NCBI GenBank assembly: GCA_947628205.1
Contig: CANQYX010000001.1
Span: 4,380 to 68,379, forward strand
Length of the DNA: 64,000 nt
From: an uncultured Clostridia bacterium
GTDB taxonomy: Bacteria > Bacillota > Clostridia > Christensenellales > UBA1242
Direction: 5' to 3'
A program made the translations under genes and the position numbers. Below, piece after piece: positions 1-64,000 of this stretch. Below the pieces are notes generated by a model. The model ran no database searches, was not told where the DNA came from, and saw nothing but the letters and a program-made list of their open reading frames with translations. How positions within the stretch are numbered: the first letter of the stretch is position 1; each line of letters starts with the position of its first letter.

Positions 1-305
1 ACATCCCAGAAGGGATGGCGGTAAGTTTCCCTTTAAAAAAAGATGTGGGCAACAAAAAAGCGTTTTTTATGGGCGTTTTAAGCGGCGTGGTTGAGCCAAT
101 TTTTGCCATTTTAGGTCTGCTTATGGCAACTCAATTAGAAAGTTTAATGCCGTTTTTCTTAACATTCGCTGCCGGTTTAATGATTTTTGTAACGGTGGAT
201 GATATTATCCCCGAAAGCAAATTTGCTAGCCCCACGCATATAGGCGGAATTAGTTTTGTTGTTGGTTTCGTTTTAATGATGATTTTGGAAATGTTGTTAG
301 GATAA
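1..305 (+). CDS. ZIP-family divalent metal transporter, C-terminal part (5' end lies outside the window)
   Basis: The frame is open back to base 3 (IPEGMAV...), matching the conserved ZIP 'PEG(L/M)A' segment. Hydrophobic helices follow, then ...TVDDIIPES. Confidence 0.8.
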   Translation, partial: IPEGMAVSFPLKKDVGNKKAFFMGVLSGVVEPIFAILGLLMATQLESLMPFFLTFAAGLMIFVTVDDIIPESKFASPTHIGGISFVVGFVLMMILEMLLG

Positions 306-351
306 ATTAAAAATTGGTTTTAAATTTGGCTTTTAGGTTCATAAAAATAGT

Positions 352-687
352 ATGACCAAAAATAAATTAAAACTATCATTAATGGATAATTATCTTGCCC
401 TTTTAAAAATAATAATTTTGTGCAACGCACACCCAACAAAAGAAACGCAAAATTTGTTATCCGAAACCACCTTTCAACTAAAAATGTTAAAAAAATTGTT
501 TTGTAAATTAAATTTGGCAGATTTTTCCTTTTCCGTGTTTGAAAGCGAACTAGTAAAAATCAAAGCCCAAAAAACGCCCGCGTTTGACGAAAAAGATATT
601 GAAAATCAATATAAAAATTTGGCAAAAATAAACCAAAACACAATATACACCATGAACAAATTGTTAAAAATTAAACCACAGGCATAA
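352..687 (+). CDS. hypothetical protein
   Basis: ATG-initiated 111-aa ORF with no recognisable motif and no clear RBS. Confidence 0.35.
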   Translation: MTKNKLKLSLMDNYLALLKIIILCNAHPTKETQNLLSETTFQLKMLKKLFCKLNLADFSFSVFESELVKIKAQKTPAFDEKDIENQYKNLAKINQNTIYTMNKLLKIKPQA

Positions 688-770
688 AAATTGCGCCAAA
701 ATTTTGTAAAACACTAGGTTTAAAATTTACTTTACTTTATTTCATAAAAGTGCTATTCTTTAAATAACTT

Positions 771-1553
771 ATGAGTAAAAAAAGAAAACATCGCACTTTA
801 TATGAAATTTTTTTTAAACGCTTTTTTGACGTTTTTTTGTCGATTATTGCCTTATTGCTGCTTTCGCCCGTGATTATAATTGTTTACATAATAAATTTGT
901 TTGTGTTAAAGGGCAACCCAATTTTTGCCCAATATCGCCCCGGGAAAGGCGGCAAAATATTTAAATTATACAAGTTCCGCAGCATGACAAATGCAGTGGA
1001 CAAAGATGGCAATCCGCTGCCAGACGAACAACGCGTTACAAAATTTGGCAAATTTATAAGGAAATTCAGTTTGGACGAACTTCCGCAATTAATAAACATA
1101 ATTAAAGGGGACATGAGCATTGTTGGCCCGCGCCCGCGAATAATTAAAGATGTGATATTCTACGATGAATATGCTTTAAAAGCTTATTCCGTTCGCCCGG
1201 GGTTGACTGGGCTTTCGCAAATTTCGGGTGGCAGGTCAACCGCCCCATTTGAAGATATTATTGAAATGGATGTTGCCTACACCGAACACATTACCCTTTT
1301 TAACGATTTAAAAATTATTTTTAAAACTTTTGGTGTGCTGTTCACCGGCTCTTCCACTGGGGGGGGGCAGCTTGATGGCCGCCAAGATTATTATTACTCA
1401 TCCTATTTGCTTAGAACGGGCAAAATTTCCCAACAGCAATATGAAGAGGGTGTAAAATTGGCAGATAACATAATAGAAACAGCAGGCAAAGTTACCTATC
1501 AAAAAAATTTACACAATTCCGCTTTGCCAAACGAGGATGAAATAAACGAATAA
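771..1553 (+). CDS. polyprenyl-phosphate sugar-phosphate transferase (small monotopic PGT, Bac_transf/WbaP-EpsL-PglC type) with a C-terminal extension
   Basis: N-terminal FKRFFDVFLS + re-entrant helix, KLYKFRSM, DELPQLINIIKGDMSIVGPRP. Confidence 0.9.
   Translation: MSKKRKHRTLYEIFFKRFFDVFLSIIALLLLSPVIIIVYIINLFVLKGNPIFAQYRPGKGGKIFKLYKFRSMTNAVDKDGNPLPDEQRVTKFGKFIRKFSLDELPQLINIIKGDMSIVGPRPRIIKDVIFYDEYALKAYSVRPGLTGLSQISGGRSTAPFEDIIEMDVAYTEHITLFNDLKIIFKTFGVLFTGSSTGGGQLDGRQDYYYSSYLLRTGKISQQQYEEGVKLADNIIETAGKVTYQKNLHNSALPNEDEINE
1359..1367 (+). repeat. G9 homopolymer inside the PGT gene, currently in frame (encodes GGG)
   Basis: Read directly: actGGGGGGGGGcag. Codons 1359-1367 are in phase with the start at 771. 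Confidence 0.95.
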
Positions 1554-1599
1554 AATTTAGCCAAAGCAACAAAAAAACCAACCTAAAATGGTTGATTTT

Positions 1600-2940
1600 T
1601 TATTTTGTTTGTTGCGGTTTAGTTTTACAATTGCAAAATAAAATTTGGCACACCAGTATAAGCATAAATATGTTGTTAACTTGAAAAGTGTTGTCGGTTA
1701 AACTTTCAATTAAAAACCAAATAAAAGGCAGCCATGCGGCAAATTTTGGGCGCGAGCAATTAAGCTCTTTAATCATAAGAATTGCAATTGCGCATAGTGC
1801 CACAATTCCCACCAAACCGAACCTATAAATCAGCATAACAACAAAGCTGTGGGTGTCGTAACTATGGTTTATAGCTTGTATAAAAAGTTTTGGCCCAAAC
1901 ATGCCCTGCCCAAACAGGATGGTGGCAGGCGTTTCCGCCCATTTTTTTAGATATGCCAACCAAATTTCCGATCTGCCAGTTGTAAGCGCATTTAAAAAGT
2001 TGCCATTTTCAACATCGCTAAATCGTTTAAACACGTCTAAAATTGGGCGATACGAAATTCCCAAAACCACCAGCAAAACAAGCGCAAAAAGTGCGACATA
2101 TTTAATTCGCTTTTTAAAATTTTGGCAGGTGTAAGCAACAATAAAAATTAAACTGAAAAGCGCAAGCAAACAAATGGCAGTTTTAGAAATTGTGGATAAA
2201 ATCATTGTGGCACAAATAAGGTAAATTAGCGAAAATTTTAAAATGCCCAGTTTGTTGGAAATTGCCAAAAACATGTAATATGTAAGCACAACAAAAACTC
2301 GCATGTAATAATAGTTTGGGCAGTTTGTAAACGAACAAAAGCGGTTGCCCCAAAATGGATGATATTGATAATGCGGAATTTTAAACAACGCCAACGCCAG
2401 CACGCTGGAAACAACAAGCCCAACAAACAAATAATTTATTGCCAAATGAATGTCGAACTCTTTGCGCATGGCAAACACGCAATAAATAAGCGGCAAATAA
2501 GCAAGATACGCCAGCGCACCCATATATATTGGCTTGTGCAAAAAACTTATAAGCGAGCCAAACGCAATTAGCCCAAGCATAATAAAGAAAATTTCGCAAT
2601 AAAACTTATATCTTTTTTTGGTTAGCCCAATTATGTATTTAATAATTAAAGCCAAGGTGTAACAAAACACGGTTGCCATAAGGCAGGAATACCAGCCCAA
2701 ATTGCTAAGCCCGTAGCAGTGCAAATACACAAAAAGGCAAAACCCCTGTTTAACTGGCAAAAACAAAAAGGCAAAAAACGCAACAACAGGCACGCCAATT
2801 TCAACCCACCTGTTAAACCCGCTTGCCAAATAAATTAAGGTTAACAAAAAACAACAAATAACCGTTTTGTTTGTTAAAAATTTTTTTATTAAAACAGCAA
2901 AATTCTTTTTGTTTTTTGTTGTGTTTTCCAACTTTTCCAT
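1600..2940 (-). CDS. O-antigen ligase/polymerase-like (Wzy_C-type) polytopic membrane protein
   Basis: About 10-12 hydrophobic helices. GRSEIW...LFGQG...THSFVVMLIYRFGLVG resembles the Wzy_C loop/helix signature. RBS aaggtg precedes the ATG. Confidence 0.7.
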   Translation of the reverse strand: MEKLENTTKNKKNFAVLIKKFLTNKTVICCFLLTLIYLASGFNRWVEIGVPVVAFFAFLFLPVKQGFCLFVYLHCYGLSNLGWYSCLMATVFCYTLALIIKYIIGLTKKRYKFYCEIFFIMLGLIAFGSLISFLHKPIYMGALAYLAYLPLIYCVFAMRKEFDIHLAINYLFVGLVVSSVLALALFKIPHYQYHPFWGNRFCSFTNCPNYYYMRVFVVLTYYMFLAISNKLGILKFSLIYLICATMILSTISKTAICLLALFSLIFIVAYTCQNFKKRIKYVALFALVLLVVLGISYRPILDVFKRFSDVENGNFLNALTTGRSEIWLAYLKKWAETPATILFGQGMFGPKLFIQAINHSYDTHSFVVMLIYRFGLVGIVALCAIAILMIKELNCSRPKFAAWLPFIWFLIESLTDNTFQVNNIFMLILVCQILFCNCKTKPQQTK

Positions 2941-3109
2941 AACACCTTAGTGCAAAAAAATTATTATTTTAACACGCTTATTATATCACACGCAAAGTGC
3001 ATTTTCAAACTATTTCTGCCAACAAAATTAAAAATATTTTTAATAATAAAAAACCCTTTACAAATTTGTCGTAAAATGTTATAATTATTGTAGTTTTTTA
3101 AGGTATATT

Positions 3110-3892
3110 ATGGATTCAAAAATTATAATTGCATTGCATAAGCAGTTTAACACTCCAAACAGCGAATTATATTTGCCTTTGCATGTTGGCGCGCAAACTT
3201 CAAAAGAAAATTTAAATTTTCAAAAGGATAATGAGGGCGAAAACATCTCGGATAAAAACCCATATTTTTGCGAGTTAACCGGCCTTTATTGGGCGTGGAA
3301 CAATTTAAACGCGGATGCAATTGGCCTTGTGCATTATAGGCGATATTTGCGCGGCAAAGAAAAGTTTTCGCTTGGCGGCAAAACCAAACACATTCTATCC
3401 AAGCCCGAACTGGACAATTTGCTTTTAAAAGCGGATGTGGTTTTGCCAAAGAAAAGGAATTATTTTATTGAAACGCTATATTCGCACTATGCCCACACCC
3501 TTTATGTTGAGCCACTGGAGGTAACTGGCAAAATTATTGCAGAGCATTACCCCGCCTATTTAAAAGAGTTTGAAAATCTTAAACGCCGCAGAAGTGCGCA
3601 CATGTTTAACATGTTTGTTATGAAAAGAGAGCTTTTAAACAAATATTGCACTTGGCTGTTTAGCATTTTGTTTGAGCTGGAAAAACGCATTGATGTTAGT
3701 AAATACGATAGTTTCCACGCGCGCTTTTTTGGCAGAGTTAGCGAACTGCTGTTGGATGTATATTTATTAACCAACAAAATAAAGTTTGTTGAGCAGCCAG
3801 TTGAAAACCTAGATAAAGTTAACTTTTTTAAAAAGGCATTTAGCTTTATTAAGGCAAAATTTACCAATAAAAAATATGAAAAAAGTTTTTAG
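3110..3892 (+). CDS. DUF4422-type glycosyltransferase-like protein
   Basis: YFCELTGLYWAWNN...GLVHYRRY motif block, typical of DUF4422 polysaccharide-locus proteins. Confidence 0.7.
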   Translation: MDSKIIIALHKQFNTPNSELYLPLHVGAQTSKENLNFQKDNEGENISDKNPYFCELTGLYWAWNNLNADAIGLVHYRRYLRGKEKFSLGGKTKHILSKPELDNLLLKADVVLPKKRNYFIETLYSHYAHTLYVEPLEVTGKIIAEHYPAYLKEFENLKRRRSAHMFNMFVMKRELLNKYCTWLFSILFELEKRIDVSKYDSFHARFFGRVSELLLDVYLLTNKIKFVEQPVENLDKVNFFKKAFSFIKAKFTNKKYEKSF

Positions 3893-3932
3893 CATTTATT
3901 TACCGCTAAAAAATTAAAAGGATTTTTACGCT

Positions 3933-5939
3933 ATGGATAAAAAAACAATTGCAGTTGTTGTTACTTATAATCGAAAAGAACTTTTGTTTGAATGCTTAAC
4001 CGCGCTAAAACAGCAAAATGTCGAAAATTTATCGATTTTGGTTGTGGATAATGCCAGCACGGATAACACACACGAACACATTTTAAATTTAATAGACAAT
4101 AAAAAAATTTTTTATTTTAACACTGGCTCAAACTTGGGCGGCGCGGGTGGTTTTAACTTTGGCATGAGAAAGGCAGTTGAAATGGGCTGCGATTATGTTT
4201 GGGTTATGGATGATGACTGCATTGTGCGACAAAACAGTTTGCAAGCGTTGTTAAATTTTGCCAGTTCAATAAACGACGAATTTGGCTTTTTATCCAGCGT
4301 TGTTAAATGGAAAGATGGCTCGGTTTGCAAAATGAACGTGCAAAAAACCAGTTTAAGCAAAAGGGTTGAAAATTTTGAGTTCGATCAGGAAATTAAATTG
4401 GCTTCGTTTGTTTCGCTTTTCATAAAGGCAAAAACAATTTGTGAACTGGGGCTTCCTATTAAAGATTTCTTCATTTGGGGGGATGATTGGGAATATACAA
4501 ATCGCATTTCTAAAAAATATTCTTCGTATTTGGTGGCGAATAGTGTGGTTACGCACAAATCCAACTCGAATGTGGGTGTGGACATTTCGCAAGACAGCTC
4601 TTCTAGGTTGGATAGATATTTTTACGCATATAGAAACGAGAGATATTTTTATAGAAAATCGGGCTTTAAGGGCAAATTATATCAATTTCTTAAAGTTTGT
4701 TTGCACATTAAGCGCATTTTATTTTCAAAATGCAAAAACAAAAAATCTAAACTAAACATTATGTTTAAGGGCTTAAAGGCAGGCAAAAAATTTAATCCGC
4801 CAATTGAATATGTTTACACCGAGCAACACCCACTTAAAGTTTTAGAATTTTCCGCCGAGCCATTTAATTATGCTGGGCAGGGCGCGTTTATTTTAAATAT
4901 GTTTAGAAACTTCTGCCAAAAAAACATAAAATACACCTTATGCACTCCGTTTGAAACCAGTTATCAAGACCTTATAGATTTGGCAAAATCGCGCAACGTG
5001 GAAATTTTAACTTTTAACAAAGAGCACGAATCTAAAAAGCGAAAAAAATATGTAACCGATTGTGCAAAACATGTTTTAAAAAACAACAATTTTGATGTTG
5101 TTCACGTTCACTCGGGCAGCATATTTTCGCTTTTATCGGTGGCAAAAATTGCCAAAAAGGCAGGTGCAAAAAAAGTTATTGTGCATTCACACAACACCGG
5201 CACAAAAAGTTTAAAATATAAATTAATTAAATTTGTTTCGGACAGGCAAATTTGCAAATATGCCGATGTGTTCCTTGCTTGTTCGGACGAGGCCGCGAAA
5301 TGGAAATTCCCTAAAAAAATAATTAAAAACAAAAATTACACTGTAATAAAAAATGGAATAAACACTGCCGCTTATGTCTTTAACCAAAAAACACGAGATG
5401 ATTATAGGCATCAATTTAATTTGGGTTCAGAATTAACCTTGTGTCACGTTGGCAGATTTGCCGAACAAAAAAACCATGAATTTATTGTTAAAATTGCCAA
5501 ATCACTTAAAGAAAAAAATGTCGAATTTAAATGTATTTTAGTTGGCGATGGCCCGCTAAAAAACCACATTTTAAATTGCATTGCTGCGCAAAATTTAACC
5601 AACAATTTTGTTTTCTTAGAAAAGCGAGACGATGTTGCAAAAATTTTGATGGCAGGCGACATTTTTGTGTTCCCTTCCATATTTGAAGGGTTGGGCATTG
5701 TGGCAATTGAGGCACAGGCAAGCGGATTGTTAACGCTGTGTTCAAGCGAAATTCCGCCCGAGGCATTTTTAACAAATTTGGCAGAAAGGTTAAACTTAAA
5801 CTCGGTGGATGAGTGGGTTGAAAAAATTGTTAATTTTAAACCAGTTTTAAATAGGCAAAACTATGCCAATCTCGTTGCCGAAACGGGATACGATGCAAAA
5901 CTATCGGCAACTGTTTTGGAAAAAATTTATTTAAAATAA
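3933..5939 (+). CDS. bifunctional glycosyltransferase, N-terminal GT2 fused to C-terminal GT4 (Glycos_transf_1)
   Basis: N-terminus: AVVVTYNRKELL...VVDNASTDNT...VMDDDC. C-terminus: HVGRFAEQKNH...GDGPL...FPSIFEGLGIVAIEAQASGL. Confidence 0.85.
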   Translation: MDKKTIAVVVTYNRKELLFECLTALKQQNVENLSILVVDNASTDNTHEHILNLIDNKKIFYFNTGSNLGGAGGFNFGMRKAVEMGCDYVWVMDDDCIVRQNSLQALLNFASSINDEFGFLSSVVKWKDGSVCKMNVQKTSLSKRVENFEFDQEIKLASFVSLFIKAKTICELGLPIKDFFIWGDDWEYTNRISKKYSSYLVANSVVTHKSNSNVGVDISQDSSSRLDRYFYAYRNERYFYRKSGFKGKLYQFLKVCLHIKRILFSKCKNKKSKLNIMFKGLKAGKKFNPPIEYVYTEQHPLKVLEFSAEPFNYAGQGAFILNMFRNFCQKNIKYTLCTPFETSYQDLIDLAKSRNVEILTFNKEHESKKRKKYVTDCAKHVLKNNNFDVVHVHSGSIFSLLSVAKIAKKAGAKKVIVHSHNTGTKSLKYKLIKFVSDRQICKYADVFLACSDEAAKWKFPKKIIKNKNYTVIKNGINTAAYVFNQKTRDDYRHQFNLGSELTLCHVGRFAEQKNHEFIVKIAKSLKEKNVEFKCILVGDGPLKNHILNCIAAQNLTNNFVFLEKRDDVAKILMAGDIFVFPSIFEGLGIVAIEAQASGLLTLCSSEIPPEAFLTNLAERLNLNSVDEWVEKIVNFKPVLNRQNYANLVAETGYDAKLSATVLEKIYLK

Positions 5940-5948
5940 GGAGAACAC

Positions 5949-8225
5949 ATGAAAAACTTTGTGGAAAAAAATTACAACTGGCTTATATATGTAAATTTAT
6001 TTTTCTTGTTGTTATTCCCATATCAGCAATCTATTCTTTCTAAAATCAATGGCCTGTTTTGGCTGTTTTATTATCTGTTTTTTGTGGCAACCCTTTTTGT
6101 TTTGCATTTTAACGACATCAAAAAAAATATTGGCAAAACAAAATATATCCTTGCAGTTTTGTTCATTTTGGCAATTGTAATTTTGCTTAGAAATGGCGAC
6201 ATAAAATATCATCATTTTGGCAGCCCGTTTTACTCTTTAATTATTTTGCCCATAGTGGCAATATTAATCCACACAAAAAAATGGATTAGGCCGGCACTAA
6301 ATTTAATGATTGGCTTTGGCCTGTTCCACGTGTTTTTCACTTTCCTTTTTTTGATGATGCCAAATTTTTATTCGGCACACATAATTCCGCTTTTCCCAGA
6401 TTTTTATAATGAACTAACCTATCAATTTGAACATCATCAAGCGGCGGGCTTTACTTGGCATTACAGCACAAACGCATCAATTTTGTTGTTAACAATTATT
6501 GCATTAAATGCAAAATTGATTATGACAAAAAAATCAAGCAAAAAGAAATACTTTTTAATATTCTTGTTAATTATAACCTGCGTTGCGTTGTTGTTAACCG
6601 GAAAACGCGCGCACGTGTTGTTCCTTTGCGTTGCCGAATGTGTGCTTTACATTTTGCTAAACAAACATAACCTTAAACGTGCATTTTTAAAACTTTTTGC
6701 CTTTGGTTGTTGCTTAGGGGTGGTAGTTTTGGTTTTGGCGTTTGCCTTCCCTGCGCTGGCGCAACCTTTTGTGCGCCTTTTCACTGGCTTGGCAGATGGC
6801 AGTTTGTTTGATACGCGCCGGCCAATGATTGAACTTGCAATTGAATTAATTTCTAAAAAACCAATTTTTGGCTTTGGCTGGGGAAATTATAAATATTTTT
6901 ATCACAACCAAATTGTTAATAGAGAAAGAGAATATATGGACGCCCACAACATATATTTGCAAATGCTTTCAGAAATAGGCATTGTTGGCACAATTTTCAT
7001 TTTGGCGTTGATGATTATTGTTTTTGTTGTGGCAATAAAACAATTAAACAACAACAAAGAAGATAATGGTGCGGTTGGGGCGTTTATATTAATGCATTGC
7101 TACACCTTAATGGAAGGGCTTGTTGGCAATTCGATATACGATGTTCAGCAAACTTTGCCATACATGTTGTTGATGACAATGATGCTTGCAATTTCTGTGT
7201 ATAACGATAGAGAAACTGTTAGTTTTGTGCCAAAGGCAACTAAAAAAGTGTTATCGATTAGTGTGGCGTGTTACAATTTGGGAAACATGATTGAAACCAA
7301 CATTAAATCGTTTTGCGAATCTCCAGTGGCTGACAAAATTGAACTTATTATAACCGACGATGGCAGCAAGGACAACACGCCCGAAATTGTTGAAAAATAT
7401 GTTAAAAAATATCCTAATACCATTAAGTTTATAAAAAAGAAAAATGAAGGCCCCGGCTCAACTGTTAATTCAGGCATAAAACACGCAACCGGAAAATATT
7501 TTAGGATGGTTGACGGGGATGATTGGGTTGAAACAAAAAATTTGGCAGAATATGTTGCCCTGCTTGAATCGGTCGATGTGGACATGGTTGTAAGCGATTA
7601 TGAAATTTATAACAACAGCACAAAGCAAATTATAAAAACAGAAAAATGCAATTTGCCACAAAACACAGTTTTAAATTTTAACGATGTTTATTTAAGCTTG
7701 CCAAACCAAATGCACGCAATTGCTTATAAAACCAGCATATTAAAAAATAACGTTGTTTTGGATAACTGCTTTTACACCGATGTGGAATATGTGTTGTTGC
7801 CTGTTCAGCAAGCCAAAACGTTGGTTTACTTTAACAAGCCAATTTATGTTTATCGCGTTGCGCAGGCAAATCAAAGCGTAAGCCCTGCCAGCATGATTAA
7901 AAATTTAAATCAACATGAAAAAGTGCTTGTCCGCCTTTTAACCGTTTTGGAAAAGAACAAAAAAACCTATCAGGATGGTAATTGCTTTTATATAACAAAT
8001 CGCTTGGCAGAAATGGCGAACATCAATTTGTTAACCTTGCTGATGCTTGAAACAAACGAAGAAAACAAAAAACGAATTAAAAATTTCTTTGCATATTTAA
8101 AAGCAAAAGATGCCGATGTGTATAAAATGTTTTCTAAAAGCAAAAAGGCAATGATTTTAAAATATTCCAATTTTGCGCTATACAAATTTGCGGCCAATAA
8201 AGTTAAAAATAAGGTAAAACTATGA
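5949..8225 (+). CDS. fusion of a Wzy/O-antigen-ligase-like membrane domain and a C-terminal GT2 glycosyltransferase
   Basis: N-terminal polytopic region with LTGKRAH...GFGWGNY...DAHNIYLQMLSEIGIVG. C-terminus: LSISVACYN...ITDDGSKDNT...RMVDGDDW. Confidence 0.8.
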   Translation: MKNFVEKNYNWLIYVNLFFLLLFPYQQSILSKINGLFWLFYYLFFVATLFVLHFNDIKKNIGKTKYILAVLFILAIVILLRNGDIKYHHFGSPFYSLIILPIVAILIHTKKWIRPALNLMIGFGLFHVFFTFLFLMMPNFYSAHIIPLFPDFYNELTYQFEHHQAAGFTWHYSTNASILLLTIIALNAKLIMTKKSSKKKYFLIFLLIITCVALLLTGKRAHVLFLCVAECVLYILLNKHNLKRAFLKLFAFGCCLGVVVLVLAFAFPALAQPFVRLFTGLADGSLFDTRRPMIELAIELISKKPIFGFGWGNYKYFYHNQIVNREREYMDAHNIYLQMLSEIGIVGTIFILALMIIVFVVAIKQLNNNKEDNGAVGAFILMHCYTLMEGLVGNSIYDVQQTLPYMLLMTMMLAISVYNDRETVSFVPKATKKVLSISVACYNLGNMIETNIKSFCESPVADKIELIITDDGSKDNTPEIVEKYVKKYPNTIKFIKKKNEGPGSTVNSGIKHATGKYFRMVDGDDWVETKNLAEYVALLESVDVDMVVSDYEIYNNSTKQIIKTEKCNLPQNTVLNFNDVYLSLPNQMHAIAYKTSILKNNVVLDNCFYTDVEYVLLPVQQAKTLVYFNKPIYVYRVAQANQSVSPASMIKNLNQHEKVLVRLLTVLEKNKKTYQDGNCFYITNRLAEMANINLLTLLMLETNEENKKRIKNFFAYLKAKDADVYKMFSKSKKAMILKYSNFALYKFAANKVKNKVKL

Positions 8226-9135
8226 ACGTTATAAAAAGTTTTAAAAATTTTGGTTTTAAGCACACCGCAGGAATTATTTTTAACAAAATTTTGTTTAAGT
8301 TAACCAAAAAACAAAAATTTAGAGAAAATATTTTTGCGCTAAACCTTAAATATTTAAATAGGCAGTATGCAAAATTTTTGGTTGACAACCAGCACGAACA
8401 GCTTATTGCCGAAAATGCGCCAATTTTTATTTTTTGGTGGCAAGGTTACAACGCGCAAATGCCAGAAATAGTTAAAGCGTGCATACAAGCCGCAAAAACT
8501 AACAACCCCACAAAAAAAATAATTTTTGTAACCAAAGATAATTTTAGAAAATTGGTAAACATCCCAAATTACATTTTGGAAAAATTAAACAATGGCACAA
8601 TCACAATAACCCATTTTTCAGACATTTTGCGTGCCTCTTTGCTTGTTGAGCGGGGGGGGGTATATGGATTGATGCAACATTATATTGCTTATCCCCATTA
8701 AAAGATTTAAACAAATTTTGTTTTTATACAAACAAATTGCCCGAAAGTGAAAGGTGGAATTTTAATGTTGGAAAAGGCAGGTGGAGTGCGTTTTTCTTGT
8801 GCTGTGGCAAAAACAATACAATTTTGCTAAATTTAAGGAACATCCTTTTTGAATATTGGAAAACGCACAACATTATGCTAGATTACTTTTTAATAGATTA
8901 CATAATAAAGATGTGCGAACAAAATTGCGCTAGTGCAAAGGCAATGATTGAGGCCGTGCCAATTAACAATGTGCATATCCACGATTTACAGCCAATTATG
9001 TTTGAGACATTTAATGAACAGAAATTTAATAAATTAACGAAAGACACTGGTCTATTTAAACTTAGTTATAAATTTGATAAAGAAAATTTAAAAGTTCCAA
9101 ACAGTTTTTATAAACACCTTATAAACAAAAAATAA
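8222..9135 (+). pseudogene. capsular polysaccharide synthesis (Caps_synth-like) glycosyltransferase, split by a frameshift in a G9 tract
   Basis: ORFs 8222-8701 and 8737-9135 are two halves of one protein. The downstream frame reads back as ...IWIDATLYCLSP..., which joins ...LLVERGG at the G tract. Confidence 0.75.
8652..8660 (+). repeat. G9 homopolymer at the frameshift point of the Caps_synth-like gene
   Basis: Read directly: gagcGGGGGGGGGtatatgg. G7 or G10 would give ERGG(G)IWIDAT in one frame. Confidence 0.95.
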
Positions 9136-9160
9136 ATTGCTAACAGCAATTTATTTTTTT
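9131..9160. terminator. bidirectional hairpin terminator between convergent genes
   Basis: aataaattgc-taac-agcaatttatt, flanked by A and T runs. Confidence 0.55.
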
Positions 9161-9885
9161 AAAAATTCTTTAATAAGTGCAATTCTATGTTCGCTAGATG
9201 GTTTAAAATCTTTATATTCCATTTTTAAATATTGATATTTATATGCGCCCAAATTATGCACGCTAAACACCTCTACATCCTTTGGGCAATATTTTTTAAT
9301 TAAATCTTTTATTGCCATTAAATTCTGTTTTGTATAGTTCATTTGGCTAACAATTGGAATTCTAAAAATAATTTTGGCGTTATTGGGTTTTAAATAATCT
9401 AGGTTTTTTAACACCAACTGTAAATCCCCATTTAGTTTTTCTTTAAACTCTTTAAGCGTGGCAATTTTTAAATCCACATAAAACAAATCGATGTATGGCG
9501 CAACTGTGGCTAAATCTTCGTTGTTAACATTAAGCGAAGTTTCCACGCACTGGCTTATGCCCGCGCTTTTTAAATCTTTTAAAAGCGGAATAAGGTTTTT
9601 AAGTTGAAGCAAGCACTCGCCGCCCGAATAGGTTACTCCGCCATCGGACAAATAAAAATCTTTATCCTTTAAAATAATCTCTTTAAGTTGCTCTGCCGAA
9701 TAATATTCGCCCCACGTTTTTTGATTGCCAAATTCGTCTACATAATGTTTAATTTCGGCGGTTAAATTTTCTGGGTTGCAACACCACGGACATCTTAATG
9801 GGCAACCCATGAAGAATATTGTTGTTCTAATGCCGGGGCCATCGTGTAAAGAGAACCTTTGAATGTTACTTATTAGCGCTTTCAT
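9151..9885 (-). CDS. glycyl-radical enzyme activating protein (radical SAM, PflA-like size)
   Basis: N-terminal RFSLHDGPGIRTTIFFMGCPLRCPWCCNPE (CxxxCxxC at 9781-9804). 244 aa. Its start overlaps the upstream GRE ORF by 20 nt. Confidence 0.9.
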   Translation of the reverse strand: MKALISNIQRFSLHDGPGIRTTIFFMGCPLRCPWCCNPENLTAEIKHYVDEFGNQKTWGEYYSAEQLKEIILKDKDFYLSDGGVTYSGGECLLQLKNLIPLLKDLKSAGISQCVETSLNVNNEDLATVAPYIDLFYVDLKIATLKEFKEKLNGDLQLVLKNLDYLKPNNAKIIFRIPIVSQMNYTKQNLMAIKDLIKKYCPKDVEVFSVHNLGAYKYQYLKMEYKDFKPSSEHRIALIKEFLKK

Positions 9886-12800
9886 ACATCTGTGTCCTTT
9901 TAATTAAAACATCTTTATATTCTTCGGATAAATCGTTGAAATACGCGCTAAAGCCCCACACGCGCACAATTAAATTAGGGTATTTTGTTGGGTCATTTTT
10001 GGCTTCAATCAGCTGTTTGCTGCTAACTACGTTTGCTTGCAACTGATAAAACCCTTTGTTAATGGCAACTTCAAACAATTTAACAAATTTGCTTAAATTT
10101 TCGTTTATCAATTCTGGCGTGGTGGAAAAATCTATAACATTGCCATTTAAAATTGGCTGATTATAATTCAACTTGCAAGCAAAATTAATAAGCTCGGTGT
10201 AGGCAATAGGTTTTGAACTTGAAATGTGAACATTGTAAGGTTCTTTGTCCTGCCTGCCATCCAAACTTGCGCCCACGTTTTTCGATTCGGTTATATACGC
10301 AGGTGAGCTAAACCCTGTTTTAAATTTTCTTGTGTGAGTTTTGTTATACTCTTTTAAATGGTCGCCCGCCATGTTGATAAGCGTGTTTGTAAGCGCAACA
10401 ACAAAATTGTCATCCTCGCCAAATTTTAAATTGTTGTTTTTTAATTCGTTCAAAAAGTTTGCGTCGTTCAATTTTGCGTTCATCTCTTCTAGGGTATATT
10501 TCTTTTGCGTGAACACATAATTGTTAACATTTATAAGCGCATTAACCGCATTTGAGATTCCCACGGTTAAAATTCCAAAATTGTTATATTTTGCATTTAC
10601 AAAATTATCGTTTTTGTTTTCATTAACAAAAAATGCTATGCATGGGTCGCGTTTTATAATAACAGCCTCTGCTTTAGAAATTTTTTCGTTTAGCATTTCA
10701 ATTAAATTGTCTTTAAAACCAGTTAACACTTCATCAAAAGAGGAGTATGTTGTGCGTTGCAAAGTTTTATTAAGAATTTTAACATAATCTAGCGTGTCAA
10801 AATTGTTAAATTCGGTGGCTTCGCCAAGCGGAGTAACTTCCCAGCAAGCGGCGGTGGCGTAGTTGTACGCGCCCTGCTCGTCGTAGCCAAAATCTATCAT
10901 GTTTTTAATTATAACATCATCATTTGAAAGCAGCGGCGAACCTGTGCCCTTTGCCATCATTTTGGTGGCGAACTCTAACAAATCTTTTGGCATGTTTTGG
11001 CTAACTCGCAAAAGAATTTTAGGGTCAGGCAGCGAAAGCGACACAAGTGAATCTAAAATTAAATATGTTAGGTCGTTGCAAAAATAACTTCCGTCAATTT
11101 GTTTGCCGCCCAAAATTATAATTTGCCCAGTGTCGCCCAAAATGTCCTGACTTTTATAGGCATAATTTTCGTGCAAGATTGTAAAAAATTCTTGCAACAA
11201 TTCTTTGGCTTGGGTTTTATTTATTTTTTGCTTGTCAATGTCGTTAACATAAAATTTGTCAAGCATAACATCAAGCCGCCCCAAGCCCATTAATCTATGT
11301 CTTGTTTGCCAAACAATTTGGTTTGCAAAAAGCGTGCGTTGCAAGGCATCGGCAAAACTTGTGGCTGCACTATTCTGCATTAGTTCAAAAAATTCTTTTG
11401 CTGGATTATTTTCCAGCGCGCAAAGTTTTTTGCTTTCTTGCAAAAGCAAATTTACAAAATCATTATTAGGATATTTATTATGAAGTTCGGCAAGCGAATT
11501 GTTAACAACAAGCGAATAGTCAATTGGCATGTTTGTTGGCAACATTTCATTTTTATTTTCGGTGCAATATCTCATGGTGTCAATGTGATAATAAAAATGT
11601 TTATAATTTTTTGTTGGATAATTAATGTTATAGTTTTTGTATGTAGAGTTATCTAAATATTTAAGCTTAAAATAGTATTTAATGTAGTTAGAAATAAACC
11701 CACCTTTAAGTGTTCCATTTTTAACATAACTTTTTACAACCACTGCCTTTTGATAAGGTTTTGTGTGTCGCAACAATTTTTTCAATTTTTCTTTAAACAT
11801 ATTCACTCCTTTAAAATTTAAAACTTTTTTAATCATTTGAATTAAAAATTGGTCCTTTAACACAAGCAACAGAACAAAATATATTGCTGCGCCCAAAACA
11901 ATTAACAAAACGGTGTTTAAAATGGTTGGAGCAAGGTTTAACGCGAGTGCCAAAACCACAACAAACATTACAAGGGAAGCAATTAAAAATTTCCAACAAC
12001 TTTTAAATATCTTAATAATTGAAAACTCTTTTCTTAAATAAATAACCTGATATGCCAATATGCTTGTTTCGGCAATTATTGTGGCCACCGCAGCACCAAT
12101 CGCCCCAAAGAAAGGAATTGTTATAACATTTAAAATTAAGTTGCACACTGCGCCAATAACTACAGATATTGTAAAAATTTTTTCTTTGTTTGTTGGAATT
12201 AAATATTGTATCCCAAAAACATTATTAAGGCCAATTGAAAATATTAGCACGCTTAAAATGCAAATTATATTTATGCATGGCATATAGCCCGAACCAAAAA
12301 ACCAAGGGACAAAACTTCTGGCTGTGGCCATCAACCCAAACATAATTGGCAGGCCAATAAAAAGCGAAAATTTAATAGCGGTTTCTACATTGCTGTTTAG
12401 TTTTTTATAATCCTTTTTAGCGTAATATTTGGCATTGTTTGGAATCATAACTGCGCTTAGCGAAGTTACAATTGTCATGGCAATTTTAACCACTTTTTCT
12501 GCCTGCTCGTAATAGCCAACCTGCGCATCGGTTGAAAGGAAACCAATTAAAATTTTATCTAAAAGACCATAGATTGAAATGGCAATTGTTGGGATAAAAA
12601 GTTTTAACGCGGGGAAAAAATGCCTTTTTATATTCAACTTTTTAAAATCAACTTTGGATAAATATTTAGGAATAAACAAAAACATTATTACGTTTGGCAA
12701 AATTAGTGCAAGTGCTTGAATTAGCGCGTATAGCCACAAATCGTTATAAGATTTAACAAAAACAAAAATGGATATAATTGCCAAAACTCTTGTTAAAATG

Positions 12801-13246
12801 TTTATTAGAACAAGCTTTTTAAAATCTTCATGACCCTGAAAGAGATATGCAATGTCCAACCCCGTTGCCGCGATGTTGATTAGCATAATCGTCAAAATTG
12901 TGTTGTATCTGGATAGCAACTGGCTGGCAACCAACACGCCAAACACCAATAAGCTTATGGATGTTGTTATTAATTTTAAAAAGAAAATTTCCCAAAATAT
13001 TTGCGATTGTTTTTCCTTATCGCCTGAATGGGCGGCAATTTCTCGCTGCGCATAATAAGAAAACCCAAATGCGGCAAACAATGTAAAGAATGTTACAACG
13101 GATAAAGAAAATGTATATTTCCCAATCCCCTCGGCAAGCAACACGCGCGAAACATAAGGGGTTACAATAAGCGGAATAATTAGCAAAAAAACCTGATAAA
13201 TCAGATTATAAAGGTAATTTTTTTTTACACTTTTTTGTTTTTCCAT
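9866..13246 (-). CDS. single 1126-aa ORF: N-terminal Wzx/MOP-family flippase (about 13246-11801) joined to a C-terminal 644-aa glycyl radical enzyme (11800-9866)
   Basis: N-terminus is polytopic with YLYNLIYQV...PYVSRVLLAEGIGKY, typical of Polysacc_synt flippases. C-terminus has the Gly-radical motif RVWGFSAYF (9938-9964), Cys loop TAACWEV (Cys codon 10844-10846) and GTGSPLLSNDD. An internal RBS+ATG sits at 11800. Confidence 0.8.
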   Translation of the reverse strand: MEKQKSVKKNYLYNLIYQVFLLIIPLIVTPYVSRVLLAEGIGKYTFSLSVVTFFTLFAAFGFSYYAQREIAAHSGDKEKQSQIFWEIFFLKLITTSISLLVFGVLVASQLLSRYNTILTIMLINIAATGLDIAYLFQGHEDFKKLVLINILTRVLAIISIFVFVKSYNDLWLYALIQALALILPNVIMFLFIPKYLSKVDFKKLNIKRHFFPALKLFIPTIAISIYGLLDKILIGFLSTDAQVGYYEQAEKVVKIAMTIVTSLSAVMIPNNAKYYAKKDYKKLNSNVETAIKFSLFIGLPIMFGLMATARSFVPWFFGSGYMPCINIICILSVLIFSIGLNNVFGIQYLIPTNKEKIFTISVVIGAVCNLILNVITIPFFGAIGAAVATIIAETSILAYQVIYLRKEFSIIKIFKSCWKFLIASLVMFVVVLALALNLAPTILNTVLLIVLGAAIYFVLLLVLKDQFLIQMIKKVLNFKGVNMFKEKLKKLLRHTKPYQKAVVVKSYVKNGTLKGGFISNYIKYYFKLKYLDNSTYKNYNINYPTKNYKHFYYHIDTMRYCTENKNEMLPTNMPIDYSLVVNNSLAELHNKYPNNDFVNLLLQESKKLCALENNPAKEFFELMQNSAATSFADALQRTLFANQIVWQTRHRLMGLGRLDVMLDKFYVNDIDKQKINKTQAKELLQEFFTILHENYAYKSQDILGDTGQIIILGGKQIDGSYFCNDLTYLILDSLVSLSLPDPKILLRVSQNMPKDLLEFATKMMAKGTGSPLLSNDDVIIKNMIDFGYDEQGAYNYATAACWEVTPLGEATEFNNFDTLDYVKILNKTLQRTTYSSFDEVLTGFKDNLIEMLNEKISKAEAVIIKRDPCIAFFVNENKNDNFVNAKYNNFGILTVGISNAVNALINVNNYVFTQKKYTLEEMNAKLNDANFLNELKNNNLKFGEDDNFVVALTNTLINMAGDHLKEYNKTHTRKFKTGFSSPAYITESKNVGASLDGRQDKEPYNVHISSSKPIAYTELINFACKLNYNQPILNGNVIDFSTTPELINENLSKFVKLFEVAINKGFYQLQANVVSSKQLIEAKNDPTKYPNLIVRVWGFSAYFNDLSEEYKDVLIKRTQMYESANK

Positions 13247-13428
13247 AATCCACTCTTATGTAATAAAAATATATTAATTTCTATCTAAACAACTATTTAA
13301 AAAATGTGCACATATTTCGGTGCACATTTAATATTTTTTAGTTTTAAAGCCATTTATATTGATACACCAAATACTTCAATTCTTTCAGATTAAAAAAGAA
13401 GAACACAATAGTGTTCTCCAATTTTATT

Positions 13429-13505
13429 TGGTGCACCCAGAGGGATTTGAACCCCCGGCCTTTGGTTCCGTAGACCAACGCTCTATCCAGCTGAGCTATG
13501 AGTGC
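13429..13505 (-). tRNA. tRNA-Arg (anticodon ACG), CCA encoded
   Basis: The reverse complement folds as a cloverleaf: acceptor GCACTCA/TGGGTGC, D stem GCTC/GAGC, anticodon stem TTGGT/ACCAA with loop CTACGGA, T arm GGGGG-TTCAAAT-CCCTC. Confidence 0.9.
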
Positions 13506-13578
13506 ATACAAACAACTATTGCTTGTATATTATAGCAAACATTAAACAAAAAGTAAATAGTTTTTTTAAAATTTTCAA

Positions 13579-15630
13579 TTAAATTTTAATATTAACTAAA
13601 GTTGATGGCTTCTTTTTCCTTTTTTTGGCACAAAGTTCAATAGGCAAACTACAAATTAAAACAAGCAAAAACGCACCAACGCCAATAATTGATGTTATGT
13701 TGGATATTTTTACATATTTTGGGTTAAATTCCACAACCAATTTGCCCGAATTAGAAATCTCAATTTCAATAAAGCCATTTTCGTTAGCCATGGGAGTTAA
13801 ATTTTGAACTTTGCCATCCGATGTTTCATATTTCAAGCTATACCCTTTATAGAAAAGTGTTGGCAATTCAATTTTTGCGCCGTCAGTTTCAAATTCAACC
13901 GAGTAGGATGATGCGTTTTTCTTAACAAAATTATGTGCCTTGGCTTGCCCGTTTTTTACAATAAACTCAAAAGGATTGTCTATTAAATAATTTTTTAATG
14001 TTTCGTCATAGGCAATTGTAATTTTGCTTTCGCCTTTAAAGTCAGCCAACAAAATTTTTAGGCATAAATTTTCTTCATTTGCTTCAATTTCTAAATTTTT
14101 GCATTCAATATCGGTAGAAAATTGATAAAATTTGCAATTTTTTGCCTGTTCATAAGGCAAATTAATTGTTACATAACTGTTTTTTGTATTTTTTACAATA
14201 AATGAAATTTGGTTTAAACTAAAATAATTTGCAAATTCTTTAACCTCTATGTTTGAATCTAAAATCATGCTTTCGTTTGCTCGGTGGAATATGTATTTTT
14301 GCGTGCTTTGCTTAGGAGTGTAATTCAACTTTTTGTGGGAGCCAATGCCATAATTGTCGCTCTGATTGGAAATGGCATTTTCATACATGCTTGTTTTAAC
14401 CGAGGTGTTGGCAAACCAAAAGCCGGTGTTGCTATGCGCTGAAACCGAGTTTAGCACAAACGAACAGGCAGAAAGGGTGGCAATTAAAGCAATTTGCACC
14501 GCGCAAGATTTAAACCCGTGTTTAAAAATTAAATAGGCAAGCGAAATGTAAACAAAAACTGAATTAACTGCAAACAAACGCCAAACATATTGAATTATTC
14601 CAACAAAATTTGGCAACAAAAACCACGGGAAAAAGAATGTGGACATAATAAACGACACATTTAAAAGCACAAATAAACATTTTGCATTTTTATCGTTTTC
14701 TCCGCGATAAAACCTTAACTGTTTGCCCAAACTTACAATTGCAATTAAGCTTATAACCGAACTAAATAACAGCCAAGGAAGCACAAAACACCACACGCCA
14801 TTAAAACTTAAAAATGCCGAAGTGTAACTCATGCTTTCGCTGTTAGAATTTTTTAAATTTACCACCATAGGCAGATAAAAACATGCGGTTATTGCCAAAA
14901 TTAAAACAGAAGAAATTATAAGAAAGAAAATCTTTTTTTCTTTAAACATTTCTTTAAAATGAAAGCACAGAAAAATCAAAACAAAAATTGTAGAATAAAC
15001 TGCCATGGTTAAATGGCACAAAATTGCAATTGAATAGCCCGTTGTAAACAAAAACAGAAACAGCGTTTTATTGTTAGAGATAAACAATTCGCACAGCCCC
15101 CAAAAAATGAGCGGAAGGGCAAGTGACAAAAATATTTCACTAAAAGAAAATCTAACATAAAATTGATTTAATATGTATGGTGTGCATTGATACAACAGCG
15201 CGCACACAAGAGCAAGGTTACTTTTTTTAAACAACCGCTTTATTAGGCAGAACATAACAATGCCATTTAACGAAAACAAAATAATCATTTCCAAAGCAAT
15301 TGCGCCCGTCATGTTTAGATGCAGCAAATTCATAAAAATAACAGCAATTGCGCTTGGAATGGCGGAATAAAACATAGAGTTTGCATAGCCATAATCTTGG
15401 GCGGCCAAATTGTTTATTTTAGAAAGAAAATTTCCATTTTTCCACGCATCGTTAAACGAGCGAATCATGGATAAATGATATTCAATATCGTGCCCAGAAT
15501 GAACTTTGGATGTTAAAAATGGCAACACTAACACAACTGAAAAAACAACAAAACTTAAAATGCTTAAAATTTTTGTTGCATTAAATTTCTTTTTTTCTGT
15601 TGTTAGCGATGCCAAATTTAACTCTTTCAT
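13579..15630 (-). CDS. large polytopic GT-C-like membrane protein (resembles the COG5617 'PTPS-related'/YfhO-type glycosyltransferases) with an extracytoplasmic C-terminal domain and terminal TM anchor
   Basis: N-terminal SGHDIEYHLSMIRSF...GYANSMFYSAIP block and more than 10 helices. I prefer the ATG at 15630 (RBS aaggaaaaa) over the TTG at 15654. Confidence 0.6.
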   Translation of the reverse strand: MKELNLASLTTEKKKFNATKILSILSFVVFSVVLVLPFLTSKVHSGHDIEYHLSMIRSFNDAWKNGNFLSKINNLAAQDYGYANSMFYSAIPSAIAVIFMNLLHLNMTGAIALEMIILFSLNGIVMFCLIKRLFKKSNLALVCALLYQCTPYILNQFYVRFSFSEIFLSLALPLIFWGLCELFISNNKTLFLFLFTTGYSIAILCHLTMAVYSTIFVLIFLCFHFKEMFKEKKIFFLIISSVLILAITACFYLPMVVNLKNSNSESMSYTSAFLSFNGVWCFVLPWLLFSSVISLIAIVSLGKQLRFYRGENDKNAKCLFVLLNVSFIMSTFFFPWFLLPNFVGIIQYVWRLFAVNSVFVYISLAYLIFKHGFKSCAVQIALIATLSACSFVLNSVSAHSNTGFWFANTSVKTSMYENAISNQSDNYGIGSHKKLNYTPKQSTQKYIFHRANESMILDSNIEVKEFANYFSLNQISFIVKNTKNSYVTINLPYEQAKNCKFYQFSTDIECKNLEIEANEENLCLKILLADFKGESKITIAYDETLKNYLIDNPFEFIVKNGQAKAHNFVKKNASSYSVEFETDGAKIELPTLFYKGYSLKYETSDGKVQNLTPMANENGFIEIEISNSGKLVVEFNPKYVKISNITSIIGVGAFLLVLICSLPIELCAKKRKKKPSTLVNIKI

Positions 15631-15650
15631 TTTTTCCTTTTGTAAATTTA

Positions 15651-16277
15651 TCAATTTTGGTTAGGCTGATTTTTATCTTTTTTAAAAAGCAACAACTTTT
15701 TTGAAATGTAGTTATATACAAGAACGATTAGTGTCATAACAATTTTTACAACCCATTGATTAATGTTTAAAACATCATAACCTAAATACATTCCGCCCAC
15801 ATTTAACAAAAGGCCAATAACGCTTAAAACCGTGAACACAATAAACCCTTTTGTGGATTTACTTTTGCCCTTTTCGTTAAACACAAACAAAATTGAAAGT
15901 ATATAATTAAAAATTAACCCTACTGTAAAGCCAACCGCTGTTCCAACAACCGTTGCAGCGGTCGAAGGGTTTGGCGTGTTGATGAACACATTTAAAAAAC
16001 TTTGATATATATTTTTTTGCATGAAATACATGGTAACGCCCATAAAGAACATATCAATAAGCGTTGCCAGCCCGCCAACAATTATAAAGCGCAAAATCTC
16101 GCCAAAAGTTTTGTGGTGGCTGAAAAATTCTTTTGTTTTTTCAATCAGTTTTCTTTTGGTGTTACGCGGTGTTATTAAAACGATTGCAACAAAAATTACG
16201 CCCAGCAACAAAACCGCTATTGCAAAATATTTTAAAACCTCTTTAACAACCGAATCAGATAAAAGTAAATTAGTCAT
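15651..16277 (-). CDS. GtrA-family membrane protein (polyprenyl-phosphate-sugar translocation family)
   Basis: ILRFIIVGGLATLIDMFFM... with four helices. The ATG at 16277 is preceded by AGGAGA. Confidence 0.8.
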   Translation of the reverse strand: MTNLLLSDSVVKEVLKYFAIAVLLLGVIFVAIVLITPRNTKRKLIEKTKEFFSHHKTFGEILRFIIVGGLATLIDMFFMGVTMYFMQKNIYQSFLNVFINTPNPSTAATVVGTAVGFTVGLIFNYILSILFVFNEKGKSKSTKGFIVFTVLSVIGLLLNVGGMYLGYDVLNINQWVVKIVMTLIVLVYNYISKKLLLFKKDKNQPNQN

Positions 16278-16310
16278 TTTTCTCCTGTAAATCAATAAAA
16301 TTTAAACGAA

Positions 16311-16943
16311 TTAAATTTTTTTCTTATCAACAAAATGTTTAATAATTTCATAAACGATAATAACCGCAACAATTGCCAAAAAAATCCAAAGCAAATAGTT
16401 ATTAAGCCACGGGAAAAACTCTAAAATAAGCGCAATTAAACACCCCGCAACAATATTTCCAGTTATAACACTCACGCAACTAGACAAATAATCTAGCCCC
16501 AAAAACACCGCTACGCAACTGCCTGTCCAAACCCCAGTTAAAGGAAGCGGAATTGCAACAAATATAAACACTGCAAAAAATTTTTTCCAATATTCAGCCG
16601 AAAATCTCGCAGTTTTTTGTCCGCTATCCGAAATTCCGTTAGCCTTGTTTTTTATGCGATTTTCAATTGCATTTGCCAATTTGCCAAATAGTTTTGTTCG
16701 CTTTAACCATGTTATTATAGGCACAAAAATTAGCGCAACAATAGGCACAATTAGCGAGCTGCCCAGCAAACTCCAGCCCAATGCCTGCCAATTAGAAATG
16801 GCCAAATTCCCCCACAAAGTTGAATTGGTTGCAAACGGAATTGCGCCGCGAAGTTCAACAATTGGCACCATGGCAATTAACACCGTTGCAAGCGCGATGT
16901 TGCCGTCAAACATTTTTACAAAAAGGTCCGAAATAAATTCCAT
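16311..16943 (-). CDS. COG2426 / 'small multidrug export'-like membrane protein
   Basis: VELRGAIPFA motif and a small polytopic architecture. Confidence 0.55.
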   Translation of the reverse strand: MEFISDLFVKMFDGNIALATVLIAMVPIVELRGAIPFATNSTLWGNLAISNWQALGWSLLGSSLIVPIVALIFVPIITWLKRTKLFGKLANAIENRIKNKANGISDSGQKTARFSAEYWKKFFAVFIFVAIPLPLTGVWTGSCVAVFLGLDYLSSCVSVITGNIVAGCLIALILEFFPWLNNYLLWIFLAIVAVIIVYEIIKHFVDKKKI

Positions 16944-16944
16944 A

Positions 16945-17877
16945 TTAATTTTCCACGTTCACTTTTTCTGCAACAATATAGCGCGGCCTATTTTGAACTT
17001 CTTGATATATCCTTCTAATATATATGTTGTTGAAACCCATAATAGAGAACAAAAACGCGAAGCAACAAGTTATTGTTGGGAACAACCACGCGGCAAGCGG
17101 CAAATAATGCCCGTTAATTGCCATAATAATAAATGTGGTAAAGCCAACCGTGCTAACCAAACTAAACAGAATGCCCGCAATTGCAGCAAGTGAAAGTGGG
17201 AAGGTGGACATCGAAACTATGCTGCGCCCCGCCAATTTTACAAGTTTTTTAACCGAATATTTGGTCTCTCCCGCCGCGCGCTCGTTTCTTTCAAAATCAA
17301 CAAAACCCTGCTTATAACCAACCCATGCGCTAACGCCACGCAAATATCTATCCTGTTCTGGCATAGAGTTTAGTGTGTCAACCACTTTTCTGTCCATCAA
17401 CTTGAACTCCCCAACATTTGCAGGAATGTCCAATTTAGTTATTCTCTTTAAGAAAAACAAATAAATTTTGGAAGTGATTTTTTTAAACCAGTTTTCGCCC
17501 TTCCTAACTGTTCGCCTGCCGTGGACGATGTCATACCCTTGTTTCCACTTTTCAATCATTTTAGGCACAACCTCAACCGGATCTTGTAAATCCACATCCA
17601 TACAAATAACAGCCTCGCCAACCGCATTTTCCAAACCACAAAAAATTGCGGCTTGTTGGCCAAAATTTCGCGAAAACGAAACTAATTTAATCGATTTATC
17701 AATTTCAGCAATTTTTTTAATTATTTCAACCGTTCGATCTCTACTACCATCATTAACAAAAACAACCTCATAAGGTTCGTTTAAAGATTTCATTGTCTTT
17801 GTAACTGCCTTATAAAAAATAGGAATGGCCTGTTCCTCGTTATACACGGGAACGACAATTGAATATTTAGCTTTCAT
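16945..17877 (-). CDS. GT2 polyprenyl-phosphate glycosyltransferase (GtrB/CsbB/ArnC-like)
   Basis: YSIVVPVYNEE...VVFVNDGSRDRT...DVDLQDP plus two C-terminal TM helices. RBS AGGAGA. Confidence 0.9.
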   Translation of the reverse strand: MKAKYSIVVPVYNEEQAIPIFYKAVTKTMKSLNEPYEVVFVNDGSRDRTVEIIKKIAEIDKSIKLVSFSRNFGQQAAIFCGLENAVGEAVICMDVDLQDPVEVVPKMIEKWKQGYDIVHGRRTVRKGENWFKKITSKIYLFFLKRITKLDIPANVGEFKLMDRKVVDTLNSMPEQDRYLRGVSAWVGYKQGFVDFERNERAAGETKYSVKKLVKLAGRSIVSMSTFPLSLAAIAGILFSLVSTVGFTTFIIMAINGHYLPLAAWLFPTITCCFAFLFSIMGFNNIYIRRIYQEVQNRPRYIVAEKVNVEN

Positions 17878-18092
17878 ATTTATCTCCTGTTATATATTAA
17901 CAGATATTAAAAAAAATGTCAACCATCGCACAGATTTTTACAACTAATTGGCTAAAAATTTTAAAAGTAAGGGCAAATTTTTTAAAAATCTTGCAATTTT
18001 GGCCGATTTTTTCAAATTTTTTAAAATTTTTCGTTAATCTATTGCAAAAAAAATAAAAAAGTTTTATTATGTTAACAAGGAGATTTTTAATT

Positions 18093-18854
18093 ATGGGTAA
18101 AATTATTTCTGTAACAAACCAAAAAGGCGGAGTTGGCAAAACAACCACTTGCTTTAACTTGGCAGCTTATCTGGCAGATGGTGGCAAAAAAGTTTTAGTT
18201 ATTGATATGGACCCACAAGGCAACGCCAGCACCAGTTTGGGGGTAGACGCAGATAAAGACACCAACACAATATATGACGCGCTACTTGGTGATGTTGAGT
18301 TAAGCGAGGCAATCTATCCGTCTTGTGTTAAGAATTTGGACACCATTCCTTCAACAGAAGAACTTGCCGATGCGGAAGTCAACCTTGTTTATGTGGACAA
18401 TAGAGAAAAAGTTTTAAAAGCCCAGTTGGACAAAATTAAAGCGAATTATGATTACATATTTATAGATTGCCCACCATCCTTAGGCCTTTTAACGGTAAAT
18501 GCCCTAACCGCCAGCGACACAATAATAGTTCCAATTCAATGTGAATTTTTCGCTTTGGTGGGTTTAAGCCAGCTCATGAACACTGTCCGTTTAATCAAAA
18601 AGAGTTTAAATCCCACTATTGAAATTGAAGGGGTTTTATTAACAATGAAGGACAACCGTAGCAATTTAGTTGCCCAAGTTAGTGAAGAAATTAAAAAATA
18701 TTTTAAAACCAAAGTTTACGAAACCACTATTCCAAGAAATATTCGCCTAGCAGAAAGTCCAAGCCACGGCAAGCCAATTTTGTTATATGACAATAAAAGC
18801 AAGGGTGCGAGGGCATATCAGGACCTTTGTGCTGAATTTTTAAAGAAACAGTAA
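18093..18854 (+). CDS. soj: chromosome partitioning ATPase ParA/Soj
   Basis: GKIISVTNQKGGVGKTTT (deviant Walker A), VIDMDPQGN, IFIDCPPSLG. The ATG at 18093 follows AAGGAG. Confidence 0.93.
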   Translation: MGKIISVTNQKGGVGKTTTCFNLAAYLADGGKKVLVIDMDPQGNASTSLGVDADKDTNTIYDALLGDVELSEAIYPSCVKNLDTIPSTEELADAEVNLVYVDNREKVLKAQLDKIKANYDYIFIDCPPSLGLLTVNALTASDTIIVPIQCEFFALVGLSQLMNTVRLIKKSLNPTIEIEGVLLTMKDNRSNLVAQVSEEIKKYFKTKVYETTIPRNIRLAESPSHGKPILLYDNKSKGARAYQDLCAEFLKKQ

Positions 18855-18878
18855 ACCCATCTTAACCCTTCAAATAAA

Positions 18879-18894
18879 TGTTCCACGTGGAACA
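18879..18894. promoter_or_regulatory. parS site 1 (perfect palindrome TGTTCCACGTGGAACA)
   Basis: Read directly. It matches the Firmicutes parS consensus TGTTNCACGTGAAACA and sits inside a longer palindrome at 18873-18900. Confidence 0.85.
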
Positions 18895-18916
18895 TTTATT
18901 TTTTATTGTGTTAAAT

Positions 18917-18932
18917 TGTTCCACGTGGAACA
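18917..18932. promoter_or_regulatory. parS site 2 (TGTTCCACGTGGAACA)
   Basis: Read directly. Confidence 0.85.
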
Positions 18933-18953
18933 ATTTAAAATTTTAAAATTTTC

Positions 18954-18982
18954 TTGACATCAATAAAAAAATATATTAGAAT
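18954..18982 (+). promoter_or_regulatory. sigma-70-type promoter for parB
   Basis: TTGACA (18954-18959), 17-nt spacer, TAGAAT (18977-18982). Confidence 0.6.
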
Positions 18983-18987
18983 AAAAA

Positions 18988-19003
18988 TGTTCCACGTGGA
19001 ACA
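18988..19003. promoter_or_regulatory. parS site 3 (TGTTCCACGTGGAACA), at the predicted parB transcript start
   Basis: Read directly. It begins 6 nt after the -10 box. Confidence 0.85.
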
Positions 19004-19015
19004 ATGGGAGGAAAA

Positions 19016-19900
19016 ATGAAATCAAGATTAGGCAGAGGCCTTGACAGTTTGTTTAGAACATTTGATGAAGAAGTAAAAACAGAAAAGAAACTAGAACCGG
19101 TAGAAAAGATCAAAGAAACATCGGGGGATGTACAGAAACTAAACATAAATAAAATTTATACCAACCCTAACCAGCCAAGAAAAAAATTTGACCAAGAAAG
19201 TTTAAACGAGTTGGCAGAAAGCATTAAACTACACGGGCTAATTCAGCCAATTATCGTTAACAAAACTGATAAGGGCTATATGATTATAGCCGGCGAGCGA
19301 AGATATAAAGCTTGCAAACAATGCGGTTTAACCGAGGTCGATGCAATTGTAAAGAATTATTCAAACAAACAAGTGGCTGAAATCTCTATTATAGAAAACT
19401 TGCAAAGGGAAGATCTAAATCCGGTAGAATTGGCTAAGGGAATAAAACAATTGATGGAAGAATTTGGCTTAACACAAGAAAAGGTGGCAGAACGATTAGG
19501 CAAATCTCGCCCAGCAATAGCAAATAGTTTAAGAATTTTAACTTTATATCCCGAAGTTTTAGATCTGGTAGAAAAGGGAAAAATATCGTTCGGGCATGCA
19601 AAAATATTAGCATCTGTATCCGATTATGCAACTCAATTGCTGTTAGCTAAGAAAATTGCTAAAGACAAATTGACTGTTAGAGATCTAGAAAAAGAAATAG
19701 AATCGCTTTCTGGGCATAAAAAGAAGAAAAAGGCAACCGCCTCAGCAAGTGAAGAATTAAAAGATTTTGTTAACAATCTACAAAGAAGATTGGGAACAAA
19801 GGTTTCGATTATTGGCAACGATAAAAAAGGAAGAATATATATTGACTATTATTCTCAGGACGATTTAGACAGAATTTACGATACATTTTTAAGAAAATAA
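19016..19900 (+). CDS. spo0J: chromosome partitioning protein ParB/Spo0J
   Basis: MKSRLGRGLDSLF..., IQPIIV, IIAGERRYKA, HTH region. The ATG at 19016 follows GGGAGG. Confidence 0.93.
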   Translation: MKSRLGRGLDSLFRTFDEEVKTEKKLEPVEKIKETSGDVQKLNINKIYTNPNQPRKKFDQESLNELAESIKLHGLIQPIIVNKTDKGYMIIAGERRYKACKQCGLTEVDAIVKNYSNKQVAEISIIENLQREDLNPVELAKGIKQLMEEFGLTQEKVAERLGKSRPAIANSLRILTLYPEVLDLVEKGKISFGHAKILASVSDYATQLLLAKKIAKDKLTVRDLEKEIESLSGHKKKKKATASASEELKDFVNNLQRRLGTKVSIIGNDKKGRIYIDYYSQDDLDRIYDTFLRK

Positions 19901-19948
19901 TTAAAAAAATAAAAAAACTGGCTAAAATGCCTGTTTTTTTTTAATTTT

Positions 19949-20878
19949 TTAGTTAAATTCTTTTAAGACCATCTTTTTTATATAGCCAAGCCCTTTATTG
20001 CAGATAAAAGCCGCCGCTCCTTTATGGCCACCTCCGCCATTTTTTAAAGCAAATTCTGCCACACTGTACTGATCCTTTGCTCGTAAACTAACATAATACG
20101 ATTTTTTTATCGGATAAACAAAACATACAATTGCATTATTTTCTATTGTGGCTAACCTATTAATAACATCGGAATAGTCGGCAGCCATTACATTTAAATT
20201 GTTTGCCTCCTTTTTAGAGATTGTTGACAACAACAACTTTCCATTATTGAATGATTCTAAATTGTCAATTGCCTTTGCCAGAATTTTCATAGAACCCAAA
20301 CTGCAAGAGAGATGTTTTTGACCAAGAACTCGTACATCAATATGTTTAGCTATGTATGAGGCAATTTCAAAAGTTTTTGAATCAAATTTGCCAACCGTAA
20401 AGTTGTTTGTGTCGGCAACAATGCCTTGATAAATTAATTCCAGCTCACGATTAGTAAAATTATATTTATAGTGTTTAAGTATATTAAAAACAATTTCACA
20501 ACTTGAACTTGTGGTTTCAACAAGGTTTACATCTCCCGAATAATCGTTAGTGGCATGGTGGTCTATTACAATTTTGGTTTTTGCGCCATCATAAATCGGT
20601 TTAAAAATGCCTAGGCGCATGCTATTTGGGCAATCAATCATTATGGCGGTTTCATACTGCTTTTTCTTAGGGTTCAGTTTAACCCCCTTAATCAATTCGG
20701 AATAACTTTTGGGCAGGGTTTCATACTCGGTGAACACATCTATATTTAAATTAAACCTATTTAATAGGAAACTAGCCAATACAGACACACTTGCCAGTGC
20801 ATCAATATCCGGTTTTAGATGAGTTATTATGCAAACGGACTTTGTTGCTGACAAAACATTTAAACAATCATATTTCAT
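19949..20878 (-). CDS. DHH/DHHA1 phosphoesterase (NrnA-like)
   Basis: HLKPDIDALAS, IDHHATN, GGGHKGAAAF. Confidence 0.8.
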   Translation of the reverse strand: MKYDCLNVLSATKSVCIITHLKPDIDALASVSVLASFLLNRFNLNIDVFTEYETLPKSYSELIKGVKLNPKKKQYETAIMIDCPNSMRLGIFKPIYDGAKTKIVIDHHATNDYSGDVNLVETTSSSCEIVFNILKHYKYNFTNRELELIYQGIVADTNNFTVGKFDSKTFEIASYIAKHIDVRVLGQKHLSCSLGSMKILAKAIDNLESFNNGKLLLSTISKKEANNLNVMAADYSDVINRLATIENNAIVCFVYPIKKSYYVSLRAKDQYSVAEFALKNGGGGHKGAAAFICNKGLGYIKKMVLKEFN

Positions 20879-21000
20879 GTTTACATTTTATCACAACCAA
20901 CCAAAAAAACAAACAAATTTGTTTTATTTGTTGTGCAAAACTCGTGAAAATGTTGAAAAACCCACCTTAAAATGCCGATATTCAAAAATTTTTCAAAAAG

Positions 21001-21064
21001 TTATCCACATTTGGTGGAAAACCTGTGGATAACTCACCCAGTTATCCACATTTGCTGTGGAAAA
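21001..21064. promoter_or_regulatory. DnaA-box cluster: three perfect and two near-perfect boxes
   Basis: TTATCCACA at 21001-21009 and 21042-21050; TGTGGATAA at 21024-21032; TGTGGAAAA at 21056-21064; tggtggaaaa at 21012-21021. Confidence 0.8.
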
Positions 21065-21200
21065 CGGATAATTTTACAGTTCTAACGCATTTTTTATTAA
21101 AAATTGTTAAAATCTTTAAAAATATTAACTTCAAAAGCAAATTTTAGCCAAACAATTAAATAAAATTCATTAATTGCCGCTTAACATCATAAATTTTTAT

Positions 21201-21878
21201 ATGATTAAAATATTTAAACCTAAACTAGCTTTTGTTATTTTGCTATCTGCTGTTTTATTGCTTTCCTGCTTATATGCAAACATTGTGTCTGTTCAAATTT
21301 CTAAATTTAATGGTACAACTATTGTTTTAGATGCCGGACATGGCGGCCGAGATGGTGGAAGCGTGGGCGATAACGGAACAATTGAAAAGACAATTAATTT
21401 AGAATACACCTTAGCCCTTAAAGAAAAATTGGTAAAGGCGGGCTACAAGGTGGAGCTTACGCGAAAAACTGACGATGGCTTATATTCAAACGCCGCGCCA
21501 AACAAAAAACAAAGCGACATGAACGCGCGCTTTAAAATTATTGAAAAAACCAACCCAAATTTGATTGTTTCAATTCACATGAATAGTTTTCGCGACCATT
21601 CGGCACACGGGGCAACAACCTATTATAGAAAGGGGGACAAGGCAAGCATGACGGTTGCAAACCTTATTCAACAATCGCTTAACACCTATTGTGATGCACC
21701 TTCCAGCACCGCCAAAGTGGGCGATTATTACATTTTAAATTGTTCGTATTATAGTGCGGTTTTAATTGAATGCGGATTTCTTTCCAACGCGGAGGAGGAA
21801 AGCATGTTAAACAGCACAGAATATAAAAACAAAATTGTTGACGCAATTTTTTCTGCCATACTTTTATATTTTGGCTAA
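21201..21878 (+). CDS. N-acetylmuramoyl-L-alanine amidase (Amidase_3, CwlD-like)
   Basis: N-terminal TM, then IVLDAGHGGRDGGSVG...E...SIHMNS. Confidence 0.85.
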   Translation: MIKIFKPKLAFVILLSAVLLLSCLYANIVSVQISKFNGTTIVLDAGHGGRDGGSVGDNGTIEKTINLEYTLALKEKLVKAGYKVELTRKTDDGLYSNAAPNKKQSDMNARFKIIEKTNPNLIVSIHMNSFRDHSAHGATTYYRKGDKASMTVANLIQQSLNTYCDAPSSTAKVGDYYILNCSYYSAVLIECGFLSNAEEESMLNSTEYKNKIVDAIFSAILLYFG

Positions 21879-21884
21879 ATAAAT

Positions 21885-21916
21885 TTAAAAAAAATAGGCA
21901 ACTGCCTATTTTTTTA
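21885..21916. terminator. bidirectional hairpin terminator
   Basis: aataggca-ac-tgcctatt, flanked by A8 and T7. Confidence 0.6.
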
Positions 21917-23453
21917 TTGTTGAAGAGATGGTATCTAAAATGGTTAAACTTCCCGAATTTAAAATTGCGGTTAAACTATTTTTTCTTGTATAACTTGATG
22001 ACGGGTTGATATATTCATCGTCAATTGTTTTTAAACCATAGTTGCTGTCATTTATTCCATAAGTTGGCGACATCTGCGAAAAGTTTACATAAACTGCGCC
22101 ATAGCATTGCGCATTCAACATGAAATGCGCCCACCCTTCTGGCATAATGTCGTTTGTGAACTCTCTAACCTGCAAATATACCGAGCCACCTCGTTCCGCT
22201 TTTACAATATTGTCGCCCAAAACATTTTCCATATAAATATTTGCATGCCCCGAGCCAGTGATTAAAGCGTCTATATTTTCCACTCCATAACAAGAAATGT
22301 TTCCGCTGTTTGTTTTAACAATTGCGCGCCTGTTATCTTTATCGTCAATATAGCTATTTTTGGTGGTGTAGGTTTTGTTAATTACATCGTTTGTATTCTC
22401 GTCAAAATCAAAATTTATGTCTATATCTCCGCTGTCCGTTTCCGCATTAATAACTTTTACCGCTTTTTCAATTTTTATGTTTCCCGAACTTGTTGTGCAA
22501 GCAAGTTCAAATTCGCTTTTTTCAACCGTTATATTGCCCGATTTTGTATGAAGGTTAACCCTGCCCGCAATGTTGCCAATGTTAATTCTGCCCGTTTTGC
22601 CAATTTCAATTATGCCCGAATCCAAAGTGGTTATGCGCACATTTGTATCCCCTGCAAGAAGGTTGGCATTTGCCACTTCGTTTATTGTTATGCTGCCGCC
22701 CGAATCTTCATTTTCGCCCGAAATTTGCTGGCATCTTCCAATTCTAACAACGCCGCTTGTGCTGGACAAAATGTTAACTTTTTTAAAATCTTTATCCGCA
22801 CAATTAAAACATCCGCTTGTCATTTTTAAATTTACATCATTTCTATAATAACCAGTGTCCACATCCTTGCCAATTGTGAAAGTTGACCTGCCCAAAGACA
22901 AATTCAACTGCCCGCCCACGTGGCCTTTGTTAAACTGGAAGTCCCCCGAGCGAGTGGAATAGGATAAATTTTGCACTGATAAATCCGCATCAAAAACTGT
23001 TTTTGCGCCCGTGTTAGAAAGAATTAAATTTACACCATCATAAATGTCTGGCAAATAAAGCTCAACAAACGACCTTCCTGTTGCGGCAAAGCCGTGCGGT
23101 TCGCTTATTGTGAATGTGTATGTGTTTTCATCAACCGATTCATCTAAACTAAAATTGGCACTCTGTTTTGTGGTAAAGCCAAACACCCCATTATGAACTT
23201 TTAAAGACAGCGAAGTTGACCCCGAACTATAAATTTTTACATCAAACCTGCCATTTGTTAGTTTAATGGTGGGCGAAACCTCTTTGTTTACCATATATTG
23301 TTTAGAGAAATAATCTTTATTATAACTTACATATTTGAAGTTAAACAGTGGCGCGCCAACAAAAAACATATATAAAATGCCTGCGCAGGCAAGCCCTAAC
23401 AGCAATAATATGGTTATTGTAAAGTATTTCCAAAAATTACTAAACTTTTTCAT
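21906..23453 (-). CDS. membrane-anchored beta-strand-repeat protein (DUF4097-like 'putative adhesin')
   Basis: N-terminal TM. Recurrent SG(N/D)I...(V/I) strand motifs (SGNITVE, SGNIKIE, SGDIDIN, SGNISCY). Confidence 0.5.
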   Translation of the reverse strand: MKKFSNFWKYFTITILLLLGLACAGILYMFFVGAPLFNFKYVSYNKDYFSKQYMVNKEVSPTIKLTNGRFDVKIYSSGSTSLSLKVHNGVFGFTTKQSANFSLDESVDENTYTFTISEPHGFAATGRSFVELYLPDIYDGVNLILSNTGAKTVFDADLSVQNLSYSTRSGDFQFNKGHVGGQLNLSLGRSTFTIGKDVDTGYYRNDVNLKMTSGCFNCADKDFKKVNILSSTSGVVRIGRCQQISGENEDSGGSITINEVANANLLAGDTNVRITTLDSGIIEIGKTGRINIGNIAGRVNLHTKSGNITVEKSEFELACTTSSGNIKIEKAVKVINAETDSGDIDINFDFDENTNDVINKTYTTKNSYIDDKDNRRAIVKTNSGNISCYGVENIDALITGSGHANIYMENVLGDNIVKAERGGSVYLQVREFTNDIMPEGWAHFMLNAQCYGAVYVNFSQMSPTYGINDSNYGLKTIDDEYINPSSSYTRKNSLTAILNSGSLTILDTISSTIKK

Positions 23454-23605
23454 GCTAATATTTTAAATTATTGTTAGTTATTTGTCAATTGTTTTAAAAA
23501 ATAATTACGCTTTCACTCTATTTTTATATAAAAATATATATTTATAAATTTATAAAGAATTAAAAATAATTGTAAAATGTAATTTTTTTTGTTATAATAA
23601 TTTGC

Positions 23606-24277
23606 ATGATTATCAATATTGAAGGAACGGATGGCTCAGGCAAAGCAACGCAAACAAAATTGCTTTTTGATTATCTAACTAAAATGGGATACAGAGTTAA
23701 AACTTTAAGTTTCCCCAACTACGATAACCGCGGTTGCGAGCCAGTAAAAATGTATTTGGCAGGAGATTTGGGCGGAATTGAAAAATTGACCGCAATTCAA
23801 GTTAACGCGCTTTTTGCAGTGGATAGATTAACCACAATGGCAAATCAAGATTTTTCTAACTATGATTTCGTACTTTTGGATAGATACACCACAAGCAGCA
23901 TGATTCATCAATCGGCACTAACAAAAAGCAAAGCTGAACTTGATGCATTTTTAAATTATGTTGAAGATTTTGAATTTAATCAGTTAAAACTGCCAAAACC
24001 CGACCTTATAATATTCCTTGATGTGCCAGTTGAAATAAGTTTTAACTTGGCGCACAATAGGGCAGAATTAAAGGATAAATCTAATACAAAACAAGATATT
24101 TACGAAAGCAATTTCAATCACTTAAAAACCGCTTACGAGCGCGCAAAATATATTGCAAAAAAATTTAACTGGGCAAGCATAGATTGTTCGCAAGACGGGA
24201 AAATTAAATCGATTGAACAAGTTCACAATTTAATTTTAAACTGCTTGAAAGAACGTGGAGTTTTAAAAAACAATTAA
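23606..24277 (+). CDS. tmk: thymidylate kinase
   Basis: IINIEGTDGSGKATQ P-loop and DRY motif. Confidence 0.9.
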   Translation: MIINIEGTDGSGKATQTKLLFDYLTKMGYRVKTLSFPNYDNRGCEPVKMYLAGDLGGIEKLTAIQVNALFAVDRLTTMANQDFSNYDFVLLDRYTTSSMIHQSALTKSKAELDAFLNYVEDFEFNQLKLPKPDLIIFLDVPVEISFNLAHNRAELKDKSNTKQDIYESNFNHLKTAYERAKYIAKKFNWASIDCSQDGKIKSIEQVHNLILNCLKERGVLKNN

Positions 24278-24295
24278 AATACGGGAGTTTTGAAT

Positions 24296-26125
24296 ATGAA
24301 AATTACAAGTAAAGAATTAAGAAATAAATGGCTTAAATTTTATGAGGAGCACGGGCATGTAAATATAGGCGCAGTGTCGCTTATTGGCGATGGCGAAACG
24401 GGCGTTATGTTCAATGTTGCCGGCATGCAACCGCTTATGCCATATCTGCTTGGCAAGCCACACACAAAGGGCAAACGCCTGTGCAATGTTCAGGGTTGCA
24501 TGCGCACGGTGGATATTGACGAGGTAGGCGACCCAACCCATTTTACCTTTTTTGAAATGATGGGCAATTGGAGTTTGGGGGACTATTTTAAAAAGGAAAA
24601 AACCGCTTGGACGTTTGAACTTTTAACAAAAGTTTTTGGGCTAGATAAAGACAAAATTTGTTCAACTGTTTTTGCTGGGAACGAAAGCGCACCTCGCGAT
24701 GAAGAAACTGCAAAACTTTTAATGGATTTGGGAATAAAAAAAGAAAATATTTTCTATTTAGCGGACAATTGGTGGGAACTTGAAGGAACGGTTAACACCC
24801 CATGCGGGCCGGATAACGAGTGGTTCTATCCGCGCTGGGACAAACCTACGCACTCTGGTGTGTGCGATATAAATTGCAAGTGCGGCCGCTATGTTGAAAT
24901 TGGCAATGATGTGTATATGCAATATAAAAAACTTGCCGGCAACAAATATGTGCCACTAGAAAATAAAAATGTGGACACTGGCTTTGGCTTTGAGCGTATG
25001 CTAATGTTTTTAAATGGCGTAACAGATGGCTATAAAACCGATTTGTTTGCTAGCGTAATTTCATATATGGAAAAGGCACTGAATATTAAGTATGGCGCTA
25101 ATGAGGAGGAAACAAAATCCATGCGCATAATTGCCGACCATGTGCGCACTTCGGTTATGCTTATTGGTGACGAAAACGGCATTTTGCCATCCAACATAGG
25201 CGCAGGTTATGTTTTGCGCCGCATTATGCGCAGGGCAATTAGGCATGCAAAAAAAATAAATTTGCCAACCGACAATTTGCTTGAAATTGCAAAAATTTAC
25301 ATCAATGAAGTGTATGACGAAGCATATCCGCTATTAAAAGAAAAAGAAGATTACATTTTGGCAAGTATTAAAACGGAAATTGACAAATTTAACAAAACGC
25401 TTGAACTTGGCAACAAGGAGTTTGAAAAAGTGGTAGCAAGCATAGCGCGCAAAAATGCGTTTATGCGTTCTAACCCAGATTTTGTAGAGGACAACACCAT
25501 AAGCGGCAAAAGCGCGTTCAGGCTTTATGACACATTTGGTTTCCCTATTGAACTAACGCAAGAAATGGCAGCTGAACGTGGGCTTAATGTGGATTTAGAC
25601 GGATTTAACGAGGCATTTAAACAACATCAAGAACTGGCGCGAACAACAAATGCTGGCGTATTTAAAGGTGGCTTGGCAGATGATAGCGTTTGGACAACTC
25701 GCCTGCACACCGCTTGCCATTTGCTTTTGGCTGGGCTTAGAAAAATGTTCGGCACGGGCATAGAGCAAAAGGGCAGCAATATTACAAGCGAGCGCCTGCG
25801 TTTTGACTTTAATTTCGACCGCAAACTGACCGATGAAGAAGTTGCCACGCTTGAAAAGTTTGTAAACGACGCAATCAATCGCCACATTCCGGTTGAGCGC
25901 GTTGAAATGCCTTTTGGTAAGGCAAAGGCAGCAGGTGCTTATGGCATACACAAGGCAGATGAAAATGAAATTGTTTCAATCTATCGCATTGGCGATGTGG
26001 ACTTCCAAATTTGCGGTGGCCCACACGCGCAAAACACAAGCGAACTAGTTAATTTCCGCATTGCAAAACAAGAGGCAGTTTCGGCAGGAGTAAGGCGCAT
26101 TAAGGCAACAATTAACAACAAATAA
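24296..26125 (+). CDS. alaS: alanine--tRNA ligase, short form (catalytic + editing domains, no C-Ala domain)
   Basis: FNVAGMQ..., THFTFFEMMGNWSLGDYFK, DTGFGFERM; editing-domain HxxxH (TACHLL) and CGGPH near the C-terminus. Confidence 0.85.
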   Translation: MKITSKELRNKWLKFYEEHGHVNIGAVSLIGDGETGVMFNVAGMQPLMPYLLGKPHTKGKRLCNVQGCMRTVDIDEVGDPTHFTFFEMMGNWSLGDYFKKEKTAWTFELLTKVFGLDKDKICSTVFAGNESAPRDEETAKLLMDLGIKKENIFYLADNWWELEGTVNTPCGPDNEWFYPRWDKPTHSGVCDINCKCGRYVEIGNDVYMQYKKLAGNKYVPLENKNVDTGFGFERMLMFLNGVTDGYKTDLFASVISYMEKALNIKYGANEEETKSMRIIADHVRTSVMLIGDENGILPSNIGAGYVLRRIMRRAIRHAKKINLPTDNLLEIAKIYINEVYDEAYPLLKEKEDYILASIKTEIDKFNKTLELGNKEFEKVVASIARKNAFMRSNPDFVEDNTISGKSAFRLYDTFGFPIELTQEMAAERGLNVDLDGFNEAFKQHQELARTTNAGVFKGGLADDSVWTTRLHTACHLLLAGLRKMFGTGIEQKGSNITSERLRFDFNFDRKLTDEEVATLEKFVNDAINRHIPVERVEMPFGKAKAAGAYGIHKADENEIVSIYRIGDVDFQICGGPHAQNTSELVNFRIAKQEAVSAGVRRIKATINNK

Positions 26126-26157
26126 AAAACGGTGCATTTGCACCGCTTTTATTTTTT
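26125..26157. terminator. bidirectional hairpin terminator
   Basis: cggtgca-tt-tgcaccg with flanking A and T runs. Confidence 0.6.
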
Positions 26158-27000
26158 ATGCCTTGCGCCACATTCCGGACATTTATCCACATTGTTATTT
26201 ATGCGCGCACCACAATATTCGCAATAGGTTACATTTTCCTCGTTTTTGTTTTCGGTTTTGCTTGGCGCGGAATTAGAATTGTCCGCATAAGGTTTTGCAA
26301 ATTTTTTCTTTATAACCACGCTTAAAACAAGCAAAACAACAAACCCTGCAAAGCCAGAAACCATCATAATTATGCCGGTTGTTTTGTTAGATTTTGCCAA
26401 AATATAATCGCCATCACGGTTAATATCTAATGGCATTTCAACTGGCACGCTGTCTGTATCTTCATCAATTTCACTTAAAGGTTTTTCAAGTGCAATTTCA
26501 ATATCTTGCCCACGCATTGCATTTGCTTCCGCTTGGGTGTAAAGGTCGTAAGTCCAGCCCTTCAATTTTCTGTTTTGCGAAATTGGCACATAATACACCA
26601 AAAACCATTTTCCGCACGCCGAGTGATATTCAATATGGTCCACTGTAACCGACACAATATACGAACTGTTGCCCTGTTCGCGTTTATCCAAGGCAAAATC
26701 TTTTAATTGTTGATAATAAACATAATCTTTTTTGGCGCGCGAAATTTCACTGTTTCCGCTGGTAAAGAGGCTAATTCCAGCAAAGCCAACAAAAAGCAAA
26801 ACAACGCTTAAAATCAACGTTAAAACATAGCCAAAACCTGCGCCGCCACCCATCCTATAAGGGCGATTGTTAATTATAACAACACCTGGGCCATAAGGCC
26901 TAGCATGAAATCCGCCACCGCCGCCGCTGTGGCTAGAACCGCCAACACTTCCTCCGCTTGAATGGCTGCTTCCGCCACCAGCATGACTTCCACTTGGCAT
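26149..27000 (-). CDS. membrane protein with a Gly/Ser/His-rich N-terminus and a C-terminal zinc ribbon
   Basis: Strong RBS AAGGAGG, two TM helices, and C-terminal CEYCG...CPECG. Confidence 0.5.
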   Translation of the reverse strand: MPSGSHAGGGSSHSSGGSVGGSSHSGGGGGFHARPYGPGVVIINNRPYRMGGGAGFGYVLTLILSVVLLFVGFAGISLFTSGNSEISRAKKDYVYYQQLKDFALDKREQGNSSYIVSVTVDHIEYHSACGKWFLVYYVPISQNRKLKGWTYDLYTQAEANAMRGQDIEIALEKPLSEIDEDTDSVPVEMPLDINRDGDYILAKSNKTTGIIMMVSGFAGFVVLLVLSVVIKKKFAKPYADNSNSAPSKTENKNEENVTYCEYCGARINNNVDKCPECGARHKK

Positions 27001-27050
27001 ATTTACCCCTCCTTACTTTAACCTTTTAAATTATATCTAAAACAAATTTA

Positions 27051-27413
27051 CTAGTCAACTTTTTTGTTGTTGGCTTCCAATTCGTCAAGCAAATTTGAAA
27101 CAGTTTCCGCCATCTGTTTGCCAACACCCATATTAACCAAATAATCAATCCGTTTTTCAACTGGCATATTTTTTAATATGTGTTTTAAAATTTCGCCGCG
27201 CTCGTCAACACTCAACAAAATTTCGTGCGCGCCAATTTTGCCTTTCTTTTCTGCCTTTTTAATTTGTTTTTTGTTCATTTTTCCATTTATAACAAAATTG
27301 ATGTCCTCTTCCGACATATTTTCTTTTTTCAGCGCCTCAATTTGTTGCTCTTTCGTTTTTGTTTTAAACATTTTTAATGTTTCGTTAATAAGAATATCTA
27401 AATCGTTAACCAT
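27051..27413 (-). CDS. hypothetical protein
   Basis: ATG with RBS aaggtgg; charged 120-aa product. Confidence 0.45.
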   Translation of the reverse strand: MVNDLDILINETLKMFKTKTKEQQIEALKKENMSEEDINFVINGKMNKKQIKKAEKKGKIGAHEILLSVDERGEILKHILKNMPVEKRIDYLVNMGVGKQMAETVSNLLDELEANNKKVD

Positions 27414-27725
27414 AACCCACCTTTAAAATTTTATGCAAGCATTATATCATAAAATCAACAAAAAGTCAAAAAAATATGCCGGACGGCATATTTTTTGTTT
27501 ATTATTTAGCAAAATAGATTTATTCTTCAGCAGGAACGCATTTAGACAAATACCAGTTAAATCATTCAGTCCTGGTTTTAGTCTAACACCCACCCAATTT
27601 AAAGTCAACTGATTAATGGAACATTAAAAATTTTTAATTTATTTCCCCATAACAAAAATATTGTTTACAACATTTTAAATTTGTGTTATACTATTTTTAA
27701 GCATTTAAAATTAAAAGGATATATT

Positions 27726-29732
27726 ATGGAATTTGTTAAACCAAGGCCAAATTTCCCAAAGCGCGCAGTTGTAACTTCTGGCATGCCATATGGCAACAAA
27801 ACTTTACATTATGGCCATGTGGGGATGACGCTTCGCGCAGATATTTTTGCGCGTTTTTTGCGAGATAGAATTGGCGCGGAAAATGTTGTGTTCGTTTCTG
27901 GCACGGATTGCTATGGCTCAACCGCGGTGGAAAGTTTTAGGCAGTTAAAAGAAAAGGGAAATTGCCCGTTTAACAATTTGAGCGAATATGTTGCCTTCAA
28001 CCACGAAAAACAAAAGCAAATTTTTTTAGATTATCAAATTGGGTTTAATTTTTTTGGCGCGTCTGCACTTGGCAGGGCGGGGGAAATTCATAGAGAGGTC
28101 AGCCGCGATTTTGTAACCACACTTTTTAAAAATGGCATGGTTAAAAAGCACACATCTTATCAGTTTTACGACACAAAATTCAACTGCCTTTTAAACGGGC
28201 GTCAGGTGGTTGGCAAATGCCCAATAGAGGGCTGCACTAGCGAGCATGGCTATGCGGATGAGTGCAGTTTGGGGCATCAATATCTGCCACAAGATTTAAT
28301 TGATCCAGTAAGCACCCTTTCGGGCGAAAAACCAAAACTTGTTAAGGTGGAAAATTTGTATTTCAGTTTGGAGGATTGCATTCCAATTTTGTCCGATTGG
28401 ATAACTTCAATTGAAAAGGATGGAGATACTCCTCAGTTTATGGTTAAAGAAATCCGCGAGTTCTTTAAAAAGCCAGAAATTTACATTAAGCGCGAATATG
28501 CCACAAAATTATCCGAGTTAAAGCCACTTTTGCCACCTTACACCGACACAACTAAAAACGACAAAATGCCAAGCCTAACCATTGTTTTTGAAACACTGCC
28601 CGAACGCGAGCGCGCATGCGAAATTCTTGCCAAAAACGAAATTAAATATCGCACGGGCAAAACGCTAACTCCGTTTAGGCTTACGGGCGATATTGATTGG
28701 GGCGTTCCATGCCCTGAAATTGAGGGGGTTAAAAACCAAACCTTTTATGTTTGGCCTGAGAGTTTGTGGGCGCCAATATCATTCACAAAAACATATTTAG
28801 AATCAATTGGCAAGCCAGCAGACGAATGGAAAAAGTTTTGGTGCAGCAAAAACTCGCAAGTTTATCAGTTTATGGGCGAGGATAATTTATATTTCTACGG
28901 CCCAGCACAACAAGCAATGTTCTTGTATATGCAGGGCAAAAACCCACAATTAAACGCGCCCGAGGGCAAGTTGCAACTAACCAAAATTTGCCCAATAAAA
29001 TCCATCCTTTACATGAACAGCAAGGCAAGTTCTTCGGGTGCAGTAAAACCGCCTATGGCTAGCGAGTTTTTGCGCTATTACACACCCGAACAGTTCCGCA
29101 TTCACTTTATGGCAATGAATTTGGCAAACAACAATGTTGGCCTTAGCCCTAAGGCATTTAACCCAAACGCCAAGCCGGAGGATGCCGACCCTATGGTGTT
29201 AGAGGGAAACCTGTTAACAAATGTATATAACCGCATTTTACGCACAGTGTTCTATTCCACCCAAAACAATTTTGGCGGCGTTATTCCGCGTGCAGAAATT
29301 AGTGCAGAAACGTTGTCCGCCTGCAAAAAGGCAATTTTGGACGTTGAACGCTTTATGGCAGATAAAAAGTTCCACCAAGTGTATAACGCAATTGACGTGT
29401 TTATCCGCAACATTAACAAAACCTGGGCAAAAGAAGTCAATTTGGCAGATACGAGCGACAAACTTGCCACCCTCACTGCCAACACACTGCAAATGCTGTT
29501 TGTTGCCAACACACTTTTGCACCCGGTTGCGCCAGTAGGAACAGAAAATGTTGCTGACTATATTGGGCTGGACAAAACAAAATGCTTTAGTTGGGATAAC
29601 ATTTTTGGCAATTTCTATTCAGTTTTAAACAACTCAAACAACGGCAAATTAAAAACACTAAAAGAAAAAGAAGATTTCTTTAAAAAGACAGAATATCAAC
29701 TTCAAGAATTTTTAAAGTCAAAAGGGGAATAA
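27726..29732 (+). CDS. metG: methionine--tRNA ligase (divergent; no C-terminal tRNA-binding domain)
   Basis: HYGH (HIGH), Cys-rich knuckle GKCPIEGCTSEHGYADECSLGH, DWGVPCP, YVWPES, and a KMSKS-position loop reading SKASSSG. Confidence 0.75.
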   Translation: MEFVKPRPNFPKRAVVTSGMPYGNKTLHYGHVGMTLRADIFARFLRDRIGAENVVFVSGTDCYGSTAVESFRQLKEKGNCPFNNLSEYVAFNHEKQKQIFLDYQIGFNFFGASALGRAGEIHREVSRDFVTTLFKNGMVKKHTSYQFYDTKFNCLLNGRQVVGKCPIEGCTSEHGYADECSLGHQYLPQDLIDPVSTLSGEKPKLVKVENLYFSLEDCIPILSDWITSIEKDGDTPQFMVKEIREFFKKPEIYIKREYATKLSELKPLLPPYTDTTKNDKMPSLTIVFETLPERERACEILAKNEIKYRTGKTLTPFRLTGDIDWGVPCPEIEGVKNQTFYVWPESLWAPISFTKTYLESIGKPADEWKKFWCSKNSQVYQFMGEDNLYFYGPAQQAMFLYMQGKNPQLNAPEGKLQLTKICPIKSILYMNSKASSSGAVKPPMASEFLRYYTPEQFRIHFMAMNLANNNVGLSPKAFNPNAKPEDADPMVLEGNLLTNVYNRILRTVFYSTQNNFGGVIPRAEISAETLSACKKAILDVERFMADKKFHQVYNAIDVFIRNINKTWAKEVNLADTSDKLATLTANTLQMLFVANTLLHPVAPVGTENVADYIGLDKTKCFSWDNIFGNFYSVLNNSNNGKLKTLKEKEDFFKKTEYQLQEFLKSKGE

Positions 29733-29742
29733 TTCCCTTTTT

Positions 29743-29896
29743 AGATACACTCCACGCGTTCGCCTTGCTCACTTGGTCGGTATGACATGTGGGGTAAAAA
29801 GCGAATCGAGCATATCTTTCACAGATTCTTCGCGCTGCTCAGAATGACACAATAAATGTCAAACCTGATGTCATCCTGAACAAAGTGAAGGATCTC
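29743..29896. repeat. REP/MITE-like mosaic repeat cluster (family 1), three modules
   Basis: agatacactc...ggtatgac (29743-29786), agattcttcgcgctgctcagaatgac (29823-29848), gtcatcctgaacaaagtgaaggatctc (29870-29896). Confidence 0.85.
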
Positions 29897-29926
29897 AATA
29901 GTTTTTGCAATATCATTGCAACCTTA

Positions 29927-29960
29927 CAAAAAAAACAAGTGCATTTGCACTTGCTTTTTT
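29927..29960. terminator. bidirectional hairpin terminator between metG and the lipoprotein gene
   Basis: caagtgca-tt-tgcacttg, flanked by A8 and T6. Confidence 0.6.
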
Positions 29961-29974
29961 ATTACATTTTAGTT

Positions 29975-32743
29975 TTATTCAGCGTCGTTATCTTCAACTT
30001 TATACCATGTTCCGTCGCCTGAATGACCATCTGAAGTTGGAGCAGATTTTTTATTGTCACCTAGTTTAATGCCTTCGTCATTAGCATTAGTTGTTTTAGG
30101 GTCAAAATCTTTAAATTCGCCGCCATTAACTGTAATTGATGCATTAACGGCAGAATCATAAATGTTTAACAAATATTGCGCGCTGGTTGCACTGGTTTTA
30201 AATGAGCCACCATTAATTACAACCTTGCTTGCCTTTTCAACATAAACTAGTACAGAATCAGCGGTTTCAAATTTGCCGCCTTCAATAGTTAATTCAACAT
30301 CATTTTTGTGTAGCCAAAATATTCTAACAGTATTAGTTGTAACTTTGCCTGTGCCGTTTGAGGAATCTTTAACAGTGAAATGAACACCAGAAGCAATATT
30401 GAATAATCTTTTTGAAGATGTGGATGTATTAACCATTGCATTAGCGTTAAGTGTTTTTCCATTAAGGTCTAAGGTTAGGTCTTTATTAACAGAAAATGCA
30501 TAACTTTTGTTTGTTAAAGTAATTTCTGCACCTAATTTAATTGTTGCACCAACTTTAGCAACTCGAAGTGCTTCGCGCAAATTTGCTTCGTCAGAAACAG
30601 AAATTTCGTCTGCCAAATCAACCTCTTTCCAGTCAGTTTCAACCTCTTTAGTTGCATAACCTAATGGAACATAAGATGAAGCGTCATCTGTGTTAGGAGA
30701 TGCTGGATCAAATTTCCAGAATTTGCCGCCAGTTATTGTTATAGAAGTTTTGCCTTCATTGTATTTAGCATTGCTGCAGTTGATTGTAAACAATTTGCCA
30801 TCTGTGGTCATTTTGTTTTCAGTTTTAAATGTTCCGCCCAAAATTTCAATTTTGCCTTGTAAGCAATATACCGTTTCATGATTTAAATTTGCGCCCTCTG
30901 GTGCATTGTTAATGAAATTGCCACCTTTAACAATAAGAACTGCATCTTCTGCACCTGTTGCAAGCGGAATTTGATTTTTAGATGTTATAGAGCCGGTTGT
31001 GCCAACAACTGTTAATTTGCCGCCAGCAACAACTTTAAACAAATATGCTTTCTTGTCTGCGCTTGCTTGGCTATTGTCTGCACTAATTGAGTGAGTGTCC
31101 AAATCAAGAGTTAAAGTTGTGTTTACTTCAAGAACATCATTTTCTGTTGTGCTAATATCGCCGGTTAACTTAATAGTGTCGCCCGCATTTGCGGTTGCAA
31201 CTGCCTCTTTCAAAGCAGCATAATCTGCAACTTCAATTGTTTTAACAGGAACAACTTTAAACCAATCTTGTTCTTCGCCTGGTTCAACGGTTGTGGTGGT
31301 AATATCTAAGTAAGTTCCTTGCCTATCATCATTTTTTAAATTAGATGGGTCAAATTTATAGAAAGAGCCACCATTAACAACAATAAGGGAATTTACTCCA
31401 GCCTCTTTGTTAAAACAGTTCAAAGTGAAGTTTTTGCCGTCTTTGTTATAAGTAGTGTCGGTAGATTTAAAACTGCCGCCATTTATAATAGCCCTACCTC
31501 TTTGAACATAAAGAACTTCGCAATTGGCAGATTCAAAAGTGCCGCCATTTATCTCTAGGGCAATTCTTTGTTCGCCTATATCTCCTTGAAGAGCTCGTTC
31601 ATCTTTAATTCCAAATATTTTTTGATAACCAGAACTAATTGTTCCTTCGCCATTAATTGTTAATTTGCCAGGATTTGTTATAACAAAACCAAAACTATCT
31701 GGTTCATCGTTGTTTTTAGCAAATTTAATTGTGTGGCCGTTTAAATTGATTGTAACATTTTTTGTAATAGTAACTCTGTTTGTAAGTTCAAAGTCACAAG
31801 GAAGGGTTACAACGCCATCTGTTGCATCTTCAATCAATTTTGCAAATTCAGTATCTCCTTGAACAACACTTAAATTAAATTTTAAATTTGCTTGTTTAGC
31901 AGTTTCGCCATTAACATGCAAAACACTCATTTCTCTTGTTGTGCCATTAAGGGCTGGGTCAACAGAACCATCTTCTTTATAGTTGAAATAGAAACCAAAA
32001 CCATCTTCATCAACTTGAGTGAAACCGAAACGCGTTTCGTTGTTAACTTTGCTGCGTGTTAAGAAGTGCACCGCATCGGCTTTATCTTCCGCTTTCAATT
32101 TTGCAACAAAATAAGAGTTAGATTGTTTTAATGTAACATCATATTCATTTGTTTTGTCTGCCACAGGTGTAACTTTGTTGTGCGAACCAACTTGCGTTAC
32201 AACTTCTTGGAATTCCAAATTGCCAACAGTTAAAGCTGGAACATTGGTTAAATTGAAAGTTGTGCCGTTAACTTTAATTGTCATTGTTGGGCGCAACTCA
32301 AAAGCAAGCACAGGGGCTGCAATTTTAAGGCTGCCTAAAGAATAGGTAAAGGCCTTATCTTTAATAAAGTTGTTGTTGCCAACAGAAACACTAACTTGGG
32401 CTTGTGCATCGTAAGTTACACCGCCAAGTTCAATTGACTGAACATCGGTTACATTTTCAACCTTGCCCAGTTCAACATAATATTGGGCTTCTGTTAATGC
32501 TTCAACTTCGTCTTCCGTTCCATCAACAGTATAATTTTTTTGCCCAGTAAGTTTGTTATAAACATCGTTGTTTATAACATTAATTGCTTCAGCAACTTTG
32601 GTTTTAACGTTTTCTGAAACAACAAAATTTGGTTGCGCTGGTGGTGGTGGAGGTGGAGTTTTCTTTTCGCCGCATCCAACCAAAAGTGCGCCGCCGCAAG
32701 CCACAACCGATAAGCCAGTAACTAATGATAAAAATTTTTTCAT
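29975..32743 (-). CDS. large surface lipoprotein with three beta-helix-like repeat modules
   Basis: Lipobox ALLVGC after MKKFLSLVTGLSVVA, then a PPPPPP linker. There are three modules of about 200 aa, each ending (V/I)NGG.F..FDP. Confidence 0.85.
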   Translation of the reverse strand: MKKFLSLVTGLSVVACGGALLVGCGEKKTPPPPPPAQPNFVVSENVKTKVAEAINVINNDVYNKLTGQKNYTVDGTEDEVEALTEAQYYVELGKVENVTDVQSIELGGVTYDAQAQVSVSVGNNNFIKDKAFTYSLGSLKIAAPVLAFELRPTMTIKVNGTTFNLTNVPALTVGNLEFQEVVTQVGSHNKVTPVADKTNEYDVTLKQSNSYFVAKLKAEDKADAVHFLTRSKVNNETRFGFTQVDEDGFGFYFNYKEDGSVDPALNGTTREMSVLHVNGETAKQANLKFNLSVVQGDTEFAKLIEDATDGVVTLPCDFELTNRVTITKNVTINLNGHTIKFAKNNDEPDSFGFVITNPGKLTINGEGTISSGYQKIFGIKDERALQGDIGEQRIALEINGGTFESANCEVLYVQRGRAIINGGSFKSTDTTYNKDGKNFTLNCFNKEAGVNSLIVVNGGSFYKFDPSNLKNDDRQGTYLDITTTTVEPGEEQDWFKVVPVKTIEVADYAALKEAVATANAGDTIKLTGDISTTENDVLEVNTTLTLDLDTHSISADNSQASADKKAYLFKVVAGGKLTVVGTTGSITSKNQIPLATGAEDAVLIVKGGNFINNAPEGANLNHETVYCLQGKIEILGGTFKTENKMTTDGKLFTINCSNAKYNEGKTSITITGGKFWKFDPASPNTDDASSYVPLGYATKEVETDWKEVDLADEISVSDEANLREALRVAKVGATIKLGAEITLTNKSYAFSVNKDLTLDLNGKTLNANAMVNTSTSSKRLFNIASGVHFTVKDSSNGTGKVTTNTVRIFWLHKNDVELTIEGGKFETADSVLVYVEKASKVVINGGSFKTSATSAQYLLNIYDSAVNASITVNGGEFKDFDPKTTNANDEGIKLGDNKKSAPTSDGHSGDGTWYKVEDNDAE

Positions 32744-32849
32744 TTTTCCTCCTTCTCAAAAAAATTCTATCTTTGATAAGCAGGAAAACGCGCTTTTAAG
32801 GTTAAACTGATTGGCTGTTAGTGCCAAATTTATTACCTTAATATCGGCG

Positions 32850-32859
32850 CCCCCCCCCC
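32850..32859 (-). repeat. G10 homopolymer (C10 on the + strand) upstream of the lipoprotein gene
   Basis: Read directly: ggcgCCCCCCCCCCtatc. It lies 107-116 nt upstream of the ATG at 32743. Confidence 0.95.
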
Positions 32860-32873
32860 TATCTTTCAAGTAC

Positions 32874-32902
32874 ATTTTAATATTATTCTATGTTAAAGTC
32901 AA
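32874..32902 (-). promoter_or_regulatory. candidate promoter of the lipoprotein gene
   Basis: Minus strand: TTGACT (32902-32897), 17 nt, TAAAAT (32879-32874). Confidence 0.5.
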
Positions 32903-33341
32903 CTAAATTATTACGAATTTTTAAAATTTTTGTAAAATTTTCAAAAATTTTTGCACTTGTTTTTTAAGCCAAAAGAAAATTAAACTTAATGTTATAGTTA
33001 TAACGCTTATTTTAATATAGTTAGCGCGCTTATTTTAAATAGCATAATGCTTATCCTGCATTAACCTTATAATCAAAATTAGCAATTGGCATTATCACTA
33101 AATTTTGTATTAACGCCAGCAACAAATATTATAGAAAGCAATCAATTATCAACTATAAAATAAAAGACCTTCTTAAAAGGGGAAAGGAAGGTCTTTTTTC
33201 TTACCAAATTTGTTGGTAAGAATGCCAATATTTTAGCAACTTATTTGCTATATCAACAATTATTTAACAAATATTTTGCTATTTAAGGTTAAAATTTAAC
33301 AACTTTTTGGGTAGAGTTTGTCGAAATTCTATAATTTTTAT

Positions 33342-33668
33342 ATGGAAATAAAATTAAAAGAATATAGAACAAAATCTAAAATAACTCAAAAAGAAATTGC
33401 GCGTTTGTTGTGCATTCCGCAAACAACTTATTCATCTTACGAAACTGGCAAGGCCGAGCCGGACATTAAAACGCTAATTACGCTTGCTAAACTTTTCAAC
33501 ATTTCGGTTGACGAACTTTTAGGGCAACAAAAATTTAACACCTTAAACAAAAATTTTAGCGAAGTTGAGAGTGCGGATTTTGCAAAAAATCTATCCTTAT
33601 TAAATAGGGAAAATTTAATTAAGGTGGACACTTATGTTAAAACTTGTTTAGAATTTCAACATAAATAA
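33342..33668 (+). CDS. XRE-family HTH transcriptional regulator
   Basis: ITQKEIARLLCIPQTTYSSYETGKAEPDIKTLITLAKLFNISVDELL. Confidence 0.8.
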   Translation: MEIKLKEYRTKSKITQKEIARLLCIPQTTYSSYETGKAEPDIKTLITLAKLFNISVDELLGQQKFNTLNKNFSEVESADFAKNLSLLNRENLIKVDTYVKTCLEFQHK

Positions 33669-33757
33669 TTGCTAAATAAATTTGAAATTTGGTCGAAATA
33701 ATACAAACTTATTAAATTTAATTTTACTTTAAATGTTTTTTTGATATAATAAATTAT

Positions 33758-34483
33758 ATGGATTTTAGGGGTAAACGCATTTTTTTCAACATTGTTGGCG
33801 GAGTTTTAGCGGTGCTTATGGTTTGCTGTGGTTTTTTTTCGATTGTCAACATTGTTTTTGGCGTTTGTTATATAAAAACAGATATTTACGATATTTCCAT
33901 GTTTCCAACCCTTAATGCAACTGTCTCCAACAAAAATGAGCAGGGCGATAGGGTGTATATTAACAAATATGCCGATGTGCATTGTGGCGACATTGTGGTG
34001 GCTCATGTTGATTGGAACGAAAAACCCATTATTAAGCGTTTGGTTGCCGGCCCGAACGACACCTTTTATATAACGCAGGGCGAAGATAAGCATTTTAATT
34101 TGTATGTTAACGAGAATTTGTTTTACACCATGCCTGAATATATAACTTATCCGCGAGATGACAAAATTGTTACCGAAAGCGCAGCAAACCATTATTTTGC
34201 ATTTTTAAATTTATTAAACAGTTATGCGGAAACCAGCCCAGATAGGGTGGTTGAGCGAGCGGACGGGCAAAAAATGATAAAATTGTTTGCCAACGAATAT
34301 CTGCTTATAGGCGACAACTGGGCGGGCAGCGACGATGTGCTAACCGTTTTAGATAGCGGTTTATCCACAAATTATGTTAAGCGGCAGGACATTATTGGCA
34401 AGGCAGATATTGTTATTCATAAAGGGCAAAACATTTATATTTCGCTATTTAAAAACATGATGAAAATGATTTTTAGTTTTTAA
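33758..34483 (+). CDS. lepB: signal peptidase I (S26)
   Basis: N-terminal TM, SMFPTL, GDIVV, IKRLVAGPNDT, GDNWAGSDD. Confidence 0.8.
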   Translation: MDFRGKRIFFNIVGGVLAVLMVCCGFFSIVNIVFGVCYIKTDIYDISMFPTLNATVSNKNEQGDRVYINKYADVHCGDIVVAHVDWNEKPIIKRLVAGPNDTFYITQGEDKHFNLYVNENLFYTMPEYITYPRDDKIVTESAANHYFAFLNLLNSYAETSPDRVVERADGQKMIKLFANEYLLIGDNWAGSDDVLTVLDSGLSTNYVKRQDIIGKADIVIHKGQNIYISLFKNMMKMIFSF

Positions 34484-34582
34484 TTTCTTGTTGAAATGCA
34501 TACATAAAATTTTTAATATTACAAAAAATAGGTTTAGCAAATTGTTAAACCTTTTTTAACGCGTTTAACAAAAAGGAGAGTT

Positions 34583-35731
34583 ATGAAAAAGAAAGTTTGT
34601 TTAGCTTTATTAATTGCGTTGGCTGTTTGTTGCTTAGTTTTTCCACAAGCAAAAATTAATGCTTATGCCGCGTTTGATAGTGATGTAAATTACAAATCTG
34701 CCGTGCTAATCGAGCGCAGTTCGGGCAAAATTTTGGCGGACACAAACGCGCACGAAAGCTTGCCAATTGCCAGCGTTACAAAATTGATGACAATTCTAAT
34801 TACTCTAGAAAAAATTGACGCGGGCGAATTTGCGCTAGATGACACAGTAACAGTAAGTGCAAACGCAAGCGGAATGGGCGGCAGTCAAGTGTTTTTGGAT
34901 GCAAACGCGGGCTATAAACTTAGCGAACTTTTAAAATCGGTTATAATTGCCAGCGCAAACGATAGTTCGGTGGCAATTGCCGAACACATTTCGGGCAGCG
35001 AGCAGAATTTTGTGGCTTTGATGAATGAGCGCGCAAGCGAGTTGGGGCTTAACAACACACATTACGCAAATTGCACCGGACTACCCACGCCAGATGGCTT
35101 TTCGTCTGCCTACGACCAAGCAATCGTTTTAAATAAGGTGTTAAATTATCCCGTTTATCACGAATATTCACACATTTGGCTAGAAGATTTTGTTCATCCA
35201 TCGGGCAGAACCACACAAATGACTAACACCAATCGGCTTTCTCGCTTTTACGAGGGCTGCACGGGCGGAAAAACCGGCTCAACCAACCAAGCAAAATATT
35301 GTTTGGCGGTGGGCGCAAAACGCGCGGACATGGAATTAATTTCGGTTGTTTTGGGCGTAGAAAACAGCAAGGCACGCTTTAAACTTGCCAGCGATCTTTT
35401 AAATTATGGCTTTGATAACTTTAAATCAAAAACTCTGCTTTCTCAAAACGACATATCTAACAAAACCATAAAAATTAAAGGGTTAAACCGCCAAGCCAAA
35501 CTGAAATTAGAACGCGAATTTAAATTAATTTCAAAAGTTGACGAAACTCCAAATTACAGCCTCAATTTCAACCTTCCAAACATGCTAAATTCGGTTAAAG
35601 AAAACCAAATTGTTGGCAATGTGGAAGTGGTGGTTGATGGAGTTGTTGTGGACACCATAAACATCCTTTCTTGCGATAGTTTAAGCGAGGCAACACTTTG
35701 GGATTATATTAAAGACATTGCACAAAGTTAA
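34583..35731 (+). CDS. D-alanyl-D-alanine carboxypeptidase (low-MW PBP, S11)
   Basis: Signal peptide, ASVTKLMT (SxxK), SANDS (SxN), KTGST (KTG). Confidence 0.9.
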   Translation: MKKKVCLALLIALAVCCLVFPQAKINAYAAFDSDVNYKSAVLIERSSGKILADTNAHESLPIASVTKLMTILITLEKIDAGEFALDDTVTVSANASGMGGSQVFLDANAGYKLSELLKSVIIASANDSSVAIAEHISGSEQNFVALMNERASELGLNNTHYANCTGLPTPDGFSSAYDQAIVLNKVLNYPVYHEYSHIWLEDFVHPSGRTTQMTNTNRLSRFYEGCTGGKTGSTNQAKYCLAVGAKRADMELISVVLGVENSKARFKLASDLLNYGFDNFKSKTLLSQNDISNKTIKIKGLNRQAKLKLEREFKLISKVDETPNYSLNFNLPNMLNSVKENQIVGNVEVVVDGVVVDTINILSCDSLSEATLWDYIKDIAQS

Positions 35732-35751
35732 AAGGGCATTGCCCTTTTTTT
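35732..35751 (+). terminator. rho-independent terminator
   Basis: aagggca-tt-gccctt followed by T7. Confidence 0.65.
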
Positions 35752-35900
35752 ATTTGCATAACATATATATATTAATAGGTAAAAGGCCAAAATTAGCAGA
35801 AATTCGGTTTAAAAATTAATAATTTTAGCACAAAATTTTAAAATTTCCAAGCAAATTTAAAAAAAATTTGAAATTTAGCAAAAAAATTTTAAAAAGGGTA

Positions 35901-35929
35901 TTGACAATCTTCCCAATCGGTGGTATAAT
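35901..35929 (+). promoter_or_regulatory. consensus sigma-70 promoter
   Basis: TTGACA (35901-35906), 17 nt, TATAAT (35924-35929). Confidence 0.7.
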
Positions 35930-35963
35930 GTGCCTGTACTAAGGGTACAAAGGGGGTATTAAT

Positions 35964-37874
35964 ATGTATTTAATGGATGAGGTTGCCCACGGCAAGTGGG
36001 AACACAAAAAAACATATACCGCTGTTTCAATTGCTATTTTAACCTTCGTTTTGGCTGTGTTGCTTATGTTTGCAACTCCTATTTTTGCAAACCCTACAAC
36101 GGGCGGAAACGGCGCAAGTTTTTTGCCTGCAACCAAAACACAGGCAAGTTTGCCAACGGGTGAAGAGTTTAACTCTGCAATAAAAAATGTGCCAGTGTTG
36201 GATGAGGACGGAAACCCACTTCTTGACGAAAATGGCGAGGAACAAACTGTAGACGCATCAAAAAACATTAGAACAATAACTTTTGATTATTACACTTCTG
36301 AAAATGCTTATGTTGTTGATGGTGTAAATTTAATTGACGGGCTTAAATCTACCGAATTGAGCGAGGATGTTTATTTATATCGCGGAATTAGGGCGGACGA
36401 ATTGCAAGATTTATACATATTGTCTGTTTATAAAATTGCAACCGATCAGGATAGTTCAAATTTATTTAACAATTTAACCATGTTGGAAGAAATTTTCTTT
36501 AACAACTTCAACACTTCAAACGCAACCACCATGGCAAAAATGTTCTATCACACCGATTCGCTTTTGTATTTAGATTTAGCTTGCTTTAACACAGAAAACG
36601 TTACAGATATGAGCGAAATGTTCTATTATTGTGGCGCTTTAACCTTGGATCTTGATAGTTTTAAAACAGAAAACCTAACCAATATGCAAGGCATGTTTAA
36701 GTGGTGCGATGCTTGTTATGTGGATATGTCCACTTTCGACACAAGAAACGTTACTAACATGAAAGAAGTTTTCTATGGCACATCAATTTTCTCGCTTTAT
36801 GCAAGTGATTTGTGGGTTATTCCGCAAAACGAAACAAGCAAAAACATGTTTGAATTTAGCCGCAGAATGACTGGCACTTTCGGCACAAGTTGGAGATCAG
36901 GCTCAGAGAACTACGAATTGAACATTAGCGAAGTTAACGCTCGTTTGGATAAACCGGGCGAACCGGGATATTTCTGCGATGTCAGCCAAAAACTTCCTAT
37001 CAACACTCCAGATGGCGAAAGGATGAACAAAATTATAAAGGGTTACGTTTCTGGCGATAAACGATTTGTTACAAGCATTACCTTTGACTTCTACACAGAA
37101 AAAGATAGTTATGTTGTAAATGGAATTAACATTATTGATGGCATTGTGCCAGAAAGAATTTCTAAAGATGTATACCTTTACCGAGTAGCCAGCGGAGAAA
37201 ACACATGCGATGTTTACATCCTTTCAGAAAACGTTATCCATGCATCAAAAAATCTTGCAGATATGTTTGAAAACGAAATTGAAAATCCTCGCCCAGAAGG
37301 TGGTCCGTTCTATTTATTAACAAAAATCGTTTTCAACAATTTCGACACAACCGCGTCTGTGGATATGACCCAAATGTTCAACTTCTGCTTGAACGTTGAA
37401 GAGTTGGATCTTTCCGGATTTAACACCTGCAATGTAAAATCCATGTTCAACATGTTCTGCGCTTGCTATAGTTTAAAAACTTTGGATGTTTCTTCATTTA
37501 ACACTTCCAAGGTTAAAGATATGACCCAAATGTTCTTAGGTTGCCGTTCTTTAACAGAGTTGGATTTATCCCACTTCGACACTTCCAATGTTGAATCTAT
37601 GTATTTAATGTTCAGCGAGTGTTCTTCTCTTGAAAATTTGGTTATAACCAGCTTTAACACCTTTAATGTAAGTTCTATGTGGTCTATGTTCAAAGGTTGC
37701 AATAGTTTAACCGAATTAGATTTAACCAGCTTCTCTTTGCAAAAAATGCATAGCTGGGTGGACTTCATGTTCGACAACTGCACAAATCTTAAAGCAGTTT
37801 ATGTGTCGGATATCAGGTTCTTAAATCAATGCAATAATCTTAAAGATATTATTAAATTAATAGAGAAAAAGTGA
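35964..37874 (+). CDS. BspA-type leucine-rich-repeat surface protein (DUF285 / 26-residue repeat), internally duplicated
   Basis: Signal/TM segment. Many F(N/D)T.NVT.M..MF units, e.g. FNTENVTDMSEMF and FDTSNVESMYLMF. Confidence 0.8.
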   Translation: MYLMDEVAHGKWEHKKTYTAVSIAILTFVLAVLLMFATPIFANPTTGGNGASFLPATKTQASLPTGEEFNSAIKNVPVLDEDGNPLLDENGEEQTVDASKNIRTITFDYYTSENAYVVDGVNLIDGLKSTELSEDVYLYRGIRADELQDLYILSVYKIATDQDSSNLFNNLTMLEEIFFNNFNTSNATTMAKMFYHTDSLLYLDLACFNTENVTDMSEMFYYCGALTLDLDSFKTENLTNMQGMFKWCDACYVDMSTFDTRNVTNMKEVFYGTSIFSLYASDLWVIPQNETSKNMFEFSRRMTGTFGTSWRSGSENYELNISEVNARLDKPGEPGYFCDVSQKLPINTPDGERMNKIIKGYVSGDKRFVTSITFDFYTEKDSYVVNGINIIDGIVPERISKDVYLYRVASGENTCDVYILSENVIHASKNLADMFENEIENPRPEGGPFYLLTKIVFNNFDTTASVDMTQMFNFCLNVEELDLSGFNTCNVKSMFNMFCACYSLKTLDVSSFNTSKVKDMTQMFLGCRSLTELDLSHFDTSNVESMYLMFSECSSLENLVITSFNTFNVSSMWSMFKGCNSLTELDLTSFSLQKMHSWVDFMFDNCTNLKAVYVSDIRFLNQCNNLKDIIKLIEKK

Positions 37875-37894
37875 GCCATTTAGGTTCACTTTTT

Positions 37895-38428
37895 TTATGT
37901 GTTTTTTCGCTTTTCCTTAACCATTTTTGCCACACTAATGCCAATGCCCACCAACGCCAACACAACAGGAATAAGCTCAACTAGCGCGCCAAACCTAGAG
38001 TTAGATAAAAACAAATAGGTTGCCGAACACATTCCGCTAATTAGCGTTGCGCATTTAATGAGCAACAGGCGGGATATTGCAAGCGCAACAATAAAAATTA
38101 ACGCTCCGGCCAAAGGCAGTGCGGAAAACCACCCTTCCCAACTACACGCCGAACAAATTATGGCAATAACAAACAATATGCTGGCGGAAAAAATCTTTTG
38201 CTTTTGCGTGCCGCCCACCTTTTCAAGAATATAAAAAATTACCACTCTCAAAATGTCGAAAATTGTTACAATTCCGCCAACAACCGCACCCATAAAAAAG
38301 CAGTGCAAACCATAAAATAACGAACTAAAAATTTGCACAACAAACAATATTTTTTTGTCTTTCGCCAAACAGCTTAGCCCATATAATACAGACGAAACCA
38401 CAATAAAAATTTGTGCGGAGATGTACAT
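37895..38428 (-). CDS. small polytopic membrane protein (possibly YgjV-like)
   Basis: Five or six hydrophobic helices; no catalytic motif. Confidence 0.45.
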   Translation of the reverse strand: MYISAQIFIVVSSVLYGLSCLAKDKKILFVVQIFSSLFYGLHCFFMGAVVGGIVTIFDILRVVIFYILEKVGGTQKQKIFSASILFVIAIICSACSWEGWFSALPLAGALIFIVALAISRLLLIKCATLISGMCSATYLFLSNSRFGALVELIPVVLALVGIGISVAKMVKEKRKNT

Positions 38429-38510
38429 ATATTTATTTTATCAAATTTAATTTTATTTTGCAAACGCGCGTTTGCTTATATATTAATTAAACAATTTTTT
38501 TTTAAACCTC

Positions 38511-38539
38511 TTGATTTTTGTTTTCTTTTGTGCTATTAT
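38511..38539 (+). promoter_or_regulatory. promoter of rpsF
   Basis: TTGATT (38511-38516), 17 nt, TATTAT (38534-38539). It would give a 5' leader of about 145 nt. Confidence 0.55.
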
Positions 38540-38687
38540 ACAAATGCTAAATGGCAACCTTGCTTGCAAAGCAGGGGCGGTGGCAATAACCCGCGCAAAT
38601 TCTGCCAGTTGGCAAACGCGTTAAATAAGGTCGAAATAAAAGCGCGTTTCCTTGCCTAATTAGGCCACAAGTCCATAAGGAGGTTAT

Positions 38688-38969
38688 ATGAATAGTTACG
38701 AATTGATGTACATCATCCCCACTCAATCAAGCGATGAAGAAAAAGAAGCATTAATTGCCCAAGTTAACAGCATGATTGAAAAAGATGGTGGCAAAATTGA
38801 AAGCGTAGAGCGCGTCGGCAACAAAAAACTTGCCTACGAAATTGAAAAGAAGCGCGAAGGGTACTATGTGTTGGTTAACTTCACTGCCAGCAACAAAGTT
38901 CCAAATCCGCTTGGCAAATTGCTTTCAATAACAAACAATATAATGCGCTATATAATAGTTGCAAAATAA
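38688..38969 (+). CDS. rpsF: 30S ribosomal protein S6
   Basis: YELMYII...EKEALIAQV...GKIESVERVGNKKLAYEI...GYYVLVNF; RBS AAGGAGG. Confidence 0.92.
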   Translation: MNSYELMYIIPTQSSDEEKEALIAQVNSMIEKDGGKIESVERVGNKKLAYEIEKKREGYYVLVNFTASNKVPNPLGKLLSITNNIMRYIIVAK

Positions 38970-39013
38970 AAACAAATTACAAAATGCTCATTGTAAACGC
39001 AAGAGCAAGAATA

Positions 39014-39060
39014 TGTTCGCGACAAGAAAGAGGAGTGCCCACATAAGGGCTTACAATTAT
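39014..39060. repeat. repeat family 3, copy 1 (core caagaaagaggagtgccc)
   Basis: About 80% identical by eye to the reverse complement of 62098-62145. Confidence 0.7.
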
Positions 39061-39103
39061 TTTGCCAACAAAATAATTTAGCTTAAAAGTGTGGCACGAC
39101 GAT

Positions 39104-39207
39104 GTCATTCTGAGCGATGGCGAAGAATCTCACAGGGTCCTCGCAAGAACTCGTTTCGCAGCGGGGCAAAAAGATGTTTCGACTGCACTCCGTTACGCTC
39201 AACATGA
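39104..39207. repeat. REP/MITE-like repeat cluster (family 1)
   Basis: gtcattctgagcgatggcgaagaatctc (39104-39131) ... agatgtttcgactgcactccgttacgctcaacatgac (39172-39207). Confidence 0.85.
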
Positions 39208-39247
39208 CACAATTAAAATTAAGAAGATTAGATTAGGAGAATAGATT

Positions 39248-39673
39248 ATGAATAGAGTGTTTATTATAGGCAATTTAACCCGTGACCCAGAACTTAACAC
39301 CACCAACAGCGGTGTTTCGGTTTGCAGGTTCACAGTGGCAGTTCAAAGGCGTGTAACCAACGCAGAAGGTGTTAGAGAGGCAGATTTCTTTAACGTTTCC
39401 GCATGGCGTGGCACGGCAGATAACTGCGCAAAATTTTTAAAGAAAGGCAGCAAGGTTTCGGTTGTTGGTTCAATCCAAATCCGCAATTTTGACCGTGCAG
39501 ATGGCTCAAAAGGCACGTCGGTTGAAATCACTGCAGACGAAGTGGAATTTTTATCTCCACGCGGCGAAGGGGCCGAGGGCGGCGTTGGTGTTGCCGGCGG
39601 CTCAACCGCTCAACCACAAGCAAGCGCACCAGTTGCAGATTTGCAACCAGTAGATGAAGATTTACCTTTCTAA
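39248..39673 (+). CDS. ssb: single-stranded DNA-binding protein
   Basis: MNRVFIIGNLTRDPEL OB fold, Gly/Gln-rich linker, and acidic tip DEDLPF. Confidence 0.92.
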   Translation: MNRVFIIGNLTRDPELNTTNSGVSVCRFTVAVQRRVTNAEGVREADFFNVSAWRGTADNCAKFLKKGSKVSVVGSIQIRNFDRADGSKGTSVEITADEVEFLSPRGEGAEGGVGVAGGSTAQPQASAPVADLQPVDEDLPF

Positions 39674-39714
39674 CAAAAACTAAATATTTACGCAATTGCG
39701 AAATATTTGTTTAT

Positions 39715-39806
39715 GTATTTGCCAAATATCTATTTATGTATTTGCCAAATATTTATTTATGTATTTGCCAAATATTTATTTATGTATTTGCCAAATATTT
39801 ATTAAT
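39715..39806. repeat. tandem repeat, four copies of a 23-bp unit (gtatttgccaaatatttatttat)
   Basis: Copies start at 39715, 39738, 39761 and 39784. A degenerate partial copy lies at 39698-39714. Confidence 0.9.
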
Positions 39807-39833
39807 GTCATTCTGAGCGCAAGCGAAGAATCT
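39807..39833. repeat. REP-like module (family 1), directly abutting the tandem repeat
   Basis: gtcattctgagcgcaagcgaagaatct. Confidence 0.85.
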
Positions 39834-39946
39834 AAAAGATATAAAAATTTTTTAAAAGAATAAAAAATCTGCCAATCAAGTTGTCAGGTTTTTGATTAAA
39901 TTTCGGTTCCCAATCTCAATTGGTAACCTCAATTAAAGGAGTAAAA

Positions 39947-40285
39947 ATGGAAGAAGAAGTTAAAACAACTGCTAAAACAAAAGCAGTAAAAACTGAAAAA
40001 GTTGAAGCCGAAAAGGTTGAAAAAACTGAAAAGGCAGAAAAACCAGAAAAGAAAAAATTCTTTAAACCACACAAACAACAAAACAAACGCAAAGTTTGCG
40101 CTTTCTGCCAAGATAAAAAACCTATTGACTATAAAGATGCCAACAGGCTTAAAAAATACATTGCAGAAGGCGGCAAAATTTTGCCTTCTCGCCAAACCGG
40201 CACCTGCGCTCGCCATCAACGCGAACTAACCGTAGCAATCAAGCGCGCAAGAAATATTGCTTTGTTGCCATTTGTTGGTGAATAA
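39947..40285 (+). CDS. rpsR: 30S ribosomal protein S18 with a Lys/Glu-rich N-terminal extension
   Basis: [14 protein letters not shown]...LKKYI...[27 protein letters not shown]; the ATG at 39947 follows AAGGAG. Confidence 0.92.
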
Positions 40286-40300
40286 AAAACAATAAAACGA

Positions 40301-40324
40301 AAAGAGTTGCGAAACTCTTTTTTT
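40301..40324 (+). terminator. rho-independent terminator after rpsR
   Basis: aaagagtt-gcga-aactcttt plus a T run. Confidence 0.65.
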
Positions 40325-40410
40325 AAAAATCCTACTTTTTGTCAGTTTTTAGCTTTATTTTACACTTTTTAAGTTATTATTCTTATGTAAAATAAAGGAG
40401 AAATGATATA

Positions 40411-41052
40411 ATGGGTTTATTAGATGAATTTTTGCCAATATTTAAAGCGTATGCAAGCGAATGGATACAAATCAAGGATAAATTTTGCCCTTTCACGCTT
40501 GAAAGTGTACCTTATGGCATGTCAATTGACAATAATTTGACAGACCCACATTGTTGGGTATGTGTAACTGTCAATAAATGTTGGTTTAAAAACGAAGAGG
40601 GCAAAAAACCAGAACATTTTGATTATTCAACATATTCTTATTCTTCAATTGGTAAAAGTAACCGCGGAATTTATCATCCTTTTTGCCATTGTCGAGAATA
40701 TGCAATTAATGTTCCAAAATTAAATGACATCGGCTTGATTATAGACCCTTTAAAATCTAATGATTTTTTTAAACGTAAACTCGGTTGGTTCCGCGAAATG
40801 GGTTATAAAGATGCCGATAAAAATGAATTTATTAATTTATTACAAGAGAAAGCAAAAGACGCATATAGAAAAGGTAACTATAAAAAAGAAGCCCATAACA
40901 AATACGGATATAAAATAGGTTTATTTATTAGTATTCCAGGCAAAAACGAAAAGAAAAATAAAATTTATAATGTTAAAACAATCTATATCATTTTTCCAAA
41001 TGAAAAATTAAGATTAATTACATATATAGGAGATTGGAATGAAAATTTATGA
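40411..41052 (+). CDS. hypothetical protein with a phage Mu-F/SPP1-gp7-like Cys motif and an uncharacterised C-terminal domain (candidate toxin)
   Basis: CWVC...(about 45 aa)...YHPFCHCREY resembles the C..C...HPnCRC signature. RBS AAAGGAG. Confidence 0.55.
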   Translation: MGLLDEFLPIFKAYASEWIQIKDKFCPFTLESVPYGMSIDNNLTDPHCWVCVTVNKCWFKNEEGKKPEHFDYSTYSYSSIGKSNRGIYHPFCHCREYAINVPKLNDIGLIIDPLKSNDFFKRKLGWFREMGYKDADKNEFINLLQEKAKDAYRKGNYKKEAHNKYGYKIGLFISIPGKNEKKNKIYNVKTIYIIFPNEKLRLITYIGDWNENL

Positions 41053-41374
41053 TGAAGTCAGAGTTTTAAAAGATAAAAAAGAATATGAAAAATATAACAT
41101 TCATAAAGGCGATGTCGGAACAATTTGGTTTTCCGAAATAAGATACAATTGTTTTGATGTGCTATTTGAAGATAAAGACGGCAGATATATCACCGATTGC
41201 TCAATTCATATAGAGGACCTAGAAGTTGTTAAAGAAAGCGATATAACCGATCAGGAAATTATGGAAGGTTTGCCAACACCCGACCCACACTGGTGGTGCA
41301 AAGTTGAAAATGGCTACATTTTAAATTTGCTTGGCGAAAAGAAAAACAAAATTCCATACGACTACAATTCTTAA
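41039..41374 (+). CDS. hypothetical protein with a DUF4926-like N-terminal half (candidate immunity/antitoxin)
   Basis: IYDEVRVLKD...HKGDVGTIW...FDVLFEDKDGRY pattern. Overlaps the upstream ORF by 14 nt. Confidence 0.5.
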   Translation: MKIYDEVRVLKDKKEYEKYNIHKGDVGTIWFSEIRYNCFDVLFEDKDGRYITDCSIHIEDLEVVKESDITDQEIMEGLPTPDPHWWCKVENGYILNLLGEKKNKIPYDYNS

Positions 41375-41405
41375 ATTTCTTTTCAAATCATTACCAAAAT
41401 CAGAA

Positions 41406-41429
41406 AAAGAGTATCAAAACTCTTTTTTT
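41406..41429 (+). terminator. rho-independent terminator, sequence-related to the one at 40301
   Basis: aaagagt-atcaaa-actcttt plus a T run. Confidence 0.6.
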
Positions 41430-41530
41430 CTTTGCAAAAAAACTTCTTTTCAAAAACTTTTCTTGCAATAAAAGTTTCAAAAGAAATTCAAGCATTTGCA
41501 AGAAATTTAATTTTTGTTTAAAATAAAATC

Positions 41531-42082
41531 ATGAAAAGGTGCAATTGGTTAAATTTAAATAATCCGCTTTATGTGCAATATCACGACAACGAGTGGGGCG
41601 TGCCCACGCATGACGACAAAAAGCTTTTTGAAATGCTTTTGTTGGAAGGTTTTCAAGCCGGGCTAAGTTGGGAGCGCGTGCTAAATAAGCGCGCAGCGTT
41701 TGGGCAAGCGTTTGATAATTTCAACGCGGATAAAATTGCAAATTATAACGAAGCCAAAATTGAAAAACTTTTAGCCAACAAAAACATAATCCGCAATAAA
41801 CTAAAAATTAAGGCAAGCATAACAAACGCAAAAGTTTTTAAACTTATTCAAAAAGAATTTGGCAGTTTCAATTCATACATCTGGCATTTTACAAACAACA
41901 AAATTGTGTTTGAAGAATATTCGCTTCGCACAACTTCGCCATTGTCCGACCAAATTTCAAAAGACCTTAAAACGCGCGGAATGAAATTTGTTGGCTCAAC
42001 CATAATTTATTCTTACCTACAATCAATTGGCGTAATAAACGCGCACGGAAAAGAGTGCGATTTATATAAAAATAAATTATAA
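41531..42082 (+). CDS. tag: DNA-3-methyladenine glycosylase I
   Basis: YHDNEWGVPTHDDKKLFEMLLLEGFQAGLSWERVLNKR. Confidence 0.9.
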   Translation: MKRCNWLNLNNPLYVQYHDNEWGVPTHDDKKLFEMLLLEGFQAGLSWERVLNKRAAFGQAFDNFNADKIANYNEAKIEKLLANKNIIRNKLKIKASITNAKVFKLIQKEFGSFNSYIWHFTNNKIVFEEYSLRTTSPLSDQISKDLKTRGMKFVGSTIIYSYLQSIGVINAHGKECDLYKNKL

Positions 42083-42308
42083 ATTTAATATGCTTATAAC
42101 AATAGTTATAAAGATTTATGTTATACTTAATGACAGCTTTTTATAAAATTTATTCAAAAGTTTAAAACCACCATTTAAAAAGGCGAAAATTTAAAAATTA
42201 TTAGTTAAAAGAAATTTAAAAAATTTAATTTAAACCGCTTAAACAAAAAAAACAAATGCATTTCAAAAACATTTTGAATTTTGGCATTTGTTTGATATAA
42301 TATTGCGT

Positions 42309-43412
42309 ATGAATATCGAAAATATTGGCGAAGAATTATCCAAGTTGGTGGACAAGTTTGAACTTACAAAAACTTGCCTTAATTTGGATGCCGAACAACA
42401 AAAATTGAATGGCCTTTTGAAGGAGCGCGAAAGTTTAACTTTTTGGAATAATCTGGATTACGCCATGCAGACAAACAAAGAAATTAAGTCAATTCAAGAT
42501 TTGTTCGAGGTGGTTAACAAATTGCAGTCCGAGTTGCAGTCCCTTATAGATAGCGTTAAGGGATTGGAGGAAAACCCAGATGTTGAGCTTTTAAACCTCG
42601 CTTTCACCGAAATGCTTGCGCTAAAGGATCGGGTGGACGACCTTAATGTGCGCACGCTGTTGGACGAAAAATACGATAACAACGATTGCATAATAACCAT
42701 CCATTCGGGCGCGGGCGGCACCGAGGCACAAGATTGGGTTGTTATGCTTGCGCGCATGTACAAAATGTTTGCCGCAAAATATGGCTTTGACTATTCGGTT
42801 GTGGATAAGCTTGAAGGCAACGATGCCGGCCTTAAAAACATTGTAATTTGGATAAAGGGCGATTATGCCTATGGCAAACTTAAAGGCGAAATGGGCGTTC
42901 ACCGCCTTGTGCGCATCAGCCCGTTTGATAGCAACAAGCGCCGCCACACCAGTTTTGCCTCGGTTGAAGTTGTGCCAGCTATTAGCCAAGGCACGGACGT
43001 TAAAATTAATAATGAAGATTTAAAAATTGACACATACAGGAGTTCGGGCGCGGGCGGGCAGAACGTTAACAAGGTTGAAACCGCTGTGCGCATAACCCAC
43101 ATCCCAACCGGCATTGTGGTTACCTGCCAAAACGAGCGCAGCCAACTGCAGAACCGCGAAAACGCAATGAAAATTTTAACCTCAAAACTGGTTGCGCTAG
43201 AAGAGGAAAAGCACCGCCAAAATCTTAACGAAATTAAGGGCGATTTAAAGCGCATTGAGTGGGGCAGCCAAATTCGCAGCTATGTGTTCCAGCCATACAC
43301 CATGGTTAAGGACCACCGCACTGACTACGAAACGAGCGATGTTCAAGCGGTTATGGACGGCGAACTCAACCCGTTTATTAACGAATATCTAAAAAAATCG
43401 CACACAAATTAG
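42309..43412 (+). CDS. prfB: peptide chain release factor 2 (single uninterrupted frame)
   Basis: SPF motif (RISPFDS), GGQ ([23 protein letters not shown]). Confidence 0.92.
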
Positions 43413-43437
43413 TGGACTTACGTCAACACTTTTCCGT

Positions 43438-43582
43438 GTCATTCTAAGCAATACTTTTTTGTGTCCTGAGTAGTATCTTTTTGTGTCCTGAGTAATATTA
43501 TTTTTGTCATTCTGAGCGAGTGCTGGCGAGATCCTTCGGTTACACTCAGGATGACACGCGCCAGCACAAGTCGAAGAATCTC
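43438..43582. repeat. REP/MITE-like repeat cluster (family 1) with a nested module
   Basis: gtcattctaagc..., two gtgtcctgagta units, then gtcattctgagcgagtgctggcg[agatccttcggttacactcaggatgac]acgcgccagcacaagtcgaagaatctc. Confidence 0.85.
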
Positions 43583-44087
43583 ACGCAAATTGGTGGCTTA
43601 CGCCACTTTTTTTATATGGATATAAATTGTAAATTTCTTTGCCCTTTTTCTTGGCATAAACAACTGCGCGCCGTGCGCCACTTGACGTTGTTGCCATGTC
43701 CACACAACAAACCACAATGTCGCAGTCATCAACCATACTTCTGTTGGTTTTGGTTATCCGTGCTTTAAAATGCACGTCCTCAACAAAATAACTAATTTCC
43801 TCGCAACCCCTGTAAATATCGCCAACAGTTAGCTTCTTATGTTTAGTGGGCGCAACATTGCTGTTAACAAAACACAACTTAATTTGTGGATAAATTTTTA
43901 TAATTTCCAAACATACTTTAAACGCAAGTTCATCAAACTTTCCATGTTCGCCAACTAAAAAGCGGGTTATATTTTTTTCTTGCACCAAATTTTTAACAAA
44001 ATTAAACAATGTGTCAAAATCTACCACACTCCATAATCTATGACCAAAAAACGCGCAAGTTTTACCATCTGTCATTAAGTAATTCAT
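43581..44087 (-). CDS. DUF1273 / SLOG-superfamily protein (YpsA-like)
   Basis: CAFFGHR...FLVGEHGKFDELA...D.VVCCVD...SGARRAV. I prefer the ATG at 44087 because a TTGACC/TATAAT promoter lies inside the longer ORF. Confidence 0.6.
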   Translation of the reverse strand: MNYLMTDGKTCAFFGHRLWSVVDFDTLFNFVKNLVQEKNITRFLVGEHGKFDELAFKVCLEIIKIYPQIKLCFVNSNVAPTKHKKLTVGDIYRGCEEISYFVEDVHFKARITKTNRSMVDDCDIVVCCVDMATTSSGARRAVVYAKKKGKEIYNLYPYKKSGVSHQFA

Positions 44088-44218
44088 AACAAAATTATAT
44101 AAAATACTTAATGTCAGGTCAAGTAAAATTAATATCAAATGGTAAATAGTAAGAAATTTGTCGCTCGTGCCAATTGAGATTATGTTTTATAAAATTATTA
44201 TCAAAATATAATAAAGAT

Positions 44219-44521
44219 ATGGATAAGAAAGAAGTAGTTTTAAGAATTTCATTTTTTAGAAACAAAAAGGGATTAACTGCGCGTGAACTAAGTTTAATGA
44301 TTGGAAAAAGTGAAAGTTATATTAATAGATTAGAGGCTCAACCTTTTAATATCCCTATAACTACAATGTTCGACATTTTGTCCGCGCTTGAAGTTGAGCC
44401 AGAGGAATTTTTTGCGCCTAATTATAAAACATATAAACGGGATAACGAATTATATGAGTTAATTTCGTCTATGCCAGCGGATAAAAAAGAAAATTTAATT
44501 CAATTTATTAAAAAATCTTAA
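44219..44521 (+). CDS. XRE-family HTH protein
   Basis: KKGLTARELSLMIGKSESYINRLE. Confidence 0.7.
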   Translation: MDKKEVVLRISFFRNKKGLTARELSLMIGKSESYINRLEAQPFNIPITTMFDILSALEVEPEEFFAPNYKTYKRDNELYELISSMPADKKENLIQFIKKS

Positions 44522-44575
44522 ATCTTATAATATCCTCTTCAGGTCATATTGATGAGAGAAATCGGGTGTGTCCAT

Positions 44576-44653
44576 GTCATTCTGAGCAACACGAAGAATC
44601 TAGTGGAATGCCGTTAAAAGATGTTTCGACTCACTTCGCTCGCTCAACATGAC
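44576..44653. repeat. REP/MITE-like repeat cluster (family 1)
   Basis: gtcattctgagcaacacgaagaatct ... agatgtttcgactcacttcgctcgctcaacatgac. Confidence 0.85.
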
Positions 44654-44877
44654 TTTGTGTGGCAAATCGAAATATTGATGTAATTTAAAAATTGTTTAGT
44701 CAAAAATTAATAAAAATATTTTTTTAGTTTCCTATTTTTAAAAAATTTGTTGACAATAAATTAAATTGTGGTAAAATAATTACATAATTATTTTGTTTTT
44801 TTGCTGGAAAGGCAAAATAATTAGGCTAAAAGTTGTTCAAAGTTTATTTTCTTTTAAAAAAATTAAAAGGAGTTTTA

Positions 44878-46062
44878 ATGATATATCTAGATAACGCTGG
44901 CACAACGCGAGTTGATGACAGTGTGCTTAAAGCAATGCTTCCATATTTCAGCGAAAATTATGGCAATGCATCCTCGCTTTACACTTTCGGCCAAAAGGCA
45001 CGCGAGGTGGTGGAAGAATCTCGCGCAAAAGTTGCTAAATGCCTTGGCGGCAGCGCGGATGAAATAATTTTTACGTCTGGCGGCAGTGAAAGTGACAATC
45101 AGGCAATAATGTCCGCCGCGCGTTTTGGTGCGCTTAAAGGCAAAAAACACATTATTTCAAGCGCGTTTGAACATCACGCTGTTTTGCACACGCTAAACAG
45201 GTTGGAGCGCGATGGATTTGAGGTAACATATTTGCCTGTGTATTCAAATGGCATTGTGCGCCTTGCCGATTTAAAAAAGGCAATTCGTCCGGACACTTGT
45301 TTGGTCACAATTATGTTTGCCAACAATGAAATTGGCACAATTCAGCCGATTGCCGAAATTGGCAAGTTGTGTAGGCAAAAGGGCATAATTTTCCACACGG
45401 ACGCGGTGCAAGCGGTTGGTCATGTTCCAATTGACGTTGAAAAAATGAACATAGATATGCTCAGCCTGTCCGCGCACAAATTTCACGGGCCAAAAGGCAT
45501 AGGCGCGCTATATTGCCGCAAGGGCGTTCCGCTTTTCCCACTAATTGAGGGTGGCGCACAAGAGAGAAACAAGCGTGCCGGCACGGAGAGTGTGGCAAAC
45601 ATTGTGGGCCTTGCCGCCGCGCTTGAACTTGCGGTTAAAGAAATGCCAAAAGTTTCAAAGAAACTTACAAAATTGCGAGATAAATTAATAAGCGAACTCA
45701 GCAAAATTCCACACAGCGCGTTAAATGGCGATGCTATCAACCGCTTGCCAAACAATTTCAATATGTGCTTTGAGGGCATTGAGGGCGAAAGTTTGCTGCT
45801 GTCGCTTGACGAAAAGGGCATTTGTGCCTCATCGGGCAGCGCGTGCACATCTGGCTCACTCGACCCTAGCCATGTGTTGCTTGCAATCGGCCGCCCACAC
45901 GAGGTGGCGCACGGGAGTTTGCGTTTAACCATGTCAAAATACACAACTGAAAAAGAGATTGATGCGGTTATTAAAGCCGTGCCAGAAATTGTGGAATATT
46001 ACAGAAAAATGTCCCCGGTTTGGGACGAATTAGAAAAAGGAGTGAGGAAACATGTTATATAG
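44878..46062 (+). CDS. nifS: cysteine desulfurase (NifS/IscS class)
   Basis: [28 protein letters not shown] (PLP Lys), SSGSACTSG (active-site Cys). Confidence 0.9.
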
Positions 46063-46642
46063 CGAAAAGGTTATGGACCATTTCAAAAATCCACGTAATG
46101 TGGGCGAAATGCCGGACGCGGACGGAATTGGCGAAGTTGGCAACGCAAAATGTGGCGACATTATGCGTATGTACATTAAAGTTAAAAATGGCATTATAAC
46201 CGATGTCAAATTTATGACTTTTGGCTGCGGCAGTGCAATTGCAACAAGCAGCATGGCAACCGAACTTATTAAGGGCAAGCCAATTGAAAAGGCACTGGAA
46301 ATAACAAATCAGGCGGTGGTTGAGGCTCTTGACGGGTTGCCTGCCTACAAATTGCACTGCTCGGTTTTGGCAGAAGAGGCGATAAAAGCTGCCATTAAGG
46401 ATTATTTTGAAAAACACCATATAAAATATGACGAAAAAACTTACGCAAAAGGCAATTGTGCTTGCTTAATTGAGCACGAACACGCACAAGAACAAAAAGT
46501 AAAAGCGGAAGCAAAAAAATCTGCCAAAAAAGTTTTATCTAAACCGGCTAGTGCAAAAACAAAGGCGGCAACAACCGCTTCTAAAACAAATAAAGTTGCA
46601 AAAAAATCTTCAACCAAAAAGGCAAAAACAACAAAAAAATAA
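46052..46642 (+). CDS. nifU: Fe-S cluster scaffold NifU/IscU-like with a Lys/Ala/Thr-rich C-terminal tail
   Basis: [25 protein letters not shown] ([11 protein letters not shown]), HCSVLAEEA. The tail starts around [12 protein letters not shown]. Confidence 0.88.
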
Positions 46643-46655
46643 AGAGTAACCCTCT

Positions 46656-47357
46656 TTATTTTTCTTTTGGCATAGAAAATTTTCTAATCAGCCTATCGGT
46701 CAACATTTCATCCAAATTTAGGCACATTACCTGTTTTGAATTTAGTTGGATTAAAATCTGTTGCAATTCGTTTGTAAGCTCGTTAAAATTTTCGCTTGAC
46801 TGTGCTTCTGCAAGATGTTTCTTTAACAGATTTATATAATTAACATCGTCTTCGTCCAACACTTCGTTTGTAAACAATGTTGCAATTTCTTCGTTGATAA
46901 TTTGGTTAAGCTTTTCCAAACTGTCCATAAGCGGATTGGTTTTTAAAATTATAAAATCCAGCATATTTTCAACATCCGCGCCGCTCAAATTGCCAATTTT
47001 ACTGTTGCATTCGCTAAAAATTTTTGAATATAGCTCGGCAGAAGTTTCAATTTTGGAATGGTCAAAATTAACAATTTCAAACTTGCGCACTAGGTAGTTG
47101 CCCAGCCATAAATAAAACGATTTAAACGATTGTTTTGTGCTGGCAAGCAGATGGGTTTGAATGGATTTTATCGAACGCTTTTGCTTGCTGTTAGTTATGG
47201 CTTCTAGCGTAACAGCAACAAAAATTGCACCAATTAAGCTTGCCCCAAAACTCATTGTAACTTGAAAAACTGCGTTGGCAGGGTTTATAAAATACACACC
47301 AATGCAAATTGCGCAAATAATGCCAAAACACACATAAATTGAAATTCTTGTTTTCAT
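46656..47357 (-). CDS. hypothetical membrane protein
   Basis: Two N-terminal helices and a helical C-terminal part. The ATG at 47357 lies 6 nt after TGtTATAAT. Confidence 0.5.
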   Translation of the reverse strand: MKTRISIYVCFGIICAICIGVYFINPANAVFQVTMSFGASLIGAIFVAVTLEAITNSKQKRSIKSIQTHLLASTKQSFKSFYLWLGNYLVRKFEIVNFDHSKIETSAELYSKIFSECNSKIGNLSGADVENMLDFIILKTNPLMDSLEKLNQIINEEIATLFTNEVLDEDDVNYINLLKKHLAEAQSSENFNELTNELQQILIQLNSKQVMCLNLDEMLTDRLIRKFSMPKEK

Positions 47358-47482
47358 GTTAATATTATAACACAAATTTTAAAAAGTAAAAAGTTTTTTG
47401 TTTTATTAAATAATTTATCTTTGCATATTGACAAACCTTATGTTTTATGCTAAAATGTTTGCATATAATAATATCGAGGTCT

Positions 47483-47549
47483 CATGAAAACTTGTTTTGA
47501 AATGGGGCAAGTCGGGGTCCCCATGAAAACTTGTTTTGAAATGGGGCAA
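47483..47549 (+). repeat. direct duplication of a 28-nt unit (catgaaaacttgttttgaaatggggcaa), 39-nt period
   Basis: Copies at 47483-47510 and 47522-47549, separated by gtcggggtccc. Confidence 0.9.
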
Positions 47550-47558
47550 ATATGAAGG

Positions 47559-48176
47559 ATGCAAAAACAAATGAAAAAGTTAGATAAAATTAAATCGGTA
47601 ACCGACATCAGTTATGCCGATTACCTAAATTACACCGATATGATGTCGGCAAAAAATTTAAAACCAATTGGCGTAAAAGAGGTTTTGTATCTCTTGCCTA
47701 TCGTTGCTGGGTTTGGCTGTTTGGGTCTGCTAAGCATTTCGGCGTGGTTCACCTTATTGGCAATGCCATTAATTTGCGTTGGCGTGTTTTTTGCATCGGT
47801 TGCCGGCCACTCAATTTATGTAAACTTTTGTAAAAGGGCGGATGCCAAACTTAAATTAAAAGAGCTTAAACGCTTGAAACACGAAAAGCAACTTTCCAGA
47901 ATTTCTAACTTAATGCAAGAGTATGAATCGAGCGAAAATTTTCAAGTTGAAAAACTTTTGTATGAAATTGAAAATTTAAAAAATGAAATTAAAACTTTGT
48001 CTTCATCAACCGTTCAGCAAAAAGAAAATGTTTTAGATTTAAAAACTCGCGAACTGCTTGAAAAAGAATATGTTTTAAACCTAATAAACAAAAACAAATC
48101 GTCAAATTCAAGTGTTAAAAAATATTCTAATAAAACGAATTTAACAAACGATAAAAATTTAAAAATAGATAATTAG
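47559..48176 (+). CDS. hypothetical membrane / coiled-coil protein
   Basis: Two TM helices, then a charged helical region. The start is uncertain (47559 or 47571). Confidence 0.5.
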   Translation: MQKQMKKLDKIKSVTDISYADYLNYTDMMSAKNLKPIGVKEVLYLLPIVAGFGCLGLLSISAWFTLLAMPLICVGVFFASVAGHSIYVNFCKRADAKLKLKELKRLKHEKQLSRISNLMQEYESSENFQVEKLLYEIENLKNEIKTLSSSTVQQKENVLDLKTRELLEKEYVLNLINKNKSSNSSVKKYSNKTNLTNDKNLKIDN

Positions 48177-48185
48177 GAGTTAAAA

Positions 48186-48485
48186 ATGACAGATATAGAA
48201 CAAGCGGCAAAATCTTTATATGAAAGCATAAAATATGTTTATTTTTCCAACATCGCTCAACAAATTGTGTTAAGTTCGGCAAAAAAAGATGAGGAAAAAC
48301 GCTTAAAGCTTGGCGCAATTTACAATGGCCTGCAAGGATTGAGATATAAAATACAACATTTGGATTTGTCCTCACCAACCGCCAAAAAACAACTTAAAAT
48401 TTTAAGCGATAAATTTGTGGCTTATAAAAAAGAATATAAAAATTTAACCAAAAAAAATTTGGTGGATTCGGTTAGTTTAATTTAA
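48186..48485 (+). CDS. hypothetical protein
   Basis: ATG preceded by TAGGAG; 99 aa. Confidence 0.45.
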   Translation: MTDIEQAAKSLYESIKYVYFSNIAQQIVLSSAKKDEEKRLKLGAIYNGLQGLRYKIQHLDLSSPTAKKQLKILSDKFVAYKKEYKNLTKKNLVDSVSLI

Positions 48486-48507
48486 AAAAATAAAAGCTTT
48501 TTCGCTT

Positions 48508-48801
48508 TTATTTTTTATTAGATTGCGCTAAATTTTTTGTTAATTCTTCTTGCATTTGTGTGTGCATTTTTAATGTTTGCTTAACCTCTTTTGCGGCCGC
48601 CGGCGTTTTTGGGTAAAACCCTTTTTCGTTCATAATTTTAAAAAGTTTAAGGTCGTGTTCGCTGGCAATTTTTTGGTTTTCATAAAACAAATTGCGCAGT
48701 GTTTCGTTAGAGGTTTCAATGCCATATTGGCAATACATGCTAATTAAATATTTGTGCGCAATAAGTGCATCTTGCAGCGTGTTTTGTGTGTTAAATTCCA
48801 T
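48508..48801 (-). CDS. Coat F-domain (spore coat protein F-like) protein
   Basis: LQDALIAHKYLISMYCQYGIETSNETLRNLF...EHDLKLFKIMNEKGFY resembles the Coat_F pattern. Confidence 0.6.
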   Translation of the reverse strand: MEFNTQNTLQDALIAHKYLISMYCQYGIETSNETLRNLFYENQKIASEHDLKLFKIMNEKGFYPKTPAAAKEVKQTLKMHTQMQEELTKNLAQSNKK

Positions 48802-49016
48802 TATTTTGTTCCTCCTTCGCCTGCGTTTGCCTTCAAATATGCAAGCAATTTGCTGTGGTTTTCAAGGTGCTTTTGTGCCATGTCGGCAAACATGGTTTTA
48901 AGTGGCTTTTCCGCCGCCGCTTGCGAGCAAAATTTCATTTTGGTTGCCATCCAATTTTCAAAAGTCATCATTTCGTTTAATGCCATTAAATCTTTTGTTG
49001 TAATTTCTTTTTTCAT
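48801..49016 (-). CDS. small helical protein, translationally coupled (TAATG) to the Coat F-like gene
   Basis: ATG at 49016 after GGGAGG. The stop overlaps the downstream start by 1 nt. Confidence 0.5.
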   Translation of the reverse strand: MKKEITTKDLMALNEMMTFENWMATKMKFCSQAAAEKPLKTMFADMAQKHLENHSKLLAYLKANAGEGGTK

Positions 49017-49184
49017 AAATGCCTCCCACCACAATGTTTGCCAAAAATTTAAAATTAAAACAATAATAAAAGGATAATCAACAAATTAAAAATGTTTTAT
49101 TAATTTTGAAATGTTTGCTATAATATATTTAGCAAATATTTTTTTAGTTAATGTTTTAATGTTAAAAATATATATTGTTAAAAT

Positions 49185-49228
49185 TTATTTTCTGTTTCTC
49201 TTTTTTAAAAAAGAGAAAAACGAAAGGA
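49185..49228. repeat. T-arm/A-arm palindrome (family 2-like)
   Basis: ttttctgtttctctttttt|aaaaaagagaaaaacgaaa. Confidence 0.6.
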
Positions 49229-49233
49229 TTTTT

Positions 49234-50619
49234 ATGGAATTTGAAACAATTGTGGCGCTTGCAACTCCGCCGGGCAACAGCGGCGTGGCGGTGGTGCGCA
49301 TAAGCGGAAAAAAATCAAAACAAATTGCGCAAAAAATTATTAAGGAACGCTTGATTTTTGAGCCACGCAAAATGTACCTTAAAAAAATTCATGTTAAAAA
49401 TTTTGTGGACTACGCGCTAGTTGTATTTTTCCCATCTCCGCACAGTTACACAGGCGAAGATGTTGTGGAAATTCAAGCGCATGGCGGATATTTTTTGGCG
49501 CGGTGCATAATTGATGAGGTAGTTTCGCTTGGCGCAAGGTTGGCGACTGCTGGCGAATTCTCTAAACGCGCTTTTCTAAACGGAAAAATGAGTTTGGACC
49601 AAGCGGAAGCGATTATGGACATCATCAACGCGGAAACGGATATGCAAGCAAAATTCAGCACCGAACTGCTGCAAGGAAATTTGCGCGAAAGCATTGAAAA
49701 CCACCAAAACGAGTTGACGGACATTTTGGCAGAAATTGAAGCAAAACTTGACTATCCCGAATATGAATTTTCGGCAAGCGAAACAACAAACACGCTTAAA
49801 AAACTTAAAACTATTGAAACTTCGCTTAACAACCTAGTTGCAGACAGCAAAAACGGGTTAATCATAAAAAACGGCGTTAAAATTGCCATTGTTGGCGCAC
49901 CAAATGTTGGCAAATCTAGCCTACTTAACGCGCTAACCAAAAGCGAAAAGGCCATTGTAACCGACATTGCCGGCACCACGCGTGATGTTGTTGAGGCGGA
50001 ATATCAGTATAACGGCATCATTTTTAGGTTGTTCGACACGGCAGGTATCCACGACAGCACCGATACGGTTGAAAAAATTGGCATCACACGTGCAATAAAG
50101 ACCATTGATGAGTGCGACCTTGTTTTGCGCCTAAGCGAGCCAAACGCACCATGCCAAGTTAAAACAAAAAAACCGCACATTGACGTTATAAACAAAATGG
50201 ATTTGATTTCTCTTTTTGACAAAAGAGAAACAGAAAACCCCCAATGTCATTCTGAGCAAATATCCACTTTATGTCATTCTGAGCGAGTGAAACGAGACGA
50301 AGAATCTCAAAACCCCATTTACATCTCCGCCAAAACTGGCGAGGGCGTAGATGAATTAAAACAACTCATTTTTGAAAAAATAATAACATCAAACATCGAC
50401 CAAAACAAATTTTATCTAACAAACACTCGTCACATCGAGTGCGTAAAAGCCGCCACCGCGCACCTTAAAAACGCAATTAAAAATTTCAACACCACCACTA
50501 TGGATATAATTTCTGCCGAACTAAAATCGGCATGGACCGCACTTGGCGAAATTTCTGGCACAACCGCCAACGAAACAATAATTGACAAAATCTTTTCAAA
50601 GTTTTGTCTTGGTAAATAA
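49234..50619 (+). CDS. mnmE: tRNA modification GTPase MnmE, with an in-frame repeat-derived insertion
   Basis: IVALATPPG, GAPNVGKSSLLN, DTAG, NKMDL, SAKTGEG, C-terminal FCLGK. Confidence 0.92.
   Translation: MEFETIVALATPPGNSGVAVVRISGKKSKQIAQKIIKERLIFEPRKMYLKKIHVKNFVDYALVVFFPSPHSYTGEDVVEIQAHGGYFLARCIIDEVVSLGARLATAGEFSKRAFLNGKMSLDQAEAIMDIINAETDMQAKFSTELLQGNLRESIENHQNELTDILAEIEAKLDYPEYEFSASETTNTLKKLKTIETSLNNLVADSKNGLIIKNGVKIAIVGAPNVGKSSLLNALTKSEKAIVTDIAGTTRDVVEAEYQYNGIIFRLFDTAGIHDSTDTVEKIGITRAIKTIDECDLVLRLSEPNAPCQVKTKKPHIDVINKMDLISLFDKRETENPQCHSEQISTLCHSERVKRDEESQNPIYISAKTGEGVDELKQLIFEKIITSNIDQNKFYLTNTRHIECVKAATAHLKNAIKNFNTTTMDIISAELKSAWTALGEISGTTANETIIDKIFSKFCLGK
50246..50308 (+). repeat. two REP family-1 modules embedded in frame in mnmE
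   Basis: gtcattctgagcaaata... and gtcattctgagcgagtgaaacgagacgaagaatctc, translated as CHSEQISTLCHSERVKRDEESQ. Confidence 0.85.
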
Positions 50620-50837
50620 TTAGCGAGTTACAGTTAAAATTTAGTGAGTGTTGGCGGTGCGCACTCACTTAGGTGCGCAAAGCGCAAAGTCGTTCGCACA
50701 CACCGCTAACCCTCAAAGCAATTTTATTTAAGCAGTTGATTATTGAGGGAAAAAGAGGTGGATTTGTTCTGTTATACTCATGGTTAATTGTGCGTTCACA
50801 AAGATTACACAAACTCAAAAAACTTTTTAGGAAAAAC

Positions 50838-51296
50838 ATGATACTTATTGCGGGTTTTGAAGGTAAAAATAATTCTAGCAAACTTGCGTTAGACAAGTTA
50901 AAGTTTTTAATTAAAAACAAGCAGAAAGTTTTCAATTTTAACTATCAAGAAATCGATTTGTTATATCTAAAAAATGACAAAACAAAATCTTCCGAACAAA
51001 TTGTTGATATGTTAAACTCAACGCATTATGAAAAAATTATTTTACTTGGTCAAAAGCCAAAGATAAAGAACAAAATAAGCATAGAGTTGCAAGCTAAACT
51101 TAACGAAAAAACATTAACAACTAATTTTAATTTGGACGAATTGACCGCGTTTTTAAACAAAAACAAAATAAGCTATTATTTTTCAAAAAACTGCGGAACT
51201 TCTTATTGCAATTATATTTATTTTTTCACACTAGATTATCTTTTAAAAAACAAAATTTCTACACCCGCCGTCTTTATTCATTTGCCATATCAATAA
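50838..51296 (+). CDS. peptidase C15 (pyroglutamyl-peptidase I)-like protein, short
   Basis: ILIAGFEG..., LLGQKP...ISIELQA, GTSYCNYIYF, VFIHLP correspond in order to the Glu/Cys/His blocks of Pcp. Confidence 0.5.
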   Translation: MILIAGFEGKNNSSKLALDKLKFLIKNKQKVFNFNYQEIDLLYLKNDKTKSSEQIVDMLNSTHYEKIILLGQKPKIKNKISIELQAKLNEKTLTTNFNLDELTAFLNKNKISYYFSKNCGTSYCNYIYFFTLDYLLKNKISTPAVFIHLPYQ

Positions 51297-51401
51297 AAAA
51301 ACAACCCTATTCCTCAATTCAACAAATTTTGGTCTTTGTGTTGTTCATATTTTGCTATTTGGCCGCTAAAATGAAAATGTAATTCATAAAGGAGGTAAAA
51401 T

Positions 51402-51755
51402 ATGAATACAGATAAAATTTATGCAGAGCAAATCGCAAACGAATATGCTCCAAAAAACGCAACAAAGGTTAAACAACTAAAAAAACTAGACGCAAAAGCT
51501 AAATTGCCGGCAACAATTTTCGCTTACACATTTGGCATTATTAGCGCGTTGGTTTTAGGTGTTGGCATGTGCCTGGCAATGAAAGTTATTGGCTCGGGCG
51601 TGGCAGCAATGGTTGTTGGAATTGTTGTTGGCGTTGTGGGCATTGTTGGTTGCGGAGTTAACTATCCAATTTACAAAAAATTGCGTGCAAACGGCAAAGC
51701 AAAATACGGCTCGGACATAATGAAACTTGCAAAAGAAATTAGCGAAGAAGAATAA
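51402..51755 (+). CDS. small membrane protein
   Basis: RBS AAGGAGG; two Gly/Val-rich helices. Confidence 0.55.
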   Translation: MNTDKIYAEQIANEYAPKNATKVKQLKKLDAKAKLPATIFAYTFGIISALVLGVGMCLAMKVIGSGVAAMVVGIVVGVVGIVGCGVNYPIYKKLRANGKAKYGSDIMKLAKEISEEE

Positions 51756-51772
51756 GCAAAAGGAGAAGTGCT

Positions 51773-52387
51773 ATGAACAAATTTGAAAGTAAATATTTCA
51801 ACACCGCTCAACTTTTAAATCAGGCACTTATTGAACTTTTAAACAAAAAGGATTATGAGTTTATAACAATCAAAGAACTATGCAAAAAGGCTGGGGTTAA
51901 TCGCTCCACCTTTTATTTGCATTATGACACATTAAACGACCTACTATATGAAACGATTGACAACACAAACAAAAAATTTTTATCGTTTTTCGATGAGGCG
52001 CACAGCGATGTAATTGCAAACATAAAAAGCGAACAAAAAAGCAATTTAATTTTAATCACGCCCGAATATTTGCAGCCATATTTAACATATATCGAGCAAA
52101 ACAAGGTGGTGTATCAAGTTTCGGCAAGATATCCAAAATTGATGCAATCAATAACCAAATATAACCTATTAAAAGAAAATGTTTTGTACCCAATTTTTAA
52201 ACGCTTTAACATTCAAGAAAGCCAGCAAAAATATTTTTCCGCTTATTATATAAATGGCATTTATGCCATAATCGACGAGTGGTTAAAATCTGGCTGCACG
52301 GATAGCAAAGATTTGGTTATGGACGCAATTATTAAATGCGTCCGCCCGTTTGAGGAGAGCGATGAGAATAAAAAAAATAATTATTAA
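51773..52387 (+). CDS. TetR/AcrR-family transcriptional regulator
   Basis: ITIKELCKKAGVNRSTFYLHYDTLNDLL. Confidence 0.8.
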   Translation: MNKFESKYFNTAQLLNQALIELLNKKDYEFITIKELCKKAGVNRSTFYLHYDTLNDLLYETIDNTNKKFLSFFDEAHSDVIANIKSEQKSNLILITPEYLQPYLTYIEQNKVVYQVSARYPKLMQSITKYNLLKENVLYPIFKRFNIQESQQKYFSAYYINGIYAIIDEWLKSGCTDSKDLVMDAIIKCVRPFEESDENKKNNY

Positions 52388-52703
52388 CATTAGAAATAAT
52401 TTAAAAAGTTTAAAAACAAATCGTATAAAAAACAAACCAGTTTGAGTTTGTTTTTTTTCTTTTTTTTATTTGTATTTGTGCCATCTAAGAATTATAATTA
52501 ACCGGAATTTTGTTTTTCTTAACACATTGCAATACAAAATTCGTTAAAACTATTGAAAAACGCAATTTTTGTGATATAATAGTTTATATTCAATTGCGTT
52601 AATTTTTCAATAACAATTTTGCGGCAACAAATTAACAAACATATTAAATCAAAAATTACAAAATTATTTAAAAATTAATGCATTAAAATTAAAAGTTAAA
52701 ATT

Positions 52704-54566
52704 ATGGAAAATTGTGTGGAGTTTTTTGATGCGGTGGTTATTGGCAGTGGGCACGCGGGCAGTGAGGCGTGCCTTGCTCTTTCACGCCTTGGCAAAAAAA
52801 CTCTGCTTACAACGCTAAATTTGGATAGCATTGCTTTTCTTGCTTGCAACCCAAGCATTGGCGGCACGGCAAAAGGGCAGTTGGCAGGCGAAATAGACGC
52901 GCTTGGCGGCGAAATGGGCATAAATGCAGATAAATCCATGTTGCAGTTGCGCATGCTCAATTCGGGCAAAGGTCCGGCTGTGCAATCGCTGCGCGCGCAG
53001 GTGGATAAAGTTGTTTATCACAACGAGATGAAACGCACGCTAGAAAAACAAAAGAATTTGGACATTTTGCAGTGCGAGGTGGCGGAAATTTTAACCGAAA
53101 ACGGCCGCGTTGTTGGCGTTAAAACTTCTATGGGCGAAGTGTTTGGCTGCTCAGCGGTGGTTGTTGCAACGGGCGTGTATTTAAACAGCAAAATAATAAT
53201 TGGAGATTACACCAAACTCACCGGCCCGAACGGTTACGAGCCAAGCACAAAACTCACCAAATCGCTTATGGATTTAGGCATAGAAATCCGCCGTTTCAAA
53301 ACTGGCACACCTGCGCGAGTGGACGGCAAATCTATTGACTATTCAAAATTTGAAGTTCAGCCGGGCGACGCATTAAATTTAAGTTTTTCCGCCATGAGCA
53401 AAAAGGTTAAAAACACGCGCGAGTGCTATCTTGGATACACTAGCGAAGAGATGAACGATTTAATCCGCCAAAATATCAGCCGCGCGCCGCTCTATTCGGG
53501 CAAAATCAACGGCATTGGGCCGAGATATTGCCCAAGCATTGAGGACAAAATTATGCGCTTTGCGGACAAGGATAGGCACCAATTGTTTTTAGAGCCAGAA
53601 AGCGCCGGCACAGACGAGGTTTATGTTCAGGGCATTTCAAGCAGTATGCCGGTGGACATTCAGCGCAAAATGTACCGCCTTATTCCCGGGTTTGAGCAAG
53701 TTAAAATCATGCGTTTTGCCTACGCCATTGAGTACGATTGCATTAATGCACTTGAACTTAAAAACAACCTAGAAAGCAAAAAAATCGCCGGCCTTTTCTT
53801 TGCCGGACAAGTGAATGGCACAAGCGGCTACGAGGAGGCTGGAGCGCAGGGCATTATGGCAGGCATAAACGCGCAACGGTATATCGACAAACTTCCGCCT
53901 TTCGTGCTGGGGCGTGACCAAGCATATATCGGTGTGCTGATTGACGACCTAACCACAAAAGACATTGTTGAACCTTACCGCATGATGACTTCGCGCGCCG
54001 AACACCGCCTAATTTTGCGGCAGGATAATTGCGACATCCGCCTAACCGAACTTGGCAGACAAATTGGGCTGGTGGATAACAAACGCTATAAAATTTTTAA
54101 AAATAAATTAAAACAAATTGACGAAGTTAACGCCGCGCTAAACACCATGAAAAACCCAAAACAACTAGAAATTTTGTTTGCCGAAAAGGGCGAAAGCCAA
54201 ACCAAAAATGGCTTAACTTTACGCGATGCCATCAAGCGCAACAACATCACGATTTTTGACATAAAGAAGCATTTCAATTTGTTCCAAAATATTCCAGACG
54301 CCGTGCTTGAATATGTAAACACCGAAATTAAATATGAGGGCTACATTAAGCAAGAAAACGAGCAAATTGCCCGCGCTCGCCAAAGCGAAAACATTAAATT
54401 GCCGAATATAGATTACGCGCAAATTTCCGGTCTGCGCATAGAGGCACGCCAAAAACTTAACAAATTTAAGCCAGCCACACTCGGCCAAGCCAAGCGCATA
54501 GACGGCGTCAGCCCAAGCGACATAAATGTTTTGCTTGTTTACCTAAAATTAAAAGGGATTATTTAA
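52704..54566 (+). CDS. mnmG: tRNA uridine 5-carboxymethylaminomethyl modification enzyme MnmG (GidA)
   Basis: DAVVIGSGHAGSEA, NPSIGGTAKG, GPRYCPSIEDK, FFAGQVNGTSGYEEA. Confidence 0.95.
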   Translation: MENCVEFFDAVVIGSGHAGSEACLALSRLGKKTLLTTLNLDSIAFLACNPSIGGTAKGQLAGEIDALGGEMGINADKSMLQLRMLNSGKGPAVQSLRAQVDKVVYHNEMKRTLEKQKNLDILQCEVAEILTENGRVVGVKTSMGEVFGCSAVVVATGVYLNSKIIIGDYTKLTGPNGYEPSTKLTKSLMDLGIEIRRFKTGTPARVDGKSIDYSKFEVQPGDALNLSFSAMSKKVKNTRECYLGYTSEEMNDLIRQNISRAPLYSGKINGIGPRYCPSIEDKIMRFADKDRHQLFLEPESAGTDEVYVQGISSSMPVDIQRKMYRLIPGFEQVKIMRFAYAIEYDCINALELKNNLESKKIAGLFFAGQVNGTSGYEEAGAQGIMAGINAQRYIDKLPPFVLGRDQAYIGVLIDDLTTKDIVEPYRMMTSRAEHRLILRQDNCDIRLTELGRQIGLVDNKRYKIFKNKLKQIDEVNAALNTMKNPKQLEILFAEKGESQTKNGLTLRDAIKRNNITIFDIKKHFNLFQNIPDAVLEYVNTEIKYEGYIKQENEQIARARQSENIKLPNIDYAQISGLRIEARQKLNKFKPATLGQAKRIDGVSPSDINVLLVYLKLKGII

Positions 54567-54574
54567 CACATCTC

Positions 54575-54756
54575 GTCATTCTGAGCGAAGCGAAGAATCT
54601 CAACAAACTATCAAACTCATAGATGTTTCGGTGCGCTAACGCTTGCTCAACATGACACAAATCATGTCATACCGAGCGAGCGTAAGCGAGTCGAGTGTAT
54701 CTCTTTGTTGTTTTGTACTAATTTTTTTAGAGATTCTTCGCGTTGCTCAGAATGAC
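54575..54756. repeat. REP/MITE-like repeat cluster (family 1), four modules as two inverted pairs
   Basis: 54575-54601 (A), 54621-54656 (B, reverse), 54666-54703 (C), 54730-54756 (A, reverse). Confidence 0.85.
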
Positions 54757-54819
54757 AAGTTGAAATTTTATGTTATTGCGAGGAGTTTTTACCATGAAAA
54801 CGACGTGGCAATCTCAACC

Positions 54820-55680
54820 TTAGCAAATTGGTTGGGTTTTTGGTTTGTTTTGCCCGCGCGGATATTGCTTTGGTGTTGGTTTAATTTTTTTAATCAAAAT
54901 AATGTTGCGCTCGCCAAGTGTTTCAGTTTGTTTTTCTGTTAAATTTTTGTTTTCTGTATCTTTATTTGTTTTTGTGGATAAATTTTCATTTTCTATAATT
55001 TCATTTTCCAAACTTGTTGGCAAATTGTAGGTTAAAACTTTTTCAACCTTGCCGCCTAAAATTTCTATTGCTTTTTGTGCCTCGTTTAATTCGTCAGCAT
55101 ATCCGCTACCTTTATAAGCAAGCACAACTCCGCCAACCTTAACAAGCGGCAGCAGATATTCAACAAGCGTGTTCAATTTGGCAACTGCGCGCGCAACGGC
55201 AACATCAAATTTTTCGCGGTTGTTTAAACAAAAATCTTCCGCACGGGCGTGCACTGCGTTTATGTTTGCGTAAGTTTGTTTATTTTTGTGCATTTTAGCA
55301 TTAAAAGGCAAACCTTGTTTTTGTTCTTCAATGGCAAAATTTTGCAAATGAGTTTCTTGAAGTTTTTCGCACAAAACATTTAAAAAATTTACGCGCTTAT
55401 TTAAACTGTCCACCATTGTTAAAGAAATGTCCGGTCTAACAATTTTAATTGGCAAACTTGGAAATCCTGCTCCGCTGCCAACATCAACCACACGCGCGCC
55501 CGGCTTAATTTCGGCAATTGGCAAAATGCTATCCAAAAAATGCTTAACAAAAACCTCGTTCTTTTCGGTTATGGCGGTTAAATTCACCTTGCGGTTATAT
55601 TGTGTAAGCTGCGAATAATATTTTTCAAACTCCGAATTATGTGCCTTTATTTTTTCAATTAATGTTTTAATTTCTTCCAT
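54820..55680 (-). CDS. rsmG: 16S rRNA (guanine527-N7)-methyltransferase RsmG (GidB) with an internal insertion and a C-terminal extension
   Basis: NLTAI...VKHFLDS, VVDVGSGAGFPSLPIKI, ARAVA...L.EY..PL.K.GG...AYKG. Confidence 0.85.
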   Translation of the reverse strand: MEEIKTLIEKIKAHNSEFEKYYSQLTQYNRKVNLTAITEKNEVFVKHFLDSILPIAEIKPGARVVDVGSGAGFPSLPIKIVRPDISLTMVDSLNKRVNFLNVLCEKLQETHLQNFAIEEQKQGLPFNAKMHKNKQTYANINAVHARAEDFCLNNREKFDVAVARAVAKLNTLVEYLLPLVKVGGVVLAYKGSGYADELNEAQKAIEILGGKVEKVLTYNLPTSLENEIIENENLSTKTNKDTENKNLTEKQTETLGERNIILIKKIKPTPKQYPRGQNKPKTQPIC

Positions 55681-55881
55681 AATTTAATTATACAATAAAT
55701 TTGCAAATATTTAAATAAATTATTAAAATATTATAAAATTTTTAATTTTTTAATAATTTTTGCGCATTTTGTAATATTTTTTATTAATTTTTTTGAATAT
55801 TTATTTAATTTTTTAAAAATATTTTATTTAAACAATTTTAAACTTTTGACAAAATTTTGTTTTTAGGTTAAAATATTTTTA

Positions 55882-56955
55882 ATGCAAATTAACTCGGTTC
55901 GGCTAAACAATTTTAGAAATTATGGTCAGGCAAAAATAGATTTTGCGGGTGGTTTAAATTTTATTGTTGGCAAAAACGCGCAGGGCAAAACAAATTTGCT
56001 AGAAAGCATTTACATTTCTAGCATTGGCAAAAGTCCACGCACGCGCAAGGATAAGCAGATTATAAAATTTGGCGAAAGCAAAGCGAAAATTGACCTAGAT
56101 TTTTCCACGCTCGCAGGCAAAAAAAATTTGCAAATTTATTTGGACAATTTAAACAAAAAGTCAATTAAAATTAACGGCCTAAATGTGCTTAAACTCACCG
56201 AGTTGGTTGGCACTTTGTCCGTTGTATATTTTAGTCCGGACGAACTTAAACTTATCAAAGAAGTGCCCGAGGATAGGCGCACATTTTTGGATATTTCAAT
56301 AAGCCAGTTTGACAAAAACTATTTATACAACCTTTTAAAATATGATAAAATTTTGCGCCAGCGCAACACAATTTTAAAGTCAGCAGAAAGTTACGCTAGT
56401 AAAGTTGAGCAACTTAAACTTTTCACTCCGCAGCTAATAGACACAGCCGAAAAAATAATATTAAAGAGGATTGAATTTGTAAAAAATCTTAATCCTATTG
56501 CAAAAGAAATTCACAAGGCAATTACGCTAGACGAAAATTTGGAAATTGAATATAGTTACAAGCCAAAAGATAAGCCAATTAAAGAGGATTTGACCGAGCA
56601 GTTTGAAAAAATTATAAATAAAGAAATTGAGCTCGGTTACACCTGCCTTGGCCCGCATAGGGATGATTTAGAGTTTAAAATAAACGGATTAGATTGCAAA
56701 AATTTTGCCAGCCAGGGCCAGCAGCGAACAGTGGCGTTAGTCATAAAACTTTCGCTTATGGAAGTTGTTAAAAATGAGATAGGCGAATACCCAATTTTGC
56801 TGCTAGACGACGTGCTTAGCGAACTCGATTTGCCGCGCCAAAACCGATTGCTTGAATTTACAACAAAATATCAAACGTTGATAACTTGCACCAACCTGCC
56901 CGAAACAAGCTTGCCTTATAACGAAATTAAAATTGAAAACGGCAGTGTTTTATAA
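55882..56955 (+). CDS. recF: DNA replication and repair protein RecF
   Basis: LNNFRNY...FIVGKNAQGKTNLLESI, SQGQQRT, LLLDDVLSELD. Confidence 0.9.
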   Translation: MQINSVRLNNFRNYGQAKIDFAGGLNFIVGKNAQGKTNLLESIYISSIGKSPRTRKDKQIIKFGESKAKIDLDFSTLAGKKNLQIYLDNLNKKSIKINGLNVLKLTELVGTLSVVYFSPDELKLIKEVPEDRRTFLDISISQFDKNYLYNLLKYDKILRQRNTILKSAESYASKVEQLKLFTPQLIDTAEKIILKRIEFVKNLNPIAKEIHKAITLDENLEIEYSYKPKDKPIKEDLTEQFEKIINKEIELGYTCLGPHRDDLEFKINGLDCKNFASQGQQRTVALVIKLSLMEVVKNEIGEYPILLLDDVLSELDLPRQNRLLEFTTKYQTLITCTNLPETSLPYNEIKIENGSVL

Positions 56956-56956
56956 T

Positions 56957-57053
56957 TTGTATTTTTGTTTTTTGTTTATTTTTTAGTTTTCTTTTGTAAC
57001 TTTTCTTTAAAAGAAAAGTTACAGAAAAGAATAATTAAAACTAAAACAAAATA
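56957..57053. repeat. long T-arm/A-arm palindrome (family 2, copy a)
   Basis: Core gtaacttttctttaaaagaaaagttac, with extended T-rich and A-rich arms. Confidence 0.75.
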
Positions 57054-57102
57054 CATATTGACAAATTTTATATTTGTGTTAGAATAGCACAAGGAGCAAC
57101 AA

Positions 57103-57441
57103 ATGAACATTAAAAAATATTTAAAAAAGTGTGCCGAGCAAGATAGGCAATCAATTTTAGAAACAGAAACATCCAAAAATTTTTTGCAACGCTTAATTAA
57201 AAATAATTTAAATAATCAAAATAAGGGAGAACTAAACGCACAAAATAAAACTCAAGCAAACACAGCAAAAAATTGCATTTGCCCAGATTGCGGCAACACA
57301 TTGATTTTTAACCCAACTTTTGGCAGGTTTATGCACGAAAACTGCGAGGCATTAAATTGTTGGTACGCGGCTAACGAATTGGGCGAGTGTGTGGATAATA
57401 ACGAAATGCGTGCCGAGCGCATTGCTAAATTTGGCTTTTAA
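57103..57441 (+). CDS. hypothetical protein with a CxxC...C zinc-ribbon-like motif
   Basis: Promoter TTGACA-17-TAGAAT and RBS AAGGAG upstream; CICPDCG. Confidence 0.5.
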   Translation: MNIKKYLKKCAEQDRQSILETETSKNFLQRLIKNNLNNQNKGELNAQNKTQANTAKNCICPDCGNTLIFNPTFGRFMHENCEALNCWYAANELGECVDNNEMRAERIAKFGF

Positions 57442-57457
57442 ATTTAAAATTAAAAAA

Positions 57458-57479
57458 GTAGCAAATGCTACTTTTTTTT
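57458..57479 (+). terminator. rho-independent terminator
   Basis: gtagca-aa-tgctac plus T8. Confidence 0.65.
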
Positions 57480-57551
57480 ATTTATTTATTTTTGCTGTTT
57501 CTTTTCTTGCAAGAAAAGCAACTGAAAAGAAAAAAATAAAAAAATAAAAAA
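57472..57551. repeat. long T-arm/A-arm palindrome (family 2, copy b)
   Basis: Core gtttcttttcttgcaagaaaagcaac. Confidence 0.75.
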
Positions 57552-57562
57552 TTCAAAAGCAA

Positions 57563-58912
57563 TTACGCTTTTGAAATTCTAGATTTTATGTCGTTAACCA
57601 ACACTTTGGTGTGCGGGTTGGTTTTTAGTTGTTCATTAATTTTATCGCGCGCGTGCATAATTGTTGTATGGTCGCGCCCGCCAAAGATTGAGCCAATGGC
57701 GGTTAGCGGCATGTTAAGCATATCGTTTATTAAATATATGCACATTTGCCTTGGCTCTACAAACTCTTTGTTGCGTTTGCTTCCCACCAAATCTTCTTTG
57801 TTAACTTTAAAGAAATCACACACCACGTTAATAATTTTATCTGCATCTACATTTGTTTTTTCGCTTTCGCCATAATCTTTAAGTGCCTCACGTGCATCTT
57901 CCAAACTTGTGCTGTTTTTGCCTAGCAAACTGGCATAAAATGTAACCTTAGAAAGAATTCCTTCCAAATCTCTTATGCTGTCGCAGTCCTTTAAAGCAAT
58001 AAAATCCAACACATCGTTATCAATTAAAAAGCCCTCTTCGGCACATTTCATTTTCAAAATTGCCACTTTGGTTTCGTAATCTGGCATTTGAATATCTTGC
58101 ACCAAACCGCTAGAAAAGCGCGAGCGCAAACGTTCTTCAAGCGCGCTCATTTCTTTAGGTGGGCGGTCGGATGCAATTATAATTTGTTTGTTGTTTTGAT
58201 AAAGTTCGTTATATGTATTAAAGAACTCTTCCTGTGTGCTCATTTTGTTTGAAATAAATTGAATATCATCCACCATAAGCACATCAACATTGCGATATTT
58301 ATCTCTAAAGTCAGACGTGTTGGCTGATTTCACATTTTTAACGCTTTCCACATAATCATTAATGAATTTTTCGCACGAAACATACATAACGTTTAGTTCT
58401 GGCCTATGTTCGTTTAAATAGTTGCCCACAGCATGAAGCAGATGAGTTTTGCCAAGCCCAACTCCACCATATATAAACAGCGGATTAAATTTTTTGCCCG
58501 GGTTTTCCGCCACACTGTGCATTGCCGCGCAAACAACTTGGTTAGATTTACCCACAACAAAATTTTCAAATGTATATTTTTTATTGAATTTAGATTTTAA
58601 ATTGGAATTTTCTTTAACCGTTTTTTCAAACTCTTCATCCTGATGCCTTAAACTTTCTTCATATTCATCCCTATCCGTAACCCTAACAAAAGTGTAAGGC
58701 GTAAATTCCGCCCGAACAGCACGCGTTAATTTTTCAAAAATGTTAACCTGATTAACCTGATTTTTGGCAGTAACACTTGGTGCCATCAAAATAAGCTCAT
58801 CATTAGCATATTGAATTGGGCTAAGCGAACTCACCCACAAATCATAATTGACAGCGGTCAATTCGTTTTCTAACCTATTAAGCACCTTTTTCCATTGTTG
58901 ATCTAATAGCAT
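57563..58912 (-). CDS. dnaA: chromosomal replication initiator protein DnaA
   Basis: YTFENFVVG, NPLFIYGGVGLGKTHL, VDDIQF, box VIII, and C-terminal DHTTIMHA DNA-binding helix. Confidence 0.95.
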   Translation of the reverse strand: MLLDQQWKKVLNRLENELTAVNYDLWVSSLSPIQYANDELILMAPSVTAKNQVNQVNIFEKLTRAVRAEFTPYTFVRVTDRDEYEESLRHQDEEFEKTVKENSNLKSKFNKKYTFENFVVGKSNQVVCAAMHSVAENPGKKFNPLFIYGGVGLGKTHLLHAVGNYLNEHRPELNVMYVSCEKFINDYVESVKNVKSANTSDFRDKYRNVDVLMVDDIQFISNKMSTQEEFFNTYNELYQNNKQIIIASDRPPKEMSALEERLRSRFSSGLVQDIQMPDYETKVAILKMKCAEEGFLIDNDVLDFIALKDCDSIRDLEGILSKVTFYASLLGKNSTSLEDAREALKDYGESEKTNVDADKIINVVCDFFKVNKEDLVGSKRNKEFVEPRQMCIYLINDMLNMPLTAIGSIFGGRDHTTIMHARDKINEQLKTNPHTKVLVNDIKSRISKA

Positions 58913-58959
58913 ACCTTTCTCCTGTGTATATTTTACTTATTTAATTTGTGATTGTCAAG

Positions 58960-59065
58960 TTTTTATTTATTTTTATTTTATTTTAAAATTTCTTTTGTTT
59001 CTTTTCTTGCAAGAAAAGAAACTGAAAAGAAAAGTTATAACTAAAAAATAAAAAAAACAAAAATT
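58960..59065. repeat. long T-arm/A-arm palindrome (family 2, copy c)
   Basis: Perfect 26-nt core gtttcttttcttgcaagaaaagaaac, with extended arms. Confidence 0.8.
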
Positions 59066-59399
59066 CAACTTATACACATAAAAATGTGAGTTATGCACGC
59101 AATTTACACATGGTTTTGCACAGGTTTTGTGGAAAAGTTTTTACAATATATTGTATTTGTATTTATTTTTATGTCTAAATATTGTATTGTTGGTAACTTG
59201 TCCACATTTCCACCGCTATATAATAAAATAATCATTATCAAAAATAATAAATAAAAAATAATAAAAATAAGCGTGGCTGGCTAGGTTAAAAATTGATGCC
59301 TAAAAAATCTTAATAAGTGATTAATCTAATTATTAAACTAAAATTGAAATAAGCGTTAACTTAATTGCATTAAACTTATTATAATCAATTCCACCAAAG

Positions 59400-59525
59400 G
59401 TTTTTTATTTAGTGATTTGTGTTTAGGTTGCTTTTTGTTCCTTTTAGCGAAAAAAGAAACCGAACTAAAAGAAAAACAGAAAGAATTAAACATTTAAAAT
59501 AAAAAATAATATAAACAAAAAATAC
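59400..59525. repeat. long T-arm/A-arm palindrome (family 2, copy d, degenerate)
   Basis: ctttttgttccttttagcgaaaaaagaaaccgaactaaaagaaaaacag plus an A-rich tail. Confidence 0.6.
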
Positions 59526-59626
59526 GAAAAATTTTTCTACAAAATTTGCTATTTTGTTTGACATAGTTTGGATAATTTGATAATATAAAAGAGTTAATAT
59601 ATTCAGGGGCTTAAAAGGACGAAAAA

Positions 59627-60724
59627 ATGAAATTTAGATGTGATGGCTTAGAGTTAAGCGAAGCAATTGGTGTGGTTAGTAAGGCAATTAGCAGCAAAAC
59701 CACTTCTCAAATTTTGGAAGGCATTAAACTTGTTTGCGAGAGTGACAAACTTATTTTAACCTCCACTGACTTAGAGATGAGTGTGGAAAAAACAATTCGT
59801 GCCGAGGTGGAAACTGCGGGGCAGACCGTTGTTCCGGGCAGATTGTTTGGCGAATATATTAAAAAATTAACTGCACAGCAGATTGAGTGCGAACTTAACG
59901 AAAAAAATCAGTTAAGGATTGCTTATACCGATAGCGAAGGTTCCATTCAGTGTATGGATATTGTTGAATTTCCTGAAATTAGGGAAATTGAAAAGGCAAA
60001 TTATTTTGAAATTTCTAAAGAGAATTTAAAAGCACTTATCAATAATGTTTTCTATGCTGTTGCACAGGACGATAGCCGCCCAGTTTTAAAAGGCATTTTG
60101 CTTGAAACTAACGGCACGGACATTCGCGCGGTGGCAGTGGACGGGTGCAGGCTTAGCATTTCTAACAAAAAGTTGGAAAATTCAACGGCGGACTTTAAAA
60201 TTATTGTGCCAGGCCGCAACCTAAACGAAATTTGCAAGATGATGGATGGCGAAGGCACGGTTAAAATTTACGTGCACACCAACAACATTATGGTGGATTT
60301 GGGCGACACAATTGTTATCAACCGCTTAATTGACGGGCAATTTATTAACTATAAGCAAATTTTGCCTAAAGATTTTGGCACAATTGTAACAATTAATAAA
60401 GAACAATTTGAGGACGCTATCGACCGCGCCAGCGTGCTTTCCCGCGTGGATAAAAACAATTTGGTTAAATTTGACATTAAAGAAAAGAATTTGATGCTTA
60501 CTTCGAACAGCGAAATTGGCTCTACTAAGGAAAATATCACGGTTGGCGTTAAGGGTAGTGACCTTATTATTTCGTTCAACTCAAAATATTTCAGCGATTG
60601 CTTGCGCGTGGTGGATAATCCGTATGTTAAACTTAATTTCAATAGCCCTATTCAGCCATGCGTTATCACCCCAAGCGAGGGCAACGACTATCTATTCTTA
60701 ATTTTACCAGTTAAAGCTAAATAA
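59627..60724 (+). CDS. dnaN: DNA polymerase III beta sliding clamp
   Basis: MKFRCDGLELSEAIGVVSKAI..., three-domain length, PVLKGILLE, C-terminal YLFLILPVK. Confidence 0.95.
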   Translation: MKFRCDGLELSEAIGVVSKAISSKTTSQILEGIKLVCESDKLILTSTDLEMSVEKTIRAEVETAGQTVVPGRLFGEYIKKLTAQQIECELNEKNQLRIAYTDSEGSIQCMDIVEFPEIREIEKANYFEISKENLKALINNVFYAVAQDDSRPVLKGILLETNGTDIRAVAVDGCRLSISNKKLENSTADFKIIVPGRNLNEICKMMDGEGTVKIYVHTNNIMVDLGDTIVINRLIDGQFINYKQILPKDFGTIVTINKEQFEDAIDRASVLSRVDKNNLVKFDIKEKNLMLTSNSEIGSTKENITVGVKGSDLIISFNSKYFSDCLRVVDNPYVKLNFNSPIQPCVITPSEGNDYLFLILPVKAK

Positions 60725-60761
60725 TTTGTCATTTAAGGCAAAATAGAAAATCAAGCAAAAT

Positions 60762-60784
60762 AAGTGGCATTCGCCACTTTTTTG
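60762..60784 (+). terminator. rho-independent terminator after dnaN
   Basis: aagtggc-attc-gccactt plus a T run. Confidence 0.65.
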
Positions 60785-60900
60785 TTTTATTTTGCTTTTT
60801 TATTTGTTTTAATTTTTAGAATTCTTTTTTGTTACTTTTTTCGCGAAAAAAGTAACTCAAAAAAGTAATTAAAAACAAAAAATAAAAAAAACAACAAAAA
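60781..60900. repeat. long T-arm/A-arm palindrome (family 2, copy e)
   Basis: Perfect core gttacttttttcgcgaaaaaagtaac (60831-60856), with T-rich and A-rich arms. Confidence 0.75.
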
Positions 60901-60917
60901 TATGATATAATAAAAAT

Positions 60918-61907
60918 ATGAAAGCGGAAGAGGTTGAGGAAAGCTTAAGAAAGAGGTTTAAAAAGGAGTTGTTCACTCCATTTTGCAAAGCGATAAATGA
61001 ATACGATTTAATTCAGCCTAACGACAAAATTGCGGTGTGCATTTCGGGCGGAAAGGATAGTTTTTTGCTTGCCAAATTGTTTCAAGAATTAAAGCGCAGG
61101 CGAAATTTCATGGAAACGCGTTGGAAAGAAGAACAAAATGAAGAAAACCAATTAAAGTTAGGTTTAAATAACAAAAGCAATAAAGGTGCATTATCTAATT
61201 CAAACAACGCAAAAACCATAGCGAAAATTGAAACAGATAAAAAACAAAAAAGTATGGATAGAAATAGCAAAAATATGGAAAATCGCAGTTTTGAACTTGT
61301 GTTTTTGTGCATGGACCCTGGGTATAACAAAAAGAATAGGCAGATGATTGAAAAAAACGCTAAATTATTAAATATTCCTATTCAATTTTTTGAAACGAAT
61401 ATTTTTGCAAATGTTGAGCATGTTGAAAAATCCCCTTGCTATCTGTGCGCGCGCATGAGGCGCGGATATTTATATAGCAAAGCAAAAGAGTTGGGTTGCA
61501 ACAAAATTGCGCTTGGACACCATTTTGACGATGTTATTGAAACTATTTTGATGGGGCTATTATATAGCGGGCAATTCCAAACCATGATGCCAAAACTTAA
61601 AAGCACAAATTTTAAGGGTATGCAGCTTATCCGGCCAATGTATTTAATCCGCGAGGCGGACATTTTGCAGTGGTGCAAATATAACGACCTAAAATTTATT
61701 CAATGCGCGTGCAAGTTCACTGAAGGGGTTAAAAACCAAGAAATGGAAAGCAAACGCAAAGAAATTAAAACACTAATTGCAAATTTGCATAAGGGCAACC
61801 AATTTGTGGACACCAACATTTTTAAAAGCGCGGAAAATGTTAATCTAAACACAGTTATAAGTTATAAAAAGGGCAACAAAACTCACCACTTTTTAGATGA
61901 ATTTTAA
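60918..61907 (+). CDS. PP-loop ATPase, TtcA-like tRNA thiolation enzyme, with a low-complexity insertion
   Basis: IAVCISGGKDSFLLAKL (SGGxDS), PCYLCARMRRGYLY, ALGHHFDD. Confidence 0.8.
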   Translation: MKAEEVEESLRKRFKKELFTPFCKAINEYDLIQPNDKIAVCISGGKDSFLLAKLFQELKRRRNFMETRWKEEQNEENQLKLGLNNKSNKGALSNSNNAKTIAKIETDKKQKSMDRNSKNMENRSFELVFLCMDPGYNKKNRQMIEKNAKLLNIPIQFFETNIFANVEHVEKSPCYLCARMRRGYLYSKAKELGCNKIALGHHFDDVIETILMGLLYSGQFQTMMPKLKSTNFKGMQLIRPMYLIREADILQWCKYNDLKFIQCACKFTEGVKNQEMESKRKEIKTLIANLHKGNQFVDTNIFKSAENVNLNTVISYKKGNKTHHFLDEF

Positions 61908-61969
61908 AAAATATTTAATAAAAATCCATAACTTGCAAAAGTTTAATAAACAAACATTTTAATATAATT

Positions 61970-62055
61970 TGGTGCGGCTAACAGGACTTGAACCTGCACG
62001 GTGTTGCCACCACTAGAACCTGAATCTAGCGCGTCTGCCATTTCGCCATAACCGC
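61970..62055 (-). tRNA. tRNA-Leu (anticodon CAG), long variable arm, CCA encoded
   Basis: Reverse complement GCGGTTA...CTAGA-TTCAGGT-TCTAG...GCAGG-TTCAAGT-CCTGT-TAGCCGC-ACCA. Confidence 0.88.
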
Positions 62056-62097
62056 TCGTCGTGTCACGCCTTTAAATTGAATTGTTGCGCTAACGCT

Positions 62098-62145
62098 TCA
62101 CAATTACAATCTTTATGCGGGCACTCCTCTTTCTTGCTCGAAGCA
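62098..62145. repeat. repeat family 3, copy 2 (inverted relative to copy 1)
   Basis: gggcactcctctttcttg core at 62119-62136. Confidence 0.7.
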
Positions 62146-62428
62146 AGTTCTCGCAAGATATTTTTATTTTTTCCATTATGCTAATTTGCTCACAAATTCG
62201 CAATTGTACGATTATAGAAATTACTTCAAGTGTTATTCTATTACAATATAAAAAATTTTGCAACAGTTTATAATCAATTTTAGTTGACTTTTTAATTAAT
62301 TTTATTTTATAATGAAATTACAAAACAATTAAAAGTAGAAATTATCTGTCAACAAAGTTGCCAGACAAATTCAAATTTCGTTCATTTCAGTAAACAGAAT
62401 GAACTCAATTATAAGGAGAAATTTAAAC

Positions 62429-62983
62429 ATGAAAAAGTTTTTTAAAGATTTTAAGGCATTTATCTCGCGCGGAAATGTGCTAGATTTAGCTGTGGGCGTT
62501 ATTATTGGCGGTGCATTTTCGGCAATTATTACCGCGCTAACAAATGGCATTTTAATGCCGCTAATTAATGCGCTATTAGCCGGCAAGGGCAACGGGCTTG
62601 AAAGTGCTTACACTTTTTTGAAGAAGGTGCCGGACGGACTTGGCGGAATTGATTTAGCCAAAAGCATTTACATAGATTGGGGTGCATTTATAACCGCAAT
62701 TATTAACTTTATTTTGATTGCGCTTGTGTTGTTCTTAATTGTAAAGGCCATGATGAGTGCAAAAGGTTATGCAGAAAAGCGCAAAGGCGAGATGCCAACC
62801 AAAGATGAGCGCGCCGCCCTTAAAGCGCAAGGTGTAAATTTAAAGGATAGAAAAGCAGTTGTTGCCGCCACTGCTGAGTTGAGGGAGAAAAACAAACCAG
62901 CGCCAGTTCCTCCAAAACCAACGCAAGAGGAGTTGTTAACTGAAATTTTAACCGAACTTAAAAAACAAAATGAAAATAAATAA
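62429..62983 (+). CDS. mscL: large-conductance mechanosensitive channel MscL with an extended C-terminus
   Basis: FKAFISRGNVLDLAVGVIIGGAFSAII; the ATG at 62429 follows AAGGAG. Confidence 0.9.
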   Translation: MKKFFKDFKAFISRGNVLDLAVGVIIGGAFSAIITALTNGILMPLINALLAGKGNGLESAYTFLKKVPDGLGGIDLAKSIYIDWGAFITAIINFILIALVLFLIVKAMMSAKGYAEKRKGEMPTKDERAALKAQGVNLKDRKAVVAATAELREKNKPAPVPPKPTQEELLTEILTELKKQNENK

Positions 62984-63088
62984 ATTTAAGGGCTATCGTT
63001 AGATAGCTTTTTTAAAAACTTTTTGAAATTGTAAATATTTTTTTATTTCCAATCCATACTAATTTTAGGTAAAAATGAAGGAGGAAAA

Positions 63089-64000: not shown

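Follow-up and report, generated by a model that had tools for sequence, protein, structure and literature searches.

Among solved glycyl radical enzymes (GREs), the sugar-phosphate isomerases PflD and YbiW (8ID0, 8YJO, and 8ID7) and glycerol dehydratase are closest to the enzyme described here. PflD and YbiW are soluble proteins of ~765 to 810 amino acids (aa) that act on a carbohydrate ring, cleaving 1,5-anhydro-hexitol-6-phosphate in the catabolic "anhydroglycolysis" pathway, and are unlinked to flippases or glycosyltransferases. Glycerol dehydratase (1R8W) and propanediol dehydratase (5I2G) belong to catabolic operons or microcompartments. A Cys-X-Glu (CXE) motif is common to all characterized GRE 1,2-eliminases/isomerases, with the Glu forming a hydrogen bond to a hydroxyl of the substrate (PMC13450708). 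No glycan-biosynthetic or membrane-tethered GRE was found in that June 2026 review or in the other literature searched, in agreement with the initial annotation of this DNA, which knew of no characterized GRE in polysaccharide assembly; such a role is thus unreported for the class.

The locus analyzed here joins a compact GRE to a Wzx/MOP flippase. In our reading, to which we assign a probability of roughly 0.6, the fused enzyme would tailor a sugar by radical chemistry (1,2-elimination or C-O cleavage) at the cytoplasmic face of the membrane before export, and its clade would serve surface-glycan assembly and not catabolism.

The flippase-GRE fusion and its activase

The window (i.e., the whole 64-kb stretch of DNA analyzed) contains a surface-glycan locus with a Bac_transf gene, two Wzy-like genes, DUF4422, GT2+GT4, and Caps_synth genes, and GtrA with a GtrB-like GT2 (Table 1). 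The initiating transferase scored 221 bits against TIGR03025, under the cutoff. Rereading the sequence reproduced the initially annotated open reading frames (ORFs) of 1,126 and 244 aa and their 20-nucleotide (nt) overlap.

TABLE 1 Coordinates of features in the window
Feature	Position	Strand	Basis or detail
Initiating polyprenyl-phosphate sugar-phosphate transferase	771..1553	+	Pfam Bac_transf, 1.8e-58
Wzy-like repeat-unit polymerase or ligase	1600..2940	-	Pfam Wzy_C, 2.5e-9
DUF4422/GT111 glycosyltransferase	3110..3892	+	Pfam DUF4422, 4.7e-88
GT2+GT4 bifunctional glycosyltransferase	3933..5939	+	Pfam domains
Wzy_C membrane domain + GT2 fusion	5949..8225	+	Wzy_C, 6.1e-21; Glycos_transf_2, 4.6e-26
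GRE-activating enzyme, 244 aa, radical-SAM domain only	9151..9885	-	Pfam, TIGR02494
Wzx-GRE fusion ORF	9866..13246	-	1,126 aa, in frame
Compact PFL-like GRE domain, residues 483 to 1126 + stop codon	9866..11800	-	Pfam, AF2, Foldseek
Gly1098 codon, radical-storage glycine in RVWGFSAYF	9953..9955	-	Gly_radical, family alignment
Cys loop C801-W802-E803 (CXE)	10838..10846	-	Cys codon, 10844-10846; Glu codon, 10838-10840
Basic N-terminal GRE extension (predicted flippase-barrel tether), residues 483 to 565	11552..11800	-	Charge, AF2
Internal Shine-Dalgarno + ATG (Met483), AAAGGAGTGAATATG	11798..11812	-	Sequence
Wzx/MOP flippase domain, residues 1 to 482	11801..13246	-	Pfam, hydropathy, AF2

The N-terminal ~480 aa, annotated initially as a Wzx/MOP flippase, matched Pfam Polysacc_synt (9.5e-33; residues 8 to 270) above its cutoff, with further matches to Polysacc_synt_3 and MurJ. 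Fourteen transmembrane helices with both termini cytoplasmic were predicted from hydropathy and K/R-rich alternate loops, and residues 7 to 477 were all-helical (pLDDT of >90) in the full-length AlphaFold2 (AF2) model. Polytopic helices and cytoplasmic termini are shared with known Wzx/MOP repeat-unit flippases such as WzxE and TuaB, and so is residence in a Wzy-dependent locus that encodes an initiating phosphoglycosyltransferase. Unlike WzxE and TuaB, however, this flippase comes from a clade usually found beside glf (it is 40 to 58% identical to members of a large Wzx clade) and bears a C-terminal 644-aa radical enzyme. The predicted 14-helix, positive-inside topology places the GRE domain in the cytoplasm, as was initially proposed, and has it tethered to the flippase via a basic linker.

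The GRE half matched Pfam PFL-like (1.3e-53; residues 624 to 981, corresponding to profile positions 247 to 639 of 647) and Gly_radical (1.3e-12; residues 1019 to 1104). Modeled separately, residues 483 to 1126 gave a GRE barrel (pLDDT, 93.2; pTM, 0.92), for which Foldseek retrieved PflD, glycerol dehydratase, YbiW, propanediol dehydratase, and CutC (E values of ~1e-31 to 1e-33; TM scores of 0.72 to 0.77) at only ~20 to 25% sequence identity. PflD/YbiW provided the best sequence match (2e-33; 21 to 22% identity) and the best structural match (TM score, 0.77). The domain shares with 1R8W and 5I2G the same 10-stranded barrel (TM scores of 0.75 to 0.76), the C-terminal glycine loop, the CXE loop, and a partner radical-SAM activase, but identity to them is only ~21 to 22%, and scores against the NCBIfam equivalogs were far under their cutoffs. 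It is also ~110 to 150 aa shorter than these two enzymes, since a ~137-residue segment that starts with the basic extension takes the place of their first ~245 residues. The compactness remarked on in the initial annotation is therefore real and extends across the family.

Remapping placed the GRE motifs where they had first been reported: IVRVWGFSAYF at residues 1093 to 1103, TAACWEV at residues 798 to 804, and GTGSPLLSNDD at residues 767 to 777. Across 91 homologs (37 to 52% identity), the Gly loop (R-x-W-G-x-S-x-Y), the Cys loop, and its Glu (A-C-W-E) were invariant, together with many polar residues predicted to line the barrel. The A-C-W-E loop aligns to the GCVE loop (Cys431/Glu433) of PflD (8id0), so that PflD/YbiW and the window enzyme have the CXE loop in common. 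If GRE decarboxylases (HPAD) likewise have a Glu two residues past the Cys, CXE is no proof of an eliminase. A Cys-Cys pair is absent from the enzyme, which makes PFL-type acyl-CoA formation unlikely.

The partner activase matched Pfam Fer4_12 and Radical_SAM and carries CX3CX2C at C28/C32/C35. Unlike the activases of the 1R8W and 5I2G systems, it has no ferredoxin-like insert; a radical-SAM domain alone is known only for the activases of PFL (PflA) and of class III RNR (NrdG) (PMC13450708). In contrast to PflA, it groups by sequence with PFL2/eliminase-type activases, scoring 210 bits against TIGR02494 (cutoff, 174) and 126 bits against the PflA model TIGR02493 (cutoff, 232). The TIGR02494 match falls into two stretches that skip approximately profile positions 45 to 97, and the protein looks like a PFL2/eliminase-type activase from which the insert was deleted. 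The CX2CX2CX3C motif was found in none of 82 family activases (median length, 256 aa).

Distribution and genomic context of the GRE family

The GRE clade is widespread, with members of ~640 to 690 aa in 83 loci from Clostridia, Bacilli, Negativicutes, Actinomycetota, Gammaproteobacteria, and Methanobrevibacter. All 80 loci from the genome collection carry gut or rumen anaerobe taxon names, which fits an oxygen-sensitive enzyme. An activase lies within 3 kb of the GRE in 80 of the 83 loci. Wzx is no more than 150 nt away in 51 loci and no more than 3 kb away in 61, and 47 loci have glf within 10 kb; where Wzx does not adjoin the GRE, the locus is still a glycan locus. The order Glf-Wzx-GRE-activase is retained among homologs with only 31 to 34% identity. 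No catabolic-operon context was seen in the 83 loci, all of which lie beside Wzx/glycosyltransferase genes or in glycan loci. The initial annotation had named three outcomes that would overturn it, namely, no GRE profile match, a fold lacking the barrel, and consistently catabolic neighborhoods; instead, both halves had strong profile matches, the predicted fold was a GRE barrel, and Wzx/glycosyltransferase adjacency was consistent.

Not every locus of the Wzx clade includes the GRE, an optional addition that is carried within 2.5 kb by ~30% of 44 loci that have at least 2.5 kb of flank on both sides of Wzx. The activase strictly co-occurs with the GRE and is dedicated (48/48 Wzx-clade loci with the GRE and 0/27 without it). 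Most family members are free proteins. At least five diverged proteins are Wzx-GRE fusions: P0002, P0004, P0241, P0320, and the window ORF, of which P0001 is a nearly identical copy. The GRE is also fused to a GlfT1-like GT2 in P0257, P0276, and P0281 and to a GT8 in P0022. A sister clade of compact GREs (29% identity; P0343) is located beside an MFS sugar transporter, an aldose 1-epimerase, and a TonB receptor, i.e., in a free-sugar catabolic context.

Proposed role and alternative readings

In the proposed mechanism, the activase and SAM would generate a radical on Gly1098, which would be passed to Cys801. The Cys801 thiyl radical would then take a hydrogen from a hydroxyl-bearing sugar carbon, whose hydroxyl would be deprotonated by Glu803, and the resulting ketyl radical would lose the neighboring oxygen substituent by 1,2-dehydration, as in glycerol/propanediol dehydratase, or by C-O cleavage, as in YbiW/PflD. 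The product would be a deoxy-keto or deoxy-aldehyde sugar, formed before export at the cytoplasmic membrane face on a nucleotide-activated or undecaprenyl-linked sugar. AprD4 and DesII, radical-SAM sugar diol dehydratases/deaminases of deoxysugar pathways, are not GREs; they use the 5'-deoxyadenosyl radical directly, with one SAM per turnover or with SAM regenerated. The proposed logic would resemble theirs in that a radical beside a hydroxyl-bearing sugar carbon leads to vicinal elimination and a keto-deoxy sugar in biosynthesis. Any substrate assignment rests entirely on guilt by association, and no GRE-linked reductase, aminotransferase, or other keto/aldehyde-processing enzyme was consistent across the GRE loci surveyed.

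A possible, though doubtful, alternative keeps this pathway role but regards the fusion as functionally meaningless: Wzx and GRE genes normally overlap, loss of the Wzx stop codon would have put both in one frame here, and the active GRE would mainly be a free 644-aa protein, with the 1,126-aa form a tolerated by-product. At Met483, the fused frame retains a Shine-Dalgarno sequence (AAAGGAG), a 5-nt spacer (TGAAT), and an ATG, from which a free GRE may be made in addition to the fused product. The unfused relative L006 has the same layout, with a 14-nt overlap of the Wzx stop and the GRE start, and the Wzx stop likewise overlaps the GRE ATG in unfused L001. Fused P0004 and unfused P0005 are 70% identical, as expected if fusion and fission occur readily; with the internal start, such close unfused relatives show that the fusion is not required, and it is evolutionarily labile. 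In the full-length AF2 model (pTM, 0.57), the linker is predicted to be disordered: pLDDT was mostly below 70 across residues 480 to 570 and dropped under 50 in four stretches within residues 488 to 565. There was no confident flippase-GRE packing. Against a meaningless fusion, however, the Wzx partner recurs in diverged sequences, and GT2 and GT8 partners also occur, always at the GRE N terminus; such recurrence suggests that being close to the membrane machinery at least does not conflict with function and probably helps. Moreover, the N-terminal extension, which has no counterpart in the Pfam PFL-like profile (the alignment starts at profile position 247), stays basic even in free GREs: the family mean of net charge is +12 over the first ~65 residues and -13.6 over the remainder of the protein.

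An unlikely alternative has the GRE working on an unattached small molecule (e.g., a free sugar, diol, or 2-oxoacid), and not on a nucleotide- or lipid-linked intermediate, to make a precursor or substituent that is later activated and attached to the glycan. Small soluble substrates are the rule in all characterized PFL-like GREs, and the P0343 setting would suit such a role. However, no product-activating kinase, nucleotidyltransferase, or CoA-ligase conserved with the GRE was found, the missing Cys-Cys pair disfavors an acyl-CoA product, and the glycosyltransferase and flippase fusions and basic membrane-type tether point to the assembly site.

Glycyl radicals are cleaved by oxygen, and the domain is physically joined to export/assembly proteins; it could accordingly be imagined to serve regulation or oxygen sensing instead of tailoring and to gate flipping or glycan assembly, e.g., with O2-dependent cleavage at the glycyl radical stopping export. 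This is highly improbable, because the invariant predicted barrel-lining residues and the intact CXE loop form a pattern typical of a substrate-turning enzyme, the free state prevails in the family, and the 2026 review offers no precedent (PMC13450708). Although previously characterized PFL-like GREs are all catabolic or central-metabolic, a catabolic GRE/activase pair lying beside the glycan locus by chance is effectively refuted by the comparative data, in which the glycan context is kept across bacterial phyla and one archaeal genus, down to 31% identity, and fusions to glycan-assembly proteins are multiple.

Possible links to galactofuranose

For the tailoring reaction that we favor, our guess at the substrate, the weakest step of the proposal, is a galactofuranose residue, at its exocyclic 5,6-diol. 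The neighboring Wzx clade is linked primarily to glf (UDP-galactopyranose mutase), which it directly adjoins (within 300 nt) in 18 of the 44 well-flanked loci. Within this clade, glf was not enriched with the GRE (79% with versus 67% without; 6/13 versus 19/31 in the well-flanked loci), so the galactofuranose link belongs to the Wzx clade and not to the GRE; glf is absent from the whole window. DUF4422, present in the window and in approximately one-third of the GRE loci, is family GT111, whose sole characterized member transfers galactofuranose (PMC12269835). The galactofuranosyltransferase GlfT1 is the best NCBIfam match both of the GT2 domains fused to the GRE elsewhere and of the window GT2+GT4 protein (96.9 bits; cutoff, 330). 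The GT2 part of the latter is 38 to 41% identical to the GT2 domains of P0257, P0276, and P0281 and, judged by this identity, is of the same subfamily.

Architecture of the flippase-GRE protein and its activase

The initial annotation described a flippase fused to a glycyl radical enzyme (GRE), with a radical-SAM activase gene overlapping the 3' end by 20 nt; the ORFs and Pfam domains bear this out, and all of its motif positions and codon coordinates proved exact when the sequence was reread (see the table below). Pfam searches with the fused protein gave matches to Polysacc_synt (residues 8 to 270; E value, 9.5e-33; 114.2 bits versus a cutoff of 28.2 bits), PFL-like (residues 624 to 981; E value, 1.3e-53), and Gly_radical (residues 1019 to 1104; E value, 1.3e-12; 48.7 bits versus a cutoff of 22.2 bits). 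Polysacc_synt_3 and MurJ also matched the N-terminal 480 residues. The Gly loop, the Cys loop, and Glu803, at the Cys+2 position, were invariant across 91 GRE homologues.

Features of the window glycan locus, with positions in the window
Feature	Position	Strand	Remarks
Wzy_C-type membrane protein	1600-2940	-	free
ORF with GT2 domain	3933-5939		
Wzy_C-type membrane protein	5949-8225	+	fused to a GT2 domain
Caps_synth (PF05704) glycosyltransferase	8222-9135	+	split into ORFs 8222-8701 and 8737-9135
G9 tract	8652-8660		just ahead of the stop of the first Caps_synth ORF
Activase ORF	9151-9885	-	244 aa
Wzx-GRE ORF	9866-13246	-	1,126 aa
Predicted radical glycine (Gly1098) codon	9953-9955	-	in IVRVWGFSAYF; fits RVxG[FWY] within the Gly_radical domain
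Cys801 codon	10844-10846	-	in TAACWEV; Glu803 two residues on (Cys-X-Glu motif)
GTGSPLLSNDD block			residues 767-777 of the fused ORF
Flippase-GRE junction	11798-11812		AAAGGAGTGAATATG; Shine-Dalgarno and ATG (Met483) of the GRE preserved inside the fused ORF
Terminator-like hairpin of the tRNA gene	13419-13398		
tRNA-Arg(ACG) gene	13429-13505	-	directly upstream of the Wzx-GRE ORF
Promoter-like site of the tRNA gene	13557-13529		
Polytopic membrane protein	13579-15654	-	691 aa; large C-terminal soluble part; no Pfam or NCBIfam match
GtrA-like protein	15651-16295	-	
Small membrane protein	16311-16943	-	Sm_multidrug_ex family
GT2 resembling PgfS/ArnC	16945-17877	-	polyprenyl-phosphate sugar synthase type

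Structure prediction gave the GRE barrel that the initial annotation had proposed to look for. An AlphaFold2 model of residues 483 to 1126, built from 91 homologues, was confident (pLDDT, 93.2; pTM, 0.92), and a Foldseek search against the PDB returned GREs as the sole matches, comprising more than 40 chains, with TM scores of 0.72 to 0.77 across about 610 to 655 columns and a predicted ten-stranded beta/alpha barrel. PflD (8YJO) was the best match (E value, 2.9e-33; TM score, 0.77), and glycerol dehydratase, YbiW, propanediol dehydratase, and CutC were also among the top matches. At the sequence level, identity to solved GREs was about 20 to 25%, and these sequence alignments began at approximately query residue 138, corresponding to chain residue ~246. 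HMMER alignment places Cys801, the predicted catalytic residue, opposite Cys431 of PflD. None of the curated NCBIfam GRE equivalogs or subfamilies (HypD, CutC, HpfG/HpsG, PflD, HPAD, IAD, and PFL) came near its cutoff; the highest score was to the TIGR01774 subfamily (205 bits versus 678), and those for HypD, CutC, and PFL were 154 versus 1,100, 132 versus 1,050, and 54 versus 994 bits, respectively. The window GRE is a true GRE, in a clade without a characterized member.

The activase scored 210 bits against TIGR02494, the NCBIfam model for GRE activases of the PFL2/eliminase type (cutoff, 174.35 bits), in a match split into two stretches that skipped the ferredoxin-like insert. The CX2CX2CX3C motif of that insert, described for TIGR02494-type activases (PMC13450708), is missing from the window activase and was found in none of 82 family activases (median length, 256 aa). 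The window protein has seven cysteines in all, with C28, C32, and C35 forming the CX3CX2C motif. According to a published review, PFL-AE and RNR-AE are the sole activases with no domain besides the radical-SAM one (PMC13450708); the window activase would be a third such type, partnered with a CXE-type GRE. The clade combines the smallest PFL-like GRE architecture with a minimal activase, which could ease activation studies.

The flippase part is assigned to the Wzx/MOP type by its profile matches and its 14 predicted transmembrane helices, within the 12 to 14 typical of that type, and it would translocate an Und-PP-linked repeat unit. Hydropathy analysis revealed 14 hydrophobic segments with positive-inside loops, placing both termini in the cytoplasm and therefore the GRE on the same side of the membrane as the activase and SAM. 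In a full-length AlphaFold2 model (overall pTM, 0.57), the flippase, a helical bundle, and the GRE were each confident; residues 480 to 570 mostly had pLDDT values below 70, with four segments below 50. A flippase-GRE interface was sought in this model, and the linker was disordered; the two domains are thus modeled as tethered, with no docking predicted. The tether is an N-terminal extension native to the GRE family. Across the 91 homologues, the mean net charge was +12 for the first ~65 residues and -13.6 for the remainder, and the basic extension points to an affinity for the anionic membrane face, in unfused members as well. Where relatives have two separate genes, the Wzx frame stops beyond the ATG of the GRE, giving an overlap of 14 nt in locus L006 and 31 nt in locus L001. 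Loss of the Wzx stop gave rise to the fusion, but the GRE may be translated from the internal start as well, as a free protein of 644 aa.

Recurrence of the fusions and genomic contexts of the family

A sequencing or assembly artifact as the cause of the fusion was ruled out by an independent ENA contig encoding a near-identical copy (P0001) and by diverged fused homologues. Wzx-GRE fusions with 36 to 55% identity were encountered four times (P0002, P0004, P0241, and P0320), and the unfused protein P0005 is 70% identical to the fused P0004. Other partners were also found at the GRE N terminus, namely, GT2 in three proteins of about 990 aa (P0257, P0276, and P0281) and GT8 in one (P0022). The GT2 parts share 38 to 41% identity with the GT2 domain of window ORF 3933-5939, and the top NCBIfam match of both was the galactofuranosyltransferase GlfT1, at scores well below the cutoff. 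P0257 lies within an ABC-transporter-type glycan locus (L167:5077-14421; ABC2_membrane and ABC_tran), and therefore the GRE is not confined to Wzx-dependent pathways. It is followed there by an activase and then by an 870-aa protein with Fer4, FrhB_FdhB_C, and polysaccharide pyruvyl transferase domains.

An indexed search with the GRE domain recovered 674 proteins, nearly all of them free enzymes of 640 to 690 aa with 37 to 53% identity, and an exhaustive HMMER search over 1.84 billion representatives recovered 295 clusters at an E value of ≤1e-30. Scanning one genome per species by pattern and tblastn identified 241 places encoding a GRE relative, some in genomes labeled as isolates, from which 80 loci were retained. 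By their taxon names, all 80 belong to anaerobes of the gut or rumen. They comprise Clostridia (Lachnospiraceae, Oscillospiraceae, and others), Bacilli, Erysipelotrichaceae, "Tenericutes," Selenomonas, Eggerthellaceae, Aeromonadales, and eleven Methanobrevibacter genomes. The closest GRE and Wzx relatives of the window proteins (52 to 58% identity) are from uncultured Bacilli metagenome-assembled genomes.

Gene neighborhoods were scored for 83 nonredundant GRE loci. An activase was located within 3 kb of the GRE in 80 of these. Wzx was no more than 3 kb away in 61 loci, and in 51 of them the distance was at most 150 nt. The UDP-galactopyranose mutase gene (glf) and a DUF4422 gene were within 10 kb in 47 and 25 loci, respectively. 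Loci lacking a neighboring Wzx were still of the glycan type (GT2, GT-D, WbsX, GT4, FdtA, DegT, and cytidylyltransferase), one of them being an ABC-transporter-type glycan locus. Complete glycan loci with the order Wzx-GRE-activase-Glf were identified by Pfam labeling in a Bacilli metagenome-assembled genome and a Methanobrevibacter contig, and homologues with 31 to 34% identity kept the order Glf-Wzx-GRE-activase or Wzx-GRE-activase-acyltransferase. The placement beside glycan genes noted in the initial annotation thus recurs as glycan-assembly neighbors across the 83 loci and in homologues down to 31% identity.

The sole catabolic context that we met was that of a more distant compact GRE, P0343 (689 aa; 29% identity). 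Its locus (L166:620-5853, on a contig of GCA_045659225.1) encodes a short activase, MFS sugar transporters, an aldose 1-epimerase, and a TonB-dependent receptor. The P0343 type appears to be a sister clade with a catabolic role and a free sugar as its substrate, and it could help to pinpoint which residues set the glycan-locus clade apart. Some genomes contain two compact GRE/activase modules, either in one shared locus or in two glycan loci of one metagenome-assembled genome (two pairs in L036; L031 with L035; L058 with L074).

Relation to the Wzx-glf module and proposed chemistry

In a reverse test, metagenome contigs were searched for members of the clade to which the window Wzx belongs (40 to 47% identity), yielding 80 loci. 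In 44 of them, Wzx was flanked by at least 2.5 kb on each side; of these 44, 13 had a GRE within 2.5 kb, and 25 had glf within this distance, which was directly adjacent (≤300 nt) in 18 of the latter. We then pooled all clade-Wzx loci with at least 4 kb of flank and compared those with a GRE (n = 48) and those without (n = 27). The activase occurred near Wzx in 100% versus 0%, glf in 79% versus 67%, DUF4422 in 35% versus 37%, a GlfT1-like GT2 in 46% versus 26%, and an uncharacterized 322-aa protein in 31% versus 4%, respectively. The activase is exclusive to the GRE, and the two together form an optional addition to the Wzx-glf module. The galactofuranose link is a property of that module and not of the GRE itself.

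Clustering of all ORFs neighboring the GRE revealed no conserved reductase, aminotransferase, or similar enzyme for processing its product. The recurrent neighbors were generic GT2s, glf, DUF4422, an SDR epimerase, and the ~322-aa protein. No glf gene is present within the 64-kb window, and Pfam detected a DUF4422 gene there. DUF4422 corresponds to GT111, the sole characterized member of which transfers galactofuranose (PMC12269835). The ~322-aa protein, which is soluble, occurs in L016 (12580-13548), L064 (8785-9753), and 15 other loci, often between the activase and glf. Neither Pfam nor NCBIfam has a family that matches it, and, with its DED motif, it may have a GT-A-like fold. The window lacks it.

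The CXE motif is kept by all GRE 1,2-eliminases and the new GRE isomerases; in these enzymes, the Cys takes a hydrogen from the carbinol carbon, the Glu hydrogen bonds to or deprotonates the hydroxyl, and cleavage of a vicinal C-O, C-N, or C-S bond follows (PMC13450708). The window GRE would apply the same chemistry to a carbohydrate hydroxyl system at the cytoplasmic face of the membrane, and the product, formed before export, would be a deoxy-keto or deoxy-aldehyde sugar. PFL-type chemistry is excluded by the Cys loop (A-A-C-W-E), with its single Cys in place of the adjacent Cys-Cys pair of pyruvate formate-lyase proper. As a substrate, the exocyclic 5,6-diol of galactofuranose is attractive because it resembles glycerol and 1,2-propanediol; since glf is about equally frequent with and without the GRE, we lowered this idea to a weak guess. 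Our tentative reading, with a probability of roughly 0.4, is that the membrane-tethered GRE performs an oxygen-sensitive radical dehydration or deoxygenation of an assembly sugar, possibly the galactofuranose 5,6-diol, linked to UDP or undecaprenyl diphosphate. The interpretation in the initial annotation is supported as far as sequence analysis reaches.

GREs are regarded as catabolic or central-metabolic enzymes. The earlier statement that none had been assigned to polysaccharide assembly agrees with our searches of the published full-text literature, in which no GRE was tied to glycan assembly or to a membrane protein, and with a June 2026 review of GREs (PMC13450708), which includes no biosynthetic-glycan or membrane-associated GRE and from which the words polysaccharide, glycan, flippase, and membrane are absent. 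The same review points out that functions have yet to be assigned to the archaeal PFL-like GREs (PMC13450708). The GRE/activase pair is new in its architecture, its partners, and its predicted pathway role, and its clade would represent a new biological role for the GRE superfamily. If the proposed radical dehydration or deoxygenation is correct, the PFL-like GREs would gain their first anabolic member and their first archaeal one with a defined physiological role, and no earlier GRE would have been coupled to a membrane transporter. Strictly anaerobic gut and rumen organisms, methanogenic archaea among them, would then carry deoxy-keto or deoxy-aldehyde sugars on their surface glycans, made by a novel route. 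The clade is a probable source of unrecognized surface-sugar modifications in abundant gut and rumen anaerobes, and such modifications matter for host immunity, for phage receptors, and for serotyping.

Other features of the window glycan locus

With the tRNA-Arg(ACG) gene on one side and the convergent glycosyltransferase gene on the other, the Wzx-GRE-activase cassette forms a separate transcription unit. The tRNA gene, which has its own promoter-like and terminator-like sites, lies between the cassette and the gene for the 691-aa membrane protein. The latter belongs to a second glycosylation module (13579-17877, minus strand), the layout of which is like that of three-component extracytoplasmic glycosylation systems, with the 691-aa protein as a putative GT-C-type transferase. 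The locus also encodes two Wzy_C-type membrane proteins. In the split Caps_synth gene, the family motif (GGIWIDATLYCL...) resumes in the frame of the second ORF, and one extra G would give a single ORF of ~304 aa. The gene is a candidate for either phase variation by slipped-strand mispairing or a homopolymer sequencing error.
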